This document shows positions 1 to 64,000 of a DNA stretch of 64,000 nucleotides, in pieces. Positions within the stretch are counted from its first letter, which is position 1. Each line of letters begins with the position of its first letter. Source of the DNA: Polyangiaceae bacterium (GTDB lineage Bacteria > Myxococcota_A > Polyangia > Polyangiales > Polyangiaceae). The stretch spans positions 92,477 to 156,476 of the forward strand of contig JANRKO010000092.1 in NCBI GenBank assembly GCA_033763455.1. The letters run 5' to 3'. The notes under the pieces are model-generated. The model was not told the DNA's origin and did not search any database. It saw only the letters and a list, made by a program, of their open reading frames with translations. Both the position numbers and the translations under genes were made by a program.

Positions 1-2690
1 TCTTGGGCCACAACACCTTGAAAACCCCAACGAGCAGGCATGAGGAACATCGGCCACTTCAGCATCGGATTGGTGGTCATGGGTACCATCAGGCCGCCGA
101 GCACGACTTGCGGAATGAGTGCGATCGGGGTGAGCGCCATGGCCGCTTCACTGCTTTCCACAATCGCGCTCAAGAGCAGACCCACTGCCACTGAATTGAT
201 CGATACCGCTACGAGAGTTGCGAGCTCTAGGCCAAAGGCGACAATTCCACCGTTGAAGCTGAGCGCGAAAAACACAATCGCAAGCAATGTGGCGCACTGC
301 ACCACGCAGATCGCCCCGAGCAACACGAACTTCGAGAAGACGTAGTTGAAAAGCTTCAGGTTCACCATGCGCTCGCGCCGATAGATCGCGCGTTCGCTCA
401 CGATTTCGCGCGCGGCATTGCTCGTTCCAAACCACACGGCGGCCACCACGAGGAAGAAGATGGCTCCCGCGTGGTCAGGCGTGGCCTGCATGCTGTTCAA
501 CATGCCCTCGGCTTTATTGAGCCCACCCGAGCGTTGGCCGAGCTCCTGCAGAGCGCCTAAGCACCAAAACGGAATCGCGTCTTTTTGGCCACCAAATACC
601 AAGGCCAAGAGAACGCCGATGATGGGCGCTTGCAGCAGCATGATCGCGGTGCCCATTCCATCGCGGAATTTCACCTTGAAGTAGCGGCTGAGCAGAAGGC
701 CAAATTGACCGCGCGTGGCGGGACGTTTACGTGAAACAGCGGGCTGTGTGGAGCCGGCGCCCACGGCTCTTCTTCCCGAATACATTTCCTCAAAGATGGG
801 ATTCTGCGGGCTAAAAAACTCGCGATTCCATTCTTCTGCAGCTTGCCGGCGAGCCAGGACGCGGGGCGCGTTGGGATCTTGAGCGCGCATAGCGTCAAAG
901 ATGGGCCGCTCGCGGCGATTTAACATGTCGAACATGTCACGCGGATTATCAACCGTATTTTTCTGACCCAATTTTTCGAGGAACGAACCAAAAAAGCGGT
1001 AACCGCCCGTGCTCGGTCCGTAATAGATGGGCAAGCCGCCTTGGCCCAAGATCAACGCTAGGTTAAACTTCTCATACTCTTCGCGGGCAGGCTGGTGGAT
1101 GGTGGTGATGATCGTTTTGCCAGTATTTTTAGCCAGATCCGACAAGAGCGTGACGAGTGCTGTGGTGTCGTCCGCGGCCAAACCACTTGTGGGCTCATCC
1201 AGGAACATGATGACGGGGTCCGTCACCAGCTCCATAGCAATGTTGACGCGTTTTCTTTGCCCGCCACTCAATACTTTCTTCTCTGGGCGTCCGATCTGCA
1301 GGTGTGCCACGGCTTCGAGCCCGAGTTGCTGCAGCGTAGTCTCCACGCGGCGATCGATTTCTTCGTCCGAGTAATCTGGAGGAAGGCGGAATTTAGCGCT
1401 GTAGCGCACCGCTTCCCAAACGGTTAACTCGGGGTGAACGATGTCGTCTTGAGGCACATAGCCAATGGAGCCCCGGAGGGCATCGTAGATGGTGTAGAGA
1501 TCTTCGCCGTTGATACGAACTTGGCCGTAGGTTGGTGGCAAGTAGCCGTTGAGCGTTAGCAGGAGCGTCGTTTTCCCGGCACCGCTTGGCCCCATGAGAG
1601 CAATGAGATCGCCCGGAAGTGCTTTGAAATTAACGTGATCCAGCAGAGTTTTGAGGGCACTCGGGTTGTCGCGGTCGGGTACCTGGAGCACCAAATCCCA
1701 AGCTTCGATCTCGTAAAGAGCGCGGCCCGCCCATTGGGCGGAGTCTTCCACCACCACCGAGACGTCTTGCCCCGCCACTTGCAACAGCAAGGGCATCGGA
1801 CCGATGAAGACTTTTTCTCCGTGGCTCACGGCTACGCGTTGGCCGGGCGGGATGCGCTGGCCGCGCACATACGTGCCGTTGGCACTTCCCAGATCTTCCA
1901 GGAAGAGCTTGCCGCCAACGCTGTGGAGCAACGCGTGTTTGCTCGATACCTGCGGGCTCGCAAGCACGATCTTGTTATCCGGCGTGCGACCGATGGTCTG
2001 GGTGCTCGCGGGCGCGGAGCCACCCATCATGATCTGACCGACTACGGTCTTGTGTCGGGGCCGTGTAGCTGGGTCCAGCGGGGCGGCGGCGGGCGCAGGT
2101 GCGTGGGCCGGTGGATGGGCCGGCGAATGAGTGGGGCCCAGCGTTTGTGCTAGCTGCCGCACCAACTCCACCGGAAGGGGCACAGGGCCAAGGGCTAAGA
2201 GCGCATGTGGATCCAAAGCGTGAACCTGCTCGGGCGCCAGGCGCTGCCCGGCTAGCCAGGTTCCGCTCTTCGAACTGTGATCCGTAACACTGAGTGGCGA
2301 AACGGTGAAGGTTGCGTGGAGGCCCGAAACGTTGGAGTTGGCAACCACGATATTGGCGCGTGCCGGATCTCGCCCGAAGCTAAGCGTTCCGGGCACTACC
2401 GGAGCTTGCCCCGGGGTGAGCAGCATGAGGCTGAGCGCTGGGTGGGCATTCGGAAGTGGCGTGTTGCCCAATACAAACTGCGAGCGAAAATCAAACGGAA
2501 CCTGTGAACCAGGGGCCACCGGTGCGCCGTTCACTCCCGAGGGCGCTACTCCGAGGTCTTGAAACATGAGCCCCGCATCTGTGAATACAATGCGAGCATG
2601 TTCTGGTGCAACATCGGGTGTGCCCAGGCGAATGTCGCAGTGAGCCGCACTACCGAGTATTATCGAACGTTTGCCGAAGCCAGGGATCAT
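1..2690 (-). CDS. FHA-domain ABC transporter (3 FHA + ATPase + ABC-2 permease, Rv1747-like), 3' end runs off the window
   Basis: Manual translation from ATG at 2690 (MIPGFGKRSIILG..). FHA motifs FGRDP..VSGLHA..SGT and IGRTP..VSSKHA..ANGT, Walker A GPSGAGKTT, signature LSGGQRKRVNIA, Walker B FLDEPTSG, then hydrophobic helices. Missing from the ORF track because there is no stop in the window. Confidence 0.9.
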   Translation of the reverse strand, partial: MIPGFGKRSIILGSAAHCDIRLGTPDVAPEHARIVFTDAGLMFQDLGVAPSGVNGAPVAPGSQVPFDFRSQFVLGNTPLPNAHPALSLMLLTPGQAPVVPGTLSFGRDPARANIVVANSNVSGLHATFTVSPLSVTDHSSKSGTWLAGQRLAPEQVHALDPHALLALGPVPLPVELVRQLAQTLGPTHSPAHPPAHAPAPAAAPLDPATRPRHKTVVGQIMMGGSAPASTQTIGRTPDNKIVLASPQVSSKHALLHSVGGKLFLEDLGSANGTYVRGQRIPPGQRVAVSHGEKVFIGPMPLLLQVAGQDVSVVVEDSAQWAGRALYEIEAWDLVLQVPDRDNPSALKTLLDHVNFKALPGDLIALMGPSGAGKTTLLLTLNGYLPPTYGQVRINGEDLYTIYDALRGSIGYVPQDDIVHPELTVWEAVRYSAKFRLPPDYSDEEIDRRVETTLQQLGLEAVAHLQIGRPEKKVLSGGQRKRVNIAMELVTDPVIMFLDEPTSGLAADDTTALVTLLSDLAKNTGKTIITTIHQPAREEYEKFNLALILGQGGLPIYYGPSTGGYRFFGSFLEKLGQKNTVDNPRDMFDMLNRRERPIFDAMRAQDPNAPRVLARRQAAEEWNREFFSPQNPIFEEMYSGRRAVGAGSTQPAVSRKRPATRGQFGLLLSRYFKVKFRDGMGTAIMLLQAPIIGVLLALVFGGQKDAIPFWCLGALQELGQRSGGLNKAEGMLNSMQATPDHAGAIFFLVVAAVWFGTSNAAREIVSERAIYRRERMVNLKLFNYVFSKFVLLGAICVVQCATLLAIVFFALSFNGGIVAFGLELATLVAVSINSVAVGLLLSAIVESSEAAMALTPIALIPQVVLGGLMVPMTTNPMLKWPMFLMPARWGFQGVVAQ

Positions 2691-2741
2691 AGATGGGATG
2701 CCTTGGGAGAGGGGAACACGGAGGTTAACTTGCAGGCGCTT

Positions 2742-4910
2742 TTAGTGCAGGTGCACAGCGAATTCGGCGCGACCGATTCGCAACAGTGATTCATCCACCA
2801 CGGGCAGCCACGCTCCGAGCGGTGCCTTGGTGCCGTTCACGTGTGTGCCGAGCTCAGCTTGCTCAGTGCGTACGAAAAGCCGCCCATCCTCCAGCTTAAG
2901 TGAGGCGTGGACGGGTGCGGCTTGGGTGGCATCAAGCACGATGCTGCAGTGCTGAAGATCGCTCCCAGCTCTGATTTCTGCGCCCGGCACGATGGTGAAC
3001 ACGCCCGGGGCTCCCTCTAGAATCGCACGCCTTCCCTGCGCGAGATCTTCGGCGGTGAGTGCCCGGGGCGGCTCTTGGCGTGCCTCCGCCCTATAGCCAG
3101 GCCCAGGCCCAGGCGGCGGCTGTTGCCCGCCGTAGCCCGGAGGAGGGCCGTAACCGCCTCCGGGAGGAGGGCCATAACCGCCGGGCCCTGTTGGACCGGA
3201 AGGACGCCGCTTCTTACCACTTTGCGCGATCACAATAATCAGTAAAAGCACTACGACAACGCCAAAGGCTCCTGCAAGTACGTAGAGGAGCGGAAACGGC
3301 GGCTCCGTCCCCGGCAGTTCCACAATCGTATCGGCAGTGACACCACTGGCTCGGTGAGCTTTGTTGTCGTAAACCACCAAACGCACAATGGCTTGGGATC
3401 CCGAGCCTTGCAGCAGCTTGTCTTTATCGGGTGCTTGAAATTCGACCACCGTGTCATTGGCGCTTACCGTGGTCCCCTTCATTCCCATAGCGATGAGCTG
3501 CTGTTGCGCATTTTTGGCAGCTGCGATGTCTTTGCCGGTCAGCTCCTTGGGTACGGCTTGCCCTGCCGGGAGGAAATAGACCTCTGCTCGGGATGCGTCG
3601 CCACCCCAACAAAAATCACCGTAAACTTTGAAGTTCCCGCCCGCGTAAACGCCGTTTTGGCGCTTGGCTGCATCCTTGGTGAGCTGGATGTTCACGTCGA
3701 GCGGCCAAGCCGTTGGGTCGACCCCGATTGGAACATCTTTAAATGTGTTGTCTCCACCGATCTGGGGCTTCACGTCGCTGAACACCAAGTTGAAAGTTTG
3801 GGTCACCGTGGGCGCCAAACAAGAAACTTTCCACTTGACGATGTGCATCTTGGCAAAGCGTGAGCGCACAGCGTTCACCACAGCGGAAGCGCGCGCGCCT
3901 TGGCCCTCCTGCACCACGGTGAAGAATCCGCCGATCTGGGGGTTGGCCAGGTTCTGCATGAACTCGAGCGAGTTCTGTCGAAATTCGTCGATGCTGCGGT
4001 AGGGAAAGAGGACGCTGATAACCGGCACCGGCACCTTGGGGGCAGCAGTATTGTTTTCGGGGAAGCGCCCTTGGGTCATGTATTGTTGAAGCTGCATCGC
4101 TCCGGGGCCGCTTGTTGCTGCATCCGCACCGCCGTAGCCATTCGAGAGCACCACCATCGCTTGGTGGAGCGGCACCGTGACAGTCTCGCCCACGTTTCCG
4201 AGCGCCCCGAAACCATCAGTGGCGGCCTGTTTGATGATGCTAAGCAAGCTGCGGGTGCGGCCTTGGCTCGGATAGGTACCGGTTACGCTATCGACGAACC
4301 CGGTTACTTTGTCTTTGGCGGCGGCGCTGTTCCACTGCGAGTCCTGCACGACTTGGCGGTCGTTGAAGAACATCACGTTAACAATGTCGTTGGGCCCCAT
4401 GCTGGCAACGAAGCGGCGGGCAACCTGCCGCGCATCGTCGAGGCTCTTGCCCATGCGCTTGTCTGCGTCGATGAGGATGAGCCAAGCGGTTCCTACTCCG
4501 GGCTCGGCCTGGCTATCGCCCCACTTGGTGTGGCTCACATGCGTTGCGGGGCGTTCGGACCCCTCTACGAGCACGGTAAACAGGGCCTGTTTTTCTGGAA
4601 ACGGAAATGGTGTGTAGAGCGCGTACGGCTTTTCTAGTGCATCGCTCATGCACGAAAACTGAGCGCTACCGGTCAACGTCGCGCACGGCGCGATCACTGA
4701 ACTTACGCGGGTGCTCTGGACGATCTCCACCAAAGTGGTGAGCACTGGATTGCCTCCCCCTTGCGAAGCCCTGGGATCGACCCGAAGAATGTGTGCCTCG
4801 GGGGCAGCGTGGGCTCCAAATGGGAGGAGCCAGATGGCGCACAGGATAATGAGTGCCTGCCACGGCAGGGAGCGACGTGGAGCAAGAGCGGGGGAGCCTT
4901 TGGTAAACAT
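2742..4910 (-). CDS. Membrane-anchored vWA-like protein with GYGPPP linker and degenerate C-terminal FHA
   Basis: Signal peptide (..FGAHA|APE), vWA-like LILIDAD..VNVMFFND..MVVLSNG, TM helix, Gly/Pro/Tyr repeats, FHA-like tail. Start moved to ATG 4910 because ATG 5000 lies inside the rplS terminator. Confidence 0.75.
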   Translation of the reverse strand: MFTKGSPALAPRRSLPWQALIILCAIWLLPFGAHAAPEAHILRVDPRASQGGGNPVLTTLVEIVQSTRVSSVIAPCATLTGSAQFSCMSDALEKPYALYTPFPFPEKQALFTVLVEGSERPATHVSHTKWGDSQAEPGVGTAWLILIDADKRMGKSLDDARQVARRFVASMGPNDIVNVMFFNDRQVVQDSQWNSAAAKDKVTGFVDSVTGTYPSQGRTRSLLSIIKQAATDGFGALGNVGETVTVPLHQAMVVLSNGYGGADAATSGPGAMQLQQYMTQGRFPENNTAAPKVPVPVISVLFPYRSIDEFRQNSLEFMQNLANPQIGGFFTVVQEGQGARASAVVNAVRSRFAKMHIVKWKVSCLAPTVTQTFNLVFSDVKPQIGGDNTFKDVPIGVDPTAWPLDVNIQLTKDAAKRQNGVYAGGNFKVYGDFCWGGDASRAEVYFLPAGQAVPKELTGKDIAAAKNAQQQLIAMGMKGTTVSANDTVVEFQAPDKDKLLQGSGSQAIVRLVVYDNKAHRASGVTADTIVELPGTEPPFPLLYVLAGAFGVVVVLLLIIVIAQSGKKRRPSGPTGPGGYGPPPGGGYGPPPGYGGQQPPPGPGPGYRAEARQEPPRALTAEDLAQGRRAILEGAPGVFTIVPGAEIRAGSDLQHCSIVLDATQAAPVHASLKLEDGRLFVRTEQAELGTHVNGTKAPLGAWLPVVDESLLRIGRAEFAVHLH

Positions 4911-4980
4911 ACGGGCCAAGACTCTAGAGGATTTTGCGCGCACCCGTGAGTCAGGGAGGGCGCCCGGGAGACCTAGACGC

Positions 4981-5011
4981 AAAAAAGCCCGCAAAGACAT
5001 GCGGGCTTTTT
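4981..5011 (-). terminator. Intrinsic terminator downstream of rplS (A/T tracts on both sides)
   Basis: AAAAAAGCCCGCA-aagaca-TGCGGGCTTTTT. Confidence 0.85.
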
Positions 5012-5052
5012 CTGGTTTCCGCCGTTTGGGCGGCTGACCGAAGGCTACTTCT

Positions 5053-5412
5053 TCAACGATCTTTTTCGTCTCTTACGCGAGCAGCCTTACCTACGAGGTC
5101 ACGCAAATAGAATAGGCGGCCGCGACGAACGACGCCGCGAGAGAGCACCTCAATCTTATCGATGCGGGGTGAGTGGGAGGCGAAAGCACGCTCCACGCCA
5201 ACGCCAAAGCTCACTTTGCGGACCGTGAAGGTCGAACGGCTCCCGGCACGATGGCGCTTGAGCACCACGCCCTTGAAGACCTGAACGCGCAACTTGTCGC
5301 CTTCGACGATTTTGTAGTGAACCGCTACGGTGTCCCCGACCTTAAAATCAGGCAAATCCGTGCGGATGAATTGGGCCTCGATGGGCGCGATGAGTGAGGC
5401 TGTGAGGGGCAT
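5053..5412 (-). CDS. rplS: 50S ribosomal protein L19
   Basis: [51 protein letters not shown]; start ATG 5412. Confidence 0.97.
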
Positions 5413-5452
5413 GACTTTCAAAAAACTCCCTGGCCGAGTTAGAGGGCCCGGG

Positions 5453-5481
5453 TATCTAGGCGGTTGTTTCAGCGTCGTCAA
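5453..5481 (-). promoter_or_regulatory. Putative sigma70 promoter for rplS
   Basis: TTGACG-N17-TAGATA on the minus strand. Confidence 0.5.
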
Positions 5482-5524
5482 CCGAAACAGCCTTGTTTTT
5501 TGTTTGGCCGCAGCTCAAGTCGGC

Positions 5525-5553
5525 TTGACGTCGGAGGCACGGAGGGCTATCCC
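5525..5553 (+). promoter_or_regulatory. Putative sigma70 promoter for rplC
   Basis: TTGACG-N17-TATCCC (weak -10). Confidence 0.4.
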
Positions 5554-5589
5554 CCCGGCCCGTTTTCAGAATTGCAGGAATTTAAAGCC

Positions 5590-6246
5590 ATGAATCAGTT
5601 TCCGGGTGTCTTTGGTCGCAAAGTTGGCATGACACAGATTTTCACCGAGGACGGCACCGTCGTTCCCTGCACCGTGGTCGAGAGCAAGCCCGTCGTGGTG
5701 GGCAAGCGCACGAAGGAGAAAAACGGCTACGACGCCCTCCTGCTCGGTCTGGGCCAGCGCAAGCCGAAGCACGTTAACAAGCCTCTTGCCGGGTTCTATA
5801 AGGGCATGAGCCACGCGCCTGCGGCTATCCTCCGTGAGCTCCGTTGCGCGGCAGAGTTCGCGTCCAAGTACGAGGTCGGACAGGAAGTGAAGCTCGACGA
5901 AGTTTTCCAAGAAGGCCAGTCCGTGGACGTCCAGGGTGTTACGCGCGGTCGCGGCTTCACCGGCGTCATGCGCCGCCACAACTTCAAAGGCGCTAAGCGC
6001 AGCCACGGTGCTCACGAGTATCAGCGCCACGGCGGTGCCATCGGTACCAACATGACGCCAGGTCGCGTCATGGCCGGCAAGCGCATGCCGGGACAGTACG
6101 GCAATGAGCAGGTCACCGTGCACAATCAGCCCGTGGTCAAAGTCATGGCCGATCAAGGCCTCTTGTTGATCCGCGGCGCGATCCCGGGTGCCAAGAATGG
6201 CCTCGTTGTGGTGCGCGGCGCTGTTAAAGTTCGCAACATTAAGTAA
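5590..6246 (+). CDS. rplC: 50S ribosomal protein L3
   Basis: GRKVGMTQIF..GRGFTGVMRRHNF..SHGAHEYQRHGGAIG..PGRVMAGKRMPG; ATG 5590 with AGGA upstream. Confidence 0.97.
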   Translation: MNQFPGVFGRKVGMTQIFTEDGTVVPCTVVESKPVVVGKRTKEKNGYDALLLGLGQRKPKHVNKPLAGFYKGMSHAPAAILRELRCAAEFASKYEVGQEVKLDEVFQEGQSVDVQGVTRGRGFTGVMRRHNFKGAKRSHGAHEYQRHGGAIGTNMTPGRVMAGKRMPGQYGNEQVTVHNQPVVKVMADQGLLLIRGAIPGAKNGLVVVRGAVKVRNIK

Positions 6247-6337
6247 CAGGGATCCACGCCCGACAGATGCCGTTCGCACTTTGGCGATCGGCGCATTCCG
6301 CCAGGGCGAAACGGCTACCAGTGGCGCGATGCGCACA

Positions 6338-7753
6338 CTATGCCATGAGGAGTTCCCGTCCCCGGACTATGTGAACGCCGCCCAGGACGCGCGGCGCGCC
6401 TCTAGAAACCTCCGGGACTAACAGCGCTCGAACTACTGACTCCGCCTTGAAGCGCAAGGCGGGCGCGGGCAGCAGCTTACGTGCTGTCTCGTGAGCAAGC
6501 CGCTCAAGCTCGCGAACATCAAAGGGGCGCGCTGACCACTTCACCTCAGCGGTAAGGAGCCGTTTACCATCGTCCGACGCGCTAACGAGATCCCACTCGG
6601 GGGCGTTCCCTCGCCACCAGCGCGCGGGGGTGCGCCATGGTCCGAGCCGTCCGAGAGCTGAGCGGTGGTCGATATCAGTGACAAATGTTCGACACAATTC
6701 CTCCCAAGCCAAGGCAGCGAGAATGGGCCAGTGCGTGCGCAAGAGGGCAATTCGCTCGTTAGCCTTACTCGAAGCCAAGCGTCCGCGATTGGGAGCTACC
6801 ACTCGAAACCAGAGGCGCGCGAACGGATCATTGAGCTTGTACAGGCTGCGTTTGCTGAGGTGTTCCGGCTCGCCGTAAGGAACTTCGCGGGAAATCAGAC
6901 CTAGCTCCTGTAGGCGTTGGAGAGGCCGCGACAGTGAAGTAGCTTTCCATCCGATGCGACCTGCAATCTCCGAGGCCCGGTGCACCCCTTGCCCGACAGT
7001 ATCAAGGATCGGACGCAGCTCAACTGCTGAAGGGACTTCCTCCAGAAGCAGCCGATCGGGCTCCGTGTGCAGTGGCCCAAGCGGGTTCAAAACAAGGGCA
7101 TCAATCTGAGATTCCACGCCGTTGCCAGCTTCGACGGCGAGCTCCCAGTAGCGCGGCACGCCACCCCAGGCCGCATACAACTGGACCAGCTCGATGATCG
7201 AACGCTTGCCGAAGGCGCTGGGCAGGTACCGCGGCGACAAAGGCTTGACCTCGAATAGCGCTTCGGCCCGACCATAAAGTGGCGCAGATGCGGCCAGCAC
7301 CAAACCTTGCATCATGCGCTGGCTGGACCCAGCGAGTGCAAGCGTTAGCCGAGCGGCTTTGGCCTCGTGGTCGATGAAGCGCTGCAGCACACTCGCGATC
7401 TCCGGCGCTGCGAACGCCAGATAAGGGAGCTCGTCTATCACCAACGGGCCATGCCACTTTCGAGCTCGTGCATCGCGCGCAAGGCGCGAAAATAAACTCG
7501 CCCAATCCGGGTACTCAACGTCCGCGAACCCCGGCAACACCTGAGCAACAGTGCTGGCGAAGTAGCGTCGTTGCACCTCGGGCGCGGATTGATCGGCGAC
7601 GGTATAGAGCCCCCCGTTTCGCTCTGCCCATTCAAGAAGCAGGCGAGTCTTCCCGATTCGCCGCCGCCCATAGACAACAGCTAACCGCCCCCCGGTACCG
7701 GAAAGCAGGCGCACCAGTACTTCCATCTCCTCATTTCGGTTGATGAAGCGCAT
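6338..7753 (-). CDS. AAA-family (archaeal-type) ATPase with wHTH and C-terminal DUF234/PD-(D/E)xK-like domain
   Basis: MRFINRNEE, Walker A YGRRRIGKT, Walker B VIDELPYL, GGVPRY, YKLNDPFARLWF, C-terminal EWDLV..AEVKW. Confidence 0.85.
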   Translation of the reverse strand: MRFINRNEEMEVLVRLLSGTGGRLAVVYGRRRIGKTRLLLEWAERNGGLYTVADQSAPEVQRRYFASTVAQVLPGFADVEYPDWASLFSRLARDARARKWHGPLVIDELPYLAFAAPEIASVLQRFIDHEAKAARLTLALAGSSQRMMQGLVLAASAPLYGRAEALFEVKPLSPRYLPSAFGKRSIIELVQLYAAWGGVPRYWELAVEAGNGVESQIDALVLNPLGPLHTEPDRLLLEEVPSAVELRPILDTVGQGVHRASEIAGRIGWKATSLSRPLQRLQELGLISREVPYGEPEHLSKRSLYKLNDPFARLWFRVVAPNRGRLASSKANERIALLRTHWPILAALAWEELCRTFVTDIDHRSALGRLGPWRTPARWWRGNAPEWDLVSASDDGKRLLTAEVKWSARPFDVRELERLAHETARKLLPAPALRFKAESVVRALLVPEVSRGAPRVLGGVHIVRGRELLMA

Positions 7754-7793
7754 TATGCTGGGAAACATAATGCAATACCGCATAATATGTCAA
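7751..7793 (-). promoter_or_regulatory. Promoter/operator of the AAA ATPase gene
   Basis: Perfect -35 TTGACA (7788-7793, minus) with N18-TATGTT; inverted repeat CATTATG-N8-CATAATG (7751-7772) plus third half-site CATAATA (7781-7787). Confidence 0.55.
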
Positions 7794-7937
7794 ATGGCGT
7801 GCGCGTCCGCGGCGGAAAACGCCCGTACCATGAAAATCCTCAGCCGAGATGAGCGCTTTGACAAGAAGAGCGGTGGGGCTCGCGAACGAACATGGCGCCC
7901 ATCGCAACAAGCTGAGCTTGAGCGTTGATCCCTTTGA

Positions 7938-8084
7938 TCAGGGGCAGCCGATGTCTACGTCTAAAGTGAGCACGGGTGCCCCTTGTAGGGCTGCCGCGAC
8001 ACCACCCACGACCATAAACTCCACACGGTGCTCGCACAGCACTCGGAGCATTTTTCCCCAATCGACTACCGCCATTGGTGCCAT
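7938..8084 (-). pseudogene. Truncated nucleotidyltransferase (Pol-beta superfamily, DUF6036-like)
   Basis: Manual translation MAPMAVVDWGKMLRVLCEHRVEFMVVGGVAAALQGAPVLTLDVDIGCP*; GG..DxD motif followed almost at once by a stop. Confidence 0.75.
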
Positions 8085-8102
8085 GCGCAGAAGCGGAATC
8101 CG

Positions 8103-8213
8103 CTACTCCACGGCGGGAATACGACGGACTGAAGCCAGCGAGTTCAGGAAATTTTCCACGGCCTTGAGGCGTTCGGTAGGCGTTAAACCAAGATATCCCG
8201 ATTCGTCGGTCAC
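8103..8213 (-). pseudogene. Short ORF or remnant resembling the small partner gene found upstream of such nucleotidyltransferases
   Basis: VTDESGYLGLTPTERLKAVENFLNSLASVRRIPAVE*; LTPxERL motif; GTG overlaps the GGDEF stop (GTGA). Confidence 0.5.
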
Positions 8214-8938
8214 AAAGGACGCTCTATGCGTGCGCCACAGTTGGGGCAGAATAGCTCGCCCTGATGAGGGCTCCCGAGCGGAACTTCCAAAGTGAACGAC
8301 GAATTGCACTCGCGACAGTCATCGCGAATGCTGCGGCGCTGCGCCTTCTCGACGTCAGGAGAGTAGCGGATAACGCAGTTTCGGCCTTGGATTTTGGCCG
8401 TTCCCACGGTTGCCTCGAGCATGCGCATTGCAACCCGATGTGTGAGAATCTCATCGCCCGTATCGTCAGAAGTCATCCACCCAATGCTGACAGTGCAGCT
8501 CATCGTGCCATGCTCGGTTGAAACCGCAATGCCTTCGATTTCTGCGCGCAAGCGCTGAAGCGCGTCGTGAATTGAGCCTTCGACGACATTGGGGCCTTTA
8601 GGCCCAAGCAGATAGAACTCATCTCCGTGTGCACGAATGGGCATGGTACTAGCGATGTAGTCCTCAAACGCTGCCAGCCGCTTCCCAATCTTCTGAAGTA
8701 GGCCGTCCGCTAGTTCGTACCCAAATTTGTCGTTGACGCGCTTGAAGTAATCGACCTCGATGAATGCAAACCAGAAAGGCTCACCGCGTTCCAGTGCGTT
8801 CCTCAGGCTTTCTGCGAGCGCCTGATCATTGCCGAGCCCGGTGAGCCGATCACGGAGCTGCTCCTCGCGGACAAGCGCTTCAATCTGCCGTTGCAGCTCC
8901 CCAAGCGCGGCTTCCAACTTCTGAGTCTGCTGTGTCAA
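8210..8938 (-). CDS. Variant GGDEF protein with N-terminal coiled coil and C-terminal Zn ribbon
   Basis: DRLTGLGN, EVDYFKRVNDKFGY..AD, RAHGDEF, TVSIG, AK..GRN; CRECNS..FCPNCG. Confidence 0.9.
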   Translation of the reverse strand: MTQQTQKLEAALGELQRQIEALVREEQLRDRLTGLGNDQALAESLRNALERGEPFWFAFIEVDYFKRVNDKFGYELADGLLQKIGKRLAAFEDYIASTMPIRAHGDEFYLLGPKGPNVVEGSIHDALQRLRAEIEGIAVSTEHGTMSCTVSIGWMTSDDTGDEILTHRVAMRMLEATVGTAKIQGRNCVIRYSPDVEKAQRRSIRDDCRECNSSFTLEVPLGSPHQGELFCPNCGARIERPL

Positions 8939-9243
8939 CTCAAGGCACCGGAAATCTCGAGCGCGAGTCGGCGGGGGTTTTCGTAAGGCTGCCCCTCCAC
9001 TGGGACATCAACACTCACCATCCGCCCGTCGGGAAGCTCGCTCGTGACGACCCAAACGGGTGCTCCGTGCCGCCTTCCCAATTCTGCAGAGACAAGGCGA
9101 AACCCACGTTCTCGGAGCTCATCTCTCAGCGCGTTGTCAAACGACCTGCGCGCCGGCTCTCTCGATGAGCCAGCAAGGGCCAGCAAGCCGAGGGCGGCAA
9201 GACCACCTGCCACCCACATTGCCGAGCTATCCTGCTTCGCCAC
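8935..9243 (-). CDS. Small hypothetical protein with one N-terminal TM helix
   Basis: 102 aa, hydrophobic WVAGGLAALGLLALAG, AGGA upstream of GTG, TTGA overlap with the GGDEF start. Confidence 0.75.
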   Translation of the reverse strand: MAKQDSSAMWVAGGLAALGLLALAGSSREPARRSFDNALRDELRERGFRLVSAELGRRHGAPVWVVTSELPDGRMVSVDVPVEGQPYENPRRLALEISGALS

Positions 9244-9342
9244 ACATCTATCCTAGGCTGTGGTGCACGAACCGGCAAGCACGAGCGGGGGAGACTCTGA
9301 CTTCGAGAAAAGGCGGATATCATTCGGTTTATTTATAGTTCA

Positions 9343-9371
9343 TTGAATATGTGCGCGATGATGTATACGGT
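9343..9371 (+). promoter_or_regulatory. Putative sigma70 promoter (possibly leaderless transcript) for the HTH-STAND gene
   Basis: TTGAAT-N17-TACGGT ending 7 nt before GTG 9379, in an AT-rich patch. Confidence 0.45.
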
Positions 9372-9378
9372 GGGTATA

Positions 9379-12300
9379 GTGAAAAATTCATTCGATCTGA
9401 AGTCATCTCGCACCCGCCTTTCATTAACCCAGGCGGCGCTCGCCGACCGTCTAGGGCGTGCAACAAACACGATCGCTCGCTGGGAGCGGGGGGAACTTGC
9501 GGTGCCGGAAGACGTTCGGCGCGTCGTCGAAGCGTTAATTTCAGGACCGGCTGCAAGGCTTCCCGTCCCCGACGTTGTCACGCTCGACACGTTTCATTCA
9601 GATATTGTTGCTGCTCTGCATGAGCACGTTGACCCCGCTGTGTTCGAGGAGTGCGCAGCTAACCTACTGAGAGAGCAATGGCCTAAACTTGTCCCCGTTC
9701 CGGGCGGAAGCGATGACGGGTTCGACGGAGCTGTCGCCGGGGATGAAGGCACGAGGCCATGGCCCTTAATTGTCACGACGGATCGAAAGCCGGAGCGCAA
9801 TCTGAGCCGTAGCCTCAAGCAGGCGATTACCAAGGGGCACAACCCTAAGGTCGCAATTTTTGCAACATCGCGAGCGCTGACGCCTGGCCAGCGGCGCAAA
9901 CTTAACGACGCTGCTACGGCGTGTGGGGTAGTGCTTCAGCAGATCTATGACCGTTCCTGGTTCGCGGCCGCTCTGTACCGACATCCAGAGTGGTGCAATA
10001 AGCTGCTCGGCCTTACAGGAACCCCAGATCCTCTGTCTAGATTGCCGCTCTTGCTTAGGCTGGGGGGCACACATGAGATGCTCGGGCGATCATCCGAGCT
10101 CGCTAAAGCGCGCGAAACCGAGTCCGACGTGATCCTCTTAGGCGGTCCGGGGTCAGGGAAGACCATGCTGCTCCTACGGCTTGCTGATGACGGCTACTTT
10201 TTGTCGGACGGTGACCGAAATGCGGTGACGAATTCGATTCGTCGCCACTCGCCGAGGGTCGTGATTGTGGACGACGCGCACGATAACTTCACGCAGTTCG
10301 GTTTGTTGGTGAAGCTACGCAGGCAGCTAGGTGCTAAGTTTCGGATTGTCGTAAGCGCGTGGCCGCCCTACCTCGAAGATCTCCGTGAACATCTACCTAA
10401 TGCCGAGGTTGTGAGTCTAGGCGAGCTCGACGCTGACGTAGTCGCAGATATCGTTCGTTCCATAGTGCCGAATCTTCCAAACCAAGCCATCAAAGTAATC
10501 GTGCGGCAAGCTGATGGTCGCCCTGGCCTCGCAGCTACTCTGGCACATATGTGCATTGATGGACGCTACCGAGATGTAATGACTGGCGATGCTGTTTATG
10601 AGCGCTTGGGCAGCTACGTGGCGAAGGACCGAGAGTTGTTGGGTTGCTTTGCGGTGGCAGGTGACGCTGGCCTCCAGCTGGAGGATGCCGCAACGTTCCT
10701 TGGCCGACCGAAGGATGACGTGCAACGGGCGTTGACGCGCCTAGCTGCTGGTGGCGTCATTCGCGTCAGCGGCAGCAGACACTTTTCAGTCTGGCCGGAG
10801 CAATTGCGGTACGTCCTCGTTCGGGAAGTCTTTTTTCACGAGCGCAATGGGCTCGACTATGAACAGTTGGTTGCAAAGGTTTTCAATCGAAGTGCATGGC
10901 TTCGTGTGCTCATTGGGGCAACCCGTTCAGGAGCGCAGGTGCCGCGTCTCCAGGATAGGTTGGAGGAAGTGAACCAAGTGCAGCTCTGGTGCGAATACGC
11001 TTCCCTAGATCCGCAAGCCGCGAGCTACGTTCTCGACAAGCATCCAGAAATGCTCGTGGAAGCGGCGCCAGAGCTCTTGTGGCACGTGCCGGATCGCGCA
11101 CTTTCGAAGCTGCTCGACGCGGCCGCTCGGGGAGGGGCGCCTAGTGGTCGTGACGCTCCTGCGCTGACGGCGTTGCGAACGTGGCTGAGAGATTCCTCAA
11201 TGGACGAGAGAGTTGTCATTGCGAGGAGTCAGGAGGCCGCAAAGCAGGTTCTGAAGTGGATCAAGCGAAATGAGAACCATGCCGGAGCAATCGTCTTCTG
11301 TATCGCGATGAGTCCGATTTTGCAGGTGACAGAGAGTGATCCGGGCCGAGGTATGACGTTGACCTATCGCCGTGGTGCTGTGGGTGATTGGGGTATTGGG
11401 CAACTCACAGCGCTTTGGGATGCAGCACTACCGGACCTAATGCGCGCTCGTTCGCTGCCATGGGGTCACCTCTTGGACCTAGTAAATGAGTGGGCTCGCC
11501 CTGACGGCGGGATCCCCATAACTGCCGAGGCGAGGCGCATGATGCGCGACCTTGCCTGCAAAATGGTGCGTGACGTCGTCCCGCTCGCGAAGGCTCATCC
11601 AGGTGCGCAGCGAAGGCTGGCGGAAGTCGCTCGGACATTGGAGATCTCGGGGGAGGTGGACTTCCCCGACGTGGGGGCCGACGTGGGCGCGCTTTTTCCG
11701 CGCTTGGACAGGCACTCGGTCGACGACTTAGAGGCCGTCATGAAGAGTCATGTAAAGAGGGTTCGGGAATGGGCGCGGGTCCGCATCGATGTAAAAGACG
11801 TTGGCGAGCTGGTCCGATCCGTGCTTTCGCTCCAACAGCAACTGAACGAAGCGAAAGCTCGATCCGACAACTACGTGTGGGCGGCCTTCGACGAGTTTGC
11901 CCGGGGTACGTCAACGCCTACGGAGTGGGTCGATGCTTTAGTTGCAGAGCGTGCGGACCCCGCTCTGGTATGGCCCTTCGTACGACGGATCATAGACGAG
12001 GGCAGCGAGCTTGCGACGCTATTGGGGCTTCTGAAGGAGGACCGCTATACGGGATTACTTGCCGAAGGCGCCGTCATGTCAAAGAGTGCCCACGCCGAGG
12101 TCGTCGAATGGGTTGATTGCAAGGCCGCTGACTACGTTGAACAAATCTCCTGTCAAATCCGGGTGGGCAATGTTGGCGATGATCGAGTGCTCGCATTTCT
12201 CCATCACCGCGACCCACGCGTTCGCGCTGCAATTGCGGTGGCATATTATGTCCGGGAGAAGAATCCTTCCGACGAGCTCGGGAGTGCTTGGCGCAATGCG

Positions 12301-12936
12301 ATAATCGACACGGCTCGGGTCCCCGAACTACCGAGTCAGTACGAGTACTGGTTAAAACAGATTCTGACGCAGAACGTTGAGCTCGGTTCAGAATGGCTAA
12401 AGGCTCTCCTTGAGATCGAGAACGATGATCTTTCCTTTCACGATATCGGTCTCGAAGTCGCTGACAGGCTCGCGTTCGCGGCAAAGGCGGATATTCTTCA
12501 CTCGGCAAAGTTTGGCGTGCATCAGGCTGAGTTTCTCACGCATCTGGTGGGCGGAGATCCGAAGCTCTATGAAATGCTCCTGGAGCGTCGAGATCTCGCG
12601 GAGTATCACCTTGAGCCGCTCGCTTGCCGCTCGCGACTCGTGGACTCATTCTCCGGACCGATGAACCCGCGGAGGGGGTGGGCGGAGTTGTCAGCAATGG
12701 CGTTGGAACGAGGCTTCTCCGAGGATGAAGTGTTTAGAGCGATCCTGCCACGGTCGTGGGGCTTCACGGGCAGCGAAGTCCCTCTATGGCAGGGCTGGCG
12801 CGATGATTTTGAAAAATTTGAATCCCATTCCGAGCCAGCGGTGCGCCGAGTCGCCTCCCGTGGGAAGAGCGAGATGGATCGACGTCTTGCCGCAGCTCGG
12901 GAGCGTGAACGGATGGACGCCGTCCGCGGGGTCTGA
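9379..12936 (+). CDS. XRE-HTH + Mrr/REase-like fold + STAND-type P-loop ATPase with long helical C-terminus (Avs/NLR-like defence candidate)
   Basis: LTQAALADRLGRATNTIARWERGE (HTH); FEECAANLL..GGSDDGFDG (REase-like); GGPGSGKT; VVIVDDAH; GRPGLA (GxP). Confidence 0.8.
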   Translation: MKNSFDLKSSRTRLSLTQAALADRLGRATNTIARWERGELAVPEDVRRVVEALISGPAARLPVPDVVTLDTFHSDIVAALHEHVDPAVFEECAANLLREQWPKLVPVPGGSDDGFDGAVAGDEGTRPWPLIVTTDRKPERNLSRSLKQAITKGHNPKVAIFATSRALTPGQRRKLNDAATACGVVLQQIYDRSWFAAALYRHPEWCNKLLGLTGTPDPLSRLPLLLRLGGTHEMLGRSSELAKARETESDVILLGGPGSGKTMLLLRLADDGYFLSDGDRNAVTNSIRRHSPRVVIVDDAHDNFTQFGLLVKLRRQLGAKFRIVVSAWPPYLEDLREHLPNAEVVSLGELDADVVADIVRSIVPNLPNQAIKVIVRQADGRPGLAATLAHMCIDGRYRDVMTGDAVYERLGSYVAKDRELLGCFAVAGDAGLQLEDAATFLGRPKDDVQRALTRLAAGGVIRVSGSRHFSVWPEQLRYVLVREVFFHERNGLDYEQLVAKVFNRSAWLRVLIGATRSGAQVPRLQDRLEEVNQVQLWCEYASLDPQAASYVLDKHPEMLVEAAPELLWHVPDRALSKLLDAAARGGAPSGRDAPALTALRTWLRDSSMDERVVIARSQEAAKQVLKWIKRNENHAGAIVFCIAMSPILQVTESDPGRGMTLTYRRGAVGDWGIGQLTALWDAALPDLMRARSLPWGHLLDLVNEWARPDGGIPITAEARRMMRDLACKMVRDVVPLAKAHPGAQRRLAEVARTLEISGEVDFPDVGADVGALFPRLDRHSVDDLEAVMKSHVKRVREWARVRIDVKDVGELVRSVLSLQQQLNEAKARSDNYVWAAFDEFARGTSTPTEWVDALVAERADPALVWPFVRRIIDEGSELATLLGLLKEDRYTGLLAEGAVMSKSAHAEVVEWVDCKAADYVEQISCQIRVGNVGDDRVLAFLHHRDPRVRAAIAVAYYVREKNPSDELGSAWRNAIIDTARVPELPSQYEYWLKQILTQNVELGSEWLKALLEIENDDLSFHDIGLEVADRLAFAAKADILHSAKFGVHQAEFLTHLVGGDPKLYEMLLERRDLAEYHLEPLACRSRLVDSFSGPMNPRRGWAELSAMALERGFSEDEVFRAILPRSWGFTGSEVPLWQGWRDDFEKFESHSEPAVRRVASRGKSEMDRRLAAARERERMDAVRGV

Positions 12937-13144
12937 GGGAACGCGGCCGCTCAAGAGAAGGCGCCGCCAACTGCCACTTAATCCCCCAGGGATCGCGTCC
13001 CAAAGGAGGCCCGTTTTGGAAGGCGCAAAAAACCCTGAAGCCGTTGATTCGCCTCGGACCCTCCACAGGCACAGAGCTAGAAAAGCACCCCGTGTCCGTA
13101 ATCCTCCTAGCTTTTCCGTGCCGCCTCCGGCAAGGAACCCCATC

Positions 13145-14755
13145 GTGGCAGAGTTGCTGAACACAGGGTGGCCTGAACGTCGCGTGCTCAGCGACGAAAA
13201 CGGCTTGCTAGTGGTGGATAAGCCCGCCGGAATTCCCGTGCATGGCGGCGACGAAGGCTTGAAAGACGACGTGGTTTCGCGCTTGGCGGGGTGGTTCCGC
13301 GCGCACGGTGAATCAGAATATTTGGGCGTGCATCAGCGGCTTGATAAAGAGACCTCGGGGGTCCTCGTTTTTACGCGCAGCGAGCACAGAAATCGCGATG
13401 TGGCCGAGGCGTTCGAGTCTCATACGGTGCAGAAGAAGTACGTCGCGCTCGCGTCGTTGGCCGGCGTGAAAGCTGGGCAACTCAAGCGTTTGGAGGGCAC
13501 CTGGGAGGATAGATTGAGCAAACCGGAGAAGGGGCGAGTGAGCGTGGCGCGAACGGGAGGGCTTGAAGCCGTTACCCGGTGCCGAGTGCTCGAACAGTGT
13601 GGCCAGCGCGTCCTCATGGAGCTCTCTCCCGTCACCGGCCGCACCCATCAGTTGCGTGTGCAAGCGAGCGCACGAGGCATTCCCATTGTGGGGGATAGCA
13701 TTTACGGAGGGGAGCCCGCCTTGCGTTTGATGCTGCACGCTCACGAGCTCAAGCTGCCGAAGCAAAAGGCTTGGGTGGCGCCTATTCCGGGGGTGTTCCG
13801 CGATTGGTTGTACCAGCGGCCTTTTGATTTTGAAACCGAGGAGCTGAAGGGGCGCCTTCTGGATTCGTTTTTTCAGCGCGAGCCGCTTTCCGCCGAGAGC
13901 AACACGTATCGGCTAGTGAATGATCTGGGCGATCAATTGCCAGGCGTATGTATCGATAAATTTGGGGATTCCGCCGTGGTTTCCCTGTTTGATGAGCGCG
14001 CCTCGGCAGCCGGTGAAAAGCTGAGTGGGCTCTTGTTGGACATGGGATTTTCGCGCGTGCGTGTGGAGCATCGGGAGCGCGCCGTCACCAAAGTTCTCTC
14101 TGCACCAGCAGTGTTCACGGTGCAGGAGCATGGCGCCAACTTTGAGGTGCGGTTTGACGACGACTCATCCGTTGGGCTGTTTCTCGATCAACGCGAAAAT
14201 CGCCAACGCCTGCGGGCATTGTCGAAGGGGCTCCGGGTGCTCAACTTGTTTTGCTACACGGGGTCCTTCAGCGTTGCGGCGGCGCTCGGTGGAGCGCGCC
14301 AAGTGGTGAGCGTCGATCTGTCGGGTAGGTACCTTGAATGGGCGAAGCGCAACTTCGAGCTCAATGGTCTTACGGTTGATAGGCACGAGTTCATTCAAGC
14401 GGATGCTACGGTGTGGCTTGAACAGGCAGCTCGGCAGAAGAGGGTCTTCGATTTCATCGTGCTGGATCCTCCGAGCTTCTCAAGTGTGGGCAAACGGAAG
14501 ACCTTCAGTGTTGCTCGGGATTACGCCGAGACGGCCTCCCAATGCCTCCGCCTATTGGCCCCAGGAGGCCAGCTTTTGGCCGTCACTAATCACCGAAAAA
14601 CACCGCTACCTAAGCTCAGATCCGAGCTTCGAAAGGCCGCGGCGAGCGCGGGGCGCACCGTGCTTCAGCTTAAGGATATCCGCTCGGGTCGCGATTGCCC
14701 CGACTTGCTGAACGAGCCTCATCCGAGCAAAAGTGTGCTCGTGCGCGTAAAGTGA
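13145..14755 (+). CDS. Fusion of RluA-family pseudouridine synthase and RlmI/RlmK-like SAM methyltransferase
   Basis: VVDKPAG, HQRLDKETSG, TGRTHQLRV, LMLHA; then GLFLDQRENR, VLNLFCYTGSFS, IVLDPPSF; start GTG 13145. Confidence 0.9.
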   Translation: MAELLNTGWPERRVLSDENGLLVVDKPAGIPVHGGDEGLKDDVVSRLAGWFRAHGESEYLGVHQRLDKETSGVLVFTRSEHRNRDVAEAFESHTVQKKYVALASLAGVKAGQLKRLEGTWEDRLSKPEKGRVSVARTGGLEAVTRCRVLEQCGQRVLMELSPVTGRTHQLRVQASARGIPIVGDSIYGGEPALRLMLHAHELKLPKQKAWVAPIPGVFRDWLYQRPFDFETEELKGRLLDSFFQREPLSAESNTYRLVNDLGDQLPGVCIDKFGDSAVVSLFDERASAAGEKLSGLLLDMGFSRVRVEHRERAVTKVLSAPAVFTVQEHGANFEVRFDDDSSVGLFLDQRENRQRLRALSKGLRVLNLFCYTGSFSVAAALGGARQVVSVDLSGRYLEWAKRNFELNGLTVDRHEFIQADATVWLEQAARQKRVFDFIVLDPPSFSSVGKRKTFSVARDYAETASQCLRLLAPGGQLLAVTNHRKTPLPKLRSELRKAAASAGRTVLQLKDIRSGRDCPDLLNEPHPSKSVLVRVK

Positions 14756-14782
14756 GCGTGAAGCCAGCTTGAAGCAAAAGCG

Positions 14783-15373
14783 ATGACCAAGAATCCCTAC
14801 AACCGCGTCGACCCCCGCACGCTCGCCGCGCGTGCTCAAGGTTACCCGGCGCGCAGCATCTTCAAGCTCGAAGAAATTGATCGTCGCGTGAAGCTCTTCA
14901 AGGGTGGCCAACGTGTGTTGGATCTCGGGGCAGCCCCCGGTTCGTGGACGCTGTATGCAGCGAAGAGGGTGGGGTCGAGCGGCCGCGTAGTTGCGATTGA
15001 TCTCAAGCCCATCGAGGAAGCCATGCCGCCGTGGGTTACCAGCAGCGTGGGCGATATTTTTCAGGTGCCGTCCGAGTCTGTGGCTGGCGCGGGGCCTTAC
15101 GATGTTGTGATGAGCGATATGGCGCCCAACACGAGTGGCTCCAAAGTTCACGATCAAACGGTGAGCTTTGAACTCGTGATGCGGGCTCTTGAATTCGCTG
15201 CTCACGTGGGTAAGTCCGGCTCGCACTTTGTAGCGAAGCTCTTCATGAGCAATCAGTTCACCGAGGCTAAGTCCGCGATACAGAAGCAGTATTCGGACAT
15301 GACCACGATTCGCCCTCAGGGAACCAGGAAGCCTAGCTCGGAAGTATTCTTGGTGGGGTTAAGGAAGCGGTAG
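14783..15373 (+). CDS. rlmE: 23S rRNA Um2552 methyltransferase
   Basis: YPARSIFKLEEI, VLDLGAAPGSW, VMSDMAP, FVAKLF, SSEVF. Confidence 0.93.
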   Translation: MTKNPYNRVDPRTLAARAQGYPARSIFKLEEIDRRVKLFKGGQRVLDLGAAPGSWTLYAAKRVGSSGRVVAIDLKPIEEAMPPWVTSSVGDIFQVPSESVAGAGPYDVVMSDMAPNTSGSKVHDQTVSFELVMRALEFAAHVGKSGSHFVAKLFMSNQFTEAKSAIQKQYSDMTTIRPQGTRKPSSEVFLVGLRKR

Positions 15374-15439
15374 GGCTTGCCACCACACGCCCTGGCAACT
15401 ATCCCAAAGCCTCCACCTACCAACGAGGATCACACCACT

Positions 15440-15862
15440 ATGGCTATCTCAAAAGCACATGCAACTTGGAACGGAACACTCAAAGAGGGCAACGGCACCA
15501 TGAAGGGGGATAACGGCTTTTTCGATGCCCCGTTCACGTTCGCTTCACGCTTCGAGGGCGCGAAGAAAGGTACCACGCCTGAGGAGCTGATCGGCGCGGC
15601 TCAAGCCGGTTGCTTTTCGATGTTTTTGGCAGCGCAGCTCACCAATGCCGGCAAGCCTCCAACGAGCATTCAAACCACCGCTACCGTACATCTGGGAGAT
15701 GGCCCCACCGTCACCAAGATCGAACTTGAAACGGTAGCCGTTGTTCCGGGTGCTGACCAGGCATTGTTTGATGAGAAGGTTGCGTTCTCAAAGGCGAATT
15801 GCCCGATCTCGAAGGCGCTCGCCGCAGTGCAAACGCTGACCGTCAACGCAAAGCTCGGTTGA
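15440..15862 (+). CDS. osmC: OsmC-family peroxiredoxin
   Basis: WNGTLKEGNG, FASRFEG, TPEELIGAAQAGCFSM, NCPISKAL. Confidence 0.92.
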   Translation: MAISKAHATWNGTLKEGNGTMKGDNGFFDAPFTFASRFEGAKKGTTPEELIGAAQAGCFSMFLAAQLTNAGKPPTSIQTTATVHLGDGPTVTKIELETVAVVPGADQALFDEKVAFSKANCPISKALAAVQTLTVNAKLG

Positions 15863-15916
15863 TATCCCCGGAGCGCGGCCCGCTCATTCTAAGATGAACG
15901 GTCTAGATTTGGGTGA

Positions 15917-15993
15917 GCCCCCTCTCGTCCGGGCTACGCCGCGGCCGATCTCCCCCTGATGCGTGCGCGCTTTGCGCGCGCCGCATGGGGGAG
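15917..15993. repeat. REP-like structured intergenic element, copy 1
   Basis: GCCCCCTCTC..CTCCCCC-long hairpin-GGGGGAG; same layout as 20485-20557 in opposite orientation. Confidence 0.6.
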
Positions 15994-16041
15994 TTAACTT
16001 GAAACCCGGGTTTGCACGCCAAGGCGTAGCCGGGCTGGATT

Positions 16042-17049
16042 TTAAAGCAGCTCGGCGATTTGCACAGCGTTGAGCGCCGCACCTTTCAGCAGCTGATCGC
16101 CCGCGACGAGCAGCATGAAGGATTTCCCGCTCGGGTCGCTGGTGTCCAGACGCAGCCGGCCAACTAGGATATCGTCCTTGCCGCTCGCGTCTTTGGGCAT
16201 CGGGAAATAGTTCTTTTGGCGGTCGTCAACCACGCGTACGCCGGGTGCCTTTTCAAGCAGAGCTCTGAGCTCTGAGAGCACCACAGGGCGTTCGCACTGT
16301 ACGGTCAGCGCTTCCGTGTGCGCGCGCAATACGGGCACTCGTACGCAGGTGGCCGCGATGTGGATGTTCGGATCACCGAAAATCTTGTGAGTTTCGTTGA
16401 CCATCTTGAGCTCTTCCTCGTTGTAGCCGGATCCCTGATCGAGCGAGGAGTTATGGCTGAAGAGGTTGAAGGCGTACGGGTGCGGCAACACTTTGAGCTC
16501 GTAGCTGCGGCCTTCAAGGTGTGCGCGTGTGGATTCCTCAAGCTCCTCCATGGCAGCAGCGCCGGCTCCCGAGGCGGCCTGGTACGTGGAAGCCTGCAAG
16601 CGCTTGATGGGATTCACCTTGTGGATGGGCCAAAGCGGCGTGATGCCGATGATGGTGGAGCAGTTAGGGTTGGCGATGATCCCTTTGTGCCGCTTCACAG
16701 CTTCCGGATTGATCTCCGGAACCACGAGCGGTACCTCCGGGTCCATCCGAAAAGCCGATGAATTATCGACCACGATGGCGCCCGCTTGAACGGCCGCTTT
16801 GGCGAACTTCTTGGAAATGCTGCCGCCAGCGGCGAAGAGAGCAATGTCCACGCCGGCAAAGCTATCAAGCGTGAGCTCTTCCACGGTTACATCTTGACCG
16901 AACGCTTTGACCACCTTGCCCTTGGAGCGAGCAGAAGCTAGCAACACCAGCTTCTTAACTGGAAACTTGCGGCGCTCTAGGCACCCAATAAGCTCGACTC
17001 CAACGGCGCCGGTGGCGCCCACAATTGCGACTGTTTTCGGCTGGTTCAT
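16042..17049 (-). CDS. asd: Aspartate-semialdehyde dehydrogenase
   Basis: VGATGAVG, VDNSSAFR, IANPNCST, CVRVPVLRAH, LLKGAALNAVQIAE. Confidence 0.97.
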   Translation of the reverse strand: MNQPKTVAIVGATGAVGVELIGCLERRKFPVKKLVLLASARSKGKVVKAFGQDVTVEELTLDSFAGVDIALFAAGGSISKKFAKAAVQAGAIVVDNSSAFRMDPEVPLVVPEINPEAVKRHKGIIANPNCSTIIGITPLWPIHKVNPIKRLQASTYQAASGAGAAAMEELEESTRAHLEGRSYELKVLPHPYAFNLFSHNSSLDQGSGYNEEELKMVNETHKIFGDPNIHIAATCVRVPVLRAHTEALTVQCERPVVLSELRALLEKAPGVRVVDDRQKNYFPMPKDASGKDDILVGRLRLDTSDPSGKSFMLLVAGDQLLKGAALNAVQIAELL

Positions 17050-17414
17050 GAGGGGCGGGACCCTAGCCGAACGTTCGCGCCATTTCCACGGGGTCCCCGA
17101 GCTCGGGCCTCGTTAAGTTCGGGTCAGTGTTTTGGCGGCAATGCTGCAACTTGCTCAAGCCGGACTCGCAGCAGTTCCGTGTCAACGAGGATACTTGTCA
17201 TGCTAAGTACCACTCGCTCCAAGAAACAGGGCGCAGCTTTGGCCCATGGGATCCGTGCTTCCAGGTCCGAGGCCGCTAAAAGTCTCGGCGTGTCGGGTCC
17301 CGCCCATGGCGGCCGCTTCGGGCGACATCGGGGCGGGGCAAGCTGCTACGAGCGCATTCTACGGCCGCGCGCGTTTCCTAAATTGCAGCTTGGAACCGAC
17401 CGAGGGGCGCGAGC

Positions 17415-18221
17415 TTAGGGGGGGAAACTACGGGCATTACGTCTCGTTCGTGAGCTCCAGTTATCGCTACTTTTACGCTCCCGAATATCACGGTGAACGG
17501 ATCGGCGTGCGCCGTGCTCGGAGTGCGCGTTAACGAGCGGTGGTGGGTGGGGAGCCATTGTTCCGAACAAGAGATCGCCCAACGGGATTGTCACGTTGAA
17601 GTTGTACTTTTGCATACATCTGGGATCGTGGTGGCGTGCGTGGTGTTCCCTCAGGGTGTGGAGCACCCGGCTGCGGTACGGCGCGGAGTGCTCCGGGAAA
17701 TGATAAAGCAAGTGACTGAGCTCGTAGCCGACCACATACACAGCTGTCGTCATGAGCAACAGCCAGCCAACATTGGGCACCAACAGCCAGCCCGCTAATA
17801 GCGCCGCGGGCACCGAGAGGGTGACGATCCCCAACACCCCAGCTGCCGGAATGAGCACTAGCCGCAGCTCCAAGGCACTGCGGATCGCCATCGAATCGGC
17901 TCGAAATACGCGGTGATGCTCTGGGGTGTGTCGATCATACAGGACTGCCAGCACGCGCCGGCGGCGATGCATGATGTTCTTGTGGATGAACCACTCCGCA
18001 AGATTCAAGATGACAAAAACGATGGGGACCGTCAAAAGCTCCAGGGGAGCGAGCCTTCGTAAGCCCCAGATGCCCAAAAATAGATAGACGACACCCACGC
18101 CGACACTTCCTGCAAGGTGTCCCCACGGCGAATACCACTTCGGAACTGCCGCCAACATAACGTCGCGAAATTCTTTTCTCACGGGGTGCGGCACTTGGGA
18201 CGAAGACGGCTCTTGAGCCAT
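17415..18221 (-). CDS. Sterol desaturase / fatty acid hydroxylase family protein
   Basis: His boxes HKNIMH, HTPEHH, HLLYH, HHARHH; NFNVT; TM helices. Confidence 0.88.
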   Translation of the reverse strand: MAQEPSSSQVPHPVRKEFRDVMLAAVPKWYSPWGHLAGSVGVGVVYLFLGIWGLRRLAPLELLTVPIVFVILNLAEWFIHKNIMHRRRRVLAVLYDRHTPEHHRVFRADSMAIRSALELRLVLIPAAGVLGIVTLSVPAALLAGWLLVPNVGWLLLMTTAVYVVGYELSHLLYHFPEHSAPYRSRVLHTLREHHARHHDPRCMQKYNFNVTIPLGDLLFGTMAPHPPPLVNAHSEHGARRSVHRDIRERKSSDNWSSRTRRNARSFPP

Positions 18222-18637
18222 GCCTAATTCTGACACATCGGTTTTGTGTCGGCACGCAACGCGGCGATCTGGAGGGTGTTGGCGGTGTGTAAGTGCGTGA
18301 CGCAAGTGTCAGTGACAATGACGTCAGTGGCTGTGAGGTGGGCTTCATGCGAGGTGATGCAGTAGCAGGCTAACGTCACATCGTCGCAAATTGCTAGGCG
18401 CTTGCTATGGGCAGCCGGGTGAGTTGGAGCTAGAAGCTCATGGGAGGGGCTTGGTGTGTGAAAGGTATGTGTGCATTCGTGGGCTAACATCGAAGGTCGG
18501 CGTGGCTTCCTGATGACGCCCAATTCTGCTAAGCGAGCACTTTTAGGCCACTTGTCGCTGCTTCTTGGCCAAATACTGCGAGCATTAGTCGGGGTGGTGG
18601 CCAGATAGTGCTCGGGGCAGCTGGTATGGTTTGCTGC

Positions 18638-19624
18638 ATGCTCAGATGCATCAGCCTGGTTGCTCTTCTTGCGTTTGTTGGATGTGGGCCCAATCAAGGG
18701 GACAACCGCTTGTTGTCAGTGGGCGGCGGAGCGAACTCCAGTGGCTCTGCTAGCGCGGGGGGAGCCTCGAACATGGGGGGACGGCCAGGAGTGGGAGGCG
18801 CCGCTCAGTCGAGCGGTGGAGCTACTCACGCTGGCGGAGCGCCGAGCGCAGGCGGAACTACCAGCGCCGGCGGGCAGGCGATCACAGGTGGCACAACGAA
18901 CGGCTCCGGCGGAACGCCCGCAGGTGGAACCTCTAGCGCCGGTGGCACTCCGAATGGCTCCGCCGCTATCGGGGGCAATTCCAATCCATCTTCCCCTTTT
19001 GATCCGTGCCCTCCCGCGCCAACCCCCTGCGCGATCATGGCGCTCGGTGACTCCATCACGGATGGGTATTCCGCGTCGGATGGTGGAGGCTACCGCGTGC
19101 CGTTGTTTCGTTCGGCGTTAGCCGACAACAAGCACATCACCTTCGTAGGTTCCGGCAGTGGCGGTCCAGCCACCGTTGAGGGGGTGGCTTTTCCAGATGC
19201 GCATGAGGGTCACTCTGGAGCCGCCATCGACGACCTCGTGCAATATGCGCCCAATGCCTCTGGCGCCCAGATTGTCCTCGTAATGGCTGGAACTAATGGC
19301 TGCGAGAGCGGGGAGCTGATCGATTGTTATGCCAAGTTGTTGGAGGCACTCTTCGCCGCGGCGCCCAACGCACTGATCGTTGCGGGAACCGTGATCCCCA
19401 CCAACCCCGACGGCTTCGCGACTTTCAACGCGCAGATCCCGCAATTGGTGACCAGCCTGGCCGCATCCGGCAAACACGTTGTAATGGCGGATCTTTACAC
19501 GCCGTTCCTCGCCAAGGCTGATTACGGCACCGCATACCTAGTGGATTACGCGCACCCGAATGACGCCGGTTACCGTGTAATGGCCGACGTTTGGTACGGG
19601 GCCATCAAGGGCGTTTTGCACTGA
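18638..19624 (+). CDS. SGNH/GDSL hydrolase lipoprotein with Gly/Ser/Thr-rich linker
   Basis: Lipobox-like FVGC, LGDSIT, HEGHSG, AGTN, DYAHPNDAGY. Confidence 0.88.
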   Translation: MLRCISLVALLAFVGCGPNQGDNRLLSVGGGANSSGSASAGGASNMGGRPGVGGAAQSSGGATHAGGAPSAGGTTSAGGQAITGGTTNGSGGTPAGGTSSAGGTPNGSAAIGGNSNPSSPFDPCPPAPTPCAIMALGDSITDGYSASDGGGYRVPLFRSALADNKHITFVGSGSGGPATVEGVAFPDAHEGHSGAAIDDLVQYAPNASGAQIVLVMAGTNGCESGELIDCYAKLLEALFAAAPNALIVAGTVIPTNPDGFATFNAQIPQLVTSLAASGKHVVMADLYTPFLAKADYGTAYLVDYAHPNDAGYRVMADVWYGAIKGVLH

Positions 19625-19708
19625 ACGTTGAACGTCAGCGGGCAATTCGGGCCCGCCCACCCCACCTTCCAGTTGCCTTCGAGCGGGGACCTCCGTAAGG
19701 AGAGCGCC

Positions 19709-20410
19709 ATGGGCGCGCAGTGGAAACAAAAGGGCCGTGAGCAAGCAGCTGACTCAAAAGGTCGGCTTTTTACCAAACTCTCGAAGGAAATCATGGTGGC
19801 CGCGAAGGCGGGCGGCCCGGATCCGAATGCGAACTCTCGGTTACGCATTGCTATCGACCTCGCCAAGAAGAACTCGATGCCGAAGGACACCCTGGAGAGA
19901 GCGATCAAGAAGGGCGCGGGTCTCTTGGATGACGGTAGCCACTTTGAAACGGTGTTCTATGAAGGTTTCGCGCCGCATCAGGTTCCTGTCATCGTTGAGT
20001 GTTTGACGGACAATAAGAATCGAACAGCACCGAACATGCGGCTCCTGTTTCGCAAAGGGCAGCTGGGCGCTACAGGCTCGGTGAGCTGGGATTTTAAGCG
20101 AGTGGGTGCGGTGGAGGCGTCTCCCCCAGCCAAGGGAGAAGATCCCGAAGAGGCCGCCATCGAATGTGGGGCTCAGGAGGTTGCGCCCGCAGATGACGGC
20201 CAATTTCAGTTCATTACCGAGCCTCAAGATCTGGACGCTGTGAGCAAAGGCCTGTCGGCGCGCAGCTGGACAGTTACAGCCGCTAACTTGGTGTGGCTAC
20301 CCAATAATCCCGTCAGCCTACAAGGGGTCGAAAGAGACGAGGTGGAGGCTTTTTTGGCGGCACTCGATAACGACGACGACGTGCAGCGGCTTTACGTAGG
20401 GCTCAGCTAG
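19709..20410 (+). CDS. yebC: YebC/PmpR family protein
   Basis: MGAQWK..DPNANSRLR..MPKDTLERAI..YEG..TDNKNRT..DDDVQ. Confidence 0.92.
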   Translation: MGAQWKQKGREQAADSKGRLFTKLSKEIMVAAKAGGPDPNANSRLRIAIDLAKKNSMPKDTLERAIKKGAGLLDDGSHFETVFYEGFAPHQVPVIVECLTDNKNRTAPNMRLLFRKGQLGATGSVSWDFKRVGAVEASPPAKGEDPEEAAIECGAQEVAPADDGQFQFITEPQDLDAVSKGLSARSWTVTAANLVWLPNNPVSLQGVERDEVEAFLAALDNDDDVQRLYVGLS

Positions 20411-20484
20411 GCAGGGGTGCATTGGGCCAGGCCTTGAGCCAGCGCGGGTGCCCGTCGCGTGCGAGCAACGCCAAGAGTGTTCAG

Positions 20485-20557
20485 GTGTCTCCCCCGCCAG
20501 AGCGAAAGCGATTGGCCGGGGGGAGACACGCCGAGGCTCGGCGAGGCGAGAGGGGGC
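20485..20557. repeat. REP-like structured intergenic element, copy 2
   Basis: GTGTCTCCCCC-hairpin(GAAA loop)-GGGGGAGACAC..GAGAGGGGGC. Confidence 0.6.
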
Positions 20558-20656
20558 AGCTCAAGTAGGGAGTGTTTGAGGCGCTAGGGGGTGTGTTCGT
20601 TGACAACGATGCGTGTCTGCTTAGGCTCTTGGGTTGCGCACCACGGAGCCCCGACA

Positions 20657-21541
20657 ATGATCATCACGTGTCCAGGTTGCAACTCCCGCTACGATGTCAC
20701 GGGGCGAAAGGCTGGCACGCGCGCTCGTTGCCGCTGCGGCACAGTGCTGGCGATTCCGAAGGTCAGCGAATCGGCCGCAATGCTGAAATGCCCAGCCTGT
20801 GGGGCTCCTGCTTCTCCCGACAGCGTAAGCTGTACTTATTGCCACACGGCGCTCGCCGTGGTGGCCTGCCCGAGCTGTTTTGGTCGGGTATTTGTCGGCT
20901 CTAATAACTGCCAACACTGCGGTGCACAGATGCAGCTGGGAGCGCAAGCGCATCCAGAGGAAGCTTCCCAGCGCGAATGCCCGCGTTGTGCGGCGGGTCC
21001 CCCAGGCGCTGCACATTCATTGAATGGTGTCAGCTTATCGGCGCACTTGGTGGGTGAGACGTTGCTTGAGGGGTGCTCGGCATGCGGGGGAGTTTGGCTT
21101 GAGGCCACCGCTTTCGAAAACCTCATCAAGAGTCGCGACGAGCAAGGTGCTGTACTCTCAAGTAAACGGCCGTACCTTGAGCTCAAAGCGTTCGAGCGAA
21201 ACGGCAATGGGCTGGATGCCCCACGTTATGTGCCGTGCCCGGAGTGCCGGCAGCTCATGAATCGCAAGAACTTCGGTGAGATTTCCGGTGTTATTGTCGA
21301 CGTGTGCAAACCCCATGGGATCTGGTTTGATCGCGACGAACTTGGACGCATCATTCAGTTCGTGATGAAGGGTGGCCTCGATGAGTCGCGCCGCCGTGAG
21401 CTGGAGCGGATGGCGCACAAGCTCAGTGAGAAGCGGGCAGGGCTTCTGGCTATGAGCTCGCCGATGATGTCAGAGCCCAATCAGTACGATGTAGAATGGT
21501 TGGCCGACGTTGTCCGCCTATTTCGGCGCTATTTTCGCTGA
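20657..21541 (+). CDS. Multi-zinc-ribbon protein (two C-terminal zf-TFIIB-like ribbons)
   Basis: CPGC/CRC, CPAC/CTYC, CPSC/CQHC, CPRC/CSACGGVWL, CPEC/CKPHGIWFD. Confidence 0.85.
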   Translation: MIITCPGCNSRYDVTGRKAGTRARCRCGTVLAIPKVSESAAMLKCPACGAPASPDSVSCTYCHTALAVVACPSCFGRVFVGSNNCQHCGAQMQLGAQAHPEEASQRECPRCAAGPPGAAHSLNGVSLSAHLVGETLLEGCSACGGVWLEATAFENLIKSRDEQGAVLSSKRPYLELKAFERNGNGLDAPRYVPCPECRQLMNRKNFGEISGVIVDVCKPHGIWFDRDELGRIIQFVMKGGLDESRRRELERMAHKLSEKRAGLLAMSSPMMSEPNQYDVEWLADVVRLFRRYFR

Positions 21542-21647
21542 CTTGAGGAGAGGTATGGCCCGCCCTTTTTTAAGGGCACACCGTGACCACTTGGGCAGGT
21601 TGAACGCACCCTCCGTGGGGGTGGTGTAGGGCTTTGATGGCGTGATT

Positions 21648-23063
21648 TTAGGCGAAAAGCTCGGGGATTTTACCCGTGAGCTCGCCGTGCGTGTCGGATT
21701 GGAGGCCAACCGCCTGCATGGCGCTGATGAGCATATTGCAGGGGTGTTTGCCGTTGGCGATGATGTGCTTGCCGGGTTTCAATCCGCCCGCGCGGCCAGC
21801 GATCAGAGCAAACATGTTCTGACCCGAGTGCGGATCCCCGCCGTTTACCGGATCTTCGTTACCACCTTCGAACAACATGACCATGGCGGTGTTGTCGAGC
21901 ACTGTGCCGTTGCCTTCTGGGGTGTTCTTGAGCAGCCCCACGAGCTCAGCGAAGTGTTTTACGTGCCAAGCAGTGCAATCTGCGGTTTCTTCATCAGTGC
22001 CACCGCCGTGCCCGAGCTCATGCAGATCCGTCCTGTGGATGCCCATGAGCGCCTGGGTATCAATGAATGATTGGGCAAAGGTGTACGCCATGCTAATCGT
22101 GCGTGTTTGGTCACAAGCGAACGCCATGTGCATGAGGTTCGTCATGATGGGGGCGCGTTCGTTTTCACCGGAATAGCCGACTACGCGCGCCATATCGAAC
22201 ATATCGTACGTGGCAGTGTTGGTGGCAGGATCTGCGCCTGGGTCCGCCAATTGGGCGCAGGCAACGCCCGAGGCCTGCGCGCTGTTAGCGATCTGCATCT
22301 CGAGCGTACGAATTTCTTCAAAATGGCGCTGCAAGCGTTGCTTATCCGGCATGCTTAGCCGCCCGATGAGCGTTTCGGCTTGCTGCTTCACCAAATCCAA
22401 TACGCTGCGATCTCGCAGTAACTTTTGCTGGGCCACCGGATCGACCATGGTGCCGCCGCCTGGTGGCGTGAAACCTGTGAACAAGGCGTCGTAGGCAATG
22501 CGCGGGCTGGACTGCGGTTCGTTCGGCTGGAGCGTGTTGCCGTTTTGATTGTAGGAGATGATGCCCCAGGTGCCGTTGTGCTCGCGATATACCTGTGGCT
22601 GCACGCGGTATTCCAGCGAGCGGAACTTCGCGTTGCCTTTTAGTAGATCGGCCACTCGCTGATCGGCCGTGGGACCCTTGGGCCTCGGGCTGCCGTTGTC
22701 TGGCGTGGAGACGCCGCTGAGGAGCGGGCCGATGCTGCTAGCGTGCCAGATGCTTCCGCCGCCCCAGCTACCAGCCCCACTCGGAGGGATGGCGAGGCCG
22801 GTCACGACGGTGACGTCGTCTTTGACGTTCGCCAACGGCATGAGGGCTCGCTTGAGATCGTAGCCCGCACCGACGGTGGTGGGGGTGAAGGTGCTGGGGC
22901 CACCGCAGGTGACGCCCCCGAAGCCGACCATGAAGCGAAGGGGCGCCGTGGCAGCCTGCGCTGCAGCACCTTTGCCCGCCATGGCTTCAAGCCAAGGCAG
23001 AGCCACTACGGCACCGGCGCTGCCGGTGAGCAAGGTACGACGAGATAATAGGGATGATTTCAC
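21648..23063 (-). CDS. DUF1552 family protein (Tat signal)
   Basis: LSRRTLL..VALPWLEAM, TADQ, RSVLD, AFACDQTR, HELGH, EGNGTVLDNT. Confidence 0.88.
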   Translation of the reverse strand: MKSSLLSRRTLLTGSAGAVVALPWLEAMAGKGAAAQAATAPLRFMVGFGGVTCGGPSTFTPTTVGAGYDLKRALMPLANVKDDVTVVTGLAIPPSGAGSWGGGSIWHASSIGPLLSGVSTPDNGSPRPKGPTADQRVADLLKGNAKFRSLEYRVQPQVYREHNGTWGIISYNQNGNTLQPNEPQSSPRIAYDALFTGFTPPGGGTMVDPVAQQKLLRDRSVLDLVKQQAETLIGRLSMPDKQRLQRHFEEIRTLEMQIANSAQASGVACAQLADPGADPATNTATYDMFDMARVVGYSGENERAPIMTNLMHMAFACDQTRTISMAYTFAQSFIDTQALMGIHRTDLHELGHGGGTDEETADCTAWHVKHFAELVGLLKNTPEGNGTVLDNTAMVMLFEGGNEDPVNGGDPHSGQNMFALIAGRAGGLKPGKHIIANGKHPCNMLISAMQAVGLQSDTHGELTGKIPELFA

Positions 23064-24838
23064 GGGACCACCTGTGCTTTGAAGGGCTCAATTCTGCGAT
23101 ATCTGAAGGTTCCACTGCCTAGCCAATCCAGCAGCGCGTCGCGCAGGGAGAACTGGGTTCCATTGAAGTGTTCGCGCAGCGTCTTGAGCGCCGCGTCGTC
23201 GGTGGTGGCCTGGAGCGGTCGCTGCACCGTAAATTCATACAGACGTTGTGCCAGGCATTGACCGAGCCGGTCGTCAGCGACGAGCAGCTTGCTGAGCTCG
23301 CCGGGGCCGTTGAACGTTGTGCCGGTGGGCAACTGGCCCGCGCCAGTGATGGTACACTCAGGCCGGCCTTCGTCGGTTTCCCGGCGTTTGCCGCTTAGAT
23401 CGTAGTTCTCAAGACCAAAGCCAATTGGGTCCATCTGGCCGTGACACCCGGCACAGGTACCTGTGCTGTGAGCCGCGTACCGATCCTTTTTGCAGTTGGC
23501 ACCTGCAACCGGGGGCGGTGGCTGATCCGTATTGGCGACGCCGGGTGGTGGCGGGGGAACGGGTGAACATAACATGCGTTCAAGGATGTACTTACCTCGG
23601 CGAGTTGGGCTCGTATCGTTACCCTTGGCACCGTTCGAGAGAATGCTTCCTTGCGATAGCAGGCCGGTACGTGTGGCATCCGGGTAGGGCGTCCATGCGT
23701 AACCGCTTGCCGGTGCGGCCATGCCGTAAAGCGTGGCAAGCTCTTGATTGATATACGTATCGGTGGACTGGAAAAGATTAAACCAAGGCGACGGGGTATC
23801 GAACACCACTCGCTTCACCAATGCATCGGTTTCCGTGCGGAAAGCGAGGCTAAGGCTGGCCGAGTGAGGCAGCTGCTCGTAGCCGAACGACATAGCGTGA
23901 AAGCGCTGGATGCGGCTCACACCGCGCGGATCAGAAAGCAGCCTGAGCGCTTCCGTGCGGAAGCCCGCGGGTGTCCCGAGGGTGCCCTTCGCAACGCTAT
24001 CGAGTAGGGCTGCGTCCGGGGTTTCGCCCCACACGAGGTAGGAAAGGCGCGCTCCGAGCTCCCAATCGGTGAGCGAGACGAGATCTGTTTCCCCGGTCAC
24101 GGGGCTGCCGATCTCTGTTCGGTAGACGAACTCCATATTTTGAAGCACCGCCTGCACCACCATCTTTGCAGCGATGTAGAAGTCGTTACCCTGCTGAGCA
24201 AACGGCAAGAAAGCCACGAATGCCCCCACCTCCGCGTCAGAGAGTGGCCTGTGCAAAGCCTTTAGGCTAAAGCTTGCCACGAATTGCCGAAAACACGCCT
24301 CATCGTTGGCAGCGGCCGGCGTGCAACCTACAAGAGCCGCTTTTTGCTCCGGTGTCTGCATCGCTTTATCGGATGCAATCTCAGCGACCGCTCGGAGGCC
24401 CTGGATGAGCGTGGACGAAGGTGATTGGTAATCAGCTGCGTTGTCAAAAGGCGTAAAAGAATCCGGGGGCAGCACGCTCACATCGCCGCTCACGTCGATG
24501 TTCAAGAGGCTCTTGATGCTAGCGACGTATTCGGTACGCGTTATTCTGGGGATAGCCGTTGGCCCCAGTGTGGAGAGGCCAGCTGGCACCGGGGGAACCG
24601 GTGTGGTGTTGGAAGTTGTTGGTACGGTGCCGGGAGAGGCCCCTGTTCCAGTTCCTGGCCCGCCAAGGCCAGCGTTGCCCCCCGTACTTCCGGGAGTGCC
24701 GGGCGGGGTTGGGGTGGAAGAAGCCGCGGGCTTGCCTCCGGCACTGCGCCCCGCCTCGCCAGCGCAAGCGCAAACCGCCAAAATAGCCCAAATGGGAGCA
24801 GAGCGCGCAGAGCGCACCGTTCTTAGTAAACCGTTCAT
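23060..24838 (-). CDS. DUF1592/DUF1588/DUF1587/DUF1595/DUF1585 domain lipoprotein
   Basis: RITRTEY, FVYRTE, ELGARLSY, TSPTRRG, CAGCH..MDPIGFGLENYD..G. Confidence 0.88.
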   Translation of the reverse strand: MNGLLRTVRSARSAPIWAILAVCACAGEAGRSAGGKPAASSTPTPPGTPGSTGGNAGLGGPGTGTGASPGTVPTTSNTTPVPPVPAGLSTLGPTAIPRITRTEYVASIKSLLNIDVSGDVSVLPPDSFTPFDNAADYQSPSSTLIQGLRAVAEIASDKAMQTPEQKAALVGCTPAAANDEACFRQFVASFSLKALHRPLSDAEVGAFVAFLPFAQQGNDFYIAAKMVVQAVLQNMEFVYRTEIGSPVTGETDLVSLTDWELGARLSYLVWGETPDAALLDSVAKGTLGTPAGFRTEALRLLSDPRGVSRIQRFHAMSFGYEQLPHSASLSLAFRTETDALVKRVVFDTPSPWFNLFQSTDTYINQELATLYGMAAPASGYAWTPYPDATRTGLLSQGSILSNGAKGNDTSPTRRGKYILERMLCSPVPPPPPGVANTDQPPPPVAGANCKKDRYAAHSTGTCAGCHGQMDPIGFGLENYDLSGKRRETDEGRPECTITGAGQLPTGTTFNGPGELSKLLVADDRLGQCLAQRLYEFTVQRPLQATTDDAALKTLREHFNGTQFSLRDALLDWLGSGTFRYRRIEPFKAQVVP

Positions 24839-24985
24839 AGGCACCGCCGTTCAGCGTTCCAAGCTGACTTATGACCCGTTCCGAGTGTGAATCTCACTCG
24901 GCCCAGGGGAATTCCCAACTAACGACTACAGTGTAACAGAGGCCGTTAGCACGATAGTCTCGATTTGGGGGGATTTCGGGGCCCT

Positions 24986-25987
24986 TCAGGCTCTGGGATT
25001 AGCACTCTTCGCCCAGAGTGTGCGCCGCTCCACAGTGGGCATCGAGCCACCGGGATCGCCGTGGTGCCCTGTGGTTTTGAGGGCTTTACGGTGCCGAGCG
25101 CGAAAAAGACTCGGTTCAAAACCCGTGTTCTTGCGGAACATGCGGGCAAAGTAGTTTGCGTCGTCGATACCAACGCGCGCGGCGACTTCCCGGATTTGCG
25201 CGTCAGTATCACACAACAGAAATTCCGCTTTTCGCAGCCGAAGCTCCGTGACGTAGCCCATCGGCGAGAGCTCAAAACAATCCTGAAAGCAGCGGCCAAG
25301 AGCGCTGCGTGACATGTGCGCGCGCGCCACCAGCGTTTCAATTGTAATGGTCTCGGCGAAGTGTCGATCCAACCACTCAAGGAGGGCCGACAACCGCACG
25401 AGGCTTTGTGGCAGCTTTGAGGCCATGTCTTCGTAGCAGCGCGCTGTGCCAACCAATACTTCAACCAAAAGAGCCGTGCTGGCCGCTTGAAAGCCACTTC
25501 TCCTATTCAATACCTCTGCTTCTAGGCGGGCAAGGGTGGCACAGAAGTTCGTTAACGTTGCGTCGTCCACGTGCAAGCGCCCGCGGAACCCCTGGCGCGC
25601 ACGTGCGTAGGGCTCAACCTCAAAGAGCGCGCGATATCCAGGCATTTGCCGCAGCATCTGGTCGGGAAGCGGAAGGCGTGCGGGATCAAACATAACGTTG
25701 ATGAGCCCGAGATCTTCGCACTCGGCATAGCCGTGAATTGTTTTTACGGGCACCATGAAGATATCCCCTCGCCGAATGGGGAAAGATTGGCGTTCCAACA
25801 GGTGCTCCCCGCGCCCCCCCGTAACCAGCACGAGTTCGGCGTAATCCCCATGGCGGTGCAGGGAAATTGCTGGGTGATTCTCTACTGGAAACGCCGTTAA
25901 AGGAAAACTCCTTAGGCCCACCATGTAGCGGTTCGTAAGCTCAGTGTCTTGGTGGGGAACAGGCCCGGATTTTTCTGCCAGTGGCAT
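24986..25987 (-). CDS. AraC-family regulator (RhaR/RhaS-like cupin + HTH)
   Basis: HRHGDYAELVLV..G.G.H; C-terminal IREVAARVGIDDANYFARMFRK. Confidence 0.88.
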   Translation of the reverse strand: MPLAEKSGPVPHQDTELTNRYMVGLRSFPLTAFPVENHPAISLHRHGDYAELVLVTGGRGEHLLERQSFPIRRGDIFMVPVKTIHGYAECEDLGLINVMFDPARLPLPDQMLRQMPGYRALFEVEPYARARQGFRGRLHVDDATLTNFCATLARLEAEVLNRRSGFQAASTALLVEVLVGTARCYEDMASKLPQSLVRLSALLEWLDRHFAETITIETLVARAHMSRSALGRCFQDCFELSPMGYVTELRLRKAEFLLCDTDAQIREVAARVGIDDANYFARMFRKNTGFEPSLFRARHRKALKTTGHHGDPGGSMPTVERRTLWAKSANPRA

Positions 25988-26038
25988 ACGCAGCGGGGGA
26001 GTCTAGCAGAACCTAGGCGGTTGCGCTTTGGCCCGTGC

Positions 26039-26407
26039 TCACGTGTAGGCGTGGATGAGCTTGGCCACCAACTCATTTCGACGGGCAACACCAGCTTTCT
26101 TGAGGAGCCCAGTGACATGCGCTTCGATCGTTTTGGTTGCGCAGCCTAACTCTTCGGCCATTTGGCGATTGCTGAATCCTTGGATGGCGAGCGCTAACAC
26201 CTCACGCTGGCGGCGGCTTAGGTGCCACATTTCGGCGGCTTGGGCGACGCAAGCGCTCAGACGGAGCGCGGGCAGCTCAGGCGGGCTGGTGCGGGTGCGT
26301 TTCTCACTCTCGGGAGCATCACTGGGCAGGAGGCGCAGCGCCTCCATGGGGCTTGGAAGAGAGGCTGTTAGATCTGCATGGTCAACAAGGTTTTTGGCGG
26401 TGAGCAT
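26039..26407 (-). CDS. Stand-alone LuxR-type HTH regulator
   Basis: LSRRQREVL..GFSNRQMAEELGCATKTIEAHV..LLKK. Confidence 0.8.
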   Translation of the reverse strand: MLTAKNLVDHADLTASLPSPMEALRLLPSDAPESEKRTRTSPPELPALRLSACVAQAAEMWHLSRRQREVLALAIQGFSNRQMAEELGCATKTIEAHVTGLLKKAGVARRNELVAKLIHAYT

Positions 26408-26496
26408 TTGGCGGGTCCTTTTTTCTAGTGAAGTGGTTCAGACCACCTCCCTTCGGACACCCCTCCGCCGGGTTGCGTAAAATGCGCCTTAGCGAG

Positions 26497-27672
26497 CTAA
26501 AATGCGTTCAAGCCGGTCAATTCCTTGCCTAGAACCAACGTGTGGATCTCGTGCGTTCCTTCGTAGGTGTACACACTCTCAAGGTTCAGCATGTGACGAA
26601 TGGCTGGGTACTCGAGCAAGATGCCGTTAGCCCCCATGATCCCTCGGCACGTCCGGGCGATGTCTAAAGCCTTGCCAACATTGTTGCGCTTACACAGCGA
26701 TACCTGCGCTGGCAAAAGCTTGCCGTTTTTTTCTTTGAGGCGGCCAAAGTGCAAGGCCAAAAGCTCTCCTTTGACAATTTCGGAGGCGCAATCAGCAATC
26801 TGTGCCTGGATAAGTTGCTTCTGCGCTATGGGTACGTCGAATTGTACGCGTGTCTTGGCGTATTCCACCGCAGAATCTAGACAAGCTTTGGCCGCGCCGA
26901 TGGCACCCCAGGCGATGCCGAAACGCGCTTGATTCAGGCAGTAAAGTGGTGCACCCAAGCCTTGGCGCACTGGCAACCGTTGGCCATCGCTTACGCGGCA
27001 ATCGGTGAGCACGATCTCGCCTGTTTCGCTCGCACGGAGGCTCATCTTACCTTTGATTTTGGGTGTCTCGAAGCCAGGTGTGTTGCGTTCGACAATGAAA
27101 CCTGTGACCGATTCTGAGCCTCCGTCGTCGGTTTTTGCCCAGACCACCGCAAGGTGTGCCAATGGAGAATTTGTAATCCACATCTTCGTGCCATTGAGCA
27201 CCCAATCGTTACCATCGCGGCGCGCCCGCGTTTGCATCGACCCAGGATCGGAGCCGCTATCGGGTTCGGTTAGCCCAAAACACCCAATACACTTGCCCTG
27301 GGCCATATCTGGCAAGTAGCGGAGCTTTTGTGCCTCGGTGCCGAATGAATAAATAGCCTGCATCGCCAGAGAGCCCTGAACGCTCACGAAGCTGCGTAGG
27401 CCGCTGTCCCCATATTCCAGTTCTTGGAGAAGGAGGCCGTATTGCACGGGGCTCATGCCCGCACAGCCGTAGCCTGTGAGTGAAGCTCCCAGGAGGCCAA
27501 GCTCGGCCATCTCGGGGATCAAATCCACCGGGAAGAGCTCGTTTTCGTAGAGGTCCGCTGCGCGTGGCAAATACCGTTCGGCAACGAAGCGCCGTACGGT
27601 GTCGCGCACTAGGCGCTCCTCGTCTGTGAATTCAGAGTCCAGTGCGCCTAAGGGATCTGTAACCGAAGCCAT
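26497..27672 (-). CDS. gcdH: Acyl-CoA dehydrogenase, glutaryl-CoA dehydrogenase-like
   Basis: GDSGLRSFVSVQGSL, FGLTEPDSGSDP, ARFGIAWG, NLESVYTYEGTHEIH. Confidence 0.85.
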   Translation of the reverse strand: MASVTDPLGALDSEFTDEERLVRDTVRRFVAERYLPRAADLYENELFPVDLIPEMAELGLLGASLTGYGCAGMSPVQYGLLLQELEYGDSGLRSFVSVQGSLAMQAIYSFGTEAQKLRYLPDMAQGKCIGCFGLTEPDSGSDPGSMQTRARRDGNDWVLNGTKMWITNSPLAHLAVVWAKTDDGGSESVTGFIVERNTPGFETPKIKGKMSLRASETGEIVLTDCRVSDGQRLPVRQGLGAPLYCLNQARFGIAWGAIGAAKACLDSAVEYAKTRVQFDVPIAQKQLIQAQIADCASEIVKGELLALHFGRLKEKNGKLLPAQVSLCKRNNVGKALDIARTCRGIMGANGILLEYPAIRHMLNLESVYTYEGTHEIHTLVLGKELTGLNAF

Positions 27673-27769
27673 CTTGTTCAAGGTAACACCCTCTACCGCC
27701 CGCCCAAGTGCGGCTGAGCTAAGTGCCTGAAACTGGGCCAAAGTGGCTGAGGCAGGCTAGCCCCTTGGT

Positions 27770-29368
27770 ATGGCTCGAATGCGCTGGGTCGCTCTACTCG
27801 TTGTTCTTCCGCTGGGCGCGGCGACGCTCCAGGCGCTCCGGTCGACGCTGGAAGGCCTGCCATGGTCCGCGATCCGGGGCGAAACGGAGCACTTGCGGCA
27901 CGAGCTGGCCCTGGCCGTGGCGGTAAGGAGTGCCCAGGCTGCCGTGCTTGAACGTTCGCCCGACGTGGCCAAGGAAATTGTTCAAGAGCCGAGCACGACC
28001 CCCATCGCATCCAGCCCGAGCGTCGCCAAACGCGATGAGGTGCCAGACGCCAACCCGCCCACGGCCGACCTCACCGTGCCACTTCTGGCACTGGCGCGAG
28101 AGACGCCCATCTACGCTGCTCCGACCAGGCAAGCCCGCAAAGTTGGTTACGCGCGCACGGGTTCGGTATTGGTAGCAAGCGTAGAGAAAGTCGAAGGCAG
28201 GGGCTGCTCAGGAGGTTGGCAGCGTGTGCGACCGTTCGGTTTCGTTTGCGGCGACGAGCGAGTTTCCTCGCAAACCGATCACCCTGTCCGTGAACTGGCG
28301 ACCCGCCCCGCCGATCGTCTCGCCAGCCTGCCGTACGTGTATGTTCGTGTGAAGCAAGCTCGCGTGCCCCTGTACACACGAATTCCGAGTCCCCCGGAAC
28401 GCGCCGCTCTCGAAGGTTCAGCACGCGGCGCTCTTGATCGTGCGTGGCGCGACGCTTTTGTGGAGCCGCTGCCGCAAAGCCTGGCCCTCGGGCGTCCAAC
28501 CCCTACGTCGCACGGCTACGCTCGCTCAGCCACCTCACTGGCTTTGGAGCGTACGCGACCCAATGGGAGCTTCGCGTTAAGCAGGTTGTTTGAGGTGGGC
28601 GGACAACGCTTTGGAATGACACCGGACTTATTGCTGTTGCCGCTTGATCGCGTGACAGAGGTGCCGGTTTCCACCTTTAGTGGGGTCAAGATCCGGGCCG
28701 GTCAGAGTTTGCCTGTAGCGTTTGCCACATCGCATTCTGCTTACCTATACGACATTGATGTCGAACGTGGCGCGATCAAACTCGCACGAAAAATGAACTA
28801 CCGAGAAGGAGCCGTGGCCTCCGACCAACGGCGCTTCTTCGGCGGCAAAGAATATGTGCGGTTTGCGGAGGGCTTGTGGGCTCGCGCCGATCAACTACGT
28901 TTCGTTCGATCATCGCCAGCAGTCGGGTCGCGGCTAAAACGCGAACACACGTTCATTGACGTCTCGCTTGCCGATCAATCACTGGTGGCCTACGAAGACG
29001 GAAGGCCGGTCTTCGCAACGCTAATTTCGAGCGGAGTGCCCGAAGAAAGGCCCGGCTCCCCTTCGCACGAAACCGTGTCGGGACAGTTTCGCATTCATAC
29101 CAAACACGTGACTGCGCAGATGACCGGAGACGAAGCGGGAGATGAATATTCGCTTCCAGACGTACCCTACGTGCAATATTTTCAGGGTAGCTTCGCGTTT
29201 CACGCTGCCTATTGGCACGATGCTTTTGGAACACCGAAGAGCCACGGCTGCATCAACCTCTCGCCTGAAGACGCGCGCTTCTTGTTCGGCTGGACGGAGC
29301 CCAAGGTTCCGCCAGGTTGGCATGGCGCGATGGCCTCGTTGGGCACGTTGGTTTCCATCCATGAGTGA
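27770..29368 (+). CDS. L,D-transpeptidase family protein
   Basis: IDVSLADQSL..ISSG..HAAYWHDAFGTPKSHGCINL. Confidence 0.9.
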   Translation: MARMRWVALLVVLPLGAATLQALRSTLEGLPWSAIRGETEHLRHELALAVAVRSAQAAVLERSPDVAKEIVQEPSTTPIASSPSVAKRDEVPDANPPTADLTVPLLALARETPIYAAPTRQARKVGYARTGSVLVASVEKVEGRGCSGGWQRVRPFGFVCGDERVSSQTDHPVRELATRPADRLASLPYVYVRVKQARVPLYTRIPSPPERAALEGSARGALDRAWRDAFVEPLPQSLALGRPTPTSHGYARSATSLALERTRPNGSFALSRLFEVGGQRFGMTPDLLLLPLDRVTEVPVSTFSGVKIRAGQSLPVAFATSHSAYLYDIDVERGAIKLARKMNYREGAVASDQRRFFGGKEYVRFAEGLWARADQLRFVRSSPAVGSRLKREHTFIDVSLADQSLVAYEDGRPVFATLISSGVPEERPGSPSHETVSGQFRIHTKHVTAQMTGDEAGDEYSLPDVPYVQYFQGSFAFHAAYWHDAFGTPKSHGCINLSPEDARFLFGWTEPKVPPGWHGAMASLGTLVSIHE

Positions 29369-29521
29369 GAATTTTGGTATGGCTGGCTGTCCCGATTTGG
29401 GCTGATTGTCTCAATTGGGTGACAAGGGGTCGTGTGCGCGAAGCGTTGGCTCCACCGTTTTCTCGGATAAAACTCCACGTGCGTGTTCGGTGGGGTGACA
29501 ATCGTGGGAAGTTGTTCGGAA

Positions 29522-29536
29522 TGGCTAATGGTTCGC
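29522..29536 (+). promoter_or_regulatory. Possible sigma54 promoter
   Basis: TGGCTAATGGTTCGC (GG-N10-GC), with inverted repeat TTGTC-N10-GACAA at 29406-29425. Confidence 0.3.
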
Positions 29537-29563
29537 TCCAAACGGTCGCTTCCATGAACCACG

Positions 29564-29758
29564 ATGCACTCTAAAGCAGAAGTTCCCACCGATGTCGGAA
29601 CGCGCCCCACCCAGTGCGAGGAGTGGGTTGAAGATACCGATATCGTCGATGTTTCCCTCGTGGATCGCGTACATATCGTGGAGCGCGTCGCAGAGCTGCA
29701 TGCGCGTCGGGTGCAGGCTGGGCTGCTTTCTTTGCCCGTTTTTGCGCTCAATCGCTAA
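29564..29758 (+). CDS. Small hypothetical protein
   Basis: 64-aa ATG ORF filling the gap between co-oriented genes. Confidence 0.45.
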   Translation: MHSKAEVPTDVGTRPTQCEEWVEDTDIVDVSLVDRVHIVERVAELHARRVQAGLLSLPVFALNR

Positions 29759-29851
29759 GTTTTTAGGCGGGTGGTAGTAAGGGATACACAGAGCGGGCGG
29801 GATCAGCGCGAACCTGTGCTATGAGTCGACCGGCGTCCGGAAGCGCTGTCG

Positions 29852-31219
29852 ATGCAGTTTCACATCCTCTCGTTCGAAGGGCCTGACCCATATAGCCGCG
29901 CCGGCGGCATTTCCAGTCGGATAACCGGCTTGACGGCTTCGCTTGCGAAGCTTGGCTACCAGACGCACCTCTGGTTTGTGGGTGATCCATTTCTGCCCGG
30001 GCACGAACAGCAGGGGGCTTTGCACCTACATCGTTGGTGCCAGTGGATAAGCCGTCACCACCCGCGTGGTGTCTACGATGGAGAGTGCGGCAAGGTGAAC
30101 GACTATGCGGCTTCGGTGCCTCCGCATCTGCTTGGGCACCATTTGCTGCCGCACCTTCGTGCGGGTGGCCGAGCCACGGTTCTAGCTGAGGAATGGCACA
30201 CGGTGCACGCGGTGCGCCATCTGGATTGGTTGTTAAAGCGTGAGGGCCTGCGCCATCAAGTAGATTTGCTTTGGAACGCCAACAACACGTTCGGCTTCGA
30301 AGGTATTGATTGGGCCGCGCTGACCGGGGCGGCACAGCTTACGACGGTGAGTCGTTACATGAAGCACAAGATGTGGTCGCTCGGTGTTGACCCATTGGTG
30401 GTGCCGAACGGCATCGATGAAGAATCGCTCAAGCCGCCTGAATTTGCGGCCGTGCAGCATCTCAGGCAGCAACTTTCGGGGAGGCCGTTTCTTACGAAAG
30501 TGGCCCGCTGGGATCCTGACAAGCGCTGGCTTCTAGCTGTGGACACGGTTGCGCTGCTCAAGGCGCGCGGCCAGCGTCCTCTCTTGGTTGCACGCGGCGG
30601 GCTTGAGAGCCACGCCCGAGAAGTTATTCGGCGGGCCCAAGCACAAGGGCTGAGTGTCGTCGAAAGAAGCACCAGAAAGGCCGGCGCCGAAGGCGTCCTG
30701 CGTGCTTTGGAAGGAGTGGCTGAAGCGGATATCGTGTTGTTGCAGTCGCACCTCGACCCAGCCGGTCGGCGGTTGCTCTTTAGGGCAGCCGATGCGGTGT
30801 TAGCTAATAGCGGTCATGAGCCATTTGGCCTAGTGGGCCTAGAAACGATGGCGGCAGGTGGCATAGCTTGCACCGGATCTTCCGGGGAAGATTATGCGAT
30901 TCCGGGCCAGAACGCGCTGGTGCTTGAAACGAATGACCCCTCCGAATTTGTGCGAATGTTCGAGCAACTTGAGCGCGAGCCAGGGCGTGCTCGCATGTTG
31001 CGGCGTGCGGCTCGAAGTACGGCTCTCGGCTACACCTGGAGCAAAGTGATCGATCGCGTGCTTTTGCCACGCTTGGCAGCCGAGGAGCCACCGAGCCGTC
31101 CTAGTGGAATTCGAGGGATCTTAGATTGGGCCCGAGCCCTTGGCACAGAGAGCCTTTTGCAGCTCGCGCTCACCCAGCCTTACCTGGGCAAGCTCACCTC
31201 CCGTCGAACTCAAGCTTGA
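29852..31219 (+). CDS. Glycosyltransferase family 4
   Basis: SFEGPDPYSRAGG, TTVSRY, VPNGID, EPFGLVGLETMAAG. Confidence 0.88.
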   Translation: MQFHILSFEGPDPYSRAGGISSRITGLTASLAKLGYQTHLWFVGDPFLPGHEQQGALHLHRWCQWISRHHPRGVYDGECGKVNDYAASVPPHLLGHHLLPHLRAGGRATVLAEEWHTVHAVRHLDWLLKREGLRHQVDLLWNANNTFGFEGIDWAALTGAAQLTTVSRYMKHKMWSLGVDPLVVPNGIDEESLKPPEFAAVQHLRQQLSGRPFLTKVARWDPDKRWLLAVDTVALLKARGQRPLLVARGGLESHAREVIRRAQAQGLSVVERSTRKAGAEGVLRALEGVAEADIVLLQSHLDPAGRRLLFRAADAVLANSGHEPFGLVGLETMAAGGIACTGSSGEDYAIPGQNALVLETNDPSEFVRMFEQLEREPGRARMLRRAARSTALGYTWSKVIDRVLLPRLAAEEPPSRPSGIRGILDWARALGTESLLQLALTQPYLGKLTSRRTQA

Positions 31220-33011
31220 CGCTGCGTTGTTCCAGCAACTTGCCGGTAGCCATCTGGAGATCGGCGCGAGCCTTCTCGTGTCTAATCAGCGCAGAAAGTT
31301 CGGCAAGCTCAGCTTGTGCGAGCTCTTCTTGGCGCTGAGCAACGAAGAAGTTGTTGCTCATTCCGTTTTGAAACTTTCGCTCTTCGGCACGCAGGCTCTG
31401 CTCCGAGAGCGAGCGCGAGTTCGCCGCGGCATAGAGCTGTTTTTCAGCGGTTTCGACCGCTCGGGCCGCTTGGCGTACCTCAACGTCAATATTCAGAAGC
31501 AGCTGGTTTTTGGTGAGCGTGGCGCGGCGCCGTGCCACACCCGCCCGCGCCGCTTCGGCTTCTCGTTGTTCATTCAATGGAGTCCAGTTAAGCCGGACAA
31601 ACGTGGACCAGTAGCGACCTCGAGCGTCCGTGAGCTCACCCAGCGCACCGCCGTAGGTGGTATCTTGGCCGATGAGGCCGTAGCTTGCGCTTGCGGAAAG
31701 ATCAGGGAGCTTGCCATTGTCAGCCACTCGGGCGTCGAGCGCGGCCTGGTTTAGATCGATTTGGGTTTGTTGTAACTCGGGTCGGTGCGTTTGCGCGTCG
31801 AGAAGGAGCCGTTCGAGATTGGGGCGGAGCTCCACAAAGTTGGGAGCATCGACAGTGAGCAGGGGCTTTTTCCAGTCCGCTTCAGGTAGGTTCATCAGCT
31901 GCCTCAGTCTATCGGCTGTGCGCTCGATGTTGCTTTCGGCCTCCACGAGTGAAAGGCCGCGGCGAGCGAGAGTTCCCTCCGCGTTGATGCGATCGGAAGG
32001 CGGAAGCACGCCCGCTTGGATTTGCCTTTCGGTAAGCTTGAGCTGCTGTTGAGCGAGCTCCCACGAGCGAACGCGCACTTGGTAGCTTTTGAGCGCCTCG
32101 GTCAGGTCCCAGTAGGCGTTTTCGGCCGAAAGCACGGTCGCAGCCGCCTGTAGCCGGGCAGCTTCGAGCGCTTTTTTCGAGCTGAAGCGGGCTCGGAGGA
32201 TAGCTGCCGTTTGGATGTCTCCATCCATAGAAAACCCTCTAAGCAGGGGTTGGGTCACGGTGAGGTCCGCACTTGTTCTGAAGACATCCGGACTGATGGC
32301 GTTGCCTTGGGAGCTTCGGGACCAATCGTTGTTGAACGAAACATCAGCGCGCGTCGCCGTATGGAACTGCTTGCTTCCGGAAATGTTCCAACTGTTGTCG
32401 ATGTTGTTGATGATCTGGCCTGCTGTGCCTTCTTGCGTGTTCGAAGGCGGGGAATCTGAATCCCGGTGCCGATAGCTGGCGCTGATGCTCGGTTCAAAAG
32501 TGCCGCTTGCCGCTTGTTCCGAGTAGGTGCCGCTGCGTACGCTTTCGCGTTCAAGCTGGATGCCCAGATTATTTCGGAGTGTGGCTTGGATGACGTCGCT
32601 CTTCCTCAACCTCCAGGCGGAGGCGGGAGCTGCCACGGAGGGTAGCTCGGTGGGTTCGCTGATGAACGCGGGAGGTGTGTAGCGACCTGCACTGAGGTAG
32701 CTCGGCGTGGTGGTGCCCGACGTAGCTTCGTTAGGCGGGGTGACACTCGTAGCAATCTCGCTAGGCGGGGTGGCGCTCGTAGCAATCTCCGTGGGCAGCG
32801 TGGCATTCTGCGCAGCTTCTCTGGGCGCGATGGGTGCGCTGCCGCGCTCGGTGGACGGGGCAGAGGGTGAGCCGCTATTGGGAGCGGAGGGCGCGGCAGT
32901 GGGGCTTAGCGGTTCGGAAGAGTTCGAGGGTGCGAGTGTTTCCGCGGAGGCTAGCTGGTAGGCGAACAACACTGAGGAACAAGAGAACACGACGAAGCGA
33001 TGGCGGAGCAT
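31194..33011 (-). CDS. TolC-family outer membrane efflux protein
   Basis: Signal peptide, P/S/T-rich linker, TQPLLRG, AYWDL, HRPEL, LPDLS; start ATG 33011. Confidence 0.9.
   Translation of the reverse strand: MLRHRFVVFSCSSVLFAYQLASAETLAPSNSSEPLSPTAAPSAPNSGSPSAPSTERGSAPIAPREAAQNATLPTEIATSATPPSEIATSVTPPNEATSGTTTPSYLSAGRYTPPAFISEPTELPSVAAPASAWRLRKSDVIQATLRNNLGIQLERESVRSGTYSEQAASGTFEPSISASYRHRDSDSPPSNTQEGTAGQIINNIDNSWNISGSKQFHTATRADVSFNNDWSRSSQGNAISPDVFRTSADLTVTQPLLRGFSMDGDIQTAAILRARFSSKKALEAARLQAAATVLSAENAYWDLTEALKSYQVRVRSWELAQQQLKLTERQIQAGVLPPSDRINAEGTLARRGLSLVEAESNIERTADRLRQLMNLPEADWKKPLLTVDAPNFVELRPNLERLLLDAQTHRPELQQTQIDLNQAALDARVADNGKLPDLSASASYGLIGQDTTYGGALGELTDARGRYWSTFVRLNWTPLNEQREAEAARAGVARRRATLTKNQLLLNIDVEVRQAARAVETAEKQLYAAANSRSLSEQSLRAEERKFQNGMSNNFFVAQRQEELAQAELAELSALIRHEKARADLQMATGKLLEQRSVKLEFDGR
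32732..32789. repeat. 30-bp coding tandem duplication in the TolC N-terminal linker
   Basis: TAGGCGGGGTG..CTCGTAGCAATCTC twice (EIATS[A/V]TPP). Confidence 0.7.
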
Positions 33012-33024
33012 GGGGACCTCGTTA

Positions 33025-34260
33025 TCACTGGTGGTGGAGGGCTTCGATAGGATCGAGTTGGCTTGCACGAATAGCCGGGTAAATTCCAGAAATCAGCCCC
33101 ACCGCGGAGGAAACCCCGGTGGCGATGACGACGGATATCATCGTTACCACGGTGGGCCAGTGAGCGTAGTTGGCTACGGCTTTTGCGATTCCTACGCCCG
33201 CAACTATACCGGCGATACCGCCGAGCAGAGAAATGGCGAGCGCCTCCACCAGGAACTGAAATCTGATGTCCTTTCGCAAGGCACCGACGGCACGCCGTAC
33301 CCCAATTTCTCGAGTTTGCTCCAGTACGGAGGCCAGCATGATGTTCATGATGCCAATGCCGCCTACCAGCAATGAAATGCCCGCAATACAGCCCATGACT
33401 ACGTTGAAGATGCGCTGTGTTTCCTGGTTCTGCTCTAAAAGGCGCTCGGGAACCACCAATTCGTAGTCTTTTGAGCCCCCGTGCAAGCGATCTAATAGGG
33501 AGTCGAGGATGAGCGCGCTTTGGCGCGGGTCCGCATTCTCTTCAAGTTGCACGATGATTTGTTCGAAAGGAGAGCTTATCGGGTCTCTTTCAAACTTCGC
33601 GAGGCCTGTGGTGGCGGGTAGGTAGATCTCACTTGCGCTCGTTCCCACGCTGATGCCCTCAAGTGCCACCCCAGAGGACGATTCAGGCGCCAAAACCCCG
33701 ACAACCGTGAGCCATACGTCCGCCACACGCAGTGGCTTGCCTATTGCTGGTTGGGCGCCAAACAGCACCTGGCGGATCTTAGAGCCTATCACGCACACTT
33801 GCCCGTGCTCCTCTTCGTCGAGGGCATCAAAGAAGCGCCCTTCTTGTAACACAAGATTGGCCGCTTGCCTGTGACTGCGAGAAACACCAAAAATCTTTGC
33901 GGGAACCTTCCGGGCTCCAGAGATTGCTTCTTGCGCCTTCAACTTGAGACGGGGCACCACGCGCGCAATGCCGATGTCCGCTTCTTCAATGGCGGCAACG
34001 TCCCTGGGGGAAAGCCCAAGCGACTTCTTGCGGACCTTCTGAAGCTCTTCACCGTCGGGGCTCTTATCCCGAATCACGATGTTGTGGATCCCGAGATGAG
34101 CTATCAACTCTAGCGCCTGGCGTTCCGCACCGGCTCCGATGGCGAGCATCGCAATCACCGCTCCCACGCCGAACATCATACCCAACATAGTGAGCGCAGA
34201 GCGCAGCTTGTGGGCCCGAAGGTTCTCCAAAGCTCCGAGGACAGCGTCTTCAGTTCGCAT
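33025..34260 (-). CDS. MacB-type ABC permease
   Basis: KLRSALTMLG, SLLVGGIGIMNIML..TREIGVRRAVGA, YPAIRASQLDPIEAL. Confidence 0.92.
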   Translation of the reverse strand: MRTEDAVLGALENLRAHKLRSALTMLGMMFGVGAVIAMLAIGAGAERQALELIAHLGIHNIVIRDKSPDGEELQKVRKKSLGLSPRDVAAIEEADIGIARVVPRLKLKAQEAISGARKVPAKIFGVSRSHRQAANLVLQEGRFFDALDEEEHGQVCVIGSKIRQVLFGAQPAIGKPLRVADVWLTVVGVLAPESSSGVALEGISVGTSASEIYLPATTGLAKFERDPISSPFEQIIVQLEENADPRQSALILDSLLDRLHGGSKDYELVVPERLLEQNQETQRIFNVVMGCIAGISLLVGGIGIMNIMLASVLEQTREIGVRRAVGALRKDIRFQFLVEALAISLLGGIAGIVAGVGIAKAVANYAHWPTVVTMISVVIATGVSSAVGLISGIYPAIRASQLDPIEALHHQ

Positions 34261-35554
34261 TTCGCCTCTTTTTTCCCTGCGGCGCTGCGGAACGGGATGG
34301 CTCGTTCGGGGAGATCGGCTTTTCCTCTGCCTGTGCAAACGGATCCCGAAGCGCGACTCTATCTCCCGGCTTGAGTCCGCGGCGGATCAGTACGCGACCC
34401 GCCGTGGTGGGCCCAAGCTCGACCTTAGTACGTTCGAACCCGTCATCCTTTTGGGCCACAAATACAAAGAAGTCCTGATCTTTTTCGAAGACTGTTTGCC
34501 TCGGCAACACGAGCCCCTGAACGCTGCCGAGATTGAGCTTTGCCGTCACCCGCTTACCAGGCTTCATCACACTCGGGTCCGTTTCTGACAGAGACAGCGT
34601 TACCGCGAAGTATTGTGTGGGGACGCCCTGGTAGCGCCGCTTGGCGATGTTCTCCACGCGCCGAACTTTGCCAGAGAAGGACCGGTTCGGTGCTGCGTCC
34701 AACGTGAGGGACGCAGGGCGCCCTGGTTCCAGGCCTTCAGCATCGGCTTCGAGTACGAATACCTCGGCTTCCATGGCATTAAGGAGGGGGATCTGGGCAA
34801 TCGTTTGGCTGGAACGTACGACATCACCGATGCGGAAGGCTTCGCCCATCCAGTTGCGCTCCAACACGAATACTCCGTCGTGAGGAGCTTTTAATTCCAA
34901 TTTGCCGAGGGCTTTGGATGCTTGACGCATCTGGAGGTTCGCCTTGGCTTGATCCACTGCCAAAAGGTCGACCTTCGTCTGCGCTATACGAGTGTCTATC
35001 TGTTGTGCCTGTTTGGCGTAGAGCAACCTAGATGCTTGAAGCCCTTGATCGATTTCTGACTCGATGATCTGGTGTCGAGAGAATATCTCCTCGTCTTTTC
35101 TCTGGAAGCGTGCGCCCAGCTCCTGCTCTCTTTCGGCAATTGCCGCGGCTCGTTCTCGATTTGCAAGTGTGCTGCCTGCAAGCGTGCGTTCCTTTTCTAG
35201 CTTGGCGGCCGAGTCCCTGCCGCTGTATTCCTCTCGCTCGTAGGTACGCCGAAAGTCACCGTCGTCGAAACGCACCAGAACGTCCCCTTTTTTGACCACC
35301 GCGCCGTCTTCGGCAAGAAAGACGATTTTGAGAGGATCGGGGACGTCGCTCGGGGGTGTGATGCGGGTAGCCTTGATTGGGCGCAGCGCTCCTTCGGCCT
35401 CTACCTCTCGCACGAAGGTGCTCGGCCTTACTTCTAGTGTTCCCACATCGCTGTCGCTTGTTCCGGAAAGTGCGGCACAGCCAACGCTTCCCCAAAGCAC
35501 GCACAACCAGAACGGCCCGCGCAACGGCCACAAAAAACGGCTATTTTTCGCCAT
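34250..35554 (-). CDS. Efflux periplasmic adaptor (MFP)
   Basis: DGAVVKKGDVLVRFD, LKAPHDGV, GLKPGDRV. Confidence 0.9.
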   Translation of the reverse strand: MAKNSRFLWPLRGPFWLCVLWGSVGCAALSGTSDSDVGTLEVRPSTFVREVEAEGALRPIKATRITPPSDVPDPLKIVFLAEDGAVVKKGDVLVRFDDGDFRRTYEREEYSGRDSAAKLEKERTLAGSTLANRERAAAIAEREQELGARFQRKDEEIFSRHQIIESEIDQGLQASRLLYAKQAQQIDTRIAQTKVDLLAVDQAKANLQMRQASKALGKLELKAPHDGVFVLERNWMGEAFRIGDVVRSSQTIAQIPLLNAMEAEVFVLEADAEGLEPGRPASLTLDAAPNRSFSGKVRRVENIAKRRYQGVPTQYFAVTLSLSETDPSVMKPGKRVTAKLNLGSVQGLVLPRQTVFEKDQDFFVFVAQKDDGFERTKVELGPTTAGRVLIRRGLKPGDRVALRDPFAQAEEKPISPNEPSRSAAPQGKKRRNAN

Positions 35555-36761
35555 TTTCGGAGCTCTCTTCCCGATTTCGTAGCACGAGATCGCCCGCCGC
35601 CACCCCCGACTTCACCTCCACGAATCGATCCGTTCGTTTCCCAAGCACCACACGGTGCGGCGTCGGTTTTCCACCTTGCTTCACGTAGAGGACGGGGCCA
35701 TTCGGTTCGACAAATATGGCTTCAATAGGAACCTTGAGTGTGTCTTTGAAGCGGGCGGTTTCGATCTTCCCTCGAAATCGCATCCCCGGTCGCACGTTGC
35801 CTCGAAGCTCGGAGGTGAGGTCAATATCAAGATCAATTACCGCGCCGCCCCCCTCGCGACGGACGGTCTGGTGGAGCTTCTTCAGTTTGCCGGCGTACGC
35901 CTTATCGGGGTAAGCATCAAGGCGCAACGAAAGTGGCTGGCCGGGCGCGAGCTGATTAGCGAACACTTCGTCAACGCTACCTGTAGCGTACAAGTTCGAA
36001 AGCGACACCACCTCAAGAATAGCTTCGCCTCGCCAAGACGAGTCCCCCGTCTTTCTCTTTTCTCCTTCGCGATTGGCGCGATGGAGCACCACTCCCTTTC
36101 TTGGGGATTTGACGCTCATTGCGTGGATATCTCGCTTCAGGGCGAGCACCTCCGCACGTCTGCTCTCTAGTCGATTGCTCAGAATGGCGAGATCAGCTCG
36201 GTCCCTCTCGGCCCTGGCCTTCGCGCGGGACTTGCGAAACTGAAGTTCTCTGTCCGAAAGCTCGCGATCCAAAAGGGCCGTCTTCTGCTCAAGACCCGAC
36301 AAGAATTCCGGAGATCGATCAGTTTTTAAGCGGTTGCGGTTGGCCGTCGCTTCGGCCTCAGCCAGGCCTAGTCGATCATCTTCTGCTGACAACTGCGTTT
36401 CCGCGAGGCGACGCTTGAGCTCCTCTTGGACCCTGCTCGCATCGGTTTCTGCGACTTCCAAGAGGCGGGTGAGCGACTCTGTGTCAAATTCCAAAAGGCG
36501 CGTACCGGGCTCTACCGCTTCACCCTCGTCGATAATGTAAACGATCTTGTATTCCCAAAGACTCGAAATGGGAGGCGGGCTCACTGAGATCGAATCGGTG
36601 GCACGCATCTCGCCAGTGACTTCCACCTCCTGCACGAGATCGCCACGGGTTACCTTGGCCCACCGCTCCTCGGAGTTTTCGCCGGCGCAGGCCCAACCAG
36701 AAGAGATAGCGCAAGCCAATAAGAATAAGGAAATGCCCCGCCTGGGCGAAATTGGCTTCAC
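35541..36761 (-). CDS. Efflux periplasmic adaptor (MFP)
   Basis: EGEAVEPGTRLLEFD, VKSPRKGV, RPGM; GTG 36761 overlaps the upstream stop. Confidence 0.88.
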   Translation of the reverse strand: MKPISPRRGISLFLLACAISSGWACAGENSEERWAKVTRGDLVQEVEVTGEMRATDSISVSPPPISSLWEYKIVYIIDEGEAVEPGTRLLEFDTESLTRLLEVAETDASRVQEELKRRLAETQLSAEDDRLGLAEAEATANRNRLKTDRSPEFLSGLEQKTALLDRELSDRELQFRKSRAKARAERDRADLAILSNRLESRRAEVLALKRDIHAMSVKSPRKGVVLHRANREGEKRKTGDSSWRGEAILEVVSLSNLYATGSVDEVFANQLAPGQPLSLRLDAYPDKAYAGKLKKLHQTVRREGGGAVIDLDIDLTSELRGNVRPGMRFRGKIETARFKDTLKVPIEAIFVEPNGPVLYVKQGGKPTPHRVVLGKRTDRFVEVKSGVAAGDLVLRNREESSENGEK

Positions 36762-37975
36762 AGCGCCTCCAAGAGTTCGGTGCCGACGGCCACGGCGCCG
36801 GCCACGGCGCAAAGCTCGGGACTACAGAAATCGACACGCACGGGGTGCACCGGGCCACTCGCTTCTTTGACACTAAACTTTCCAACCGAGCCGCTGAGGG
36901 CCGCCCGTGGTACGAGTAGTGCGCTATTTTCGTGCCGGCGAAGCACCTCAGCGCGTACGGACATGCCAGGACGAAGTGGGTGTTTGGTGGCGGAAGGAAG
37001 CTCCACCGTCACCACAAAAAACCTGCGATTGGAGTCGCGGGAAGGCCGCTGAGCTACGGGGCTAATCGATAGCACTTTTCCCTTGAGTGGTTCGTCGGGG
37101 TAAGCGTCTATGAAGCAGAGCGTTTCTGCGCCGGTTTGGATCTGACCGTCGTCTACGTCACTGAGTTGGGCCACGAACTGATAGGCGGATAGATCCGGAA
37201 GGGTCGCAACCGTGGCGCCCGGCCACAACGTATCTCCTGCCTGAAATGTGCGCCGCTCTCGTCGATTGTCCGCGACGATCACCAAGCCATCTTGGGGTGC
37301 GCGGAGGGTTAGGGCTTCTAGCCCGCGTTGCGTTTCCTCGAGCTGCTTTTTGGCCTTTTCGATCGCAATTTGGCGGACTTTGAGGTCCAATGCAGCAGCT
37401 CTTTGGGCGCTTTGTTGTGCTTCTTGGGCTTTGGCGAGCTCGCTCAGAGCACGTTCCCGAGCGAGCTGCTTCTCCTGATAGACGCGCAGGGGGTAGGCGT
37501 CTTGCGGTACAGCAGCCTCAAGCTCCGCCTTCTTCAATCCGATTTCGGCACGAGCCACGGCGATGTCGCGATCTGCGAGAGTGGCGTCATTGGCTGCCAG
37601 CTGACGCTCTAGCTCGGCTTCTGCTGCCTGTAGCGCCAGGCGGTTCTCCGACAAGCGATTCACGAAGGCAGAGTTGTCAAACTCAACCACCACGTCGCCT
37701 TTTTTGACCGTGGATCCATCTTCGACAAGGCGGCGAATATTCACACTCCACATCTCGGTCTTGGGTGCCACTAGGCGCTCAGCTCGGACTGCCTCCAGGC
37801 GCCCATAGAGCAACAGCGAGCTGCGAAGCGGGCCGCGAGTTACCTGCAACCGAACGTGTGCCTTGCCGGTGCTTTTTGGTCGTACGGTTGCCTGTTGCTC
37901 ACAGGCTGCCAAACAAGCAGCCATCGACAGGAGCGTGAGGCACTGGGCTATTGGTCGTGCGGAGCTGGCTTTCAT
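36758..37975 (-). CDS. Efflux periplasmic adaptor (MFP), lipoprotein
   Basis: LAAC lipobox, DGSTVKKGDVVVEFD, LRAPQDG, LRPGMS. Confidence 0.9.
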   Translation of the reverse strand: MKASSARPIAQCLTLLSMAACLAACEQQATVRPKSTGKAHVRLQVTRGPLRSSLLLYGRLEAVRAERLVAPKTEMWSVNIRRLVEDGSTVKKGDVVVEFDNSAFVNRLSENRLALQAAEAELERQLAANDATLADRDIAVARAEIGLKKAELEAAVPQDAYPLRVYQEKQLARERALSELAKAQEAQQSAQRAAALDLKVRQIAIEKAKKQLEETQRGLEALTLRAPQDGLVIVADNRRERRTFQAGDTLWPGATVATLPDLSAYQFVAQLSDVDDGQIQTGAETLCFIDAYPDEPLKGKVLSISPVAQRPSRDSNRRFFVVTVELPSATKHPLRPGMSVRAEVLRRHENSALLVPRAALSGSVGKFSVKEASGPVHPVRVDFCSPELCAVAGAVAVGTELLEAL

Positions 37976-37985
37976 AGCGCCATGC

Positions 37986-38753
37986 CTAGCTCTGCCTAGG
38001 GGCCAGCTGCGGCGATTGGTGGTCGCGGTAAGGTGTCTTGACCTCGGTGTCGCGCGGTGGTGAGCGGAGGTCAGACACCAAAAGCCCGTCTGCGAGCCGC
38101 AACACCCTCGGGCATTGCTCTGCCACGCTTGCTTCGTGTGTCACAATCGCGATGGTGTGGCCGTGCTGATGTAGGCCATGCAATAGCGCCATGATTTCGC
38201 GTTCCGTGCTCGAATCCAGGTTGCCGGTGGGTTCGTCCGCGAGCAGGAGCGCGGGGCGCGTAACGAGCGCTCGTGCGATGGCGACGCGTTGCCTCTGTCC
38301 GCCGGAGAGTTGATTCGGGCGATGCGACGCGCGGTGCTCCAGGCCGACCTGCGCGAGGGCTTCGGCTGCACGTTCCTTACGTTCGCGTGGAGCGATGCCT
38401 TGGTAAACGAGGGGTAGCTCGACATTCTTTTGTGCCGTCATCGAGCTGATGAGTTGAAAGCTTTGGAAAACGAAGCCAATGCGTCGACTTCGCAGGGCGG
38501 ATAATTCATCGTCCGAAAGATGCTCCACGGGCGCGCCGTCGAAGCGGTAGGTGCCGGACGTGGGTGTGTCGAGGAATCCGAGCACGTGCATGAGTGTTGT
38601 CTTCCCGGAACCCGACGCGCCAATAATGGCGACGAATTCTCCTCGCTCCACCACGAAGCTCACGCCGCCAAGGGCTACCACGCGTTCGTCGCCCATTTGG
38701 TAGTGCCGCGTGAGATTGGCGATCTCAATCAGGGGTCCGGCAGCGGTGTCCAC
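37986..38753 (-). CDS. ABC transporter ATP-binding subunit (MacB/LolD-like)
   Basis: [26 protein letters not shown]. Confidence 0.95.
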
Positions 38754-38898
38754 GCGGGGCAGAAGATAGCGCTGTTTGTTCCCAAGGCCATGCCCCAGCG
38801 AAGGTCAAAATGGGGGCCGGGTCCTGAGGTTTTGCGGTTATTGATATCCCAAAGCGATGATTGAGCGGAGGGCCAGAAGCCAGCGGCCACCCAAATGG

Positions 38899-38926
38899 GA
38901 AAAGGCCCCGTTCTCGGGGCCTTTTC
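38899..38926 (-). terminator. Intrinsic terminator downstream of the peroxiredoxin
   Basis: GAAAAGGCCCCG-TTCT-CGGGGCCTTTTC perfect hairpin. Confidence 0.85.
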
Positions 38927-38957
38927 AACTGACGTCGAACGACGAGAGCCGCGGGAC

Positions 38958-39563
38958 TTAGAGGTTCTTGGCGTTCTCGGAGAGGTATTGGGCTACGCCG
39001 GCGGCGTTCTCTTTCATGCCCTTGTTGCCCTTCTGCCAGCCTGCTGGGCAAACTTCGCCGTACTGCTCATTGAACTGGAGCGCGTCCACCATGCGGAGCA
39101 TCTCATCAATGTTACGACCGAGCGGTAAGTCGTTTACCAGCTGGTGCCGAACAATGCCTTCCTTGTCGATCAAAAATGAACCTCGGAATGCAACCGTTCC
39201 TGCTGGTACCTCCACGTCGTAAGCGCGCACTACTTCGTGGGTGCGATCCGCCACTAGAGTGTACTTTACAGGGCCAATGCCTCCCTTGTCGATCGGCGTG
39301 TTGCGCCACGCATTGTGCGTGTGTTGTGAATCGGTTGAGGCGCCGATAACTTCAACGTTGCGAGCCTTGAACTCATCCAGGCGGTGATCGAACGCGATGA
39401 GCTCGGTGGGGCACACGAAGGTGAAGTCCATCGGGTAAAAGAAGAGCACCGCGTATTTTCCGCGGATGGCTTCCGAGAACTGGAAGTTGTTCGTGATCTC
39501 TCCCGTTCCGAGCACGGCAGCAGTCTTGAAGTCCGGAGCTTTTCTTCCAACTAGTACACCCAT
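38958..39563 (-). CDS. ahpC: 2-Cys peroxiredoxin (AhpC/TsaA)
   Basis: FYPMDFTFVCPTE, GRNIDE, GEVCPAGW. Confidence 0.93.
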   Translation of the reverse strand: MGVLVGRKAPDFKTAAVLGTGEITNNFQFSEAIRGKYAVLFFYPMDFTFVCPTELIAFDHRLDEFKARNVEVIGASTDSQHTHNAWRNTPIDKGGIGPVKYTLVADRTHEVVRAYDVEVPAGTVAFRGSFLIDKEGIVRHQLVNDLPLGRNIDEMLRMVDALQFNEQYGEVCPAGWQKGNKGMKENAAGVAQYLSENAKNL

Positions 39564-39752
39564 GGTGGTTGCCTTCTTTCTTTTGGTTGAGAGTTTTAGT
39601 GGCCGTCCCCCCGGCGCCGTGGCCCCGGAAAGAGGCGCACCGCGAAAACGACCCGGTTAGACTGGGTCTACATATAGATCACGTCTAAAGCATTGCAAGA
39701 GGCATGAGCCTGCTGCGTTTGGTGCCCATTTTCGAGGATTTACGCTCAGGCA

Positions 39753-41072
39753 CTAGCTCGGTGGGCGTGCCGAACTGCGGGCTTCCAATAGCCGATGCAT
39801 ACCCATCGCGAGCGACGTCCAGACAGGAACAAAGAAAAGTACGAACTCCTTATTTGTCTGAAAGAACCAGGGCGTGAGCTTGAGCGTTAGCGCCAAGACC
39901 GAAAGGGCGAGTGTCGCTCTGAAAATCCAGCGCGCCTGCCGCATAAAACGCACGCTCCCAAAAGCCACACCGATGCCCGCAACGCATGCAACGAGCAGCC
40001 ATGGAGGACAGAGTGCAATGTTCTCGTTGCGGTAAGCGATCTGGTGATTGGTAAACCCCCAAAAGAAAACCAGTGCTACTCCCAACAAACCGAACACGAG
40101 GCTGAACAACGACACGAGCGTTCCATAGAGCACGCGCGCCAGCGTGGAGGAACGGGCAGACGCGCCGAGGGCGAACAAGAGCGTTCCAGCCCCAACGCCG
40201 GCCAATAGAAACCAATGCCAGGTCGTGGGTGGAACGCTAGGTGCAGGTGGCCGCGTGGCTCGATACACGGTCTCAAGTTTCGAAACGATTGGCACAGCAA
40301 CGCCGTTGCGTTCAATCTTGTAGTCGGCCAAGCTATCGAACACCCCTTCAGGAATGAAGCCTTCTTCCCAGCGATTGCGAGGTTGGTCCGCTTCCTGGGC
40401 CAAGCCAAAATGCAGGCCTACATAAAGCCAGGGAAGGTCAGCTGAGAGGCGCAGTGCGTGCTCGCGGAAATTGAGGCGCGCTGGCCGCGTCAGGAGGGTT
40501 TTCTTGAGTTGGCCTTTGAGCACCGCGTCGATGGCATCACGCACCCGGGTGGAGCAATTGTCCTTGAAGTAGTCGTACAGGTATTCGCGGTTTTCGGGGC
40601 GAGCGTTGAGCTCCAGACGCCTCCAAAGATCTAGCTTTTCTTCCGGGGTGAGGGCGAGATCTTGCACGTGGATGGTGCGATCGTAACTCTCGTAGGCTTT
40701 GAGCGTGGCGGCCGGGGGCGAGAGAGATAACCAGTAGTTGAATCTACCCTGAAGAAATTTGGTGATGAGCGAAGAGGTCTCGCCCCCGAACGTACCGAAA
40801 TTGTAGATTGCGCCGCGCCCGTCCGGGAGCTCCACCCAGATGGCATCGTGCCCAAACTTGGCAAAAGGGTGATCTCCTGGGCCAAATGTCACCACCGCAA
40901 CGCGTAAGCTTTGGGGAAGAATCGGGATTCGGCTCGTTCGCGGCTCTGCTTTGGCGTGTGGTGCACTCAAGCAGCACCCGCACATTACAAGCGTGAACCA
41001 GAGCGCGCAACGCGCCCAAAATGCGCCCCGCCAACGACGATAATCGACGGGAAAAGGTCCGAGCACAGCCAT
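39753..41072 (-). CDS. DUF4105 (Lnb-like) membrane protein
   Basis: FGHDAI, YNFGTF, YLYDYFKDNCSTRVRD, four C-terminal TM helices. Confidence 0.82.
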   Translation of the reverse strand: MAVLGPFPVDYRRWRGAFWARCALWFTLVMCGCCLSAPHAKAEPRTSRIPILPQSLRVAVVTFGPGDHPFAKFGHDAIWVELPDGRGAIYNFGTFGGETSSLITKFLQGRFNYWLSLSPPAATLKAYESYDRTIHVQDLALTPEEKLDLWRRLELNARPENREYLYDYFKDNCSTRVRDAIDAVLKGQLKKTLLTRPARLNFREHALRLSADLPWLYVGLHFGLAQEADQPRNRWEEGFIPEGVFDSLADYKIERNGVAVPIVSKLETVYRATRPPAPSVPPTTWHWFLLAGVGAGTLLFALGASARSSTLARVLYGTLVSLFSLVFGLLGVALVFFWGFTNHQIAYRNENIALCPPWLLVACVAGIGVAFGSVRFMRQARWIFRATLALSVLALTLKLTPWFFQTNKEFVLFFVPVWTSLAMGMHRLLEARSSARPPS

Positions 41073-41119
41073 AGGGGCGGAAAGCTAGCAGATGCCCGCC
41101 CCTGGCTGGAACCCGGCCG

Positions 41120-41728
41120 CTAGTTGTCGCCGAACAACGTCTGGATTTTAGCGTCCAAGGCGATTGCGATCTTGTAGAGGCTCGAAATCGACGGGCTCGA
41201 TTCGGCGCGCTCGATTTGGGACAGAAGCGAGATGCTGAGGCCGGTGCGCCGACTCATTTGCTTCAGCGTCAGCTCCTTTTCTTTTCGCATCAGGCGAATG
41301 GTGTCGCCGATAATCCGATGCAACTGTTCTTCGGGGGTGCGGGCGAGACCCTTCTTTTTCATCACCCGAGCCAGAACCTGCCGGAACTCGTCCACGTTGA
41401 ACGGCTTTTTGATGTAGTCGACCGCGTCGAGCTTCATCGAGGCCACTGCAGTATCCAGGTTCGGATGCGCTGTAAAAATGATGACGGCCACGTCGGTATC
41501 GACGGCGCGAATTCTCTTTAATACCTCGATGCCGTCCATTTTAGGCATCATGAGATCCAGGATGATCACGTGGTACGCACCCGCCCGGACTTCGTCCTCC
41601 ACGAGGGTCGGATCACTCACGGCTTTGACAGTGAAGCCATCCTTTTCGAGTAAGGTCTGCATGTACTCACAGATCGCGCGGTCATCATCGACAATCAGGA
41701 TTTTCACGCTGGGTACTTCGATCGGCAC
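41120..41728 (-). CDS. Response regulator with C-terminal XRE HTH (DigR-like)
   Basis: ILIVDDD, DLMMP, KPF; LTLKQMSRRTGLSISLLSQIERAESSPSISSL. Confidence 0.88.
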   Translation of the reverse strand: MPIEVPSVKILIVDDDRAICEYMQTLLEKDGFTVKAVSDPTLVEDEVRAGAYHVIILDLMMPKMDGIEVLKRIRAVDTDVAVIIFTAHPNLDTAVASMKLDAVDYIKKPFNVDEFRQVLARVMKKKGLARTPEEQLHRIIGDTIRLMRKEKELTLKQMSRRTGLSISLLSQIERAESSPSISSLYKIAIALDAKIQTLFGDN

Positions 41729-42100
41729 GTTGATCTCCTTGGGGCTCGTTCGCGTCGTCTGGCAGCTTGGGACTGCTTCCGATAGGTTGCAGTAGCACTA
41801 TAATAGGTTACGCGGCTTGCGCTACAGCTAGAATCAACTTCCACGGCCAGTGTGCCCCGTGCCGGTGATTATAATCTAATAATTACAAATGTTTACGGAT
41901 GCCTTCCGGGGCAACGTTGGCGAGAAAAAAATCTTCCGGGGGTGTAGGGAAGTGCGTCGAGTTGTTGGATCACGGAGCCTGTGCGGCCGAGAGTTCGGGA
42001 ACTCCTTTCGTGTGCGGCTCTCACGCGTTTCGCGCGTTTTGAGAGAAGCAGATTTAGGGTTCGCCCCAGACGGGAATCGTTTGCGGTATGCTGAGAGGCT

Positions 42101-43780
42101 ATGGCGGAGCCACAAGCGAGCTATCAGGAAGAGTACTTCACCGGCGCTCTCACCTCTACCGTTGTGCGCACGGTGGAACGCCTTGTGCGCGAGCAGTGTG
42201 TGCGGAGGCTTTGGACCATCGATCCCAGCCTTTTCACCGATGACTTCGACGCTGCTAAATCGATCCCAAGTCAAATGGGGTTCTTGCGTGCGCCCGAATT
42301 CATGGCGACGGAGTGGAATGCCCTTACGGCGTTCGTTCGCCAGATTTATCACAGCGGAGTGAGGAAAGCGCTGGTGTTAGCTAGTGGGGCAGAAGCGGCG
42401 AGCGCGCGAGTATTCTTAGAAACACTCGGTCAGAACCCTGGGTTCCCAGAAGTGCGTGTGTTGGATGACGCGGAACCGAAGCGCCTCTCCGAGGTTGAGG
42501 AATGGGTGGAACCTGGCGCAACGCTATTTGTCGTGATGGTCAAGGCCGAAATATCTGCGGAGCTTGAGTCGCTGGAGGCGTATTTCTGGGGCAAATTGGA
42601 GGGGACAGTTGCAGATCCGCAGCGTTTCTTCGTCGCCGTTTCTGAGCCAGGGGGGCCGCTTTTGCGTCTGGCGCGCCGTCGCCGCTACTTTCGAGTGTTC
42701 GAGAATCCGATTGACATTACAGCGCGCTACGCGGCTTTTTCTTATTTTGGCATGTTACCGGCGGCGCTTGCCGGCGCCGATGGGGCTCAGACGCTAGCAA
42801 GCGCCCATCGTATGGGGGAGCGCTGTTCACCCGCTATTCCCATCGAACAGAACTCAGCGCTCCGGTTAGCGTCTTTCTTGGGCGGTCTTTTCCTCGTAGG
42901 CCGCGATAAGCTCACGCTGATCCTCGCACCCGAGCTCAAGCCACTTGGGCGCTACATTGAGCAGCTGGTGATGGGGAGCACGGGCAAGCGCAAACAGGGG
43001 CTCGTAGTGGTGGATGGTGAACCCCTCGGATCGGCACAAGCTTACGGCGCGGACCGCGTGTTCTTTTACCTTAGGCTGGGTGCCGAGCGCACCGCACTCG
43101 ATGAACAGGTGGATTCCCTCGTGGTAGCGGGCTTTCCTGTTGCCACCACCACGCTCGGGCAACGCTCCGGTGTGGGGGCGGAGGTTCTGCGTTGGCAGCT
43201 GGCCACGGTGCTTTTCTGCACGACCATAGGAGTGAATCCACTCGATGAGAGCGATCTTGCCCAGACGCGTTCCGGCACGCAGCGCTTCCTTGAGGCTTAC
43301 GCCAAGGATAGCGTCTTGCCGAAGTGGAGAGCCTCCTCCCCGACTGAAGAACCACTCGGGGAGCTGCTCAAGGCTCTGCGGCGCTTTGATTATGTTTCGA
43401 TCGGAGCTTTCTTCGAAGAGACCGACGCCCGGCAGCGAACCCTGCAAGAGATCCGACGCTTGCTGCGAAGTTCGTTCGCCGTCGCTTCCACACTGGGCTT
43501 TGGAGCTCGCGGCCTGTATTCCACCGGTGGCGCAGCTCGAACCGGCCCAGTTGGCGGAGTACACCTGCTTCTTACAGCGATGCCTGAAGGAGATGTTGCG
43601 ATCCCGGAGAAGCTGTACACCTTTGCCGTGATTCGGGATGCGCAGGCTTTGGCCCACCTGCAGCTCCTGCAGCACCACGAGCGGCGAACTCTTCGGCTTC
43701 ACCTCGGCGCAGATATCGACCAGGGCCTGGTGTTGCTGCGCGACCGGATCCAGGCACTTTCGGCTGCCCCCGGCCGTTGA
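42101..43780 (+). CDS. Glucose-6-phosphate isomerase-like protein with degenerate active site
   Basis: Collinear with the PGI half of Tal-Pgi proteins (RLWTIDPSLF, GRDKLT, EQL..STGK, YGADRVF) but catalytic motifs are altered. Confidence 0.75.
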   Translation: MAEPQASYQEEYFTGALTSTVVRTVERLVREQCVRRLWTIDPSLFTDDFDAAKSIPSQMGFLRAPEFMATEWNALTAFVRQIYHSGVRKALVLASGAEAASARVFLETLGQNPGFPEVRVLDDAEPKRLSEVEEWVEPGATLFVVMVKAEISAELESLEAYFWGKLEGTVADPQRFFVAVSEPGGPLLRLARRRRYFRVFENPIDITARYAAFSYFGMLPAALAGADGAQTLASAHRMGERCSPAIPIEQNSALRLASFLGGLFLVGRDKLTLILAPELKPLGRYIEQLVMGSTGKRKQGLVVVDGEPLGSAQAYGADRVFFYLRLGAERTALDEQVDSLVVAGFPVATTTLGQRSGVGAEVLRWQLATVLFCTTIGVNPLDESDLAQTRSGTQRFLEAYAKDSVLPKWRASSPTEEPLGELLKALRRFDYVSIGAFFEETDARQRTLQEIRRLLRSSFAVASTLGFGARGLYSTGGAARTGPVGGVHLLLTAMPEGDVAIPEKLYTFAVIRDAQALAHLQLLQHHERRTLRLHLGADIDQGLVLLRDRIQALSAAPGR

Positions 43781-43851
43781 TCCCTCGCGCGCGCCTGTCC
43801 GCCTCAGCGTTGCCCTTGCAGCTCGGGGAGTGAGCCGTGTAGGAGGGGCAT

Positions 43852-44406
43852 GTGAAGCCCATCTGCGTTGTGGCCATTGTCGCGTCTACATTCATCGGCT
43901 GGACTGGATCCGCTCGTGCGGAGTCGTCCGCCTGGCTGTCGTTCACAGGTGGCCCTGCAACGTTGGCCGATGACGGAGATAGCCTGGGAACGTCGGGGTT
44001 GCTTGAGATCTCGTCGGGCCTTGGCACCAGCCCCTTGGATCCCCTGGTGTGGGGTGGGCTAGTTCGCTCTTCCACGTACTTTGCTTCGGGCACAGATCTT
44101 TCGCTGCTCGGGCGCGTTGCAACAAGTGGTTACGCGCTCGGGAACTGGGGCGTTGCCTTGGATGCCGGGGGTTACGAGCGTTTCTGGGGACGCGGTTCGG
44201 CCGGATTTACGGGGTCGCTCAGCCTTGGAGCACCTTGGGGTTTGGTTGCTTCCGCGGGTGGCATGCTGGGAACGAACTCCACGCGGGGTGCCTCCGTGAG
44301 TGTGGGATTTGATTTCGCGAGGCTCACGATTTTTCGAACCAGCGGCGAGAACTGGTGGAAAAATCCTTATCCCATCGCCGAACACGCCGCCGCCGCGAGT
44401 CGCTAG
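43852..44406 (+). CDS. Hypothetical secreted / small beta-barrel-like protein
   Basis: Signal peptide (ARA|E), Gly-rich amphipathic strands. Confidence 0.65.
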   Translation: MKPICVVAIVASTFIGWTGSARAESSAWLSFTGGPATLADDGDSLGTSGLLEISSGLGTSPLDPLVWGGLVRSSTYFASGTDLSLLGRVATSGYALGNWGVALDAGGYERFWGRGSAGFTGSLSLGAPWGLVASAGGMLGTNSTRGASVSVGFDFARLTIFRTSGENWWKNPYPIAEHAAAASR

Positions 44407-44418
44407 CTGCCCAACGTC

Positions 44419-45780
44419 TTAGCCAATAGCTCGAAGCTCGGTGATCAGTTGATCGAGCTCGGCGCGCGTATGTTTTTCTGTTACGGCGATGAGCAACCTA
44501 TCCGCCAATTGGGGTTCAATTCGGCCTAAATCAAGGCCCGCCAGGATCCCTTTGGCTTCCAGCTTGGCACACACCTCGGCGGCACTCCGACCACGCACCT
44601 TGACGGTGAATTCGTTGAAGAACGGTGCTTCTTGGGCAAACCCTGCCTCGAAGCCTGGCAACTTCAAGAGCTCCGTGCGCAGGTAGTGCGCTTTGGAGAG
44701 GCACTGCTCGGCGACTTCTACGAAGCCGCTCTTGCCCAAAATGCTCATGCGAATCACAAGTGATAGGGCCAAAAGGCCCTGATTGGTGCAGATGTTGCTC
44801 GTGGCCCGTTCACGTCGAATATGTTGCTCACGAGTGGCTAAGGTGAGTACGAACCCAGGCCGACCGTTACTATCCACCGTTTTGCCGCAGATGCGGCCGG
44901 GCAGTTGCTGTAAGAACTTTCGATCATCGCGGCATGCAAATAGGCCCACACCTGGCCCTCCAAATTGAGGAGGACACGCAATGGGTTGCCCTTCGCCGGC
45001 GACAATATCAGCTCCCATGTTCCCCGGAGCTTCGGCAATCGCCAACGCGTAAGGTTCGCTGTTGGTGACAATCAGTAGTGCTCCGCGTGCATGGGCCGCA
45101 TCCGCAATGGCGCGAAGATCGCTCACCGTTCCGAAAAAGCTGGGATAGCCCACCATCACGGCGGCCACGTCATCCCCTAGCGCGGCTTCGATCGAGGCTA
45201 GGTTCGGACCGCCATCTTCCCCAACGGAAAGCGCACGGTAGTGTTTATCGGATTGGCCTTGCAGATATGTTTGCGTGACGGCCCGGTAATCCGGATGCAC
45301 GCAGCTGCTGACCAGGATGACGTCGCGTTTGGTGAGGCGGCGCGCCATTTGAGCAGCCTCCGCTGCAGCGCTGGCGCCGTCGTACATGCTCGCATTGGCC
45401 ATCGGGAGGCCGTAAATTTCGCTCACGACGGTCTGGAATTCCCAAATCGCCTGCAGGGTGCCCTGAGCCACTTCAGGCTGGTAGGGCGTGTATGCGGTGT
45501 AAAACTCGCTCCGGAGCAGCAGTTGATCAACAGCGGGCGGAATGTGATGGGCGTACATGCCGGCACCCAGAAACGAGAGCAGGCTAGCTCCGGTATTCTT
45601 GGCGGCGATGCTGCCGAGGTGGCGCATCAGCTGCGGTTCGGCTAGCGCAGCGTCGAGCTTCATTGCCCCAGAAAATTGCGCTTCTTTGGGGATGGTATCA
45701 AACAGTGCATCCAGCGAAGGCCTGCCTATCACCGCGAGCATTTGCTCGATTTCAGAAGGCGTGTGGGGCAGGTAACGCAT
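44419..45780 (-). CDS. gcvPA: Glycine dehydrogenase subunit 1
   Basis: MRYLPHT, EFYTAYTPYQPE..QG, NASMYDG, TREQHIRRERATSNICTNQ. Confidence 0.95.
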   Translation of the reverse strand: MRYLPHTPSEIEQMLAVIGRPSLDALFDTIPKEAQFSGAMKLDAALAEPQLMRHLGSIAAKNTGASLLSFLGAGMYAHHIPPAVDQLLLRSEFYTAYTPYQPEVAQGTLQAIWEFQTVVSEIYGLPMANASMYDGASAAAEAAQMARRLTKRDVILVSSCVHPDYRAVTQTYLQGQSDKHYRALSVGEDGGPNLASIEAALGDDVAAVMVGYPSFFGTVSDLRAIADAAHARGALLIVTNSEPYALAIAEAPGNMGADIVAGEGQPIACPPQFGGPGVGLFACRDDRKFLQQLPGRICGKTVDSNGRPGFVLTLATREQHIRRERATSNICTNQGLLALSLVIRMSILGKSGFVEVAEQCLSKAHYLRTELLKLPGFEAGFAQEAPFFNEFTVKVRGRSAAEVCAKLEAKGILAGLDLGRIEPQLADRLLIAVTEKHTRAELDQLITELRAIG

Positions 45781-46178
45781 CAGTGTGCGGCCTCCTCAAG
45801 ATGAGCACGATACGCGTCGGGAGTGAGCAACGAGGCCGGCTCTGAAGTTGGGCTAATCGCGATCATCCAGCCCTTCGTCCAGGTGTCCTCGTTGATGAGT
45901 TCCGGACTGTCTTCGAGGGAGCCATTGATGCGAGTGACCTTGCCGCTAACCGGAGCATAGAGGTCGCTCAGGGTCTTAACGCTTTCGATGGTGCCAAATG
46001 CTTTCCCTGCTTCGATCATGTCGCCCGGGCCAACGTCGATGCTGACCAACGTGATATCCCCCAGTTGATCGACGGCAAACGCGCTGATGCCCACGAGCAC
46101 CTCACCGTTTTCTGTCTTCGCCCACTCGTGGTCTTTGGTGTATTTGCGGTCGTCTTTGACTTCTGTTGCAAGGCTCAT
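45780..46178 (-). CDS. gcvH: Glycine cleavage system H protein
   Basis: YTKDHEW, IESVKTLSDLYAPVSG. Confidence 0.96.
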   Translation of the reverse strand: MSLATEVKDDRKYTKDHEWAKTENGEVLVGISAFAVDQLGDITLVSIDVGPGDMIEAGKAFGTIESVKTLSDLYAPVSGKVTRINGSLEDSPELINEDTWTKGWMIAISPTSEPASLLTPDAYRAHLEEAAH

Positions 46179-46240
46179 AGCTCAAGGTTCCTGTATTGTT
46201 GCTGAGCGAGGTCGGTGCGGTGGCTCTTCCGTCACCGCTT

Positions 46241-47356
46241 TTAGGAAAGGCGAGGACGCTTGTAAAAGGGGGTTTTTACGACTGTGGCCTCGATGTTTTT
46301 TCCGCGGCAATCCACTAGAAATCTGGTGCCCACGGCGCTCATCCTAGTGGGGAGGTAGCCGAGGCCAATGCTCTTTGAGAGCGTGGGGGAGGGGCCACCG
46401 GAGGTGCAGATGCCCACCGGGGTTCCCGCAAGATCTAGCAGGGGATAACCGTGACGCGCGATCCCTTTTCCGAGCATCTCGAACCCCACCATTTTCCGGG
46501 CCGTTCCCTGACGCTGAATTTCAAGCAGAGCGGCTTTCCCAACAAAGCTTGGCTTGTCTAACTTTACGACCCAACCAAGGCCTGCTTCTAGCGGATTTGT
46601 GGTCTCGTCAATGTCGTTCCCATAGAGCGAGAGCCGCCCCTCTAACCTGAGCGTGTCGCGTGCGCCGAGCCCGACAGGCGCAATGCCGAAGCTTTGGCCC
46701 GCGTCCAGGAGCCCGCAGAACAGCTTGCGCGCTTGCTCATTGGAGCAAAACAGCTCAACGCCATCTTCGGCTGTGTAGCCCGTACGGGCCACGGTGCAGT
46801 CGACACCGCCGATCTTCGCGGTTCGAAAGTGAAATGGCTTGAGCACTGAGCCGAGCGAAAGAGGCTCGGTACCGAGGGCGTCGAGCACGTCGAATGCTTT
46901 GGGTCCCTGAAGCGCCAAAAGCGCCGTTCGATCGCTGATGTCTTCGAACTCCGCTTGGGTGCCTACGAAAGCCGCGACATGTTTGGCGATCTTGTCGCGA
47001 TTGGAAGCGTTGCAAACGATCAAGATGTCGTTCGTGGCCCGCTTGTAGATGATGAGATCATCCAAGATGGTGCCCTGCTCATTGCAACAACATGTGTACA
47101 TCGCTTGGCCGTCAGCGATACGGCTGAGGTCATTGGTGACGAGCTCGTTCACGAGGGATTCGGCCTTTGGGCCTTTCACCACAAGCTCACCCATGTGGCA
47201 GACGTCAAAAAGCCCGGCTCGTGCTCTGACGGCTTGGTGCTCGGCCACGATGCCTTGGTACTGAATGGGCATCTGCCAGCCCGCAAAGGGCACTATGCGA
47301 GCACCCAAGCGTTGGTGTTCCTCGTAAATCGGGGTTTTGCGAAGAGATTCGTCCAC
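46241..47356 (-). CDS. gcvT: Glycine cleavage system T protein
   Basis: FAGWQMP, LFDVCHMG, RTGYTAEDG, GLGARDTLRLE. Confidence 0.96.
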   Translation of the reverse strand: MDESLRKTPIYEEHQRLGARIVPFAGWQMPIQYQGIVAEHQAVRARAGLFDVCHMGELVVKGPKAESLVNELVTNDLSRIADGQAMYTCCCNEQGTILDDLIIYKRATNDILIVCNASNRDKIAKHVAAFVGTQAEFEDISDRTALLALQGPKAFDVLDALGTEPLSLGSVLKPFHFRTAKIGGVDCTVARTGYTAEDGVELFCSNEQARKLFCGLLDAGQSFGIAPVGLGARDTLRLEGRLSLYGNDIDETTNPLEAGLGWVVKLDKPSFVGKAALLEIQRQGTARKMVGFEMLGKGIARHGYPLLDLAGTPVGICTSGGPSPTLSKSIGLGYLPTRMSAVGTRFLVDCRGKNIEATVVKTPFYKRPRLS

Positions 47357-47483
47357 GGTGCCCCTCGCCTACCGTGGACACGCCTAGGAGACAATCCTTT
47401 CTTCCTTGGGAGCCAAACCTTGCGCGTTCTCATGCGGCCGAAGGCTTCGGGTTTCTATACGGGCCGTGCTAGGATTTGGGCCT

Positions 47484-48236
47484 GTGTCCAAAGGAAATGT
47501 CCTAATCATCGACGCCGACGAGTGGGAAACGGCTCTGCTCGAGAAAAGCCTTCGTGAAGCTGGGTTTGAGGTTTCGATCGCCCGGGCCGCCCGGGAGGGG
47601 CTTACGAAGGCCAAGGCGCTCCTGCCGGATTGTATCGTGTGTGATGTAGAACTTCCCGATATCGACGGTTATTGGGTGGCGCAACGCGTGCGCAATGAGC
47701 GTTCACGGGTGGCCACTATCCCGTTCCTTTTCCTTACCGCCGCCGAAGATCAGAAAGGGCGCTTGATGGGCCTCAGCGTAGGCGCCGATATCTTCATGAC
47801 CAAGCCGGTTCAGCAGGATGAAATCGTGGCTCAGGTCTCGGCGCTCTTGGATATGGCTGCACGCCTTAGAAGCCAGCAGGCAGTTCTAGCAGACACGAGT
47901 CCCCCCTCCCGGCGCGCGGCCGCCTTCCGGGGAGATTTGGCCCAGCTTTCGCTCGGCACGGTGCTCACCATGTTGGAGCTGGAGCGACGTGCAGGCCTCC
48001 TGAAGCTTGAATCTCCGGATGCTCAAGCGATTGCGATTGAGGTTTCCGACGGGACAATTGTTTCCGCTAAGGTTAACGGCGAGCTAAAAGATCCGATCGA
48101 GCTTTTGCGGGGTATCTTGGCCTTGAATCGCGGAACCTTTTGGTTTCGAACGCTCACCGTACCCATTCGGGGCAAGCTCAGGATCGGTATGGCGCTGCTT
48201 GAGGCTTCGCGGCAAGAAGACGAAGCGAACCACTAG
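47484..48236 (+). CDS. Response regulator with DUF4388 domain
   Basis: Receiver PDCIVCDVELP..TKP; FRGDLAQLSLGTVLTMLELERRAG..LLEASRQEDE. Confidence 0.85.
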   Translation: MSKGNVLIIDADEWETALLEKSLREAGFEVSIARAAREGLTKAKALLPDCIVCDVELPDIDGYWVAQRVRNERSRVATIPFLFLTAAEDQKGRLMGLSVGADIFMTKPVQQDEIVAQVSALLDMAARLRSQQAVLADTSPPSRRAAAFRGDLAQLSLGTVLTMLELERRAGLLKLESPDAQAIAIEVSDGTIVSAKVNGELKDPIELLRGILALNRGTFWFRTLTVPIRGKLRIGMALLEASRQEDEANH

Positions 48237-48266
48237 GCGATTTAGGCAGCTTGCGTCTCGGTCCAG

Positions 48267-48815
48267 TCACTCCTGCTTCAAGGGGTCGAGTAGCTGTCCG
48301 GTCGGCGTCAGCCCAGCGCGCCGCCAACGTTCGGTTTCGTTCAATCCTTTGACAGACGGAGGTGGCGTGATGTCTTTGAGGACGAGCCTTGTTTTCAGTC
48401 TGTTGGGGCTCAAGATTTCGATCCGATAAACGCGAGTCGGAGCCCCGCTCAAGATGCGCGCCCGCTCGAAGGTGGTGCGTGTAGGTGTGACTTCGGGATT
48501 GAGCGAGGCCACACGCGCTTTTACGTAGCTGGCGAGCACCAGCGGATCTATCTGGCCGGAGAAATACGCGGAATCTGGGAACACAGCGTCGAGCTGCAAA
48601 TCCCGAGGTGGCACGAAACCAAACACGGCTTGCTTGCCGGCCGCGAGTTCGCCTTCAGCCAGTCGATCCACGGGCGGTGGCTTGGGTGCTTGCTGAGGCG
48701 CAACGTGTTCAGAGACGACAGGCGATTCGCGACACCCGGGGAAGGCCAACAGGCTCAGAGCGTTCGCGAGCAGTGCAATACAACGACTCGTGCGCATATC
48801 TTGCCTACTCGACAA
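48267..48815 (-). CDS. Hypothetical lipoprotein, adjacent to the pilY1 3' end
   Basis: Lipobox-like AFPGC; overlaps or abuts the pilY1 stop. Confidence 0.65.
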   Translation of the reverse strand: MSSRQDMRTSRCIALLANALSLLAFPGCRESPVVSEHVAPQQAPKPPPVDRLAEGELAAGKQAVFGFVPPRDLQLDAVFPDSAYFSGQIDPLVLASYVKARVASLNPEVTPTRTTFERARILSGAPTRVYRIEILSPNRLKTRLVLKDITPPPSVKGLNETERWRRAGLTPTGQLLDPLKQE

Positions 48816-51800
48816 TGGCAGCCCAGGAATCGATCACGGAGCGGAGGGCTGGTGTCGGCAGATCGATCACCTGCGCGTTCGTATTTCCCCCATCGATCTT
48901 GGTGCCACCTGCACCCGTTTGCACGATGAGCTGGAATTTCCCTGTCTGTACGTTCGTCGCGGAGGTGTGGGAACCAAAACCCAGGAATGATTCGGAAGAA
49001 GACGTAGCTTCGTCAAAACACGTGGGCTCCTGAGCAACACCAACGCCGAAAATGGATGTGCGTGTGGAGTTCGTAAGGCTGGTACTCACGTCCAGCTTAT
49101 CGGCGATCACCGCTGGCGGTCCTTTCGCAACTTGAAGGGCGTCTTTGCCTCCGCTGCCCGCTGCATTGACAGGGTCGGGGACTACGTAGTTCATGCCCCA
49201 TACATAGGCCTTGCCGAGTGAACACTCGCCACCACTGCCGTCGTCCGGCAGGAATGAGGAGAAGTAGAGGTTGCGATTGAAGAGACTGAGCGGCCCCGTG
49301 ACGCGCTCACCATTATTGAACGTTTGGTACCAGTTCACTTTGCTTTCAAACGCGGTGCCCGCGCTGTTGAGCTTATCCGTGAGTGACCAGAGGTAGTTCT
49401 TCACACCTGATGTGTACGTGAACACCTCTTGATCACCGGTGCTGAAGTGGACGGTCACGTTGCCTACGTCGTCTACAGACAGGACCGGTGGGGTCGAGAG
49501 CGGTTGCCCGTCGGACGCCGTGTGGGCGAGGGTGCCGCCCGGGAACGCATCGAAGAAAAGCTTCATGGTCCAGTTCGAGGGGTTGGGGGAAGTGAGATCC
49601 ACCTTCCACAAGCCGCCCTCCTTATCGCCTACGAAGATGCGGTCAGCCGAGGCACCCGGCGTTGACGGAAAAGCTACTGGTTCACCAACGATCGGTGCGT
49701 CCAGATCTGCCGTTATAACCCGGCCTGCGGGAAGAGTGGCTGGGCGATCTGTGACTTCGCGACGGAAGGTACGAATGATTTTGCCGTTGTCGAGGCGAAC
49801 GATAGTGAGCGAGCGCCCGGGTTGGGGGGAGGGGTAACAGCGCACCGTGGTCCGCGCGGGGAAGTTGGTGTCGATGTTGGTTGGCGTGGCTGCCCGTGCG
49901 CACGTTCCGGAACTGGCAGCATCTGCATCGCCACCGGGCAACACGGCCACCGGGACTTCTTCCGCTTTGCCGTCGCCACTATCGTCGAAAAAAACTGTGG
50001 TGATGAGTGGCTTGGCGGCACTTGGGCCAAACAGCTTGGAGCCGTCTCCTGCAAGGGTGAGTTGCCAAAGAAACTTCGGCCCCGTTGTGTTGCTAATAGT
50101 GGGCTCGGTAATGTCGAGTGCAAAGTAGCCTGAAACGGTCGCGCCTGGGCCAAAGCTCTGAACGAGGACCGTGCGCCAATCGCCCGATCCTGCTTCGGCA
50201 TCGGCCGCTGTGCGTTCCAACGTATAGGAGCCGTCAGCCTGTTTTGTTGCCACCACATCTTTCACAACGGCGGTGCCGTCGAGCAAAACTTGGCGTTGGG
50301 GCGGATATTGACCCTGGAGTTGGGGCAACACTGCTGGGGGAATGAAGGCCCACATCTCGTTGTTAGCTCGTGAATTGACGGGTGCCACTTCGTTGAAGGG
50401 GGCGGTAAGCTCCCTCTCGTTGCTGGCAACCCGAAAAGCATGCAAGATACCGTCGTTCGTGGACACATAGAGGACGAGGGGGCGTTTGGCCTTGGCATCG
50501 GCGAACTTCGAGTAAGATTCGTCGCGCACGAGCGCGAGCGGTCGATTCACGGCGGTTGGGGTGGAATGCAGGATTTCTCCCAACAAGTGGCAGTCTGTGC
50601 CAGGGGTTTTGCAGCGATGGTAGGTACCGCTGCCATTATCCAGACCCACCAGCCACTTCAAGATTCGATCGCGGCACTCAGCATCGGCAAGGCCAGCGCA
50701 ATCGCCGACGCCACTCGTCAGACCCATCGCAGCAAATGGTGTGCTCGATACGAAACTTGCCGAAGTGCCTGAATATTGGGCACCGCTGTAGGAGGCCAGG
50801 CCGTCTACGTCTGTCGTAAGCGAAGGTCGCAGGGAGTGGCCAGCCTTGCCGAGAGCCGCGTCATCTTTGACCGAGATGAATACCCGATTGTCAGCGCTCT
50901 GGGCGTTCAGATTTGCGGCAAAGCTGTCACCTGCGTCTGGGTCGATCTTTACGGCCTTGGGCTTCCCCAAGGCACTTGGATCGTCGCAGGTGTACCGTTG
51001 GCGATCCAGCTGTCCGTCGGGCAGTTGAACGAGCTGTGACGCTGCGGACACCGGATTAAAGGAGCTGAAGAAGCGGAAGCCCTTGGAGTCTGAGGCGGTG
51101 GAGGCCGTAGCGAATGACGGGAGAGTACGGGTGGTGGTGGTGGCGAAGCTCCCGAGGATCTTGCTAAGCGCGACACCCAGCGCGTTCTTGTCGGTCGCGA
51201 AGGAAGCCTTGGTTGTTCCTCCCTTAAAAGCAATACGGTTGAGGGTACAACACGCTTGCAGGTTCACGTTATCTTTATTGGCAATATCGTTGCAGAGGCC
51301 TGTTACTCCTGTAAGGTCATCGGTGGTGAAGTTGTTGCAGTCCTTCGTTACTGAGCCAACCGTAACTTGCGACAGTGCAAAGCCGACTACATAGGTCTTC
51401 ACTGGGGGAGGATTTGACGAGGTGGCCAGTGTTTCTGCGGTAGTTTCGGGTTTTTCGTAGGGGCACTGGCCCGCTGGCGGCCCCGGTCCTTCACACGAGG
51501 GACGTAGATCCAGATTCGGTTCTCCATCCGTGAGTAGGACGATAGCCTGCTGGCGACAACCTTTGAGAATGAAGGGATCGTCTTTTGGCCCAAATTTCAG
51601 AGCGCCGTTCAGCGGATCGGTGGAAGCATCGTTCCACAAAAAGTCTTTGGCATCTTGCATGATGCCGGCAATGGGTGTGGCGCCGAAAGGTCGAGTGGCT
51701 AGAAGAATTTCCTGTATTTGCGTGTTTCGCCCCACAACGGCGGCGCTACCTGCTGCAGGATTTCCGAACGCCACCATCCTCCCCTCCCACGGCGGGGCCG

Positions 51801-52542
51801 CGGCATTGCGAGCGCCCACCTCGAGATCAAACGCGGTGCTGCAAGCTTCTGGTCGACCAGCACCAGAGGCGCTGTTGAGAAAGTAACTCCAAGTTCCCTG
51901 GATCCCATTCAGGAATTGGGAGGATGTTCCGGAGACACCGGTACCCTTGTGCGGCAGCGTATCGAAGGTCATCAAACCAAAACGCATAAACTGGCCGTAG
52001 CTATCGAGAATGCCATCGGCCGTCTGCGTGAACGTGGTGCACGGAGTCGCGAGGTTGGAGTAGTCATGGTATCCCACAGCGCCTGCGGGATAGTCATACG
52101 CGTTTGGGCTCGGTAATACTCCGGGGCCAGGCGTGCAGGTCCCGCTCAGAGGGCGGTGGTAGGCATTGACGTAGTTGAAATCGTAAGGCAGGTTGCCATC
52201 CAGCGAATACTCGTTTCTGAAGCTCGTGCTGTTGCGTGCAAGGGCTTGGCACCGGTAGTTCTGAATAGAGCCAGTCAGCACTTCGATGGTTTCGATCCAG
52301 CGGCTGCGCTCGCTAGGAGAAACCCCCGTTGGATCGCACTGGGGCGGATCTTGGCTTGCGGACTTTCGCTCCATCGATCCCGAGGTATCCACAATCAGGA
52401 GGATATTGGGCAGGGGCGGATTCGTGTCGGCCAACCCCTGAGCTCTCACGCTAGGCGCCACGACGCTCAGGGTGGATGCAGCACCCAACAACAGCAAACG
52501 ATTTGGCAGGGTTCTCATAGCTCTCATCCTTCGATGTTTCAT
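48805..52542 (-). CDS. pilY1: Type IV pilus tip adhesin PilY1/PilC
   Basis: vWA MIDAS DTSGSM and TDGEP; LGEILHSTP, NDGILHAF, EMWAFIP, LDG, GDKEGGLWKVDL beta-propeller. Confidence 0.88.
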   Translation of the reverse strand: MKHRRMRAMRTLPNRLLLLGAASTLSVVAPSVRAQGLADTNPPLPNILLIVDTSGSMERKSASQDPPQCDPTGVSPSERSRWIETIEVLTGSIQNYRCQALARNSTSFRNEYSLDGNLPYDFNYVNAYHRPLSGTCTPGPGVLPSPNAYDYPAGAVGYHDYSNLATPCTTFTQTADGILDSYGQFMRFGLMTFDTLPHKGTGVSGTSSQFLNGIQGTWSYFLNSASGAGRPEACSTAFDLEVGARNAAAPPWEGRMVAFGNPAAGSAAVVGRNTQIQEILLATRPFGATPIAGIMQDAKDFLWNDASTDPLNGALKFGPKDDPFILKGCRQQAIVLLTDGEPNLDLRPSCEGPGPPAGQCPYEKPETTAETLATSSNPPPVKTYVVGFALSQVTVGSVTKDCNNFTTDDLTGVTGLCNDIANKDNVNLQACCTLNRIAFKGGTTKASFATDKNALGVALSKILGSFATTTTRTLPSFATASTASDSKGFRFFSSFNPVSAASQLVQLPDGQLDRQRYTCDDPSALGKPKAVKIDPDAGDSFAANLNAQSADNRVFISVKDDAALGKAGHSLRPSLTTDVDGLASYSGAQYSGTSASFVSSTPFAAMGLTSGVGDCAGLADAECRDRILKWLVGLDNGSGTYHRCKTPGTDCHLLGEILHSTPTAVNRPLALVRDESYSKFADAKAKRPLVLYVSTNDGILHAFRVASNERELTAPFNEVAPVNSRANNEMWAFIPPAVLPQLQGQYPPQRQVLLDGTAVVKDVVATKQADGSYTLERTAADAEAGSGDWRTVLVQSFGPGATVSGYFALDITEPTISNTTGPKFLWQLTLAGDGSKLFGPSAAKPLITTVFFDDSGDGKAEEVPVAVLPGGDADAASSGTCARAATPTNIDTNFPARTTVRCYPSPQPGRSLTIVRLDNGKIIRTFRREVTDRPATLPAGRVITADLDAPIVGEPVAFPSTPGASADRIFVGDKEGGLWKVDLTSPNPSNWTMKLFFDAFPGGTLAHTASDGQPLSTPPVLSVDDVGNVTVHFSTGDQEVFTYTSGVKNYLWSLTDKLNSAGTAFESKVNWYQTFNNGERVTGPLSLFNRNLYFSSFLPDDGSGGECSLGKAYVWGMNYVVPDPVNAAGSGGKDALQVAKGPPAVIADKLDVSTSLTNSTRTSIFGVGVAQEPTCFDEATSSSESFLGFGSHTSATNVQTGKFQLIVQTGAGGTKIDGGNTNAQVIDLPTPALRSVIDSWAAIVE

Positions 52543-53258
52543 TCGACGGGTCCAAACTCAACGTACGCTCGCGTGGTTTCGATGCCTGTAACGGCAGCCG
52601 CTCCTTCGACGCACGCGGTGTCTCCCGTAAAGGGTGTTACTTGGCCCATCGCCGTTGCGGTCACTCGGGCATAACGTGAAAGGCTGCCACTTCCGCTGAG
52701 GTCGCTTCCGGCGACTGGCGCAGCGTATCCTCGATCGGAAAGCTCGACCACGAAGTTCCCCTCCAACGCCGCTCCAGTCGCAGGCGAGTACGGGCCTAGG
52801 CTACCGGGCTCTGCGGGTGGACCGTTCTTGGCGTTGTCCAGTAACGCTTGGGTCGGGTAGAACGAATTCACGCGTTCTTGAATTTCCCGCATCGAATATC
52901 GGAGGCACCTGCCCGCGTCTGAGTCAGCCACCATCCCGCGAGTTGCACGACAGGCCTCGCGGCTTTTGCCCATGCGGTCGAGGGCCAATGCGCCGCTTCC
53001 TCCCCCGAGTTCAGTAGCAGCGGCAAGTGTTCCAAGCGCTGAGACATAGTGAGTTTGAAGGAACTGCCGATCGAAGCCGGCCGCGCGATCTACCAAACTA
53101 GCAGCGCGCGCGGCGTAGACGCCGACAGCCGTGAGCAGTGTCATGACCGTGAGCACCACAAAAATTGTGGCGCCGCGCTCTCTGCGTCGCGCCTGAAACG
53201 AAAGGAGTTGGGTTCTCCTCTGCCTCTGGGTTGAGACTTGTGTGTTGGTGACTTCCAT
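52539..53258 (-). CDS. pilX: Minor pilin PilX-like
   Basis: RG|ATIFVVL prepilin site lacking Glu5. Confidence 0.7.
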   Translation of the reverse strand: MEVTNTQVSTQRQRRTQLLSFQARRRERGATIFVVLTVMTLLTAVGVYAARAASLVDRAAGFDRQFLQTHYVSALGTLAAATELGGGSGALALDRMGKSREACRATRGMVADSDAGRCLRYSMREIQERVNSFYPTQALLDNAKNGPPAEPGSLGPYSPATGAALEGNFVVELSDRGYAAPVAGSDLSGSGSLSRYARVTATAMGQVTPFTGDTACVEGAAAVTGIETTRAYVEFGPVE

Positions 53259-53261
53259 CTG

Positions 53262-54548
53262 CTACCTCTGGTTCCTGAGCGCGATGTCGGCTTGCATGGT
53301 CCGCACGCGTGCGAATGGCGCAGCTCCGTTCGCCCCCAGGCCAATGCGGTAGAGCCCTGGCGCGACCGTGGAGTTGGGTGTAATGTTGGTGTCGCGATCT
53401 GGATCACGCGAGCGCACGCTGAGGCGCGTGCGAACCGAACGAATGAATTCGGGTCCGATGTTGTCGCCCAGCCCCGAGGGTAGCCCTGCCCATAGAAGCA
53501 CGTCAGCGTCGGTCGAAGGGATCGTTTCCAGCAGAGGGGCGGTAACCGGCGTGCTGGTGCTGGCGTTCTCCACCACAGTGAGCCCGAAGCGAAGGTCAAC
53601 CGCGTATTCTGCCACTAACTCGCGTGTGTTGGTTATCTCGTTTCCGTCGACATCAAGCTCGACGCGGATAAGATCTGTACGCGTGGTGTCGCGGGTTGCT
53701 GCAATTACTGCAGGGTCGGTTTCGATCGCCCTGACAAAATCGGGGTAAGCGGTGGCGTTCTGAATGTTGCGGATCTCGTAGACCACAAAGTTCACTACGT
53801 TTACTAGCGTACCTTCCCCAAGATCATGAAAGCCGCAAAGGGAGCCATCTTCCCTAAATTGTATTGCCGGTCTATTGCCTAAAATGATGCGGGGCGAAGC
53901 GTCTGCAACAACACCTGTGATGGTGCCGTACTGCACCTTGCCTTCCTTATCCACCAGGCGAAGCGCTCGACCCGCGGGAAACACACTCTGAAGCAGAGCG
54001 GTTGGATCTGTCGAGGTCCCGTAACCAAGCCGCTGCATGGGGCCCAGATTAGGCTGCAGGTACACTTCAGTGGTGCCTGCAGCCGCGCCTTTCTTAACGG
54101 TCCTCGTGCCAAACTGCTCAGCAGATGAGTACGCTCCGGCCAGGCGCAAACGAACGGGCGCTACTTGGCCGGTTAACTCCGCGGGCATGACCTCGCCGGC
54201 CTTGATCATGATGCTCGAAAGGTTCGCCAGCTCAGTCGGCCAGAGGTTGGCTTGCGTTAACGGAGGCCCGCACAAACGCGTCGGCTCGCGTCGAATATTG
54301 GGGCTAGAGAGGAAGCCCGCTCGAGCAATGTCTGCACTCAAGCGCTGAAAGCCGATGATCTCTGAGAGATTCGCATTGGCCATGCGGGATTCACGTTGAT
54401 AAAAACGAGTACTGTCGCGCGCCAACACGAACACGACTGTAGAGATGAACAACCCGCCTGTGAGGGCTACCATGAGCTCCGTTAACGTGAAGCCGCGTTG
54501 CTTAGCGTAAGTGTGCAGTGATGTGGAAAACGGAGACATCTTCTTCAC
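53262..54548 (-). CDS. pilW: Minor pilin PilW-like
   Basis: RG|FTLTELMVAL, DIARAGF, large globular domain. Confidence 0.8.
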   Translation of the reverse strand: MKKMSPFSTSLHTYAKQRGFTLTELMVALTGGLFISTVVFVLARDSTRFYQRESRMANANLSEIIGFQRLSADIARAGFLSSPNIRREPTRLCGPPLTQANLWPTELANLSSIMIKAGEVMPAELTGQVAPVRLRLAGAYSSAEQFGTRTVKKGAAAGTTEVYLQPNLGPMQRLGYGTSTDPTALLQSVFPAGRALRLVDKEGKVQYGTITGVVADASPRIILGNRPAIQFREDGSLCGFHDLGEGTLVNVVNFVVYEIRNIQNATAYPDFVRAIETDPAVIAATRDTTRTDLIRVELDVDGNEITNTRELVAEYAVDLRFGLTVVENASTSTPVTAPLLETIPSTDADVLLWAGLPSGLGDNIGPEFIRSVRTRLSVRSRDPDRDTNITPNSTVAPGLYRIGLGANGAAPFARVRTMQADIALRNQR

Positions 54549-55165
54549 TGGAGCAGGTTCTGACGAACGGCCGAAGCCTTGTAGACAAAGTAGTATTCCT
54601 GAAGCTTGTCACCGATGGCGCTGGCGAGGATAGCGTTGCTGCAGAAAGCTTCGTTGTTATCCACTCCAGGTCGCCTCCAGAATACGCGTACTTCCGTGCG
54701 GATGAGGCCGTTGCCCAGGTTTCCTTCGGCCTCGGTGGAGGGGTAGAGATTGGACAGTCGAATATGGGTGCAGAAGTTAGCCTGCGCTGCGTTCGTTGGT
54801 AACAATACGGGATTGCCGAGCGCATCGAAAGCTGGGCCAAATTGGAGGTCATCATTCCACGCCGGTTGAAACCAAGCGGGCGTCGGCGAAACATTTTTGA
54901 GCCAGGCCGTATCGTCGATATCGGAGCTGCTAATCTGGGCTGAGGGGTGGTTCCATTGGACTGCATCTGCGGCCAGCATCTCCTGCCATGACTGAGCGAT
55001 GCGGGTCGCGATAGCCAGGTTCTTTGCGTGCTGGTTGGCGGTTACCGTAACTTTTTGGAGAGCAATGATGGCAGTTACGCCGATGGCAAACAGTGAGATG
55101 GCCATCATCAATTCCACGACGGTGTAGCCTGCGTGCCGGAGCAAAGGCCTGGAGCGCGGCTTCAT
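54545..55165 (-). CDS. pilV: Minor pilin PilV-like
   Basis: AG|YTVVELMMA, EVRVFW. Confidence 0.75.
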   Translation of the reverse strand: MKPRSRPLLRHAGYTVVELMMAISLFAIGVTAIIALQKVTVTANQHAKNLAIATRIAQSWQEMLAADAVQWNHPSAQISSSDIDDTAWLKNVSPTPAWFQPAWNDDLQFGPAFDALGNPVLLPTNAAQANFCTHIRLSNLYPSTEAEGNLGNGLIRTEVRVFWRRPGVDNNEAFCSNAILASAIGDKLQEYYFVYKASAVRQNLLQ

Positions 55166-55887
55166 CGGAGGATCCTTGCGGCTCCGTTGGGCAAAATGGC
55201 TACCATGCGTTCAACTCCCACTGGCTGAGTGGCCGCACCAGGATAGCGACCCACATTTACCTGGTGCACGCCCACAAGTGGAACAAACTGCCCATTGGCT
55301 GCCGTGCGTCGGAAGCTACGACCCATGGCGGAGAAGCAAACGTCCAGGTAATTAAGCTCTGCGCCCGTAGGGGGAAGCAGAGTGCTGCGGAGATCCTGGC
55401 CCACGGCGGTCAGATTGAGACGGTCGATGACTCGATTATCGTCCGTGGCCGGGTTGGCTGTGGCCCACGTTTGGGCGAGCCCGGCGGTGTTAGTGCTGCA
55501 GCTGGAGCTCGGCAGTCTCTGACAGTTCGCTCCGCTGGCATTTCCCACAGGCGTGGTGCCACCCCAAACCGCCTCCCTGACCTCAAACGATGAAACGTTC
55601 CCCGACTTCGTGTAGCGCACCAACACGGCCGAACCTCTGCCCATCGCCTGTAACCGAGCATTGCGGTAGAGCGTTGCAATCTCTTCGCCCGCCTGACGCA
55701 CCCGGCGGTCGCGCATGCGATTCACCAGTGCCGGGATGGCTACCACCGAAAGAACGCCGATGATGACCACGACCACCAAGAGCTCCGCCAGCGTGAACCC
55801 CTGGACGCCTCTGCGAGCGTGCACTCTTTCTAGTAATGCTGTATTGCCGGGGAGCGGAGCCATCGGGCTCCAATCAGCAAACCCCAT
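55162..55887 (-). CDS. fimU: Minor pilin FimU/FimT-like
   Basis: QG|FTLAELLVVVVIIG, ARLQAM, CFSAMGR. Confidence 0.75.
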   Translation of the reverse strand: MGFADWSPMAPLPGNTALLERVHARRGVQGFTLAELLVVVVIIGVLSVVAIPALVNRMRDRRVRQAGEEIATLYRNARLQAMGRGSAVLVRYTKSGNVSSFEVREAVWGGTTPVGNASGANCQRLPSSSCSTNTAGLAQTWATANPATDDNRVIDRLNLTAVGQDLRSTLLPPTGAELNYLDVCFSAMGRSFRRTAANGQFVPLVGVHQVNVGRYPGAATQPVGVERMVAILPNGAARILR

Positions 55888-56003
55888 GCCGTCGCCGCAA
55901 CGCTTTCATACCCCCGATCGTGCGCAATCTTCGACCTTCAGTCGCTCGCGGCGAAGTAAGCGTTGCGGAGCTATGCAACCTTTGCAGGGTTGGAGGTAGG
56001 GAA

Positions 56004-57110
56004 ATGCGAGCTCGTTACCCCGCCCCCGGCACTTCAGGAAGTCTCGTTCCTTGTGCCTTGCTGGCGCTCTCTGCGCTGATAGCCATCGCCTGTGATTCAG
56101 AATCCGCGCTGAAGGTTCTTGGGCGCCATTCTGCGCCGCCACAGGTTTTAGAATGCGAATCATCGCCAGGGGAAATTAGGAAAACGCGTTTGCCTGCGAA
56201 GCTTGGCTCACTGTGTCTTGCCTCAACTGCGCCGATTCGGAGCTTTGGCACTGGGAGCACACCGCTCTACTCCTTTTGCCGTGGATTGTTGGGCACCGAT
56301 TGCGCCGAGTTCACGCCGTTTCACTTGCTGCAAGCGGAAGCGGGAGTATACCGCTCCAAGCATGGCGACGCTGCCATAGACGCAGTGGTTCTCGCGTTCG
56401 AGACACCCGCGCTCGCCTTTGGCTATTTCAGCCGATCTGTGCTGGCTTCTGAGGATCCTCGCAAGACGCCGTATGTCGCGTTGTTGGGCGACGGTGCCGC
56501 TGCGCAGAGCAACATTGACGCCCGTGCGGTTACGGGAAATCAAGTGGTTATTCTGCGCTTGAGCGACTCTGAGCAGCCGACAGAGCGTGTTGTTGAGCGT
56601 GCGCGTGTACTTCTGCCGGAGGCAGTGCGGGGTCTTACGCGGGCACTCGGGGGCGCAAGTGAATTGCCGCTAGAGGTTCGGCTTCTTCCGAGCGCAGGTC
56701 TGCTTCCGTTGGGGATGGCCTATGAGCCCGAGAACGTGCTTGATGTCGGTGGGCTTGGACCGGGCGCTGTGGGTTACTACGCGCGGGGCGTCAAACGCTG
56801 GCGCTTGGCCGCCGTCGATGGGGTGGAAGAGGCGGCAGCCCTGGACGTCGTGAGTACGCTCCGCAAGTTCCATGGGGCCACTGTATTGAAACAGGCCCCG
56901 TTTGACGCTCTGACGTTCACCACACCGCGGACTGAGGCGCAGGCCCCCTCGACGTGGTTTCTCACGCGGCGCGCTCAGCGTGTTTATGCGATCGGCGACG
57001 ATGATTTCGTCGGTTCGCGCGCACAAGCCGAAATTGCCCAGCTAACGGAGTCCGAAAAGTTGCAGGAGCTCGGGCGTTTTGCCCGTTCGGCCGAAGCGAT
57101 TCGAAAGTGA
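56004..57110 (+). CDS. Hypothetical lipoprotein
   Basis: ATG after GGAGG, lipobox-like AIAC, long ORF divergent from the pilin cluster. Confidence 0.65.
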   Translation: MRARYPAPGTSGSLVPCALLALSALIAIACDSESALKVLGRHSAPPQVLECESSPGEIRKTRLPAKLGSLCLASTAPIRSFGTGSTPLYSFCRGLLGTDCAEFTPFHLLQAEAGVYRSKHGDAAIDAVVLAFETPALAFGYFSRSVLASEDPRKTPYVALLGDGAAAQSNIDARAVTGNQVVILRLSDSEQPTERVVERARVLLPEAVRGLTRALGGASELPLEVRLLPSAGLLPLGMAYEPENVLDVGGLGPGAVGYYARGVKRWRLAAVDGVEEAAALDVVSTLRKFHGATVLKQAPFDALTFTTPRTEAQAPSTWFLTRRAQRVYAIGDDDFVGSRAQAEIAQLTESEKLQELGRFARSAEAIRK

Positions 57111-57155
57111 GCGAAGAATTGGCGGGCGAGCCCCTTTGAGGCTTAACTATGTAGG

Positions 57156-58301
57156 GTGAACTTCGATATTTCCGAGCAACACCAGATCCTGCGGCAAACG
57201 GTGCGTGAGTTCTGCGAGCGGCGCGTACGGCCCAACGCTCGAAAGTGGGACGCGGAGGAACGCTTCCCGACCGAGATCGTGCCCGAGCTCGCTCAGCTTG
57301 GCATGCTTGGCATCCGGATCCCTGAGGAGTACGGCGGCGCAGGCATGGATATGTTGAGCTACGCCGTGTGTGTTGAGGAATGCGCGCGTGTAGACGGCTC
57401 CTTGGCGCTCACGGTGGCGAGCCACAACGGCCTCGGCACAGGGCATATTTTGAAGTTTGGAACGGAGGCTCAAAAGCAGAAGTATCTACGTGCGGCAGCG
57501 AGCGGAGAATGGCTTGCGGCTTGGGCCCTCACCGAACCAGGCTCCGGCTCCGATGCCGCCGCACTTCGCACGACGGCCGTGAGAGATGGTGATGGGTGGC
57601 TGATCAACGGCACCAAGATGTTCATTACTCAAGGCTCTGTGGGTGGATTTTGTGTGGTGTTGGCGCGCACGAATCTTGGGGTGGCGCCACAGAAAGGGAT
57701 AACGGCTTTCATCGTCCCGACCGACACGCCCGGCTATTTTGCAAGCAAGAAGTTGGAGAAGTATGGCTGTCGGTCCAGCGATACCGTGGAGCTCACGTTC
57801 GAGAACGTATGGGTTTCCGATGAGCAGCGTTTGGGGGAGGTGGATAATGGCTTCATCGACACCATGCGCATTCTGGATGGTGGCCGCGTTTCCATCGCGG
57901 CCATGGCGCTCGGCCTTGGCCGCGGCGCGCTGGATATGGCCCTTCGCTACTCCAAAGATCGGGAGGCCTTTGGGAACCCCATTTCCGAGTTTCAGGCCAT
58001 CCGTTGGATGTTAGCTGATGGACGCACGGCTCTCGATGCTGCCGAGCTGCTCACCTACCGAGCCGCGTGGTTGGCGGACCAAGGCCGCCCCTTCACGCTG
58101 GAGGCTTCACAGGCGAAGCTTTTTGCGAGCGAGGCAGCCACTAAGATCTGCAACGATAGTATGCAAATCCATGGCGGATATGGCTTTACACGCGAGTTTG
58201 ATATCGAACGGCACTTGCGAGACGTGAAGCTGTGTGAAATTGGCGAAGGTACTAGCCAAGTTCAACGCATGGTGATCTCAAAGTGGGTGCTGAGAGAATG
58301 A
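57156..58301 (+). CDS. Acyl-CoA dehydrogenase
   Basis: IPEEYGGAG, ALTEPGSGSDA, GGRVSIAA, QIHGGYG, IGEGTSQVQR. Confidence 0.95.
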   Translation: MNFDISEQHQILRQTVREFCERRVRPNARKWDAEERFPTEIVPELAQLGMLGIRIPEEYGGAGMDMLSYAVCVEECARVDGSLALTVASHNGLGTGHILKFGTEAQKQKYLRAAASGEWLAAWALTEPGSGSDAAALRTTAVRDGDGWLINGTKMFITQGSVGGFCVVLARTNLGVAPQKGITAFIVPTDTPGYFASKKLEKYGCRSSDTVELTFENVWVSDEQRLGEVDNGFIDTMRILDGGRVSIAAMALGLGRGALDMALRYSKDREAFGNPISEFQAIRWMLADGRTALDAAELLTYRAAWLADQGRPFTLEASQAKLFASEAATKICNDSMQIHGGYGFTREFDIERHLRDVKLCEIGEGTSQVQRMVISKWVLRE

Positions 58302-58328
58302 AACGGCCCGGTGGCTCCGAGCCCGCAC

Positions 58329-58835
58329 TCACTCTGTTCGCAAGATCACGTGGTAGCCGAAAGGTGACTCCACGACGCCGCTCAGCTCCCCCGGTTTGAG
58401 AGCAAAGGCGGCATTCCCAAACTCAGGCACCACGCGTGTTCGCTCAAATTTACCCAGATCACCCCCGCTTGCTGCGGCTCCTGGCTCATCCGAATATTCG
58501 GCTGCGAGATCCCGAAACTCGGCGCCGGCTTTGGCTTTTGCGAGCGCTTCCTCAGCGCGGGCTTTGGCTTCCGCTTTGGTCCGAACCACGCTGGGTGCGG
58601 CTCGCAGGGCGTTGCGATAGGCAATGAGCAGATGGCTTGCGCGGATTTCCTTGGGTGCGTTCGCGAGAACCGTGGCTTGTGCTGAGACGGGGCGTGGGGG
58701 AGGGGACGGGGGTGGCATGATTTGCGGCCCTTCTCCCACAGCCTCAAAAGGGGTGACCACACACGCACTCGCGATCGCCGCCACCAGGAAGGCTATCCAA
58801 CCAAATTTCTGGAACCTGTCAGCTATTCGCTTCAT
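58329..58835 (-). CDS. Parvulin/PpiC-type peptidylprolyl isomerase lipoprotein
   Basis: IRASHLLI, GGDLG, VESPFGYHVI. Confidence 0.92.
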   Translation of the reverse strand: MKRIADRFQKFGWIAFLVAAIASACVVTPFEAVGEGPQIMPPPSPPPRPVSAQATVLANAPKEIRASHLLIAYRNALRAAPSVVRTKAEAKARAEEALAKAKAGAEFRDLAAEYSDEPGAAASGGDLGKFERTRVVPEFGNAAFALKPGELSGVVESPFGYHVILRTE

Positions 58836-59677
58836 GAGCGTTTGAGCTCCGCCCAGCAGTTGGTCACTACAGGTTCTGTGCGATCAGCGGCAAAAGCTTC
58901 GAGGGCAATCTGCCCAGAATCGAGTGCATAGCCTCGAATTTTGAGTACTTCTCCAGGCCAGATCGGTTTTCTGAATTGTGCTGAGAGGTAGCTCAGGCCG
59001 GCGGGGTCACCGCTGCACAGGTTCTGCACCACAGCCCGACCGATAAAACCAAAGGTGCATAGCCCGTGCAAGATGGGGCCCTGTTCGAACCCCACGGCGC
59101 GGGCTATTTCAGGATCGATGTGCAGCGGGTTGTAGTCACCACTCAGGCGATAGAGCGCGGCTTGTTCGGGTGTGGTTTGGGCGTCCACACTGAGGGTTGG
59201 TTCCTTGTCGGATGGCACGCGTATCGTCGCTCCTTTGGGGGGGCGTGGGCCGTCAAAGCCGCCTGCGTCCAAGACCAGTAACGTCCATTCGTTATCGAAT
59301 AACGGCTCCCCGTTGATGCTTGTCTCAGTGGTGAAGCTGAGTTGCGCGAAGCGCTTGAGGTCGAAGATCCCGGTGAGCTTACCGCGCGTAGTGAGCGAGC
59401 CCTCTGGCGGAATGCTCCGATGGAGCCGGATAGCCTGGCCTGAGTGCACCACACTTTTTAGGTTGACCCCAGTGTGCTCCAGGAGATCACTCAAAACGGC
59501 GTAGGTGGGCACCACGCCAAACGTCGGGTAAACAGCCGGCCCGCGCGCCTCGTACAAGTAATTGAGCTCGCTTTGCTTGGCACCTATCCCGAGTGCATAG
59601 AGAACGACCGTTTTCCAATCGTACTCAAAGGTGTAAGGTCGGGTTACGTAGCCGGTTCGGGACGGATCAAGACTCAT
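58832..59677 (-). CDS. MaoC-like double hot-dog (R)-hydratase
   Basis: LYALGIGA, YRLSGDYNPLHIDP, ILHGLCTFG. Confidence 0.92.
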   Translation of the reverse strand: MSLDPSRTGYVTRPYTFEYDWKTVVLYALGIGAKQSELNYLYEARGPAVYPTFGVVPTYAVLSDLLEHTGVNLKSVVHSGQAIRLHRSIPPEGSLTTRGKLTGIFDLKRFAQLSFTTETSINGEPLFDNEWTLLVLDAGGFDGPRPPKGATIRVPSDKEPTLSVDAQTTPEQAALYRLSGDYNPLHIDPEIARAVGFEQGPILHGLCTFGFIGRAVVQNLCSGDPAGLSYLSAQFRKPIWPGEVLKIRGYALDSGQIALEAFAADRTEPVVTNCWAELKRS

Positions 59678-59763
59678 GCAGATGTACTCCGTTGCTAGAG
59701 GTCGCGTTAGCGCGCGGCTCTGCTCCGCGTCAATCAGGCGAGGTTGCCCCATGTCGGAGGCCG

Positions 59764-60480
59764 ATGGTCGCACCGCCTGATTTAGCCGCGCTCTGGCTTC
59801 TTGAGCTTGATCGCCAAGGTGTGGATGCAACGCGTTTTCTGTTGGCCTTTGCTCGCGTGTTGCCGAGTGCGCTACTCATTCCCGCGTTCGGTTTGGCCCC
59901 ATTGGCCACGCCCATCCGCGTTGGCTTTGGGCTCGCGCTGGCGTTCAGCGTGGCGCCTGCCCTTTCGGGTACTTTGTCAGGCCCCTGGCCGCTTGCTTAT
60001 GCAGGCGAGTTTCTTCGCGGGCTTCCCGTGGCACTCGCTGCTAGCGCTGTGCTTTGGGCGTCGAGCATCAGTGGCGCCCTGGTTGATGAGTTGCGTGGTT
60101 CCCGATCGGGCGTGGCAGGTGTTGCCCCCGAAGTGAGCACTCCGCTTGGAACTCTGATTTCTCTACTCGTCGCCATTGGATTTCTGATGCTCGGTGGCCC
60201 AGAAAGATTGGTCCACACGCTCGCTTCGCCCAGCCTGCCCTTCACTCCCGAGGTGGCGGCGCGCGATCTGGTACATGGGTTAACGCTGGCAGTGTCTGTG
60301 GCGGCGCCGTTAGCGGTGGTTTCAATCGTTGTGGAAGTTGCTGTTGCCCTCGCACAGCGTATGGCGGCTCCTCTGCAACTTGAGTCGGTTCTGTTGCCGC
60401 TTAGGCCAGTGTTGGTGTTAGCAGCGTTCGCCCTACTCTTGGACAGGATGGTGGAGCTCTTGGTGTTGGCTTTGCATTAG
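59764..60480 (+). CDS. SctT/FliR-like type III export-gate membrane protein (orphan)
   Basis: FARVLP..IPAFG..PIRV, EFLRG, GALVD..RG, LGGPERLV..LA.S, AAP pattern. Confidence 0.72.
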   Translation: MVAPPDLAALWLLELDRQGVDATRFLLAFARVLPSALLIPAFGLAPLATPIRVGFGLALAFSVAPALSGTLSGPWPLAYAGEFLRGLPVALAASAVLWASSISGALVDELRGSRSGVAGVAPEVSTPLGTLISLLVAIGFLMLGGPERLVHTLASPSLPFTPEVAARDLVHGLTLAVSVAAPLAVVSIVVEVAVALAQRMAAPLQLESVLLPLRPVLVLAAFALLLDRMVELLVLALH

Positions 60481-60482
60481 GC

Positions 60483-61268
60483 TCACAACGGAATCCGGTA
60501 TCCCACGCCGAGGCTTACGGCCACTACGTTGGTTTGCCCGGTGAGCGAAGCTTTATCTCCAAAGGGATCCGTACCCGGCTTGTTCGGTAAGAACCAGGCG
60601 CCGTAGCGCACACTCCCCACCACTGCCCAGTTCGAGGAGAGTGCAAATGTGGACCCGACGGCGAAGCCAAGCGCGAGGCCTTCGGTGCGAATAGGTGCGC
60701 TCCGCGGCCCGACCAGGGCCACCTCAGTCTTGCGTTTGTCGGCAAAACTATCGCGGACAATCGCAAGGCCTGTGGTGAGCCCAGCCCAAGCTTCCACTGT
60801 ATCCCCCACGTACGCGTAGTAGCGGCCGATCGTTTCCACCGTTAGGTAGCCGCGGTCATGATCCCGCTCGATAGCAGCTGGGTCCTCCTTACCCGGTGTG
60901 CGAATGGTTAGAAGCCCCATGGTAACTCCTGCGCCAAAGGCGTAGCGGACGGCCGGGCGATACAGCTGCCAGGCATCCAACTCGAAGCTAACGTCCCCTT
61001 GGGAACAACTTCCGGGCCCACAAATCTCGGCCCCCGGCAAACTGAAGGCACCTAAGCCAAACTCAGCGATGCCAACTGGCCTATCGATGGCCATGTAGCC
61101 GCCACTCGTACGCGTAAAGGTAGCGCCCGAGGGGCTCTCTTCGGTGATTGGCGAGGTCGCCGCGACCGATGCGTTTGCGGTTTCCGCGTGGGCACGCCCG
61201 CCGCAGAGCAAGCAGACGAGCAGGTTCGCCGCGGTCAGGCACACAGGTAGGACCGCTGGCTTATTCAC
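60483..61268 (-). CDS. Hypothetical outer-membrane beta-barrel-like protein
   Basis: Signal peptide (AHA|E), amphipathic strands, ends LGVGYRIPL. Confidence 0.65.
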   Translation of the reverse strand: MNKPAVLPVCLTAANLLVCLLCGGRAHAETANASVAATSPITEESPSGATFTRTSGGYMAIDRPVGIAEFGLGAFSLPGAEICGPGSCSQGDVSFELDAWQLYRPAVRYAFGAGVTMGLLTIRTPGKEDPAAIERDHDRGYLTVETIGRYYAYVGDTVEAWAGLTTGLAIVRDSFADKRKTEVALVGPRSAPIRTEGLALGFAVGSTFALSSNWAVVGSVRYGAWFLPNKPGTDPFGDKASLTGQTNVVAVSLGVGYRIPL

Positions 61269-61341
61269 TCGTCTAGTATACCACGAGCTGCCCCGCTGCC
61301 GAGGTTTGTGGGATCTACGGGCCGGCAAATGCTCCTCGGCG

Positions 61342-62343
61342 TCAGAGACCAATGCGGCTTGTTTGCGCCGCCTCCTGAAGGGCGACCTTGAAAGCGCGCG
61401 CATTTTGGCAACGTTGGTCGGGAGTTTTGGCCAGATTCGCGTGAACAATGTCTGCTATCGGCTGAGGTACGTAAGATGCTTGCTCCCAGGTGAGCAGTGG
61501 CTTGGGCGTCTCCTGCATGTGTTGGAGGAGCACGGTTACTGGGTTTTTCCCGTCAAACGGCGGACTACCTGACAGGCACTCGTAGAGCAAAGTGGCCAGG
61601 GAATACACATCTGAGGCGGCTGTCACCTTCTGACCACGTGCACATTCGGGGGACGCATAACGAGCGGTCCCGAGGACCGCTCCCTTTTGAGTGAGCACCG
61701 TGGCGTCGGAGAGATCCAAGCGCGCAGTCCCGAAATCCAACACCTTGACGAAGTCCTGATCGAAGCCTCGCTGTACCAGTAGAATGTTCTCCGGTTTGAG
61801 GTCGCGGTGGATAACTTGCTTCTCATGCGCTTCACCCACCGCATCGCAGATTTGCAAAATAATGTGGAGTGCGCGCGGTAGCGGTAGTGCTCGCTGTTGG
61901 GTCGCAAGCGCCGCGCGGAGTGTGCGCCCTGGCAGATACTCTGTGACCACATAGGCTTCCCCTCCATCGTTTGGGGCTTCGGCCAACAGCTCGCCTGCCG
62001 TCAAAATCTCAATCAGGTTCGGGTGTTGCAGGCGGCTCGCGAGCTTGGCCTCACGCAGGAAACGGGTGACGATGGCTCGGCTTTTCAGTAATTCCCGGTG
62101 GAGGATCTTGATGGCTACGTCACGGTGAGCGGCCGCATCGTGTGCCCGGTAAACGCGGCCGGTGGAGCCCTGGCCAATCAGATCCAAGATCTGGAACTGC
62201 CCAGCAAGGGTCTGCCCGAGGTACGGGTCATCGGTTCCAAAGCTTGGCTTCGGGCTCAGTGCAGCCCCGTCGAGGGGACAAAATCGGGCCCCTGGGCCGT
62301 AGGTTTTTCCACAGGTCGGGCAGCTGGCGCTCTGGGGCGACAT
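61342..62343 (-). CDS. Ser/Thr protein kinase with N-terminal Zn ribbon
   Basis: CPTC..FCPLDG; VAIK, HRDLKPEN, DFG, GTARYASPE, SDVYS. Confidence 0.93.
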   Translation of the reverse strand: MSPQSASCPTCGKTYGPGARFCPLDGAALSPKPSFGTDDPYLGQTLAGQFQILDLIGQGSTGRVYRAHDAAAHRDVAIKILHRELLKSRAIVTRFLREAKLASRLQHPNLIEILTAGELLAEAPNDGGEAYVVTEYLPGRTLRAALATQQRALPLPRALHIILQICDAVGEAHEKQVIHRDLKPENILLVQRGFDQDFVKVLDFGTARLDLSDATVLTQKGAVLGTARYASPECARGQKVTAASDVYSLATLLYECLSGSPPFDGKNPVTVLLQHMQETPKPLLTWEQASYVPQPIADIVHANLAKTPDQRCQNARAFKVALQEAAQTSRIGL

Positions 62344-62460
62344 CGGGCCCAACGCTAGCATGGGCCACACTTCGACAAAGAGCGGGGCTCTTGGCGCGCG
62401 CTCGGCATGTGGCCGAAATCCGTGGAATTTGCTGGCCAGGGCTCCTAGTCTGCCCCGACC

Positions 62461-63384
62461 ATGGCTCAGGAGCCCACAGAATCGACCTCGAAGCGCGCCA
62501 TGGCGGCTGACGCTTCAGGTACGTCCGAGCCAGGTGCGAGCTATCGCGTCCAGTTGCCGGAGTTCGAGGGGCCTTTAGACCTTCTGCTGCACCTGATTCA
62601 GCAGCATGAACTCGACATTCTCAACATCCCCATCTCGTTCATCACGGAAAAGTACCTCCAGTATGTGATGCTGCTTGATGAGCTGAACATTGACTTAGCA
62701 AGTGAATACCTCCTCATGGCCGCGACCCTGACGCACATTAAGTCGCGGTCGCTCTTGCCGGCGGCTCCCGAGGAGCCAGATGAGACCAATGAGGAGGAGG
62801 TCGATCCGCGGGCGGAGCTGATTCGGCGGCTGCTCGAGTATCAAAAATACAAACACGCGGCAGAAGCACTCGATGCCCGTGAATGGCTCGGTCGAGATAT
62901 CTTCCTAAGGGGTGCCACGGCCCCGTCGGTGGATGGTCCTGCACCGCTAGCTCCGATTAGCTTGTTCAAGCTCCTGGATGCATTTCAAGGGGTGCTCAGC
63001 CGGGCGAAAACGACGGTCGACCACCAGATCGATTTCGAGCGCTTTTCGATCACCGATCGCATCGGCCAACTCTCAGAGTTGCTGAAAGTCAGGCACCAGC
63101 TGCGCTTTGAGGAGCTGTTTGAGGGGCAAATTTCGCGGGCAGACCTCATCGTCACGTTCTTGGCACTCCTCGAGATGACGCGCCTGCGCATGACACGCGT
63201 CTACCAAGATGGCCCGTACGCGCCCATTCTGATTGAGCTCGCCGTGCAAGAAGACTCCGTGGAGGCACCAAGGGCCCCAAGCCTAGGGACCACGGCCGTG
63301 CCGGCAGAAGAAGTCGAGCAAATTGCAGAGGACGCCACGCTTGGCGCTCCACACGGATCCGAACAAGGTACGGAGTCAGAATAA
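62461..63384 (+). CDS. scpA: Segregation and condensation protein A
   Basis: FEGPLDLLLHLI, EYLLMAATL..IKSRSLLP, LLEYQKYK, TFLALLEM. Confidence 0.95.
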   Translation: MAQEPTESTSKRAMAADASGTSEPGASYRVQLPEFEGPLDLLLHLIQQHELDILNIPISFITEKYLQYVMLLDELNIDLASEYLLMAATLTHIKSRSLLPAAPEEPDETNEEEVDPRAELIRRLLEYQKYKHAAEALDAREWLGRDIFLRGATAPSVDGPAPLAPISLFKLLDAFQGVLSRAKTTVDHQIDFERFSITDRIGQLSELLKVRHQLRFEELFEGQISRADLIVTFLALLEMTRLRMTRVYQDGPYAPILIELAVQEDSVEAPRAPSLGTTAVPAEEVEQIAEDATLGAPHGSEQGTESE

Positions 63385-63388
63385 TCGG

Positions 63389-64000
63389 ATGGCAAAACGC
63401 AAGAAAGCCGCACGCACCACCACTTCGCAGCAAATTTCCGAAAAATCCGGCAAAGCAGCGGAGGTGAAGTTGCTAGCGGACAAGAGGCAACCAGCCTCGG
63501 CCAAGAAGGCACCAGCCAGCCCGGCCGGGCCAAAGCCAGCTGCCCAAAAACCAGTTGCTGCAAAGCCAAAGAGGCACGCGGCTAAGGCAAGTTCTCCAGA
63601 GGCCCCGCAATCGCCAAAGCCTGCGGCGGAATCTAAAAAGGCAGCCAAAAAAGCGATCCCCAGCGCCAAGTCAGTTGAAGTACCCAAGGCAACTGCCAAG
63701 GCTGCGGCCGGGCCCACGAAGGGCGCGAAGGGCAATGCAGCGGAAGCCCCCAGCAAGAAGGGTGTGAAGGGCAAAGGCAAGGCAGAAGTGGCCCCCAAGG
63801 CAAGCGCGGAACCGAGCAAGGCGGAAGTGAAAGCGGCCGCAGAAGCGAAGAAGGCAGAGGCGAAGGCAGCCGCAGAAGCGAAGAAGGCAGAGGCGAAGGC
63901 GGCCGCAGAAGCGAAGAAGGCAGAGGCGAAGGCAGCCGCAGAAGCGAAGAAGGCAGAGGCTAAGGCAGCCGCAGAAGCGAAGAAGGCCGAGGCGAAGCCA
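63389..64000 (+). CDS. Lys/Ala-rich ORF running off the window; probably the extended N-terminus of ScpB (positional inference only)
   Basis: ATG 4 nt after the scpA stop; MAKRKKAARTT.. open to the window end; no ScpB core visible. Confidence 0.6.
   Translation, partial: MAKRKKAARTTTSQQISEKSGKAAEVKLLADKRQPASAKKAPASPAGPKPAAQKPVAAKPKRHAAKASSPEAPQSPKPAAESKKAAKKAIPSAKSVEVPKATAKAAAGPTKGAKGNAAEAPSKKGVKGKGKAEVAPKASAEPSKAEVKAAAEAKKAEAKAAAEAKKAEAKAAAEAKKAEAKAAAEAKKAEAKAAAEAKKAEAKP
63821..63997 (+). repeat. 33-bp in-frame tandem repeat (AEAKAAAEAKK), 5 units plus a partial
   Basis: GCAGAGGCGAAGGCAGCCGCAGAAGCGAAGAAG units starting at 63821 (variant), 63854, 63887, 63920, 63953. Confidence 0.95.

Follow-up and report, generated by a model that had tools for sequence, protein, structure and literature searches.

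A mosaic accessory island of mostly defense-like modules between rplC and the RluA-RlmI gene of a Polyangiaceae genome

In Avs3 and Avs4 the N-terminal effector is a nuclease, and the C-terminal repeats of Avs proteins bind the terminase or portal proteins of phages. Panoptes (OptS, an mCpol, with OptE) and the DAC-based Panoptoo and PanDA systems are described as two-gene operons that combine a minimal, sensor-less cyclase with a small membrane protein (PMC11974786; PMC13640721; 10.64898/2026.08.10.743927), and a preprint of 2026 names GGDEF domains as a fold possibly yet to be found exapted for defense (PMC13640721). PDC-S27 is presented as a 'guilt-by-embedding' defense candidate, its experimental validation pending (PMC12988326). 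Finally, defense islands at core-gene hotspots show variable cargo between core genes and decayed remnants beside intact systems, and have no recombinase of their own.

Here we describe a locus in a window of 64,000 nucleotides, which is the whole stretch of DNA analyzed, from a Polyangiaceae bacterium. Positions 6247-13144 are extra DNA between rplC and the gene for a RluA-RlmI fusion protein, forming an accessory block of about 6.8 kb, an island of the ordinary type, in which most genes resemble anti-phage defense genes. We consider it likely that this region is a horizontally acquired, non-self-mobile island that was assembled in several events from independent, mostly phage-defense-like modules.

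The insertion site and its boundaries

The insertion site is the conserved rplS-rplC/RluA-RlmI-RlmE block of a Polyangiales-type myxobacterial genome. The features across it are as follows:

5605..6246, + strand: rplC (50S ribosomal protein L3), left core flank; TIGR03625, E 5.9e-73, above cut-off
6247..6337, no strand: left spacer holding the left edge of the insert, between the rplC stop (6246) and the ATPase stop codon (at 6338)
6338..7783, - strand: ATPase_2 + DUF234 protein, a P-loop ATPase fused to a PD-(D/E)xK-type domain, of PADLOC PDC-S27 type; Pfam and PADLOC
7731..7793, - strand: AT-rich patch around the 5' end of the ATPase gene, holding one sigma-70-like site; GC 0.383 over 7731-7790
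7938..8084, - strand: stump, the N-terminal 48 aa of a DUF2204/DUF6036-type nucleotidyltransferase toxin; 46% identity to a paralog
8103..8185, - strand: possible, weakly matched C-terminal tail of the cognate antitoxin; motif-level likeness (ERL...RR) only
8210..8938, - strand: sensor-less GGDEF cyclase, 242 aa, with N-terminal helix, HGDEF motif and C-terminal four-Cys zinc ribbon; PF00990, E 1.4e-18
8935..9243, - strand: single-pass membrane protein, 102 aa; homologous small ORF upstream of the cyclase in family loci
9244..9378, no strand: divergent intergenic region, flanked by the genes for the membrane protein and the HTH-bearing STAND protein, with the highest local AT content in the island; GC 0.474 overall, 0.317 over 9328-9387
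9379..12936, + strand: Avs-like protein, 1185 aa; Pfam, structure models and Foldseek
12937..13144, no strand: right spacer holding the right edge of the insert, between the STAND stop (12936) and the RluA-RlmI start (GTG, 13145)
13145..14755, + strand: RluA-RlmI fusion (pseudouridine synthase and rRNA methyltransferase), right core flank; Pfam and NCBIfam matches

The four intact ORFs and two remnants listed in the earlier note were all found at the locus. Two further ORFs, at 5566-6336 (-) and 7849-8295 (+), were discarded: neither matches a family, and both overlap genuine genes or remnants. The start of the RluA-RlmI gene, previously placed at 12725, was corrected to the GTG at 13145, relatives aligning from about residue 145 of the long ORF.

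The adjacency of rplC and the RluA-RlmI gene, which had been suggested as a check, proved informative. In 26 of 29 informative relatives, drawn from the same genus, family and order, rplC is followed by RluA-RlmI or RlmE at 1.3 kb or less, and the block is missing there. The junction is tight in all three congeners, where the rplC-RluA-RlmI spacer measures only about 55-70 bp and shows no remnant of the island genes. The rplC gene, whose stop codon occupies 6244-6246, is single-copy in the genome; rplS and an FHA protein are syntenic with it in relatives, and RlmE lies downstream of the RluA-RlmI fusion. One relative, G021, has a different insert of 10.8 kb at the rplC/RluA site, with no PADLOC matches. 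Of the 'defense hotspot' that had been proposed, the accessory insertion thus stands; the defense role we infer, because of a match to the unvalidated PDC-S27 model, a fold-likeness to Avs proteins and the neighbors of relatives; and the case for a hotspot is weak, other cargo being seen in G021 only among the 29 relatives.

The GC, GC3 (0.62-0.66 as against 0.653 ± 0.035 for the genome) and tetranucleotide profile of the island (distances at the 9th to 86th percentile) all lie inside the range of the genome. This comparison, also suggested earlier, hence yields a host-like island with no compositional signal, implying that the donor was compositionally similar or that the island is old; it does not refute an island, given the lack of synteny in the gene set. 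Two 60-nt patches, at 9328-9387 (GC 0.317) and 7731-7790 (GC 0.383), are AT-rich as had been claimed, when a mere 0.2% of such windows genome-wide have a GC of 0.40 or less. The near-consensus sigma-70 boxes attributed to them fared worse: a sole site passed the scan (TTGACA-18-TATGTT, 10/12, 7793-7764 on the - strand), with 2.1 expected by chance.

Searches with Pfam and NCBIfam recovered no integrase or recombinase domain in the island, and there is neither a tRNA within positions 1-20000 of the window nor an Rfam family at the locus. As for att-like edge repeats, a search over 6000-13400 returned only short, imperfect families; the sole repeat common to both edges is the 8-mer CAGGGATC, at 6247 and 12987, which is within chance, about 0.3 such matches being expected by our own estimate. 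The earlier statement that there is no integrase or clear att repeat is therefore borne out. The spacer DNA of the congeners is too diverged for an alignment to place the edges, including the left one to the single base, and tblastn with the STAND protein and the cyclase found no match in plasmid and phage collections. Because the island carries no recombinase, it would most likely have entered the genome through recombination within the core genes on either side.

The modules and their relatives

The cargo is mosaic, its modules being found apart from one another elsewhere. The leftmost gene codes for a product with ATPase_2 (PF01637, E 1.2e-13) and DUF234 (PF03008, E 1.3e-10) domains, whose translation likely starts at Met11 (7753) and reads Walker A GRRRIGKT, Walker B VIDE and a D...EVK motif. 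Its residues 12-424 cover positions 3-420 of the 474 in the PDC-S27 profile (PDLC04984, E 2.9e-35), and it may thus be an ATP-driven nuclease of this candidate type. A sequence search of solved structures gave no significant match, and a literature search for DUF234 in defense matched only DUF2345 and similar terms.

Next to it lies the stump of a nucleotidyltransferase toxin, in all probability dead, retaining 48 of about 168 aa. It is 46% identical (E 9e-6) to an intact 168 aa paralog in the same genome (ORF C39:312-818 on contig C39), which matches DUF2204 (PF09970) at 24.6 bits against a curated cut-off of 20.3; the likeness stops at the stop codon of the stump, and the frames downstream are unlike the paralog. 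On the other side, the region at about 8103-8185 shares an ERL...RR likeness with the ORF upstream of the paralog, with no tblastn or Pfam match. The 3' end of the cyclase gene occupies the place of the 5' part of the antitoxin, and the 5' region of the ATPase gene that of the remaining nucleotidyltransferase. The stump being cut on both sides, at least two events must have shaped the locus, which supports the part of the earlier claim that concerns successive events; the GGDEF pair may have landed on the stump, or the stump may have been trimmed by deletions.

The largest gene had been described as an HTH-REase-STAND ORF, which holds, with its start moved from 9343 to the family-consistent GTG at 9379. 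The protein combines an XRE HTH (7-53), a restriction-endonuclease fold (about 62-215), a STAND P-loop NTPase from about residue 240 and, according to the structure model, helical repeats from about residue 520 to the C-terminus. Pfam recognizes HTH_31 and gives weak NACHT/nSTAND5 matches. The whole-length model (pLDDT 84.4) finds Avs3 (E 1.2e-9) and Avs4 (E 3.6e-9) as the best Foldseek matches. With VIA-align, EfAvs5 comes first (Z 11.7, rmsd 8.9, 307 aligned), tied with the chaperone Hsp104 and less than 1 Z unit ahead of ClpC/ClpA-type AAA+ ATPases; this alignment therefore indicates the P-loop NTPase core and not specifically STAND. The model of the N-terminal domain (pLDDT 89.8) matches EcoT38I (E 1.4e-4), MspJI and the N-terminus of Avs4 (TMq 0.54-0.57). 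By sequence, there is no match at E ≤0.01 to the Avs models of PADLOC-DB 2.0, where the best matches are Aga_REase (2.3e-5) and mad8 (1.1e-3), and no significant match in the PDB.

Across 40 members of this family, Walker A (GGPGSGKT) and Walker B (VIVDD) are invariant, as are E90, D112 and D116 of the nuclease-fold domain; the (D/E)xK position reads T133-T134 (40/40 and 38/40), and the canonical lysine is missing throughout (40/40). Domain matches comprise AAA_16 in 33, nSTAND5 in 19 and Mrr_cat in eight of the 40. The XRE HTH is found in 37 of them. Many relatives lack it and begin with the nuclease domain. The protein was not found in five close relatives, and a homolog (28% identity) occurs in one of 300 other genomes of the phylum. 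Seven of 16 loci of the family lie beside defense-type or integrase genes: one member (L127) is embedded between the hsdS and hsdR genes of a type I R-M operon, and the others neighbor Mrr, HNH, AAA_21, DUF4238 or integrase genes. The remaining nine have only housekeeping or unknown neighbors. We posit that the protein acts like an Avs-type sensor, in which binding of a phage protein by the C-terminal helical repeats would cause the STAND NTPase to oligomerize, and the nuclease-fold domains thus activated would abort the infection; the XRE HTH probably represses the AT-rich promoter of its own gene.

The cyclase and the membrane protein form a translationally coupled pair, the genes overlapping by 4 bases at the GGDEF start. 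The cyclase (67.7 bits for PF00990 against a cut-off of 23.8) consists only of a helix, the GGDEF domain and the zinc ribbon, with no sensor, and has 83 full-length relatives at E ≤4e-22. In 42 aligned sequences RAHGDEF, the metal-binding Asp (D63, invariant) and CxxC...CPNC are invariant or nearly so, HGDEF taking the place of GG(D/E)EF in all 42. The RxxD inhibitory I-site, expected five residues ahead of the motif, is missing, the window cyclase reading ...IASTMPIRAHGDEF and the family consensus likewise being without it.

Its partner has a short acidic N-terminus, one TM helix, a basic stretch and a domain of about 70 aa, an order that makes this domain probably cytoplasmic. Its profile reaches 283 clusters (50% identity) at E ≤0.001, with no family in Pfam, NCBIfam or PADLOC and no usable match in the ESM Atlas, whose structural matches all stayed at TM values below or close to 0.5. 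All 20 family loci have a small ORF homologous to it immediately before the cyclase gene; nothing else recurs beside the cyclase across them, and none of the 20 has a STAND or ATPase-DUF234 homolog. No fusion of the two proteins was seen among the best 150 of the 283 profile matches or in the longer cyclase relatives inspected. Complex prediction lends weak support to their interaction (0.57 versus 0.00 for the best control; three runs with 100% contact agreement; partner pLDDT ≥84): among solved complexes 116 of 157 attain the mark, as against 2 of 215 mismatched pairs, with scores of 0.60 or less holding only 18 of the 157 and both passing mismatches.

The congeners have a cyclase pair 43% identical to this one at another locus, which two of them share, a pattern that looks more like vertical inheritance than defense turnover. 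The window cyclase does not group with the congeners' copy and is sister (support 98/97) to that of locus L012, where it has a serine recombinase on one side and a DDE transposase on the other. PADLOC neighbors flank the pair in 5 of 17 non-redundant loci (strong matches in L015, L022 and L030, weaker ones in L021 and L012), the Ser/Thr kinase match of L014 being left out because kinases are common in these genomes; the other 12 have housekeeping or unknown neighbors only. The pair would constitute a self-contained nucleotide-signaling cassette: docked on the cytoplasmic part of its membrane partner, the cyclase would synthesize c-di-GMP or a related nucleotide. That it is an undescribed two-gene immune signaling system built on a true GGDEF enzyme is a tentative proposal, to which we give a rather modest chance. 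If so, the nucleotide might restrain the membrane protein, the pair then guarding the nucleotide pool in the manner of Panoptes-like systems, where constitutive nucleotide synthesis keeps a toxic effector in check; or it might activate the membrane protein, in a CBASS-like manner. Infection would then lead to membrane damage. Among the papers listed by our literature search on HGDEF and on GGDEF in anti-phage contexts, no title or opening part of an abstract describes such a pair.

Origin and role of the island

An accessory block need not be an immune one: regulatory and signaling genes might simply have gathered in a permissive spacer, the pair as a membrane-anchored local source of c-di-GMP, the STAND protein as an HTH-bearing transcriptional regulator of STAND type and the ATPase as an orphan. 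We deem this unlikely. Such a role would suit a bona fide GGDEF enzyme whose closest solved relatives are active diguanylate cyclases, all the more as an engineered HGDEF variant of VCA0965 is reported to have still raised c-di-GMP (PMC3974145), and it would also suit the prevalence of the XRE HTH, the mostly housekeeping neighbors of relatives and the conserved locus of the pair in two congeners. However, it sits poorly with a STAND protein whose whole-length fold is closest to Avs3 and Avs4, which includes a restriction-endonuclease fold, and whose relatives are in many cases HTH-less and in one case embedded in a type I R-M operon; with the match of the ATPase to a defense-candidate model; and with a cyclase that is unusual for a housekeeping enzyme in having neither sensory domain nor I-site.

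As to origin, the tight junction in 26 relatives of several families speaks against a block that was ancestral at the site and deleted elsewhere, as losses would be needed in nearly every lineage. The congeners' short spacers without island remnants, the occurrence of the modules' relatives in unrelated contexts and taxa, and the grouping of the cyclase with L012 also point away from such a history, which we regard as very improbable even if the host-like composition and the absence of a mobility gene or att site would agree with it. Assembly chimerism is more improbable still. The genome is metagenome-assembled (92 contigs, 93.7% completeness), and the public Logan contigs are short, at 2-6x depth; among the matches listed none bridges the junctions at 6247-6338 and 12936-13145, and two end exactly at 6247. 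Among the sequencing runs listed for the stretch there was no RNA run. Yet with both flanks being the correct syntenic neighbors, a chimera would need two false joins that restore synteny, when no repeat is available to cause them; moreover, composition is uniform, and contigs from run X1 at ≥99% identity span 29 of the 30 bins into which the stretch was divided, the exception being 9101-9377.

We hence favor a horizontally acquired island with a mostly defense-like cargo. This implies that myxobacterial islands can sit inside a translation-gene block without a mobility gene and in a compositionally invisible form, such that synteny alone reveals them. The doubly truncated stump is a clean natural example of a defense locus decaying and being overwritten. 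Two families appear worth testing: the Avs-like STAND proteins (about 1190 aa), whose nuclease fold is non-canonical and in which the HTH is optional, and the widespread pair made up of a single-pass membrane protein and a sensor-less HGDEF-zinc-ribbon cyclase. If the latter is immune, the true GGDEF, as the last major cyclase fold, would join anti-phage nucleotide signaling.

Parallels with known systems

The island shares with defense islands at core-gene hotspots the position between core genes, the decayed remnant beside intact systems and the lack of a recombinase, but differs in that the other cargo at its site is confined to one relative and is free of PADLOC matches. The ATPase parallels PDC-S27 in both domains and in a full-length HMM match, with no structural difference. 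Avs4 and Avs3 (PDB 8dgf, 8dgc) are likewise single large proteins, in which a nuclease-fold domain comes first, followed by a STAND P-loop NTPase that includes a winged helix and by an extended C-terminal array of helical repeats; the window protein, in contrast, is shorter (1185 aa), has an extra N-terminal XRE HTH, is without the (D/E)xK lysine in its nuclease fold and matches no PADLOC Avs model or PDB sequence.

The cassette parallels Panoptes, Panoptoo and PanDA in its two-gene operon of minimal cyclase and small membrane protein, and its family, too, is sometimes found in defense neighborhoods. It differs from them in its enzyme, a true GGDEF (HGDEF) cyclase bearing a zinc ribbon instead of an mCpol or DAC, and in its gene order, the membrane-protein gene coming first. 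With one TM, a domain of about 70 aa and no family match, the partner fits neither the 2TM beta-barrel (S-2TMbeta) of Panoptes nor the CARF-2TM or SAVED-2TM effector types. Compared to PleD, WspR and DgcZ, the cyclase keeps the GGDEF fold, the metal-binding Asp and the guanine-contacting Asn and Asp positions, whereas His replaces the first Gly of the motif throughout its family, the RxxD I-site and any receiver, PAS, GAF or CZB sensor are gone, and a C-terminal zinc ribbon and an obligate small membrane partner are added.

The accessory block at the rplC site

The block between rplC and the RluA-RlmI gene is a real, lineage-specific, mosaic and accessory island, the intact genes of which are best read as three independent defense-type modules lying beside a dead toxin-antitoxin pair. 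The gene order below was obtained from the ORF listing together with family scans.

Gene order around the rplC site
2742-5000, minus strand: FHA-domain protein
5053-5481, minus strand: rplS
5605-6246, plus strand: rplC (TIGR03625, E 5.9e-73), the sole copy in the genome
6338-7783, minus strand: ATPase_2 + DUF234 protein
7938-8084, minus strand: nucleotidyltransferase stump of 48 aa
about 8103-8185, minus strand: possible antitoxin tail
8210-8938, minus strand: GGDEF + zinc-ribbon protein
8935-9243, minus strand: membrane protein of 102 aa, with a four-base overlap with the GGDEF gene
GTG 9379 to 12936, plus strand: HTH-STAND protein of 1185 aa
right of the STAND gene, in order: RluA-RlmI fusion (start GTG 13145), RlmE, OsmC, asd

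Two gene starts were corrected. RluA-RlmI begins at GTG 13145, where the start codon of its relatives falls; these align with the long ORF only from about residue 145 onward. The STAND protein begins at GTG 9379 (1185 aa), since this is the form in the protein collection and fits the family consensus. The ORFs at 5566-6336 (minus strand) and 7849-8295 (plus strand) gave no family match and lie opposite real genes or remnants.

An L3 search was run in 40 relatives and the DNA downstream of rplC was taken from 30 of them. In the first ten (three of the same genus and seven of the same family) RluA-RlmI, or in one case RlmE, directly follows rplC without exception (10/10). Among the second twenty, one was left out as uninformative as its contig ends just after rplC, and 16 of the other 19 have RluA-RlmI or RlmE at most 1.3 kb from rplC. 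Hence, the junction is tight in 26 of the 29 informative relatives, and the block 6247-13144 is specific to the lineage of this genome, which bears out the claim of the earlier note that an accessory block separates rplC from RluA-RlmI. Elsewhere the site has been opened on at least one further occasion: G021, a genome of another genus, carries a different insert of 10.8 kb between rplC and RlmE (locus L103, G021:C16 1262-12039), whose cargo includes an amidohydrolase and a 1540 aa protein without a family, besides further genes. This insert gave no PADLOC match, and its 1540 aa and 353 aa proteins matched neither Pfam nor PADLOC. In two further genomes, G015 and G018, no RlmE lies within 12 kb of rplC and the genes there are of housekeeping type. 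The term 'hotspot' used in the earlier note is weakly supported, as the site is not busy in the sample examined, in which G021 alone has different cargo.

As a separate observation, rplC lies outside any S10-type ribosomal operon, both here (5053-6246 and 13145-15373) and in the relatives' loci (L002-L011, L093-L112). The gene diverges from rplS, and RluA-RlmI and/or RlmE come after it, an arrangement kept across the family and order; the RluA-RlmI fusion is missing in several relatives, in which RlmE stands directly after rplC.

The GC3 and tetranucleotide checks proposed by the earlier note revealed no compositional signature of an island: its genes have a GC3 of 0.62-0.66 against 0.653 +/- 0.035 for the genome, and are thus within range, while 3 kb windows across it fall between the genome's 9th and 86th percentiles in tetranucleotide distance. 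Searches for tRNA genes in 1-20000 and for Rfam families in 5000-14000 gave nothing. The absence of an integrase and of a clear att repeat, noted earlier, holds: the family scans found no recombinase domain, and the edge repeat is limited to a single 8-mer, CAGGGATC, at 6247 and 12987, which we estimate to be a chance-level match. With no mobility signature, homologous recombination in the flanking core genes would be the most economical route by which the island entered.

Two short public contigs, one each from sequencing runs X1 and X2, stop at 6247, the first base past the rplC stop, and the X2 contig continues for 34 further letters unlike the window. Another public contig matches the window only from 13135, preceded by 101 unlike letters. 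Together these contigs hint, and no more than hint, at variants in the habitat that lack the island or carry another load. The public contigs are short and of low depth and no listed piece bridges either junction, as might be expected were the junctions chimeras of assembly; however, a chimera requires two separate misjoins, neither explained by a repeat, that happen to bring back the correct synteny, and at 99% identity or more the X1 contigs cover 29 of 30 bins, so that we regard such an artifact as highly improbable and the island as genuine.

The toxin-antitoxin remnant and the ATPase-DUF234 module

The 48 aa stump retains the GG...DxD start of a Pol-beta-type nucleotidyltransferase and shares 46% identity with a complete ORF of 168 aa on another contig of the same genome (C39), which matches DUF2204 above threshold and also DUF6036. 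Beyond its stop codon the stump loses all likeness to this paralog, in each of the three frames, which argues for a breakpoint rather than a point mutation. Approximately 27 codons upstream of the stump resemble, at the motif level only, the tail of the small ORF preceding the C39 paralog. The 3' end of the cyclase gene occupies the place of the missing 5' part of the antitoxin and the 5' region of the ATPase gene that of the missing 3' part of the toxin; hence, at least two events, insertions or deletions, are later than the toxin-antitoxin pair. Of the earlier proposal that the GGDEF operon landed on an older module, this supports the older module and not the direction of the events.

The adjacent ATPase-DUF234 protein matches the PADLOC defense candidate PDC-S27 over its whole length (E 2.9e-35), with Walker A and Walker B motifs, while its DUF234 part holds a D...EVK motif. 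According to PMC12988326, PDC-S27 is an ATPase fused to a PD-(D/E)xK member and is common among both archaea and bacteria; it came to light through 'guilt by embedding' and is still to be validated. One further paralog (31% identity) occurs in the genome, and its congeners have 51% and 47% relatives at other places, the former (G001:C100:7789-9189) with one internal TGA. Of the AT-rich patches reported earlier with near-consensus sigma70 boxes, one at 7731-7790 (GC 0.383) lies at the 5' end of the ATPase gene and contains the single sigma-70-like match (10/12) in the region. Their position suggests Met11 (7753) as the true start of the ATPase.

The membrane protein and its HGDEF cyclase

The cyclase belongs to a distinct family: its 83 full-length relatives all reach E <=4e-22, and the next matches, generic GGDEF proteins, come only at 1.5e-8. 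An alignment of 42 members shows RAHGDEF, the metal-binding Asp, the Asn and Asp positions that contact the base and the CxxC...CPNC ribbon to be invariant or almost invariant, and neither an RxxD site nor a sensor domain is present. The closest solved proteins are active diguanylate cyclases, and a Vibrio cyclase engineered to HGDEF is reported still to make c-di-GMP (PMC3974145).

A scan of species-representative genomes recovered 20 true family loci, nearly all of them in Myxococcota; two loci of the family proved identical in DNA to contigs from two congeners. In all 20 a small ORF of the membrane-protein type lies directly upstream of the cyclase; near-duplicate genomes aside, no other neighbor recurs among the family loci. 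Likeness to the closest loci, in DNA and in translation, stops at about 8216 and 9315, which defines the unit as the two genes with approximately 70 nt upstream. The membrane protein starts with a short acidic segment, which is followed by one TM helix and then by a basic stretch that leads into a domain with conserved F35, R57, P62 and W64; its profile draws 283 clusters at 50% identity, nearly all of 100-120 aa, and the best 150 of these 283 matches include no fusion to a cyclase. Complex prediction for the two proteins gave a score of 0.57 against 0.00 for the best control, with contacts agreeing in three of three runs and a partner pLDDT of at least 84; in calibration 116 of the 157 solved complexes reached the mark, as did 2 of the 215 mismatches, and at a score of 0.60 or less it was reached by just 18 of the 157, together with both passing mismatches. 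The prediction gives weak support; as the prior from the 20/20 adjacency and the start-stop overlap was high, we take it as likely that the membrane protein binds the cyclase.

Nine of 18 small membrane proteins in an alignment of the window copy (8938-9243) with those of 17 loci end in Ala-Ala, several in -LAA, reminiscent of ClpXP degradation tags; however, the ATGA overlap with the cyclase gene limits the choice of final codon, and Ala is frequent in these GC-rich genomes.

Neighborhoods of the pair comprised 104 ORFs from 17 non-redundant loci, five of which have the neighbors listed below; in the remaining twelve these are housekeeping genes or of no assigned function.

Assigned neighbors of the pair in relatives' loci
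L015: HsdR, SoFic, HEC-01A
L022: PDC-M41B, PDC-S06, GmrSD/HEC-06
L030: RmuC-type, Old
L021: HEC-01A-like ATPase
L012: PNP-type effector, serine recombinase, DDE transposase

Two congeners share a 43%-identical pair at one common locus, between bioB and KDPG aldolase. In the genome under study tblastn found no copy of this type, and bioB and the aldolase lie on different contigs (C20:103863-104822 and C43:73087-74519), with bioB 488 bp from the contig end. A maximum-likelihood tree was built from 19 family members with two of the genome's own generic GGDEF paralogs as the outgroup, leaving out L031 (match split between two frames) and L020 (match holds a stop). Its backbone is unresolved, and it places the window cyclase as sister to L012 (98/97) and not to the congener copy; hence, the window copy came from another Polyangiaceae lineage. 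At L020 8001-8723, the frame of the cyclase's closest relative (64% identity) is interrupted by a stop codon. The bin derives from nanopore data, and the stop reflects either a pseudogene or an error in the reads.

The pair may be either a membrane-anchored local source of c-di-GMP or an immune signaling pair comparable to Panoptes and its DAC-based relatives. Sensor-less cyclases that restrain membrane effectors are described in PMC11974786, PMC13640721 and 10.64898/2026.08.10.743927, and PMC13640721 raises the prospect that GGDEF domains may yet turn up exapted likewise for defense. A full-text literature search, judged by titles and abstract openings, brought up no description of such an HGDEF/GGDEF anti-phage pair. 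The pair is the part of the island that deserves experiment.

The STAND protein

Full-length relatives of the STAND protein number more than 170; they measure about 1190 aa and are 30-35% identical to it, with the nearest at 57%. It was not found in five close relatives, and one of 300 further genomes in the phylum has it (28% identity); it is thus foreign to the lineage. An AlphaFold model based on 40 sequences (pLDDT 84.4) retrieved Avs3 (8dgc, E 1.2e-9) and Avs4 (8dgf, E 3.6e-9) as the top Foldseek matches, followed by a STAND-TPR protein, EfAvs5 and SAMD9. VIA-align of the NTPase part placed EfAvs5 first (Z 11.7, rmsd 8.9, 307 aligned), a row tied with Hsp104 and less than one Z unit above ClpC/ClpA-type AAA+ ATPases.

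The N-terminal domain, folded alone from 24 sequences of the window and metagenome loci (pLDDT 89.8), matches EcoT38I (E 1.4e-4), MspJI, the Avs4 N-terminus (TMq 0.54-0.57), FokI and AspBHI; Mrr_cat matches eight of 40 family members and PADLOC reports a weak REase match. The predicted structure confirms the restriction-endonuclease fold of this domain. E90, D112 and D116 are invariant, and T133-T134 take the place of the (D/E)xK expected on that strand, which renders its catalysis uncertain. Many metagenomic relatives (L115-L140) have no HTH and start at the nuclease domain with a stop just upstream (near 584 in L118 and near 4995 in L126), so that the XRE HTH is an optional add-on. In the AT-rich divergent region at 9310-9400, two similar 11-mers, ATTCATTGAAT and ATTCATTCGAT, occur around the STAND start, and might be operators for the protein's own HTH.

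One relative lies within a type I R-M operon (L127 1798-11100), its start overlapping the hsdS end and hsdR following it. Six other of the 16 loci with flanks adjoin DUF4238, HNH, integrase, Mrr, AAA_21 or RadC genes, and in nine of the 16 the neighbors are housekeeping or of no assigned function. As no PADLOC Avs model matches it, we describe the protein as one that 'works like an Avs' and do not file it in any curated Avs type. The island as a whole is of a kind already known, with members that are new.

Follow-up and report, generated by a model that had tools for sequence, protein, structure and literature searches.

The window analysed here, a stretch of 64,000 nucleotides from a Polyangiaceae bacterium, carries on its minus strand a cassette of two overlapping genes, the upstream one encoding a small membrane protein (hereafter the partner) and the downstream one a GGDEF-domain cyclase with a putative zinc ribbon, and the cassette stands together with two unrelated cargo genes in a genome-specific island (Table 1). 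The first-pass annotation of this DNA had described ORFs of 102 aa and 242 aa that overlap by TTGA, and both were recovered exactly where it had placed them, the TGA stop of the partner gene and the TTG start of the cyclase gene sharing these four nucleotides (8935-8938, tcaa on the plus strand). The TTG start is credible since homologues of the cyclase start with M-T at the aligned position. About 80 full-length relatives of the cyclase were found at 36-64% identity, the partner matched 296 representative clusters (E <= 1e-3), and judged by sequence comparison neither ORF is a chance frame. A scan for promoters and terminators returned nothing beyond shuffle expectation, and the divergent region that separates the cassette from the HTH-STAND gene has no consensus promoter. 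At the left edge of the island, the ORF at 5566-6336 on the minus strand was rejected as a gene, the real gene there being the L3-family ORF.

Table 1. Positions of the cassette, its domains and motifs, and the surrounding island (numbered from the first nucleotide of the window)
Feature	Position	Strand	Basis or remark
L3-family gene, left flank of island	5464-6246	+	
Genome-specific island, about 7 kb	6247..13191	.	cassette plus two unrelated cargo genes
ATPase_2 + DUF234 protein, island cargo	6338..7783	-	PADLOC candidate PDC-S27 (2.9e-35)
Cyclase gene, 242 aa: stalk + GGDEF (HGDEF) + Zn ribbon	8210..8938	-	TTG start
Putative C-terminal 4-Cys zinc ribbon, residues 205-240	8219..8326	-	R205, C208, C211, F215, C231-P-N-C234, R240
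GGDEF domain, residues 27-189	8372..8860	-	TIGR00254, PF00990, PleD alignment
HGDEF A-site, residues 104-108	8615..8629	-	reverse complement CAC GGA GAT GAG TTC
E61-V-D63, replacing the D-x-D metal-ligand motif	8750..8758	-	E61 aligned with first D of PleD DID
Predicted N-terminal stalk helix, residues 3-27	8858..8932	-	AlphaFold2; Foldseek to coiled-coil + GGDEF structures 7e6g, 6ttr
Partner gene, 102 aa, single-pass membrane protein	8935..9243	-	GTG start at 9243; alternative ATG at 9219
Predicted cytosolic alpha-beta3-alpha domain, residues 29-102	8938..9159	-	AlphaFold2
Gly-rich transmembrane segment, about residues 10-27	9163..9216	-	one hydrophobic segment, sequence
Divergent intergenic region, cassette to HTH-STAND gene	9244..9342	.	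99 bp
HTH + STAND/NACHT-like NTPase, 1197 aa, island cargo	9343..12936	+	

The cyclase and its membrane partner

The cyclase matches the Pfam GGDEF family (PF00990) over residues 29-164 with 67.7 bits (cut-off 23.8) and TIGR00254 over residues 27-189 with a score of 60.2 (cut-off 37.4), and beyond GGDEF the Pfam search of this protein returned nothing but weak Zn-ribbon matches at 208-239. The AlphaFold2 model (mean pLDDT 91.9) consists of an N-terminal helix (residues 3-27), a complete GGDEF fold and a C-terminal beta ribbon, and the zinc ribbon is proposed from the weak Pfam matches together with the beta strands of this model. In alignment to PleD, the residues D327, K332, N335, D344, R366, E370, E371, K442 and R446, which we take to be the metal, phosphate and guanine ligands, correspond to E61, K66, N69, D78, R102, D106, E107, K182 and R186 of the cyclase, and these positions are invariant or nearly so, with PleD D327 conservatively replaced by E and with D78 being D or N across the family. 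The cysteine pairs C208xxC211 and C231xxC234 are both present. The annotation had proposed a cyclase with neither sensory domain nor I-site, with variant HGDEF and E-x-D motifs, and with the guanine-binding N and D kept, and all of this was confirmed: no input domain was found by Pfam, the columns of the RxxD I-site read I-A-S-T when the cyclase is aligned to PleD with HMMER, the HGDEF motif (in place of the A-site consensus GG[DE]EF) and both E61 and D63 show no variation among the 43 aligned sequences, and N69 and D78 stand at PleD N335 and D344. The cyclase thus shares fold, catalytic residues and the guanine-binding N and D with PleD and WspR, but differs from them in having no receiver or other input domain and no RxxD I-site, in carrying H for the first G and E for the first metal-ligand D, and in its added zinc ribbon.

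The HGDEF motif by itself is no evidence of new chemistry, because an engineered HGDEF mutant of VCA0965, an AGDEF cyclase of Vibrio cholerae, still raised c-di-GMP (PMC3974145) and shows that change is tolerated at the first motif position. By this analogy the change does not exclude cyclase activity and would be compatible with it; the two cases differ in that HGDEF in VCA0965 is a point mutation engineered into an unrelated multi-domain protein, whereas the H here is invariant across a natural family.

The partner has one hydrophobic, glycine-rich segment, in which G19 is shared by all of 22 sequences and by 81% of a set of 118, and the R/K residues that follow this segment would place the C-terminus inside by the positive-inside rule. 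The AlphaFold2 model of the remainder has pLDDT above 90 for residues 30-102, with predicted elements H29-45, E49-58, E61-69, E75-81 and H90-101, and R32, F35, R57, W64 and T67 are conserved in this domain. No match to the fold was obtained in the PDB by Foldseek at E <= 1e-3, the wide VIA-align search peaked at a Z of 5.8, which is under the meaningful level (the entries concerned being ribosome hibernation factors, the N-terminal domain of TldE/PmbA and T7 Gp1.2), and the ESM Atlas gave no usable match. At the level of sequence, a profile search of the PDB gave 0 matches at E <= 10 and Pfam gave no relative. The partner defines a new family of small proteins, comprising about 300 clusters, whose fold is predicted with confidence but is unclassified. 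A few long forms of the partner domain also exist, among them one (P0245) with a PLD-like domain.

Prediction of the complex between partner and cyclase gave a score of 0.56 (0.58, 0.56 and 0.55 in the individual runs) in comparison to 0.07 for the best of 3 controls, with a partner pLDDT of 85 and with contacts that agree by at least 96% between runs. The mark applied to such scores was passed by 58 of 80 solved complexes and by 2 of 110 mismatched pairs, and the range at or below 0.60 holds only 7 of the 80 solved complexes as passing cases, together with both of the passing mismatched pairs. The prediction thus lends weak support to direct binding of the partner to the cyclase.

Pairing, mobility and island context of the cassette

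The claim that the two genes form a coupled pair was borne out by homology and neighbourhood comparison, in which the pair was present at 22-23 of the 23 loci from genomes and at 43 of the 45 from metagenomes. All-vs-all clustering placed the partner gene immediately upstream of the cyclase gene on the same strand at 22 of the genome loci, and at the 23rd (L024) a partner was matched by BLASTP at 5e-08; the metagenome count refers to the 45 loci whose upstream sequence extends for 300 bp or more, where the partner gene lies directly upstream and the spacing ranges from -13 to +48 nt. No third conserved gene was found, any other real gene being shared by at most 3 of the 23 loci in the clustering. 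BLASTP against all ORFs of 22 related loci rejected the STAND, ATPase_2/DUF234, FHA and ABC genes as partners, the sole exception being generic ABC matches in L024. The first-pass annotation had included the STAND ATPase next to the pair in its proposal; the gene, for which Pfam finds HTH_31 at 3e-06 and a weak NACHT P-loop match, is adjacent here, but none of the 22 related loci carries it, and it is not a conserved partner of the cassette.

The island is flanked by the L3-family gene on one side and by a pseudouridine-synthase/methyltransferase gene on the other. Positions 6230-13191 are missing from three congeners (G001, G002 and G003), in which the segments corresponding to 1-6229 and 13192-15370 are adjacent, with a gap of 106 bp in G001 where the island stands in this genome. 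In the 64-kb window, no tRNA gene, Rfam match, flanking direct repeats or GC shift was found that would mark the island as a mobile element. Congener G001 holds a diverged copy of the cassette (45% identical) as a 1,202-bp insert of exactly two genes, located 30 nt past a tRNA-Phe gene and cleanly absent in G003, and the G002 copy of this cassette is broken, reading HVDEF and containing stops and a frameshift. In a sample of 401 genomes of the phylum, the partner protein was found in 5. The cassette is accessory, and gain, loss and breakage affect its two genes together.

The annotation had also called the setting a defence-like island, and a neighbourhood check agrees with it: specific defence genes (type I R-M, GmrSD, OLD and PDC families; specific PADLOC hits at E <= 1e-25) lie within 5 kb at 7 of 23 family loci and at none of the 14 GGDEF loci that served as controls (p = 0.024, one-sided Fisher test). 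The controls in this comparison were drawn from other phyla, and the family loci are not all independent, L026 and L027 being relatives. The enrichment is modest, and it goes along with the accessory distribution of the cassette. The individual settings are as follows: (i) in L033, the cassette lies between hsdM/YhcG and hsdR; (ii) in L018, it is flanked by hsdR, SoFic and HEC-01A beside tRNA genes; (iii) in L026 and L027, it adjoins DUF5131, PDC-S06 and GmrSD; (iv) in L035, AbiEi, RmuC and OLD are in the neighbourhood; (v) in L015 and L182, it adjoins a large serine recombinase and McrBC, respectively; and (vi) a type II R-M system is near the cassette in L203, and a tRNA-Leu gene and an integrase in L216. 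In a soil clade (L022, L028, L188-L198), the surroundings of the cassette are stable and consist of methyltransferase, hemerythrin and kinase genes. A phage origin was rejected, as the 80 best hits of a viral-contig scan with the family alignment were generic GGDEF proteins of 23-39% identity and included no family member. The annotation held that the pair corresponds to no named system, and this still stands: neither cassette protein matched PADLOC-DB v2 at E below 0.008, and the main texts of open-access papers and preprints gave no account of a pair of this partner with an HGDEF cyclase.

Candidate roles of the cassette

The account we lean towards, tentatively, is that the cassette is a mobile, conflict-associated module of a cyclase and a membrane partner. 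The two ORFs constitute a self-contained, horizontally mobile two-gene module with the following parts: (i) a cyclase with a dimerising stalk helix and a catalytically complete GGDEF domain, an altered metal site, no I-site and a zinc ribbon, whose product would most likely be c-di-GMP or a close GTP-derived dinucleotide, made free of product feedback; (ii) a partner that is translationally coupled to the cyclase and would span the membrane once, N-out/C-in, with its conserved helix glycine; and (iii) the cytosolic domain of the partner (R32, F35, R57, W64, T67), which would most likely touch the cyclase and/or read its product at the membrane. The role of the module would be conflict (anti-phage) signalling, with the membrane protein as output, and this role is considered the most likely one because of the rarity of the cassette, its gain, loss and decay as one unit, and its repeated presence in R-M, defence and mobile islands. 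Since c-di-GMP is a housekeeping messenger in this genome, which has 13 GGDEF matches, an immune signal would have to be insulated against the existing network. Several observations speak against this account, namely that recognised defence genes are near only about a third of the loci with one soil clade in a stable context, that a protein with a single transmembrane helix would be an unusual effector, that the island in this window bears no flanking repeats, tRNA gene or GC shift, and that PADLOC (below 0.008) and the 80 best viral-contig hits returned no match and no family member, respectively.

CBASS and Pycsar systems with transmembrane effectors pair a cyclase with a membrane effector that bears a cytosolic ligand-binding domain. 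The cassette differs from them in that its cyclase is a GGDEF protein and not a CD-NTase or class III cyclase, its membrane protein is far smaller, with a single helix, and neither protein has a PADLOC match (E < 0.008). One such effector, Cap15, is mentioned in a recent preprint (10.64898/2026.08.10.743927). Anti-phage signalling has been linked to palm-fold cyclases (Cas10, mCpol), CD-NTases, class III cyclases and TIR domains, and most recently to DAC domains. True GGDEF enzymes are still just a candidate, as far as the relevant passages go (10.64898/2026.08.10.743927; PMC13640721), and a 2026 preprint names GGDEF domains, in the portion that concerns them, only as a possible future case of exaptation (PMC13640721). 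The cassette may be a new signalling module for defence, and at about 1.1 kb it offers a compact test of whether bacteria have also turned their most abundant second-messenger enzyme to conflict, and of how a conflict signal stays separate from housekeeping c-di-GMP. A more specific version, which we regard as unlikely, is that the cassette would be the first anti-phage system in nature to be based on a true GGDEF enzyme, in which an HGDEF cyclase free of feedback, its metal site remodelled by His and Glu, would be complexed with a one-helix membrane effector controlled by the locally made GTP-derived dinucleotide. Such a system would be switched on through the zinc ribbon upon infection, or would act as a guard that fires when a phage removes the nucleotide.

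A non-immune role is a serious possibility, if short of a probable one, and is given similar weight to the conflict reading because the closest solved relative of the cyclase, SiaD, is activated by a small partner. The cyclase would in this case be an ordinary diguanylate cyclase under control of its partner, in the manner of SiaC and SiaD of Pseudomonas aeruginosa, and the cassette an accessory lifestyle element; the partner would bind the cyclase at its stalk (or its ribbon), tether and activate it at the membrane, and the c-di-GMP would feed the normal network of the host (matrix, motility, development). SiaD is the top match of the cyclase in NCBIfam (NF038266, 8.5e-22), though at 77.7 bits the match is below the equivalog cut-off of 290, and it is also the top match in Foldseek (7e6g_A, SiaD with its activator SiaC; E 2.3e-15, TMq 0.66), with DgcB next, among matches to diguanylate cyclase structures that reach E 2e-15. 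DgcB is itself a coiled-coil and GGDEF protein. Both systems join a stalk and a GGDEF domain that has no sensory domain to a small protein of the same operon, and the abstract of the SiaD paper describes how SiaC binds the SiaD stalks and promotes active dimers (PMC8457831). Allosteric inhibition is also treated in a section of that paper (PMC8457831).

The retained guanine-binding N and D, the stable synteny of one clade with non-defence genes and, weakly, the complex prediction (0.56 in comparison to 0.07) are consistent with such control, although SiaC binds SiaD whereas binding of partner and cyclase is here just a weak prediction. The partner, for which the PDB holds no sequence relative (E <= 10) and Pfam none, is by sequence not a SiaC homologue; it is unrelated to SiaC, membrane-anchored and outside known families, and the conserved glycine of its membrane helix would be superfluous in a mere anchor. 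The cyclase differs from SiaD in its HGDEF and E-x-D motifs, its extra C-terminal zinc ribbon and its missing I-site, and no kinase- or phosphatase-type gene is conserved beside the cassette, because no other gene is conserved there at all. The cassette, furthermore, is rare, mobile and island-borne, with extreme patchiness (5 of 401 genomes), indel and pseudogene dynamics inside one genus, and repeated residence in R-M and defence islands, which sets it apart from the control GGDEF loci. If the cassette is not immune, it would represent a second, unrelated stalk-GGDEF cyclase under a small partner protein, here at the membrane.

It is improbable, in our estimate, that the cassette is a guard or decoy module following the logic of Panoptes or Panoptoo, in which the feedback-free cyclase would make a constitutive nucleotide that keeps the membrane partner inactive, and removal of cyclic dinucleotides by a phage sponge or nuclease would free the partner and lead to membrane disruption. 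The cyclase has neither sensory domain nor I-site, the cassette has a defence-island context, and its layout resembles that of both systems, since Panoptes (the mCpol OptS with the 2TM-beta OptE; PMC12657218) and Panoptoo (a minimal DAC with an S2TM-beta protein; 10.64898/2026.08.10.743927) are, in the sections of these reports that describe them, two-gene modules of a sensor-less cyclase, a palm-domain enzyme in Panoptes, and a membrane protein in defence islands. The proteins themselves differ, however: the cassette cyclase is a true Pfam GGDEF protein with stalk and ribbon, which could be regulatory inputs, whereas mCpol is minimal and nearly motif-less, and the partner is predicted to be one helix with an alpha-beta3-alpha domain, whereas OptE is a beta-rich receptor with two transmembrane helices (PMC12657218). 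Predicted direct binding is not among the features of Panoptes in those sections (PMC12657218).

Small overlapping two-gene cassettes in islands are typical of toxin-antitoxin pairs. That the cassette is a selfish addiction-type pair of this kind, or that its GGDEF protein is a non-enzymatic receptor or scaffold and the island residence hitch-hiking only, fits this layout and the decaying copy in G002, but we consider it very improbable, as neither protein has a toxin-like domain by Pfam, PADLOC or NCBIfam, and the invariance of the catalytic residues across 36-64% identity argues for an active enzyme under selection.

The two-gene unit and its cyclase

The cyclase gene and the gene of its small membrane partner lie on the same strand (Table), and window 8935-8938, tcaa, reads TTGA on the coding strand, so that the cyclase start overlaps the partner stop, as the first-pass annotation had described. 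The ORFs of the 22 family loci obtained by scanning one genome per GTDB species (L015-L036) were clustered all-versus-all with those of the window. The results showed that the cyclase was present in 23/23 loci and the small protein, encoded just upstream and in the same direction, in 22/23, while L024, the sole locus without a clustered small protein, was matched at 5e-08 in a separate search. The next-largest clusters were opposite-strand shadow ORFs of the pair, and no other real gene was common to more than 3 of the 23 loci. Of 50 metagenome family loci, 45 extended 300 bp or more upstream, and the small gene was found at 43 of these (all except L203 and L218), with its end between -13 and +48 nt relative to the start of the cyclase gene; the genome and metagenome counts are partly dependent, since some metagenome loci duplicate MAG loci (e.g., L213 that of L024 and L224 that of L019). 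The co-occurrence anticipated earlier was thus confirmed, and the two genes form a unit to which nothing else belongs. The neighbouring STAND ATPase, earlier proposed as a component, was dropped, since this gene and the ATPase_2/DUF234, FHA and methyltransferase genes of the window have counterparts in 0/22 loci.

Coordinates of the features in the window and in family loci
Sequence	Feature	Position	Strand	Remark
Window	L3-family gene	5464-6246	+	260 aa; ribosomal-protein-L3 family, PF00297, 1.4e-16
Window	ORF overlapping the L3-family gene	5566-6336	-	rejected; probably spurious
Window	ATPase_2+DUF234 gene, island cargo	6338-7783	-	PADLOC candidate PDC-S27, 2.9e-35
Window	Recurring segment	7851-7937		87 bp, in the 426-bp gap between ATPase_2/DUF234 and cyclase genes
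Window	Cyclase ORF	8210-8938	-	242 aa; TTG start
Window	Partner ORF	8935-9243	-	102 aa; GTG start, alternative ATG at 9219
Window	HTH + STAND/NACHT-like NTPase gene, island cargo	9343-12936	+	1197 aa; Pfam
Window	Zinc-ribbon protein gene	20591-21541	+	316 aa; outside the island
L019	DUF790 + XPB-type helicase pair	10862-13455
L036	DUF790 + XPB-type helicase pair	6645-8575
L033	Type I R-M locus with inserted genes	1629-13832
L216	tRNA-Leu	3153-3237
L216	Tyrosine-integrase ORF	3067-4572

The cyclase matched the Pfam GGDEF model at 67.7 bits (cut-off 23.8) and TIGR00254 over residues 27-189; in Pfam, only weak zinc-ribbon models covered residues 208-239 and no sensory domain was found. Its AlphaFold2 model (mean pLDDT 91.9, 43-row alignment) starts with a helix (3-27), shows the GGDEF fold in full and closes with a beta ribbon at the C-terminus. 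In a HMMER alignment to PleD, E61 falls on the first D of DID (D327), K66 on K332, N69 on N335, D78 on D344, R102 on R366, H104 on G368, D106 and E107 on E370 and E371, K182 on K442 and R186 on R446. The columns of the PleD RxxD I-site read I-A-S-T and the I-site is therefore absent, which bears out the earlier description of a sensorless cyclase without feedback site.

A word-indexed search with the cyclase yielded 109 proteins at E <= 1e-3. Eighty of them (P0004-P0083; E 2e-99 to 2.5e-35, 36-64% identity, ~240-300 aa) derive, where a source is named, from Polyangiaceae, Myxococcota or 'Deltaproteobacteria' MAGs, and judged by sequence the cyclase is a member of this sharply defined family. 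In an alignment of the query with 42 of the 80, residues W56, A58, E61, D63, F65, K66, N69, H104-G-D-E-F108, T149, G153, W154, A181, R205, C231, P232, C234 and R240 were invariant, and C208, C211, K182, R186 and R102 were at least 90% conserved. The HGDEF and E-x-D motifs noticed earlier are therefore fixed family traits and the site is not degenerate. An H at the first motif position is compatible with activity, because V. cholerae VCA0965 engineered to HGDEF still raised cellular c-di-GMP, according to the published study (PMC3974145). Since H104 and D106 are two residues apart on one strand, they should face the same way, toward E61, and this geometry suggests a putative His/Glu-remodelled metal site.

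The membrane partner and its predicted contact with the cyclase

The small protein is real, conserved and membrane-anchored, and its family is not a known one: Pfam, PADLOC and NCBIfam gave no match, and PDB sequences nothing at E <= 10. A profile of 22 copies recovered 296 representative clusters at E <= 1e-3 (155 at E <= 1e-10), almost all with lengths of 85-135 aa. AlphaFold2 predicted residues 30-102 with pLDDT > 90 (helix 29-45; strands 49-58, 61-69 and 75-81; helix 90-101) and the N-terminal 21 residues with low confidence; Foldseek gave no structural match at E <= 1e-3, and VIA-align nothing significant (best Z 5.8). When the window protein was aligned with 117 of the 150 representatives listed (95-135 aa; n=118), conservation was 99% for W64, 94% for F35, 91% for R57, 87% for R32, 86% for T67, 82% for G56 and 81% for G19, which lies in the helix. 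Because Arg/Lys residues follow the hydrophobic segment, the topology is presumably N-out/C-in, which would place the folded domain on the cytoplasmic side.

In two rare homologues, P0245 (699 aa, with a PLD-like domain, PLDc_2, 1.1e-11) and P0178 (336 aa, with FG-GAP repeats), the soluble domain forms the C-terminal part and the membrane helix is missing. Both could be genuine fusions or run-ons of the gene calling; if the fusions are real, the soluble domain is a portable module.

In sequence family as well as in structure, the solved protein nearest to the cyclase is SiaD (NCBIfam SiaD, 8.5e-22, far below the equivalog cut-off; Foldseek to 7e6g_A, E 2.3e-15, TMq 0.66). As one study describes it, SiaD is a sensorless stalk-GGDEF cyclase turned on when the small SiaC binds its stalks (PMC8457831); the window cyclase is likewise a stalk helix plus GGDEF without sensor. 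Complex prediction with the full cyclase and partner residues 28-102 scored 0.56 (runs 0.58, 0.56 and 0.55; best of three controls 0.07). In the calibration of this score, 58 of 80 solved complexes passed the mark, as against 2 of 110 mismatched pairs; only 7 of the 80, but both of the passing mismatched pairs, did so at <=0.60. The partner had pLDDT 85 and the runs agreed in at least 96% of contacts, with no interface reported. Of the structural checks proposed earlier, the small domain gave a confident fold, and the complex prediction points weakly to binding. Because translation of the two genes is coupled, this prediction alongside, direct binding is probable.

Mobility of the cassette

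The cassette belongs to the accessory genome and is mobile. In an even sample of the phylum, 5 of 401 genomes (4 of 340 when counting those of high quality) had the small protein, the positive genomes falling in 5 genera, and among 40 relatives full-length cyclase homologues were found in only two congeners, G001 (45% identity) and G002 (split into two pieces and with stops). Window 1-6229 adjoins 13192-15370 in G001, G002 and a third congener, G003 (gap of 106 bp in G001); positions ~6247-13191 are therefore a ~7-kb island specific to the window genome, bordered by the L3-family gene and a pseudouridine-synthase/methyltransferase gene. The G001-type copy occupies a different site, 30 nt downstream of tRNA-Phe, and G003 has the same tRNA-Phe and flanks (87-90% identity) without a 1,202-bp segment, whose content is exactly the two cassette genes. 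At this site the G002 copy carries HVDEF, stops and a frameshift, an assembly error being possible. A single genus thus includes two cassette types that have diverged and occupy two sites, as well as a clean empty site and a copy in decay.

The ATPase_2+DUF234 and HTH-STAND genes of the island are candidate defence genes themselves and are missing from the congeners. The recurring segment beside the cyclase gene matches G000:C12:985-1070 at 90%, where it falls within a HEAT-repeat gene of 560 aa, and several contigs of the three congeners at 77-79%; it looks like a HEAT-repeat gene fragment left in the island. The L3-family gene stands alone beside FHA-domain and FHA-ABC transporter genes, not among ribosomal-protein genes. 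The zinc-ribbon protein encoded outside the island has Zn_ribbon_TFIIB, DZR and Zn_ribbon_3/4 modules, with no relation to the cyclase ribbon by Pfam.

Candidate functions and defence-gene neighbourhoods

The reading we favour, at a little short of an even chance, is a conflict module in which the membrane protein would be the output, under the control of the cyclase bound to it or of what that enzyme makes; a Panoptes-like guard version is an unlikely part of it. The conserved helix glycine of the partner would belong to this output, its conserved Arg, Trp and Phe could bind a dinucleotide, and the trigger might be the zinc ribbon (invariant R205, F215, P232 and R240) or nucleotide loss. A SiaCD-like, membrane-tethered ordinary cyclase is the somewhat less likely alternative, at about one chance in three: the kinship to SiaD and the retained guanine-binding residues fit it as well as the conflict module, but the mobility and island data favour the latter.

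Neither protein is in PADLOC-DB v2 (2023 library release), in line with the earlier remark that the pair was not recognised as a named system, and full-text searches of open-access papers and preprints found no description of it, although supplements of the cited papers could list related candidates. A cyclase with a membrane partner, or a partner-controlled cyclase, is of a kind already known. A 2026 preprint on DAC-based defence states that future work may show GGDEFs similarly exapted (PMC13640721), and there is a real chance that the cassette is the first true-GGDEF immune module.

The neighbours, 180 ORFs of 100 aa or longer lying no more than 5 kb from the pair in the 22 loci, were annotated with Pfam and PADLOC. 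At L018 a type I HsdR (2.7e-145) immediately adjoins upstream, with tRNA-Lys and tRNA-Glu alongside, and SoFic (4.4e-35) and HEC-01A (4e-99) lie downstream; at L033 a type I R-M locus encloses the pair, with hsdS-hsdM-YhcG/PDC-S02 on one side and hsdR on the other. DUF5131 adjoins the pair at L026 (as DUF5131/PDC-M41B, with PDC-S06, 1.5e-153, and GmrSD, 1.4e-168, nearby) and at L027 (with a type I specificity protein nearby). The remaining defence matches that were strong and specific were AbiEi, RmuC and OLD (L035), PDC-M24B (L023) and PDC-S27 in the window. At L015 the gene next upstream encodes a large serine recombinase, and there is also a gene for a PNP-domain protein. Twelve non-redundant metagenome loci, annotated with Pfam only, added further neighbours: McrB+McrC adjoin the cassette at L182, L203 has a type II R-M system, and FRG and HTH-ImmA/IrrE proteins are encoded at L206 and L211, respectively.

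The control comprised 150 ORFs, the first of 240 taken from 23 non-family GGDEF loci of the same genome scan. They cover 14 GGDEF genes (13 loci in full, L063 in part), around which the matches at E <= 1e-25 were limited to three, all at domain level to PycC, with none to R-M or PDC models. Specific hits, i.e., without generic kinase, methyltransferase, ABC and helicase matches on an exclusion list of our own, occurred at 7/23 family versus 0/14 control loci (Fisher one-sided p = 0.024), and any hits at 13/23 versus 3/14 (p = 0.039), with controls from other phyla and L026 and L027 related to each other. The defence enrichment looked for earlier was thus obtained, with a modest effect. The stable methyltransferase, hemerythrin, kinase and transglutaminase context of a soil clade (L022, L028, L188-L198, L181) and the metabolic genes around L019 and L036 count against a defence role.

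At L033, 'five extra genes' are inserted between hsdM and hsdR, itemised as six ORFs with the cassette pair included, the others being a YhcG/PDC-S02 nuclease, a 275-aa ORF, a Sel1-repeat protein and a 189-aa ORF. Downstream of the congener cassettes L019 and L036 lies a DUF790 plus XPB-type helicase pair, whose helicase matches PADLOC PbeA at 1e-52 and was counted as ambiguous, not as defence. At L216, tRNA-Leu and the tyrosine integrase precede the cassette by ~2 kb, a series of ORFs that match nothing in Pfam comes next, and the region looks like an integrated element.

Follow-up and report, generated by a model that had tools for sequence, protein, structure and literature searches.

The closest described systems are antiviral STAND (Avs) receptors in which a single gene encodes an N-terminal PD-(D/E)xK fold, a STAND module and a long helical sensor, as in Avs4 (Mrr-STAND-TPR, 8dgf) and in Avs3, 7, 8, 11, 12, 14 and 16–21. 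The Q/E-x-K motif (motif III) of such restriction-endonuclease (REase) effectors is regarded as their on-switch, and mutating it is the standard way to disable Avs proteins; according to the source data of PMC13581612, of 13 Avs tested in this way, 12 showed relief of killing as double mutants. Those data also show EcAvs19 (Lee et al, 2026) to remain toxic as the Q70A-K72A mutant and to lose its toxicity when residues 2–215 are deleted, so its N-terminal region is needed for killing and its Q-x-K pair is dispensable. Avs5 (SIR2-nSTAND3; 9jap, 9nc9) carries nSTAND3 (10.1101/2025.07.08.663546) behind a SIR2 effector. NA-iREase1 (PF22722) and other inactive REases, going by the family name, place a REase fold without the full catalytic motif on a STAND-class NTPase. 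The nearest sequence relative that we found is the Mrr_cat-nSTAND3 family, listed as PADLOC candidate PDC-S73 (~755 aa).

Architecture of the probable receptor

We analysed a window of 64,000 nucleotides from a Polyangiaceae bacterium, in which positions 9379–12936 of the forward strand form an open reading frame with a GTG start and no internal stops. It encodes 1185 amino acids: an XRE-type helix-turn-helix (HTH), an Mrr-fold domain lacking Q-x-K, a STAND NTPase and a helical sensor. The frame at its longest begins at TTG 9343, but the start at 9379 is favoured because HTH-bearing homologues align from query residues 2–13. The HTH spans 9397–9543 (residues 7–55; Pfam HTH_31, E 2.9e-6, 27.9 bits against a cut-off of 27 over residues 7–53), and the Mrr-like PD-(D/E)xK-fold domain 9580–10017 (residues 68–213), with E90, D112 and D116 retained. 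By our own assignment, which for the first of these was drawn from the AlphaFold2 model, the nucleotide-binding domain occupies 10072–10428 (residues 232–350), and helical domain 1 (GxP 380–382) with the winged helix (about 411–490) occupies 10429–10848. The sensor (10849–12933, residues 491–1185, ~695 aa) has no catalogued match. The motifs read in the preliminary description were all found in place, namely the HTH, FEE..L (89–96), GGSDDGFDG (109–117), LIVTT (130–134), Walker A (255–262), Walker B (295–301) and GxP (GRP, 380–382). Its helical tail was also recovered in the model (mean pLDDT 88.6), apart from one beta-hairpin at 647–667; however, SWGFTGS and HSEPAVRRVA, given there as the end, lie at 1126–1159 and are followed by 26 more residues, in one long helix, to the end of the protein. 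The terminal helix of the sensor measures 31 residues.

The GKT of Walker A and the hhhhD of Walker B are intact, and the model predicts a GxP helical domain followed by a winged helix, as expected of a STAND protein. The putative nucleotide-binding residues are G236-R237, K261/T262 of Walker A, D298/D299 of Walker B, R314 and W328; K261, R237, R314 and W328 are each present in 130/130 aligned rows, D298 in 128/130, and P382 of G380-x-P382 in 125/130. The modelled NTPase and helical domain match Avs5, NRC4, Apaf-1 and Cdc6. With the whole model as Foldseek query, ranks 1–4 and 6 were Avs3 (8dgc, E 1.8e-9), Avs4 (8dgf) and Avs5 (9jap). VIA-align placed Avs5 first (Z 11.6, rmsd 11.1 Å, 409 aligned, 10% identity), and Avs5 together with SAMD9 gave its best match to the NTPase and proximal sensor. 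With a TM of about 0.2 and a large rmsd, the structural similarity to Avs is modest; these matches and the AlphaFold2 model together recover the effector-STAND-sensor, Avs/NLR-like arrangement first proposed for the gene: a single chain predicted to join an effector, a STAND module and a helical sensor of at least 400 aa.

The family nevertheless differs from the REase-bearing Avs in lacking Q/E-x-K, in its compact NTPase, in sharing 9–13% identity with them and in its unmatched sensor. The PADLOC 2.0 HMMs for Avs1–5, Dsr1 and NACHT matched neither the window protein at E<=0.1 nor 28–30 family proteins at E<=0.01. The window protein and all 36 members scanned fell below the cut-off for nSTAND3 (PF20720; best 25.6 vs 27.2 bits), and for the PDC-S73 HMM the result was limited to 2 of 28 members, each matching over Walker A at E~1e-3. 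A search of PDB sequences with family profiles returned Walker A matches or noise. For the sensor, there was no usable match in PDB sequences (best E 0.029), NCBIfam or PADLOC, and its best ESM Atlas match (0.81) is unnamed. Fold searches barely covered this part, as it was folded only with the whole protein, and it may be related to the Avs7/Dsr1 sensor. Having no catalogued match, the sensor lends itself readily to the published phage-gene toxicity screen; it would possibly respond to a new phage trigger.

We consider the protein likely to be a single-gene antiviral STAND (Avs/NLR-type) receptor whose N-domain, although without Q-x-K, is its own working effector. The helical tail would bind a conserved phage protein, the STAND module would exchange ADP for ATP and oligomerise, and the clustered N-terminal Mrr-fold domains would kill or arrest the infected cell. 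Each of these steps, and any nuclease activity, is modelled on Avs3, Avs4 and Avs7. A two-copy complex prediction (residues 67–489 with ATP and Mg) scored 0.00 and has no bearing either way.

The N-terminal Mrr-fold domain

The N-terminal segment, already described as Mrr-like, is predicted to adopt a restriction-endonuclease fold. VIA-align matched its model to AF1548 (Z 9.0, rmsd 3.0, 107 aligned), MspJI (Z 8.8, rmsd 3.8, 134 aligned), AspBHI (Z 8.5, rmsd 4.0, 135 aligned) and the Mrr domain of Avs4 (Z 8.4, rmsd 3.6, 128 aligned). The same fold was returned by the ESM Atlas (0.93) and hhalign (95.4%), and 32 of 67 member N-domains matched Mrr_cat weakly (best 4.5e-5).

Across 198 non-redundant members, the motif I glutamate E90 is present in 187, while D112 and D116 of the motif II D-x-G-x-D, as well as T133 and N141, are each present in all 198. 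Positions 131–134 are free of K, Q, E and D in every member, in agreement with the absence of (D/E/Q)xK first noted in the window protein, and one member has K at 135. Q-x-K, found in 31/31 and 120/120 comparison sequences, is replaced by (V/I)-(C/T/V/A/S)-T-T with T133 invariant, so both normally essential catalytic residues appear to have been lost family-wide. Covariation left the register of this strand ambiguous between two alternatives (z 3.9 and 4.8), and hhalign gave a third at low confidence, with I131/V132/T133 on Q/C/K of the sister family; the loss of both K and Q is independent of the register, as it holds in all three alignments. The exceptions in the remaining motifs are few: D116N in 2/341 rows and in locus L152, and no T133 in locus L177.

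The sister family PDC-S73 aligns well by hhalign (96.6% for the N-domain, 97.0% over residues 83–460), sharing FE, DxGxD, TSxxLT and the helix thereafter, whereas no alignment to our sensor was obtained for its C-terminal part. It keeps Q53 and K55 in 120/120 rows, unlike the window family. Counterparts of E90, D112 and D116 occur in 119/120 rows, which suggests that these acids are ancestral.

The preliminary description raised the possibility that the effector is dead. As a claim of decay this fails: the N-domain is the best-conserved part of the protein (0.64, against 0.57 for the nucleotide-binding domain and 0.34–0.43 for the sensor) and under purifying selection (dN/dS 0.06–0.17 in 8 of 13 pairs, the other 5 being saturated), which argues against a decaying relic. 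As a claim of lost catalysis it keeps some weight. We tentatively favour a metal-dependent DNA-cutting domain with a remodelled site, in which E90, D112 and D116 are kept and T133 and N141, perhaps with the basic R/K144 of the next helix, would stand in for Gln and Lys. Migration of the catalytic Lys/Glu to the second core helix is a known PD-(D/E)xK variant (PMC3424549). In the alignment this helix carries N141 in 198/198 and R/K144 in 143/198 members and has no invariant Lys or Glu; R/K172 is present in 170/198, and no invariant replacement lysine was found among the members.

A non-catalytic output, by DNA or protein binding, ranks just behind cutting and is a possible, less probable account: on oligomerisation the Mrr fold of a defence receptor would bind DNA, a nucleotide or a host protein and block the cell without cutting. 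Both Gln and Lys are gone, a buried-type Val/Ile occupies the Gln position in the profile alignment, and loss of both motif III residues usually means no nuclease, as the Avs double mutants described above indicate. Inactive REases have been proposed as nucleotide sensors or decoys (10.1101/2025.10.09.681413, in the part available), and Pfam holds a NACHT-associated inactive family, PF22722. However, the three acidic metal-type residues are near-invariant here, whereas the inactive REase in that part of 10.1101/2025.10.09.681413 is without conserved residues; PF22722 is absent among the best 25 of the 30 families matched by 67 N-domains at E<=1, which leaves room for a match in one member at most. 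The acids could also have been retained for a structural or DNA-binding role.

A family in which the loss of Q-x-K is fixed and three acids, a Thr and an Asn are held invariant makes it possible to test directly whether this fold kills without motif III, be it through new chemistry or non-catalytically. Such a result might also account for the EcAvs19 exception, although EcAvs19 retains Q-x-K, is 918 aa or longer, and was compared with our family through its mutant data.

Distribution and exchangeable parts of the family

The family comprises 1,406 clusters at 50% identity. The window gene is no chance reading frame, as it matched 673 library representatives at E<=1e-30, full-length for most of the best 150 of these. 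Its distribution indicates a mobile gene: full-length members were found in 0/40 relatives and 1/400 genomes of the phylum, and they are scattered over unrelated phyla. Searches of phages, IMG/VR contigs and 72,556 plasmids yielded no member. Other domains can fill the effector slot, with SEFIR/TIR in family locus L184 (E 1e-14) and, judged by eye, a hydrophobic TM-like segment in place of the N-domain in locus L080. No partner gene common to the whole family was found.

The HTH is evidently a subclade add-on, not a family trait: it is present in 1/80 genome loci and 2/80 metagenome loci, and its 29 occurrences in 341 rows cluster on the tree. With 3/160 loci carrying it, the self-regulation proposed in the preliminary description would not be general. 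Upstream of the window gene we found no sigma-70 site and no convincing operator; one 5-bp inverted repeat at 9364–9378 is too short to count. The XRE domain nonetheless brings to mind a regulator of signalling or transcription outside defence, a MalT/AfsR-like STAND whose HTH and dead nuclease fold would bind DNA. Many neighbours of the family are housekeeping genes, and non-defence clades are interspersed among defence STAND clades (Lee et al, 2026, in the part available). We regard such a regulator as unlikely, considering that 157/160 loci lack the HTH and that the TIR/SEFIR and TM swaps, the scattered phyla, the single-lineage insertion and the defence neighbours fit immunity better.

It is similarly improbable that the family already bears an Avs name, for which Avs13 (tail nozzle) or Avs15 (tail terminator) would be the most plausible. 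Alone among the Avs in the source data of PMC13581612, HjAvs13 and ApAvs15 were inactivated at an Asp (D47A and D53A) instead of at Q/E-x-K. The family D-x-G-x-D falls at about 46–53 in HTH-less members, but the agreement is limited to residue numbering. An Asp at such a position is also used by other effector types. In addition, our samples of 399 other genomes from the class holding Halomonas and Acinetobacter, and of plasmids, yielded no further member. The family may nevertheless already be one of the STAND clusters in Lee et al, 2026 (Avs7–Avs24, 90 sensor clusters), in which case its value narrows to the active-site observation; its motifs were not found in seven source data files of PMC13581612. 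Our literature search, with most subscription papers outside its coverage, returned no description of an Mrr-STAND family lacking QxK. That this is an unnamed Avs-class family of >1,000 clusters, mostly from uncultured lineages, with an uncatalogued sensor and a PD-(D/E)xK-fold effector cleaving nucleic acid or some other phosphodiester at a new E-DxGxD-T-N site devoid of both motif III residues, is a speculative combination that we put forward with reserve.

The insertion and its neighbouring genes

The STAND gene appears to sit in an insertion of ~6.9 kb (approximately 6250–13145) between rplC and an rluA-rlmI-like fusion gene. In 3/3 same-genus genomes about 45 bp separate these two genes, and DNA similarity to those genomes ends at 6229 and restarts at 13192. 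No tRNA was found within the 64-kb window, and repeats at 6–13.4 kb are of chance size only. The absence of this ~7-kb insertion from all three congeners, the defence neighbours and the TIR/SEFIR or membrane-segment swaps support a defence role.

Among nearest-neighbour ORFs, 27/146 matched PADLOC compared with 11/135 random ORFs from a control of one unmatched genome (Fisher p 0.014); this enrichment is our own proxy, not a DefenseFinder result. Ten of the 27 are one clade's PDC-S01-like ATPase (host background 4/135). After we removed housekeeping-like and PDC-S01/S03 matches, 13/146 remained versus 1/135 (Fisher p 0.0016). Non-defence genes make up most of the nearest neighbours. The Mrr fold, the SEFIR/TIR swap and the neighbour enrichment are in keeping with the Avs class.

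Two passengers share the insertion, both on the reverse strand: an ATPase_2 + DUF234 protein resembling PADLOC candidate PDC-S27 (6338–7783), and a two-gene module (8210–9243) of a small N-terminal-TM protein (8935–9243) overlapping a GGDEF-Zn-ribbon gene (8210–8938). That the effector is dead and a neighbour supplies the output, as the preliminary description suggested for the TM/GGDEF pair and as an AbiEii-like nucleotidyltransferase (directly upstream in about 9/80 loci) or AAA_14/DUF4143 ATPase (10/80) might do elsewhere, is very improbable: the pair divergently adjoins the STAND gene, but TM, GGDEF or DUF234-ATPase genes occur near the family in 0/161 loci, the pair stands without a STAND gene in three other genomes (G217, G222, G409), and each coupled upstream gene is largely limited to one host lineage, with no recurring neighbour in most loci. 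The pair is a module of its own, not part of the STAND system. No viral relatives of the GGDEF protein, whose motif reads AHGDEF, were found. GC and GC3 of the STAND gene are near host values.

Architecture and predicted fold

The STAND gene (9379-12936, + strand) is an uninterrupted frame present in one copy in the host genome, and its 1185-aa product contains all of the sequence motifs named in the preliminary description. The HTH was the sole Pfam domain above cut-off, with sub-threshold matches to NACHT, nSTAND3 and nSTAND5 at Walker A, and no full-length match was found in NCBIfam or PADLOC. A Pfam scan of 36 family members likewise returned nothing above cut-off beyond the HTH, save a generic AAA_33 in one.

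The AlphaFold2 model (60-row alignment, pLDDT 88.6, pTM 0.81) comprises, in order, the HTH, an alpha/beta domain, a P-loop domain, a helical domain (HD1), a winged helix (WHD) and a ~695-aa helical tail. For the whole model, Foldseek ranked Avs3, Avs4, a STAND-TPR protein, Avs5 and SAMD9 highest, and VIA-align matched Avs5 best, in both cases with modest scores and the tail barely probed. Modelled alone (pLDDT 90.3) and compared with 48,161 chains, the N-domain matched AF1548, MspJI, AspBHI and the Mrr domain of Avs4 at Z 8.4–9.0, followed mainly by other restriction-fold nucleases; because of these matches, the restriction-endonuclease fold proposed earlier for this segment stands.

The N-domain across the family

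Mrr nucleases have motif III (Q-x-K), whereas the family N-domain lacks it. An alignment of 353 family rows was reduced to 341 with a complete N-domain and to 198 at ≤70% identity, in which F89, D112, G114, D116, T133 and N141 are each invariant (198/198), E90 is kept in 187 (Q in 11) and T134 in 172. The missing Q-x-K, first noticed in this one protein, is a family-wide trait: K, Q, E or D occurred at positions 131–134 in 0/198 rows, and K at position 135 in one. Q-x-K was found in 31/31 canonical Mrr domains, a partly circular control as these were picked by high Mrr_cat score, and in 120/120 rows of the nearest relative, the Mrr-nSTAND3 family. The genome scan carries a bias, having been selected with a DxGxD pattern; the active-site picture agreed in a phmmer-based set (158 rows) and in a scan seeded with the NTPase only, where 78/80 loci had the N-domain and the exceptions were L152 (D116N), L177 (lacking T133) and L199 (gene apparently broken). 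Profile alignment placed I131/V132/T133 on the relative's Q/C/K with low confidence, other registers being possible. No lysine elsewhere in the N-domain is invariant among the 198 rows; R/K144, in the second core helix, is present in 143, and migration of the catalytic Lys/Glu to this helix is a known variant (PMC3424549).

The N-domain is better conserved than any other part of the protein, with dN/dS of 0.06–0.17 in 8/13 pairs (the others saturated; all pairs sharing one reference), similar to the NTPase (0.09–0.17, same shared reference). Because of this conservation and low dN/dS, the sequences indicate that Q-x-K loss is ancient and fixed and that the domain is needed, catalysis being putative. 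In contrast, the picture of a decayed Mrr is given by degenerate Chloroflexota proteins encoded beside, and convergent with, the family gene (L061:11470-12048, L062:11502-12080 and L069:11518-12090, all − strand), in which R-C-I/L replaces the Q-C-K of the Mrr of L057 and motif II is eroded.

Distribution and genomic neighbourhood

Using phmmer against 1.84 billion representatives, we obtained 1,406 matches at E≤1e-3, of which 673 reached E≤1e-30; among the 150 matches listed, the majority were full-length at ~30% identity. With a 10-row profile, 550 of 8,000 scored candidates were recognised as members; few of them have a name, and that name is "hypothetical protein" throughout. The genome scan confirmed 96 loci and retained 80, almost throughout from MAGs of Chloroflexota, Planctomycetota, Acidobacteriota, Gemmatimonadota, Verrucomicrobiota, Bdellovibrionota and others. 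By genome sampling the family is scarce within any single group, with no full-length match in 40 relatives, 1/400 genomes in the host phylum and no additional one from 399 other genomes in a single gammaproteobacterial sample. None of the conclusions depends on the unpublished genome G503. The Mrr_cat-nSTAND3 family (L124; P0275-P0394) is abundant (2,147 matches among 8,000 candidates), has Q-x-K intact and is found in cultured bacteria including Vibrio and Aeromonas, making it a natural canonical control; as PADLOC candidate PDC-S73, this sister family is also listed as defence evidence.

In 3/3 congeners, rplC (in the window 5593-6246, +; outside a ribosomal operon, beside rplS of the opposite strand) is adjacent, at ~45 bp, to the downstream rluA-rlmI-like gene, a pseudouridine synthase-methyltransferase fusion (13146-14755, +), so ~6.9 kb with four genes has been inserted in the window. 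This insertion, counted as evidence for a defence role, includes an ATPase_2 + DUF234 protein (6338-7783, −) matching PADLOC candidate PDC-S27 (E 2.9e-35).

Of 391 ORFs lying no more than 3.5 kb away, we searched the nearest 146, which come from 76/80 loci (Pfam covered 129/146), with matches to Mrr, NucC-like, Shedu, AbiEii, TumE, RmrA, type IIG and III R-M, TIR, PD-lambda-4, AbiJ, SIR2 and AlbA_2. PADLOC matched 27/146 neighbours vs 11/135 random host ORFs (of 141 called, from one unmatched genome), or 13 vs 1 after hand curation removed housekeeping-like and PDC-S01/S03 matches. Given the single unmatched control genome, related loci and hand curation, the neighbourhood lends moderate support to a defence role. 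An AAA_14/DUF4143 (PDC-S01-like) ATPase gene, lying immediately upstream, abuts the family-gene start in one clade, mainly Gemmatimonadota (L052, L056, L067, L071, L073, L074, L077, L084, L087, L088), and the upstream gene that meets or overlaps this start encodes an AbiEii-like nucleotidyltransferase, mainly in Thermoanaerobaculia (L031, L033, L046, L048, L050, L054, L055, L060, L064). At L088, a PD-lambda-4 A (Avs8)-like protein (11892-14726, −) adjoins the family member.

Effector readings and accessory genes

The protein is probably an Avs-like receptor with the QxK-less domain as its own effector. By analogy with Avs, the sensor would gate a STAND switch, whose oligomer would activate the N-terminal effector, as described for Avs7. 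In a further pointer to defence, the effector slot was replaced in 3/160 loci, by SEFIR/TIR (L184), a TM-like segment (L080) and a short low-complexity peptide (L193). The effector could well be a remodelled nuclease, and, somewhat less probably, may act non-catalytically; other explanations take the remainder. In Lee et al. 2026 (PMC13581612), which defines 589 clades of STAND proteins along with 90 sensor clusters, and names Avs7-24, the source data point in both directions: killing was relieved by double mutation of Q/E-x-K in 12/13 proteins, EcAvs19 so mutated remained toxic while requiring residues 2–215, and Avs13 and Avs15 were inactivated with Asp-only mutants. Whether the family is already an untested cluster of that survey is close to a coin toss; its being a named Avs is unlikely. 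The comparison also covered PMC12803255 (preprint), 10.1101/2022.07.19.500537, 10.1101/2025.10.09.681413, PMC8195603 and 10.1101/2025.07.08.663546.

The HTH occurs in 29/341 rows, a count inflated because the query itself carried one, and in 1/80 genome and 2/80 metagenome loci. All 29 HTH rows grouped within one 36-row subclade (SH-aLRT 84, not starred) of a quick tree built from 86 selected rows, with 5 changes vs 24.4 when shuffled. Autoregulation by the HTH is plausible, if hypothetical, for this subclade. A non-defence regulator of the MalT/AfsR kind seems improbable.

Output supplied by a partner gene is very improbable: the GGDEF/TM pair suggested earlier for this role had no match in 161 family loci (1.8 Mb; many loci short), and it recurs as a unit in three genomes (G217, G222, G409; GGDEF protein 39–45% identical) that gave no STAND-family match in what, judging by matching tallies, is apparently the same 401-genome sample. 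The pair is a co-passenger of the island. In the window it is a conserved two-gene unit (8210-9243, −), in which a small TM protein precedes a GGDEF(AHGDEF)-Zn-ribbon protein, and is a candidate stand-alone cyclase and membrane module in defence or signalling. The three other occurrences (L226, L227, L228) are in the host phylum, and at L227 the unit is flanked, by eye, on one side by a Fic-like gene and on the other by a helicase similar to type I restriction subunits.
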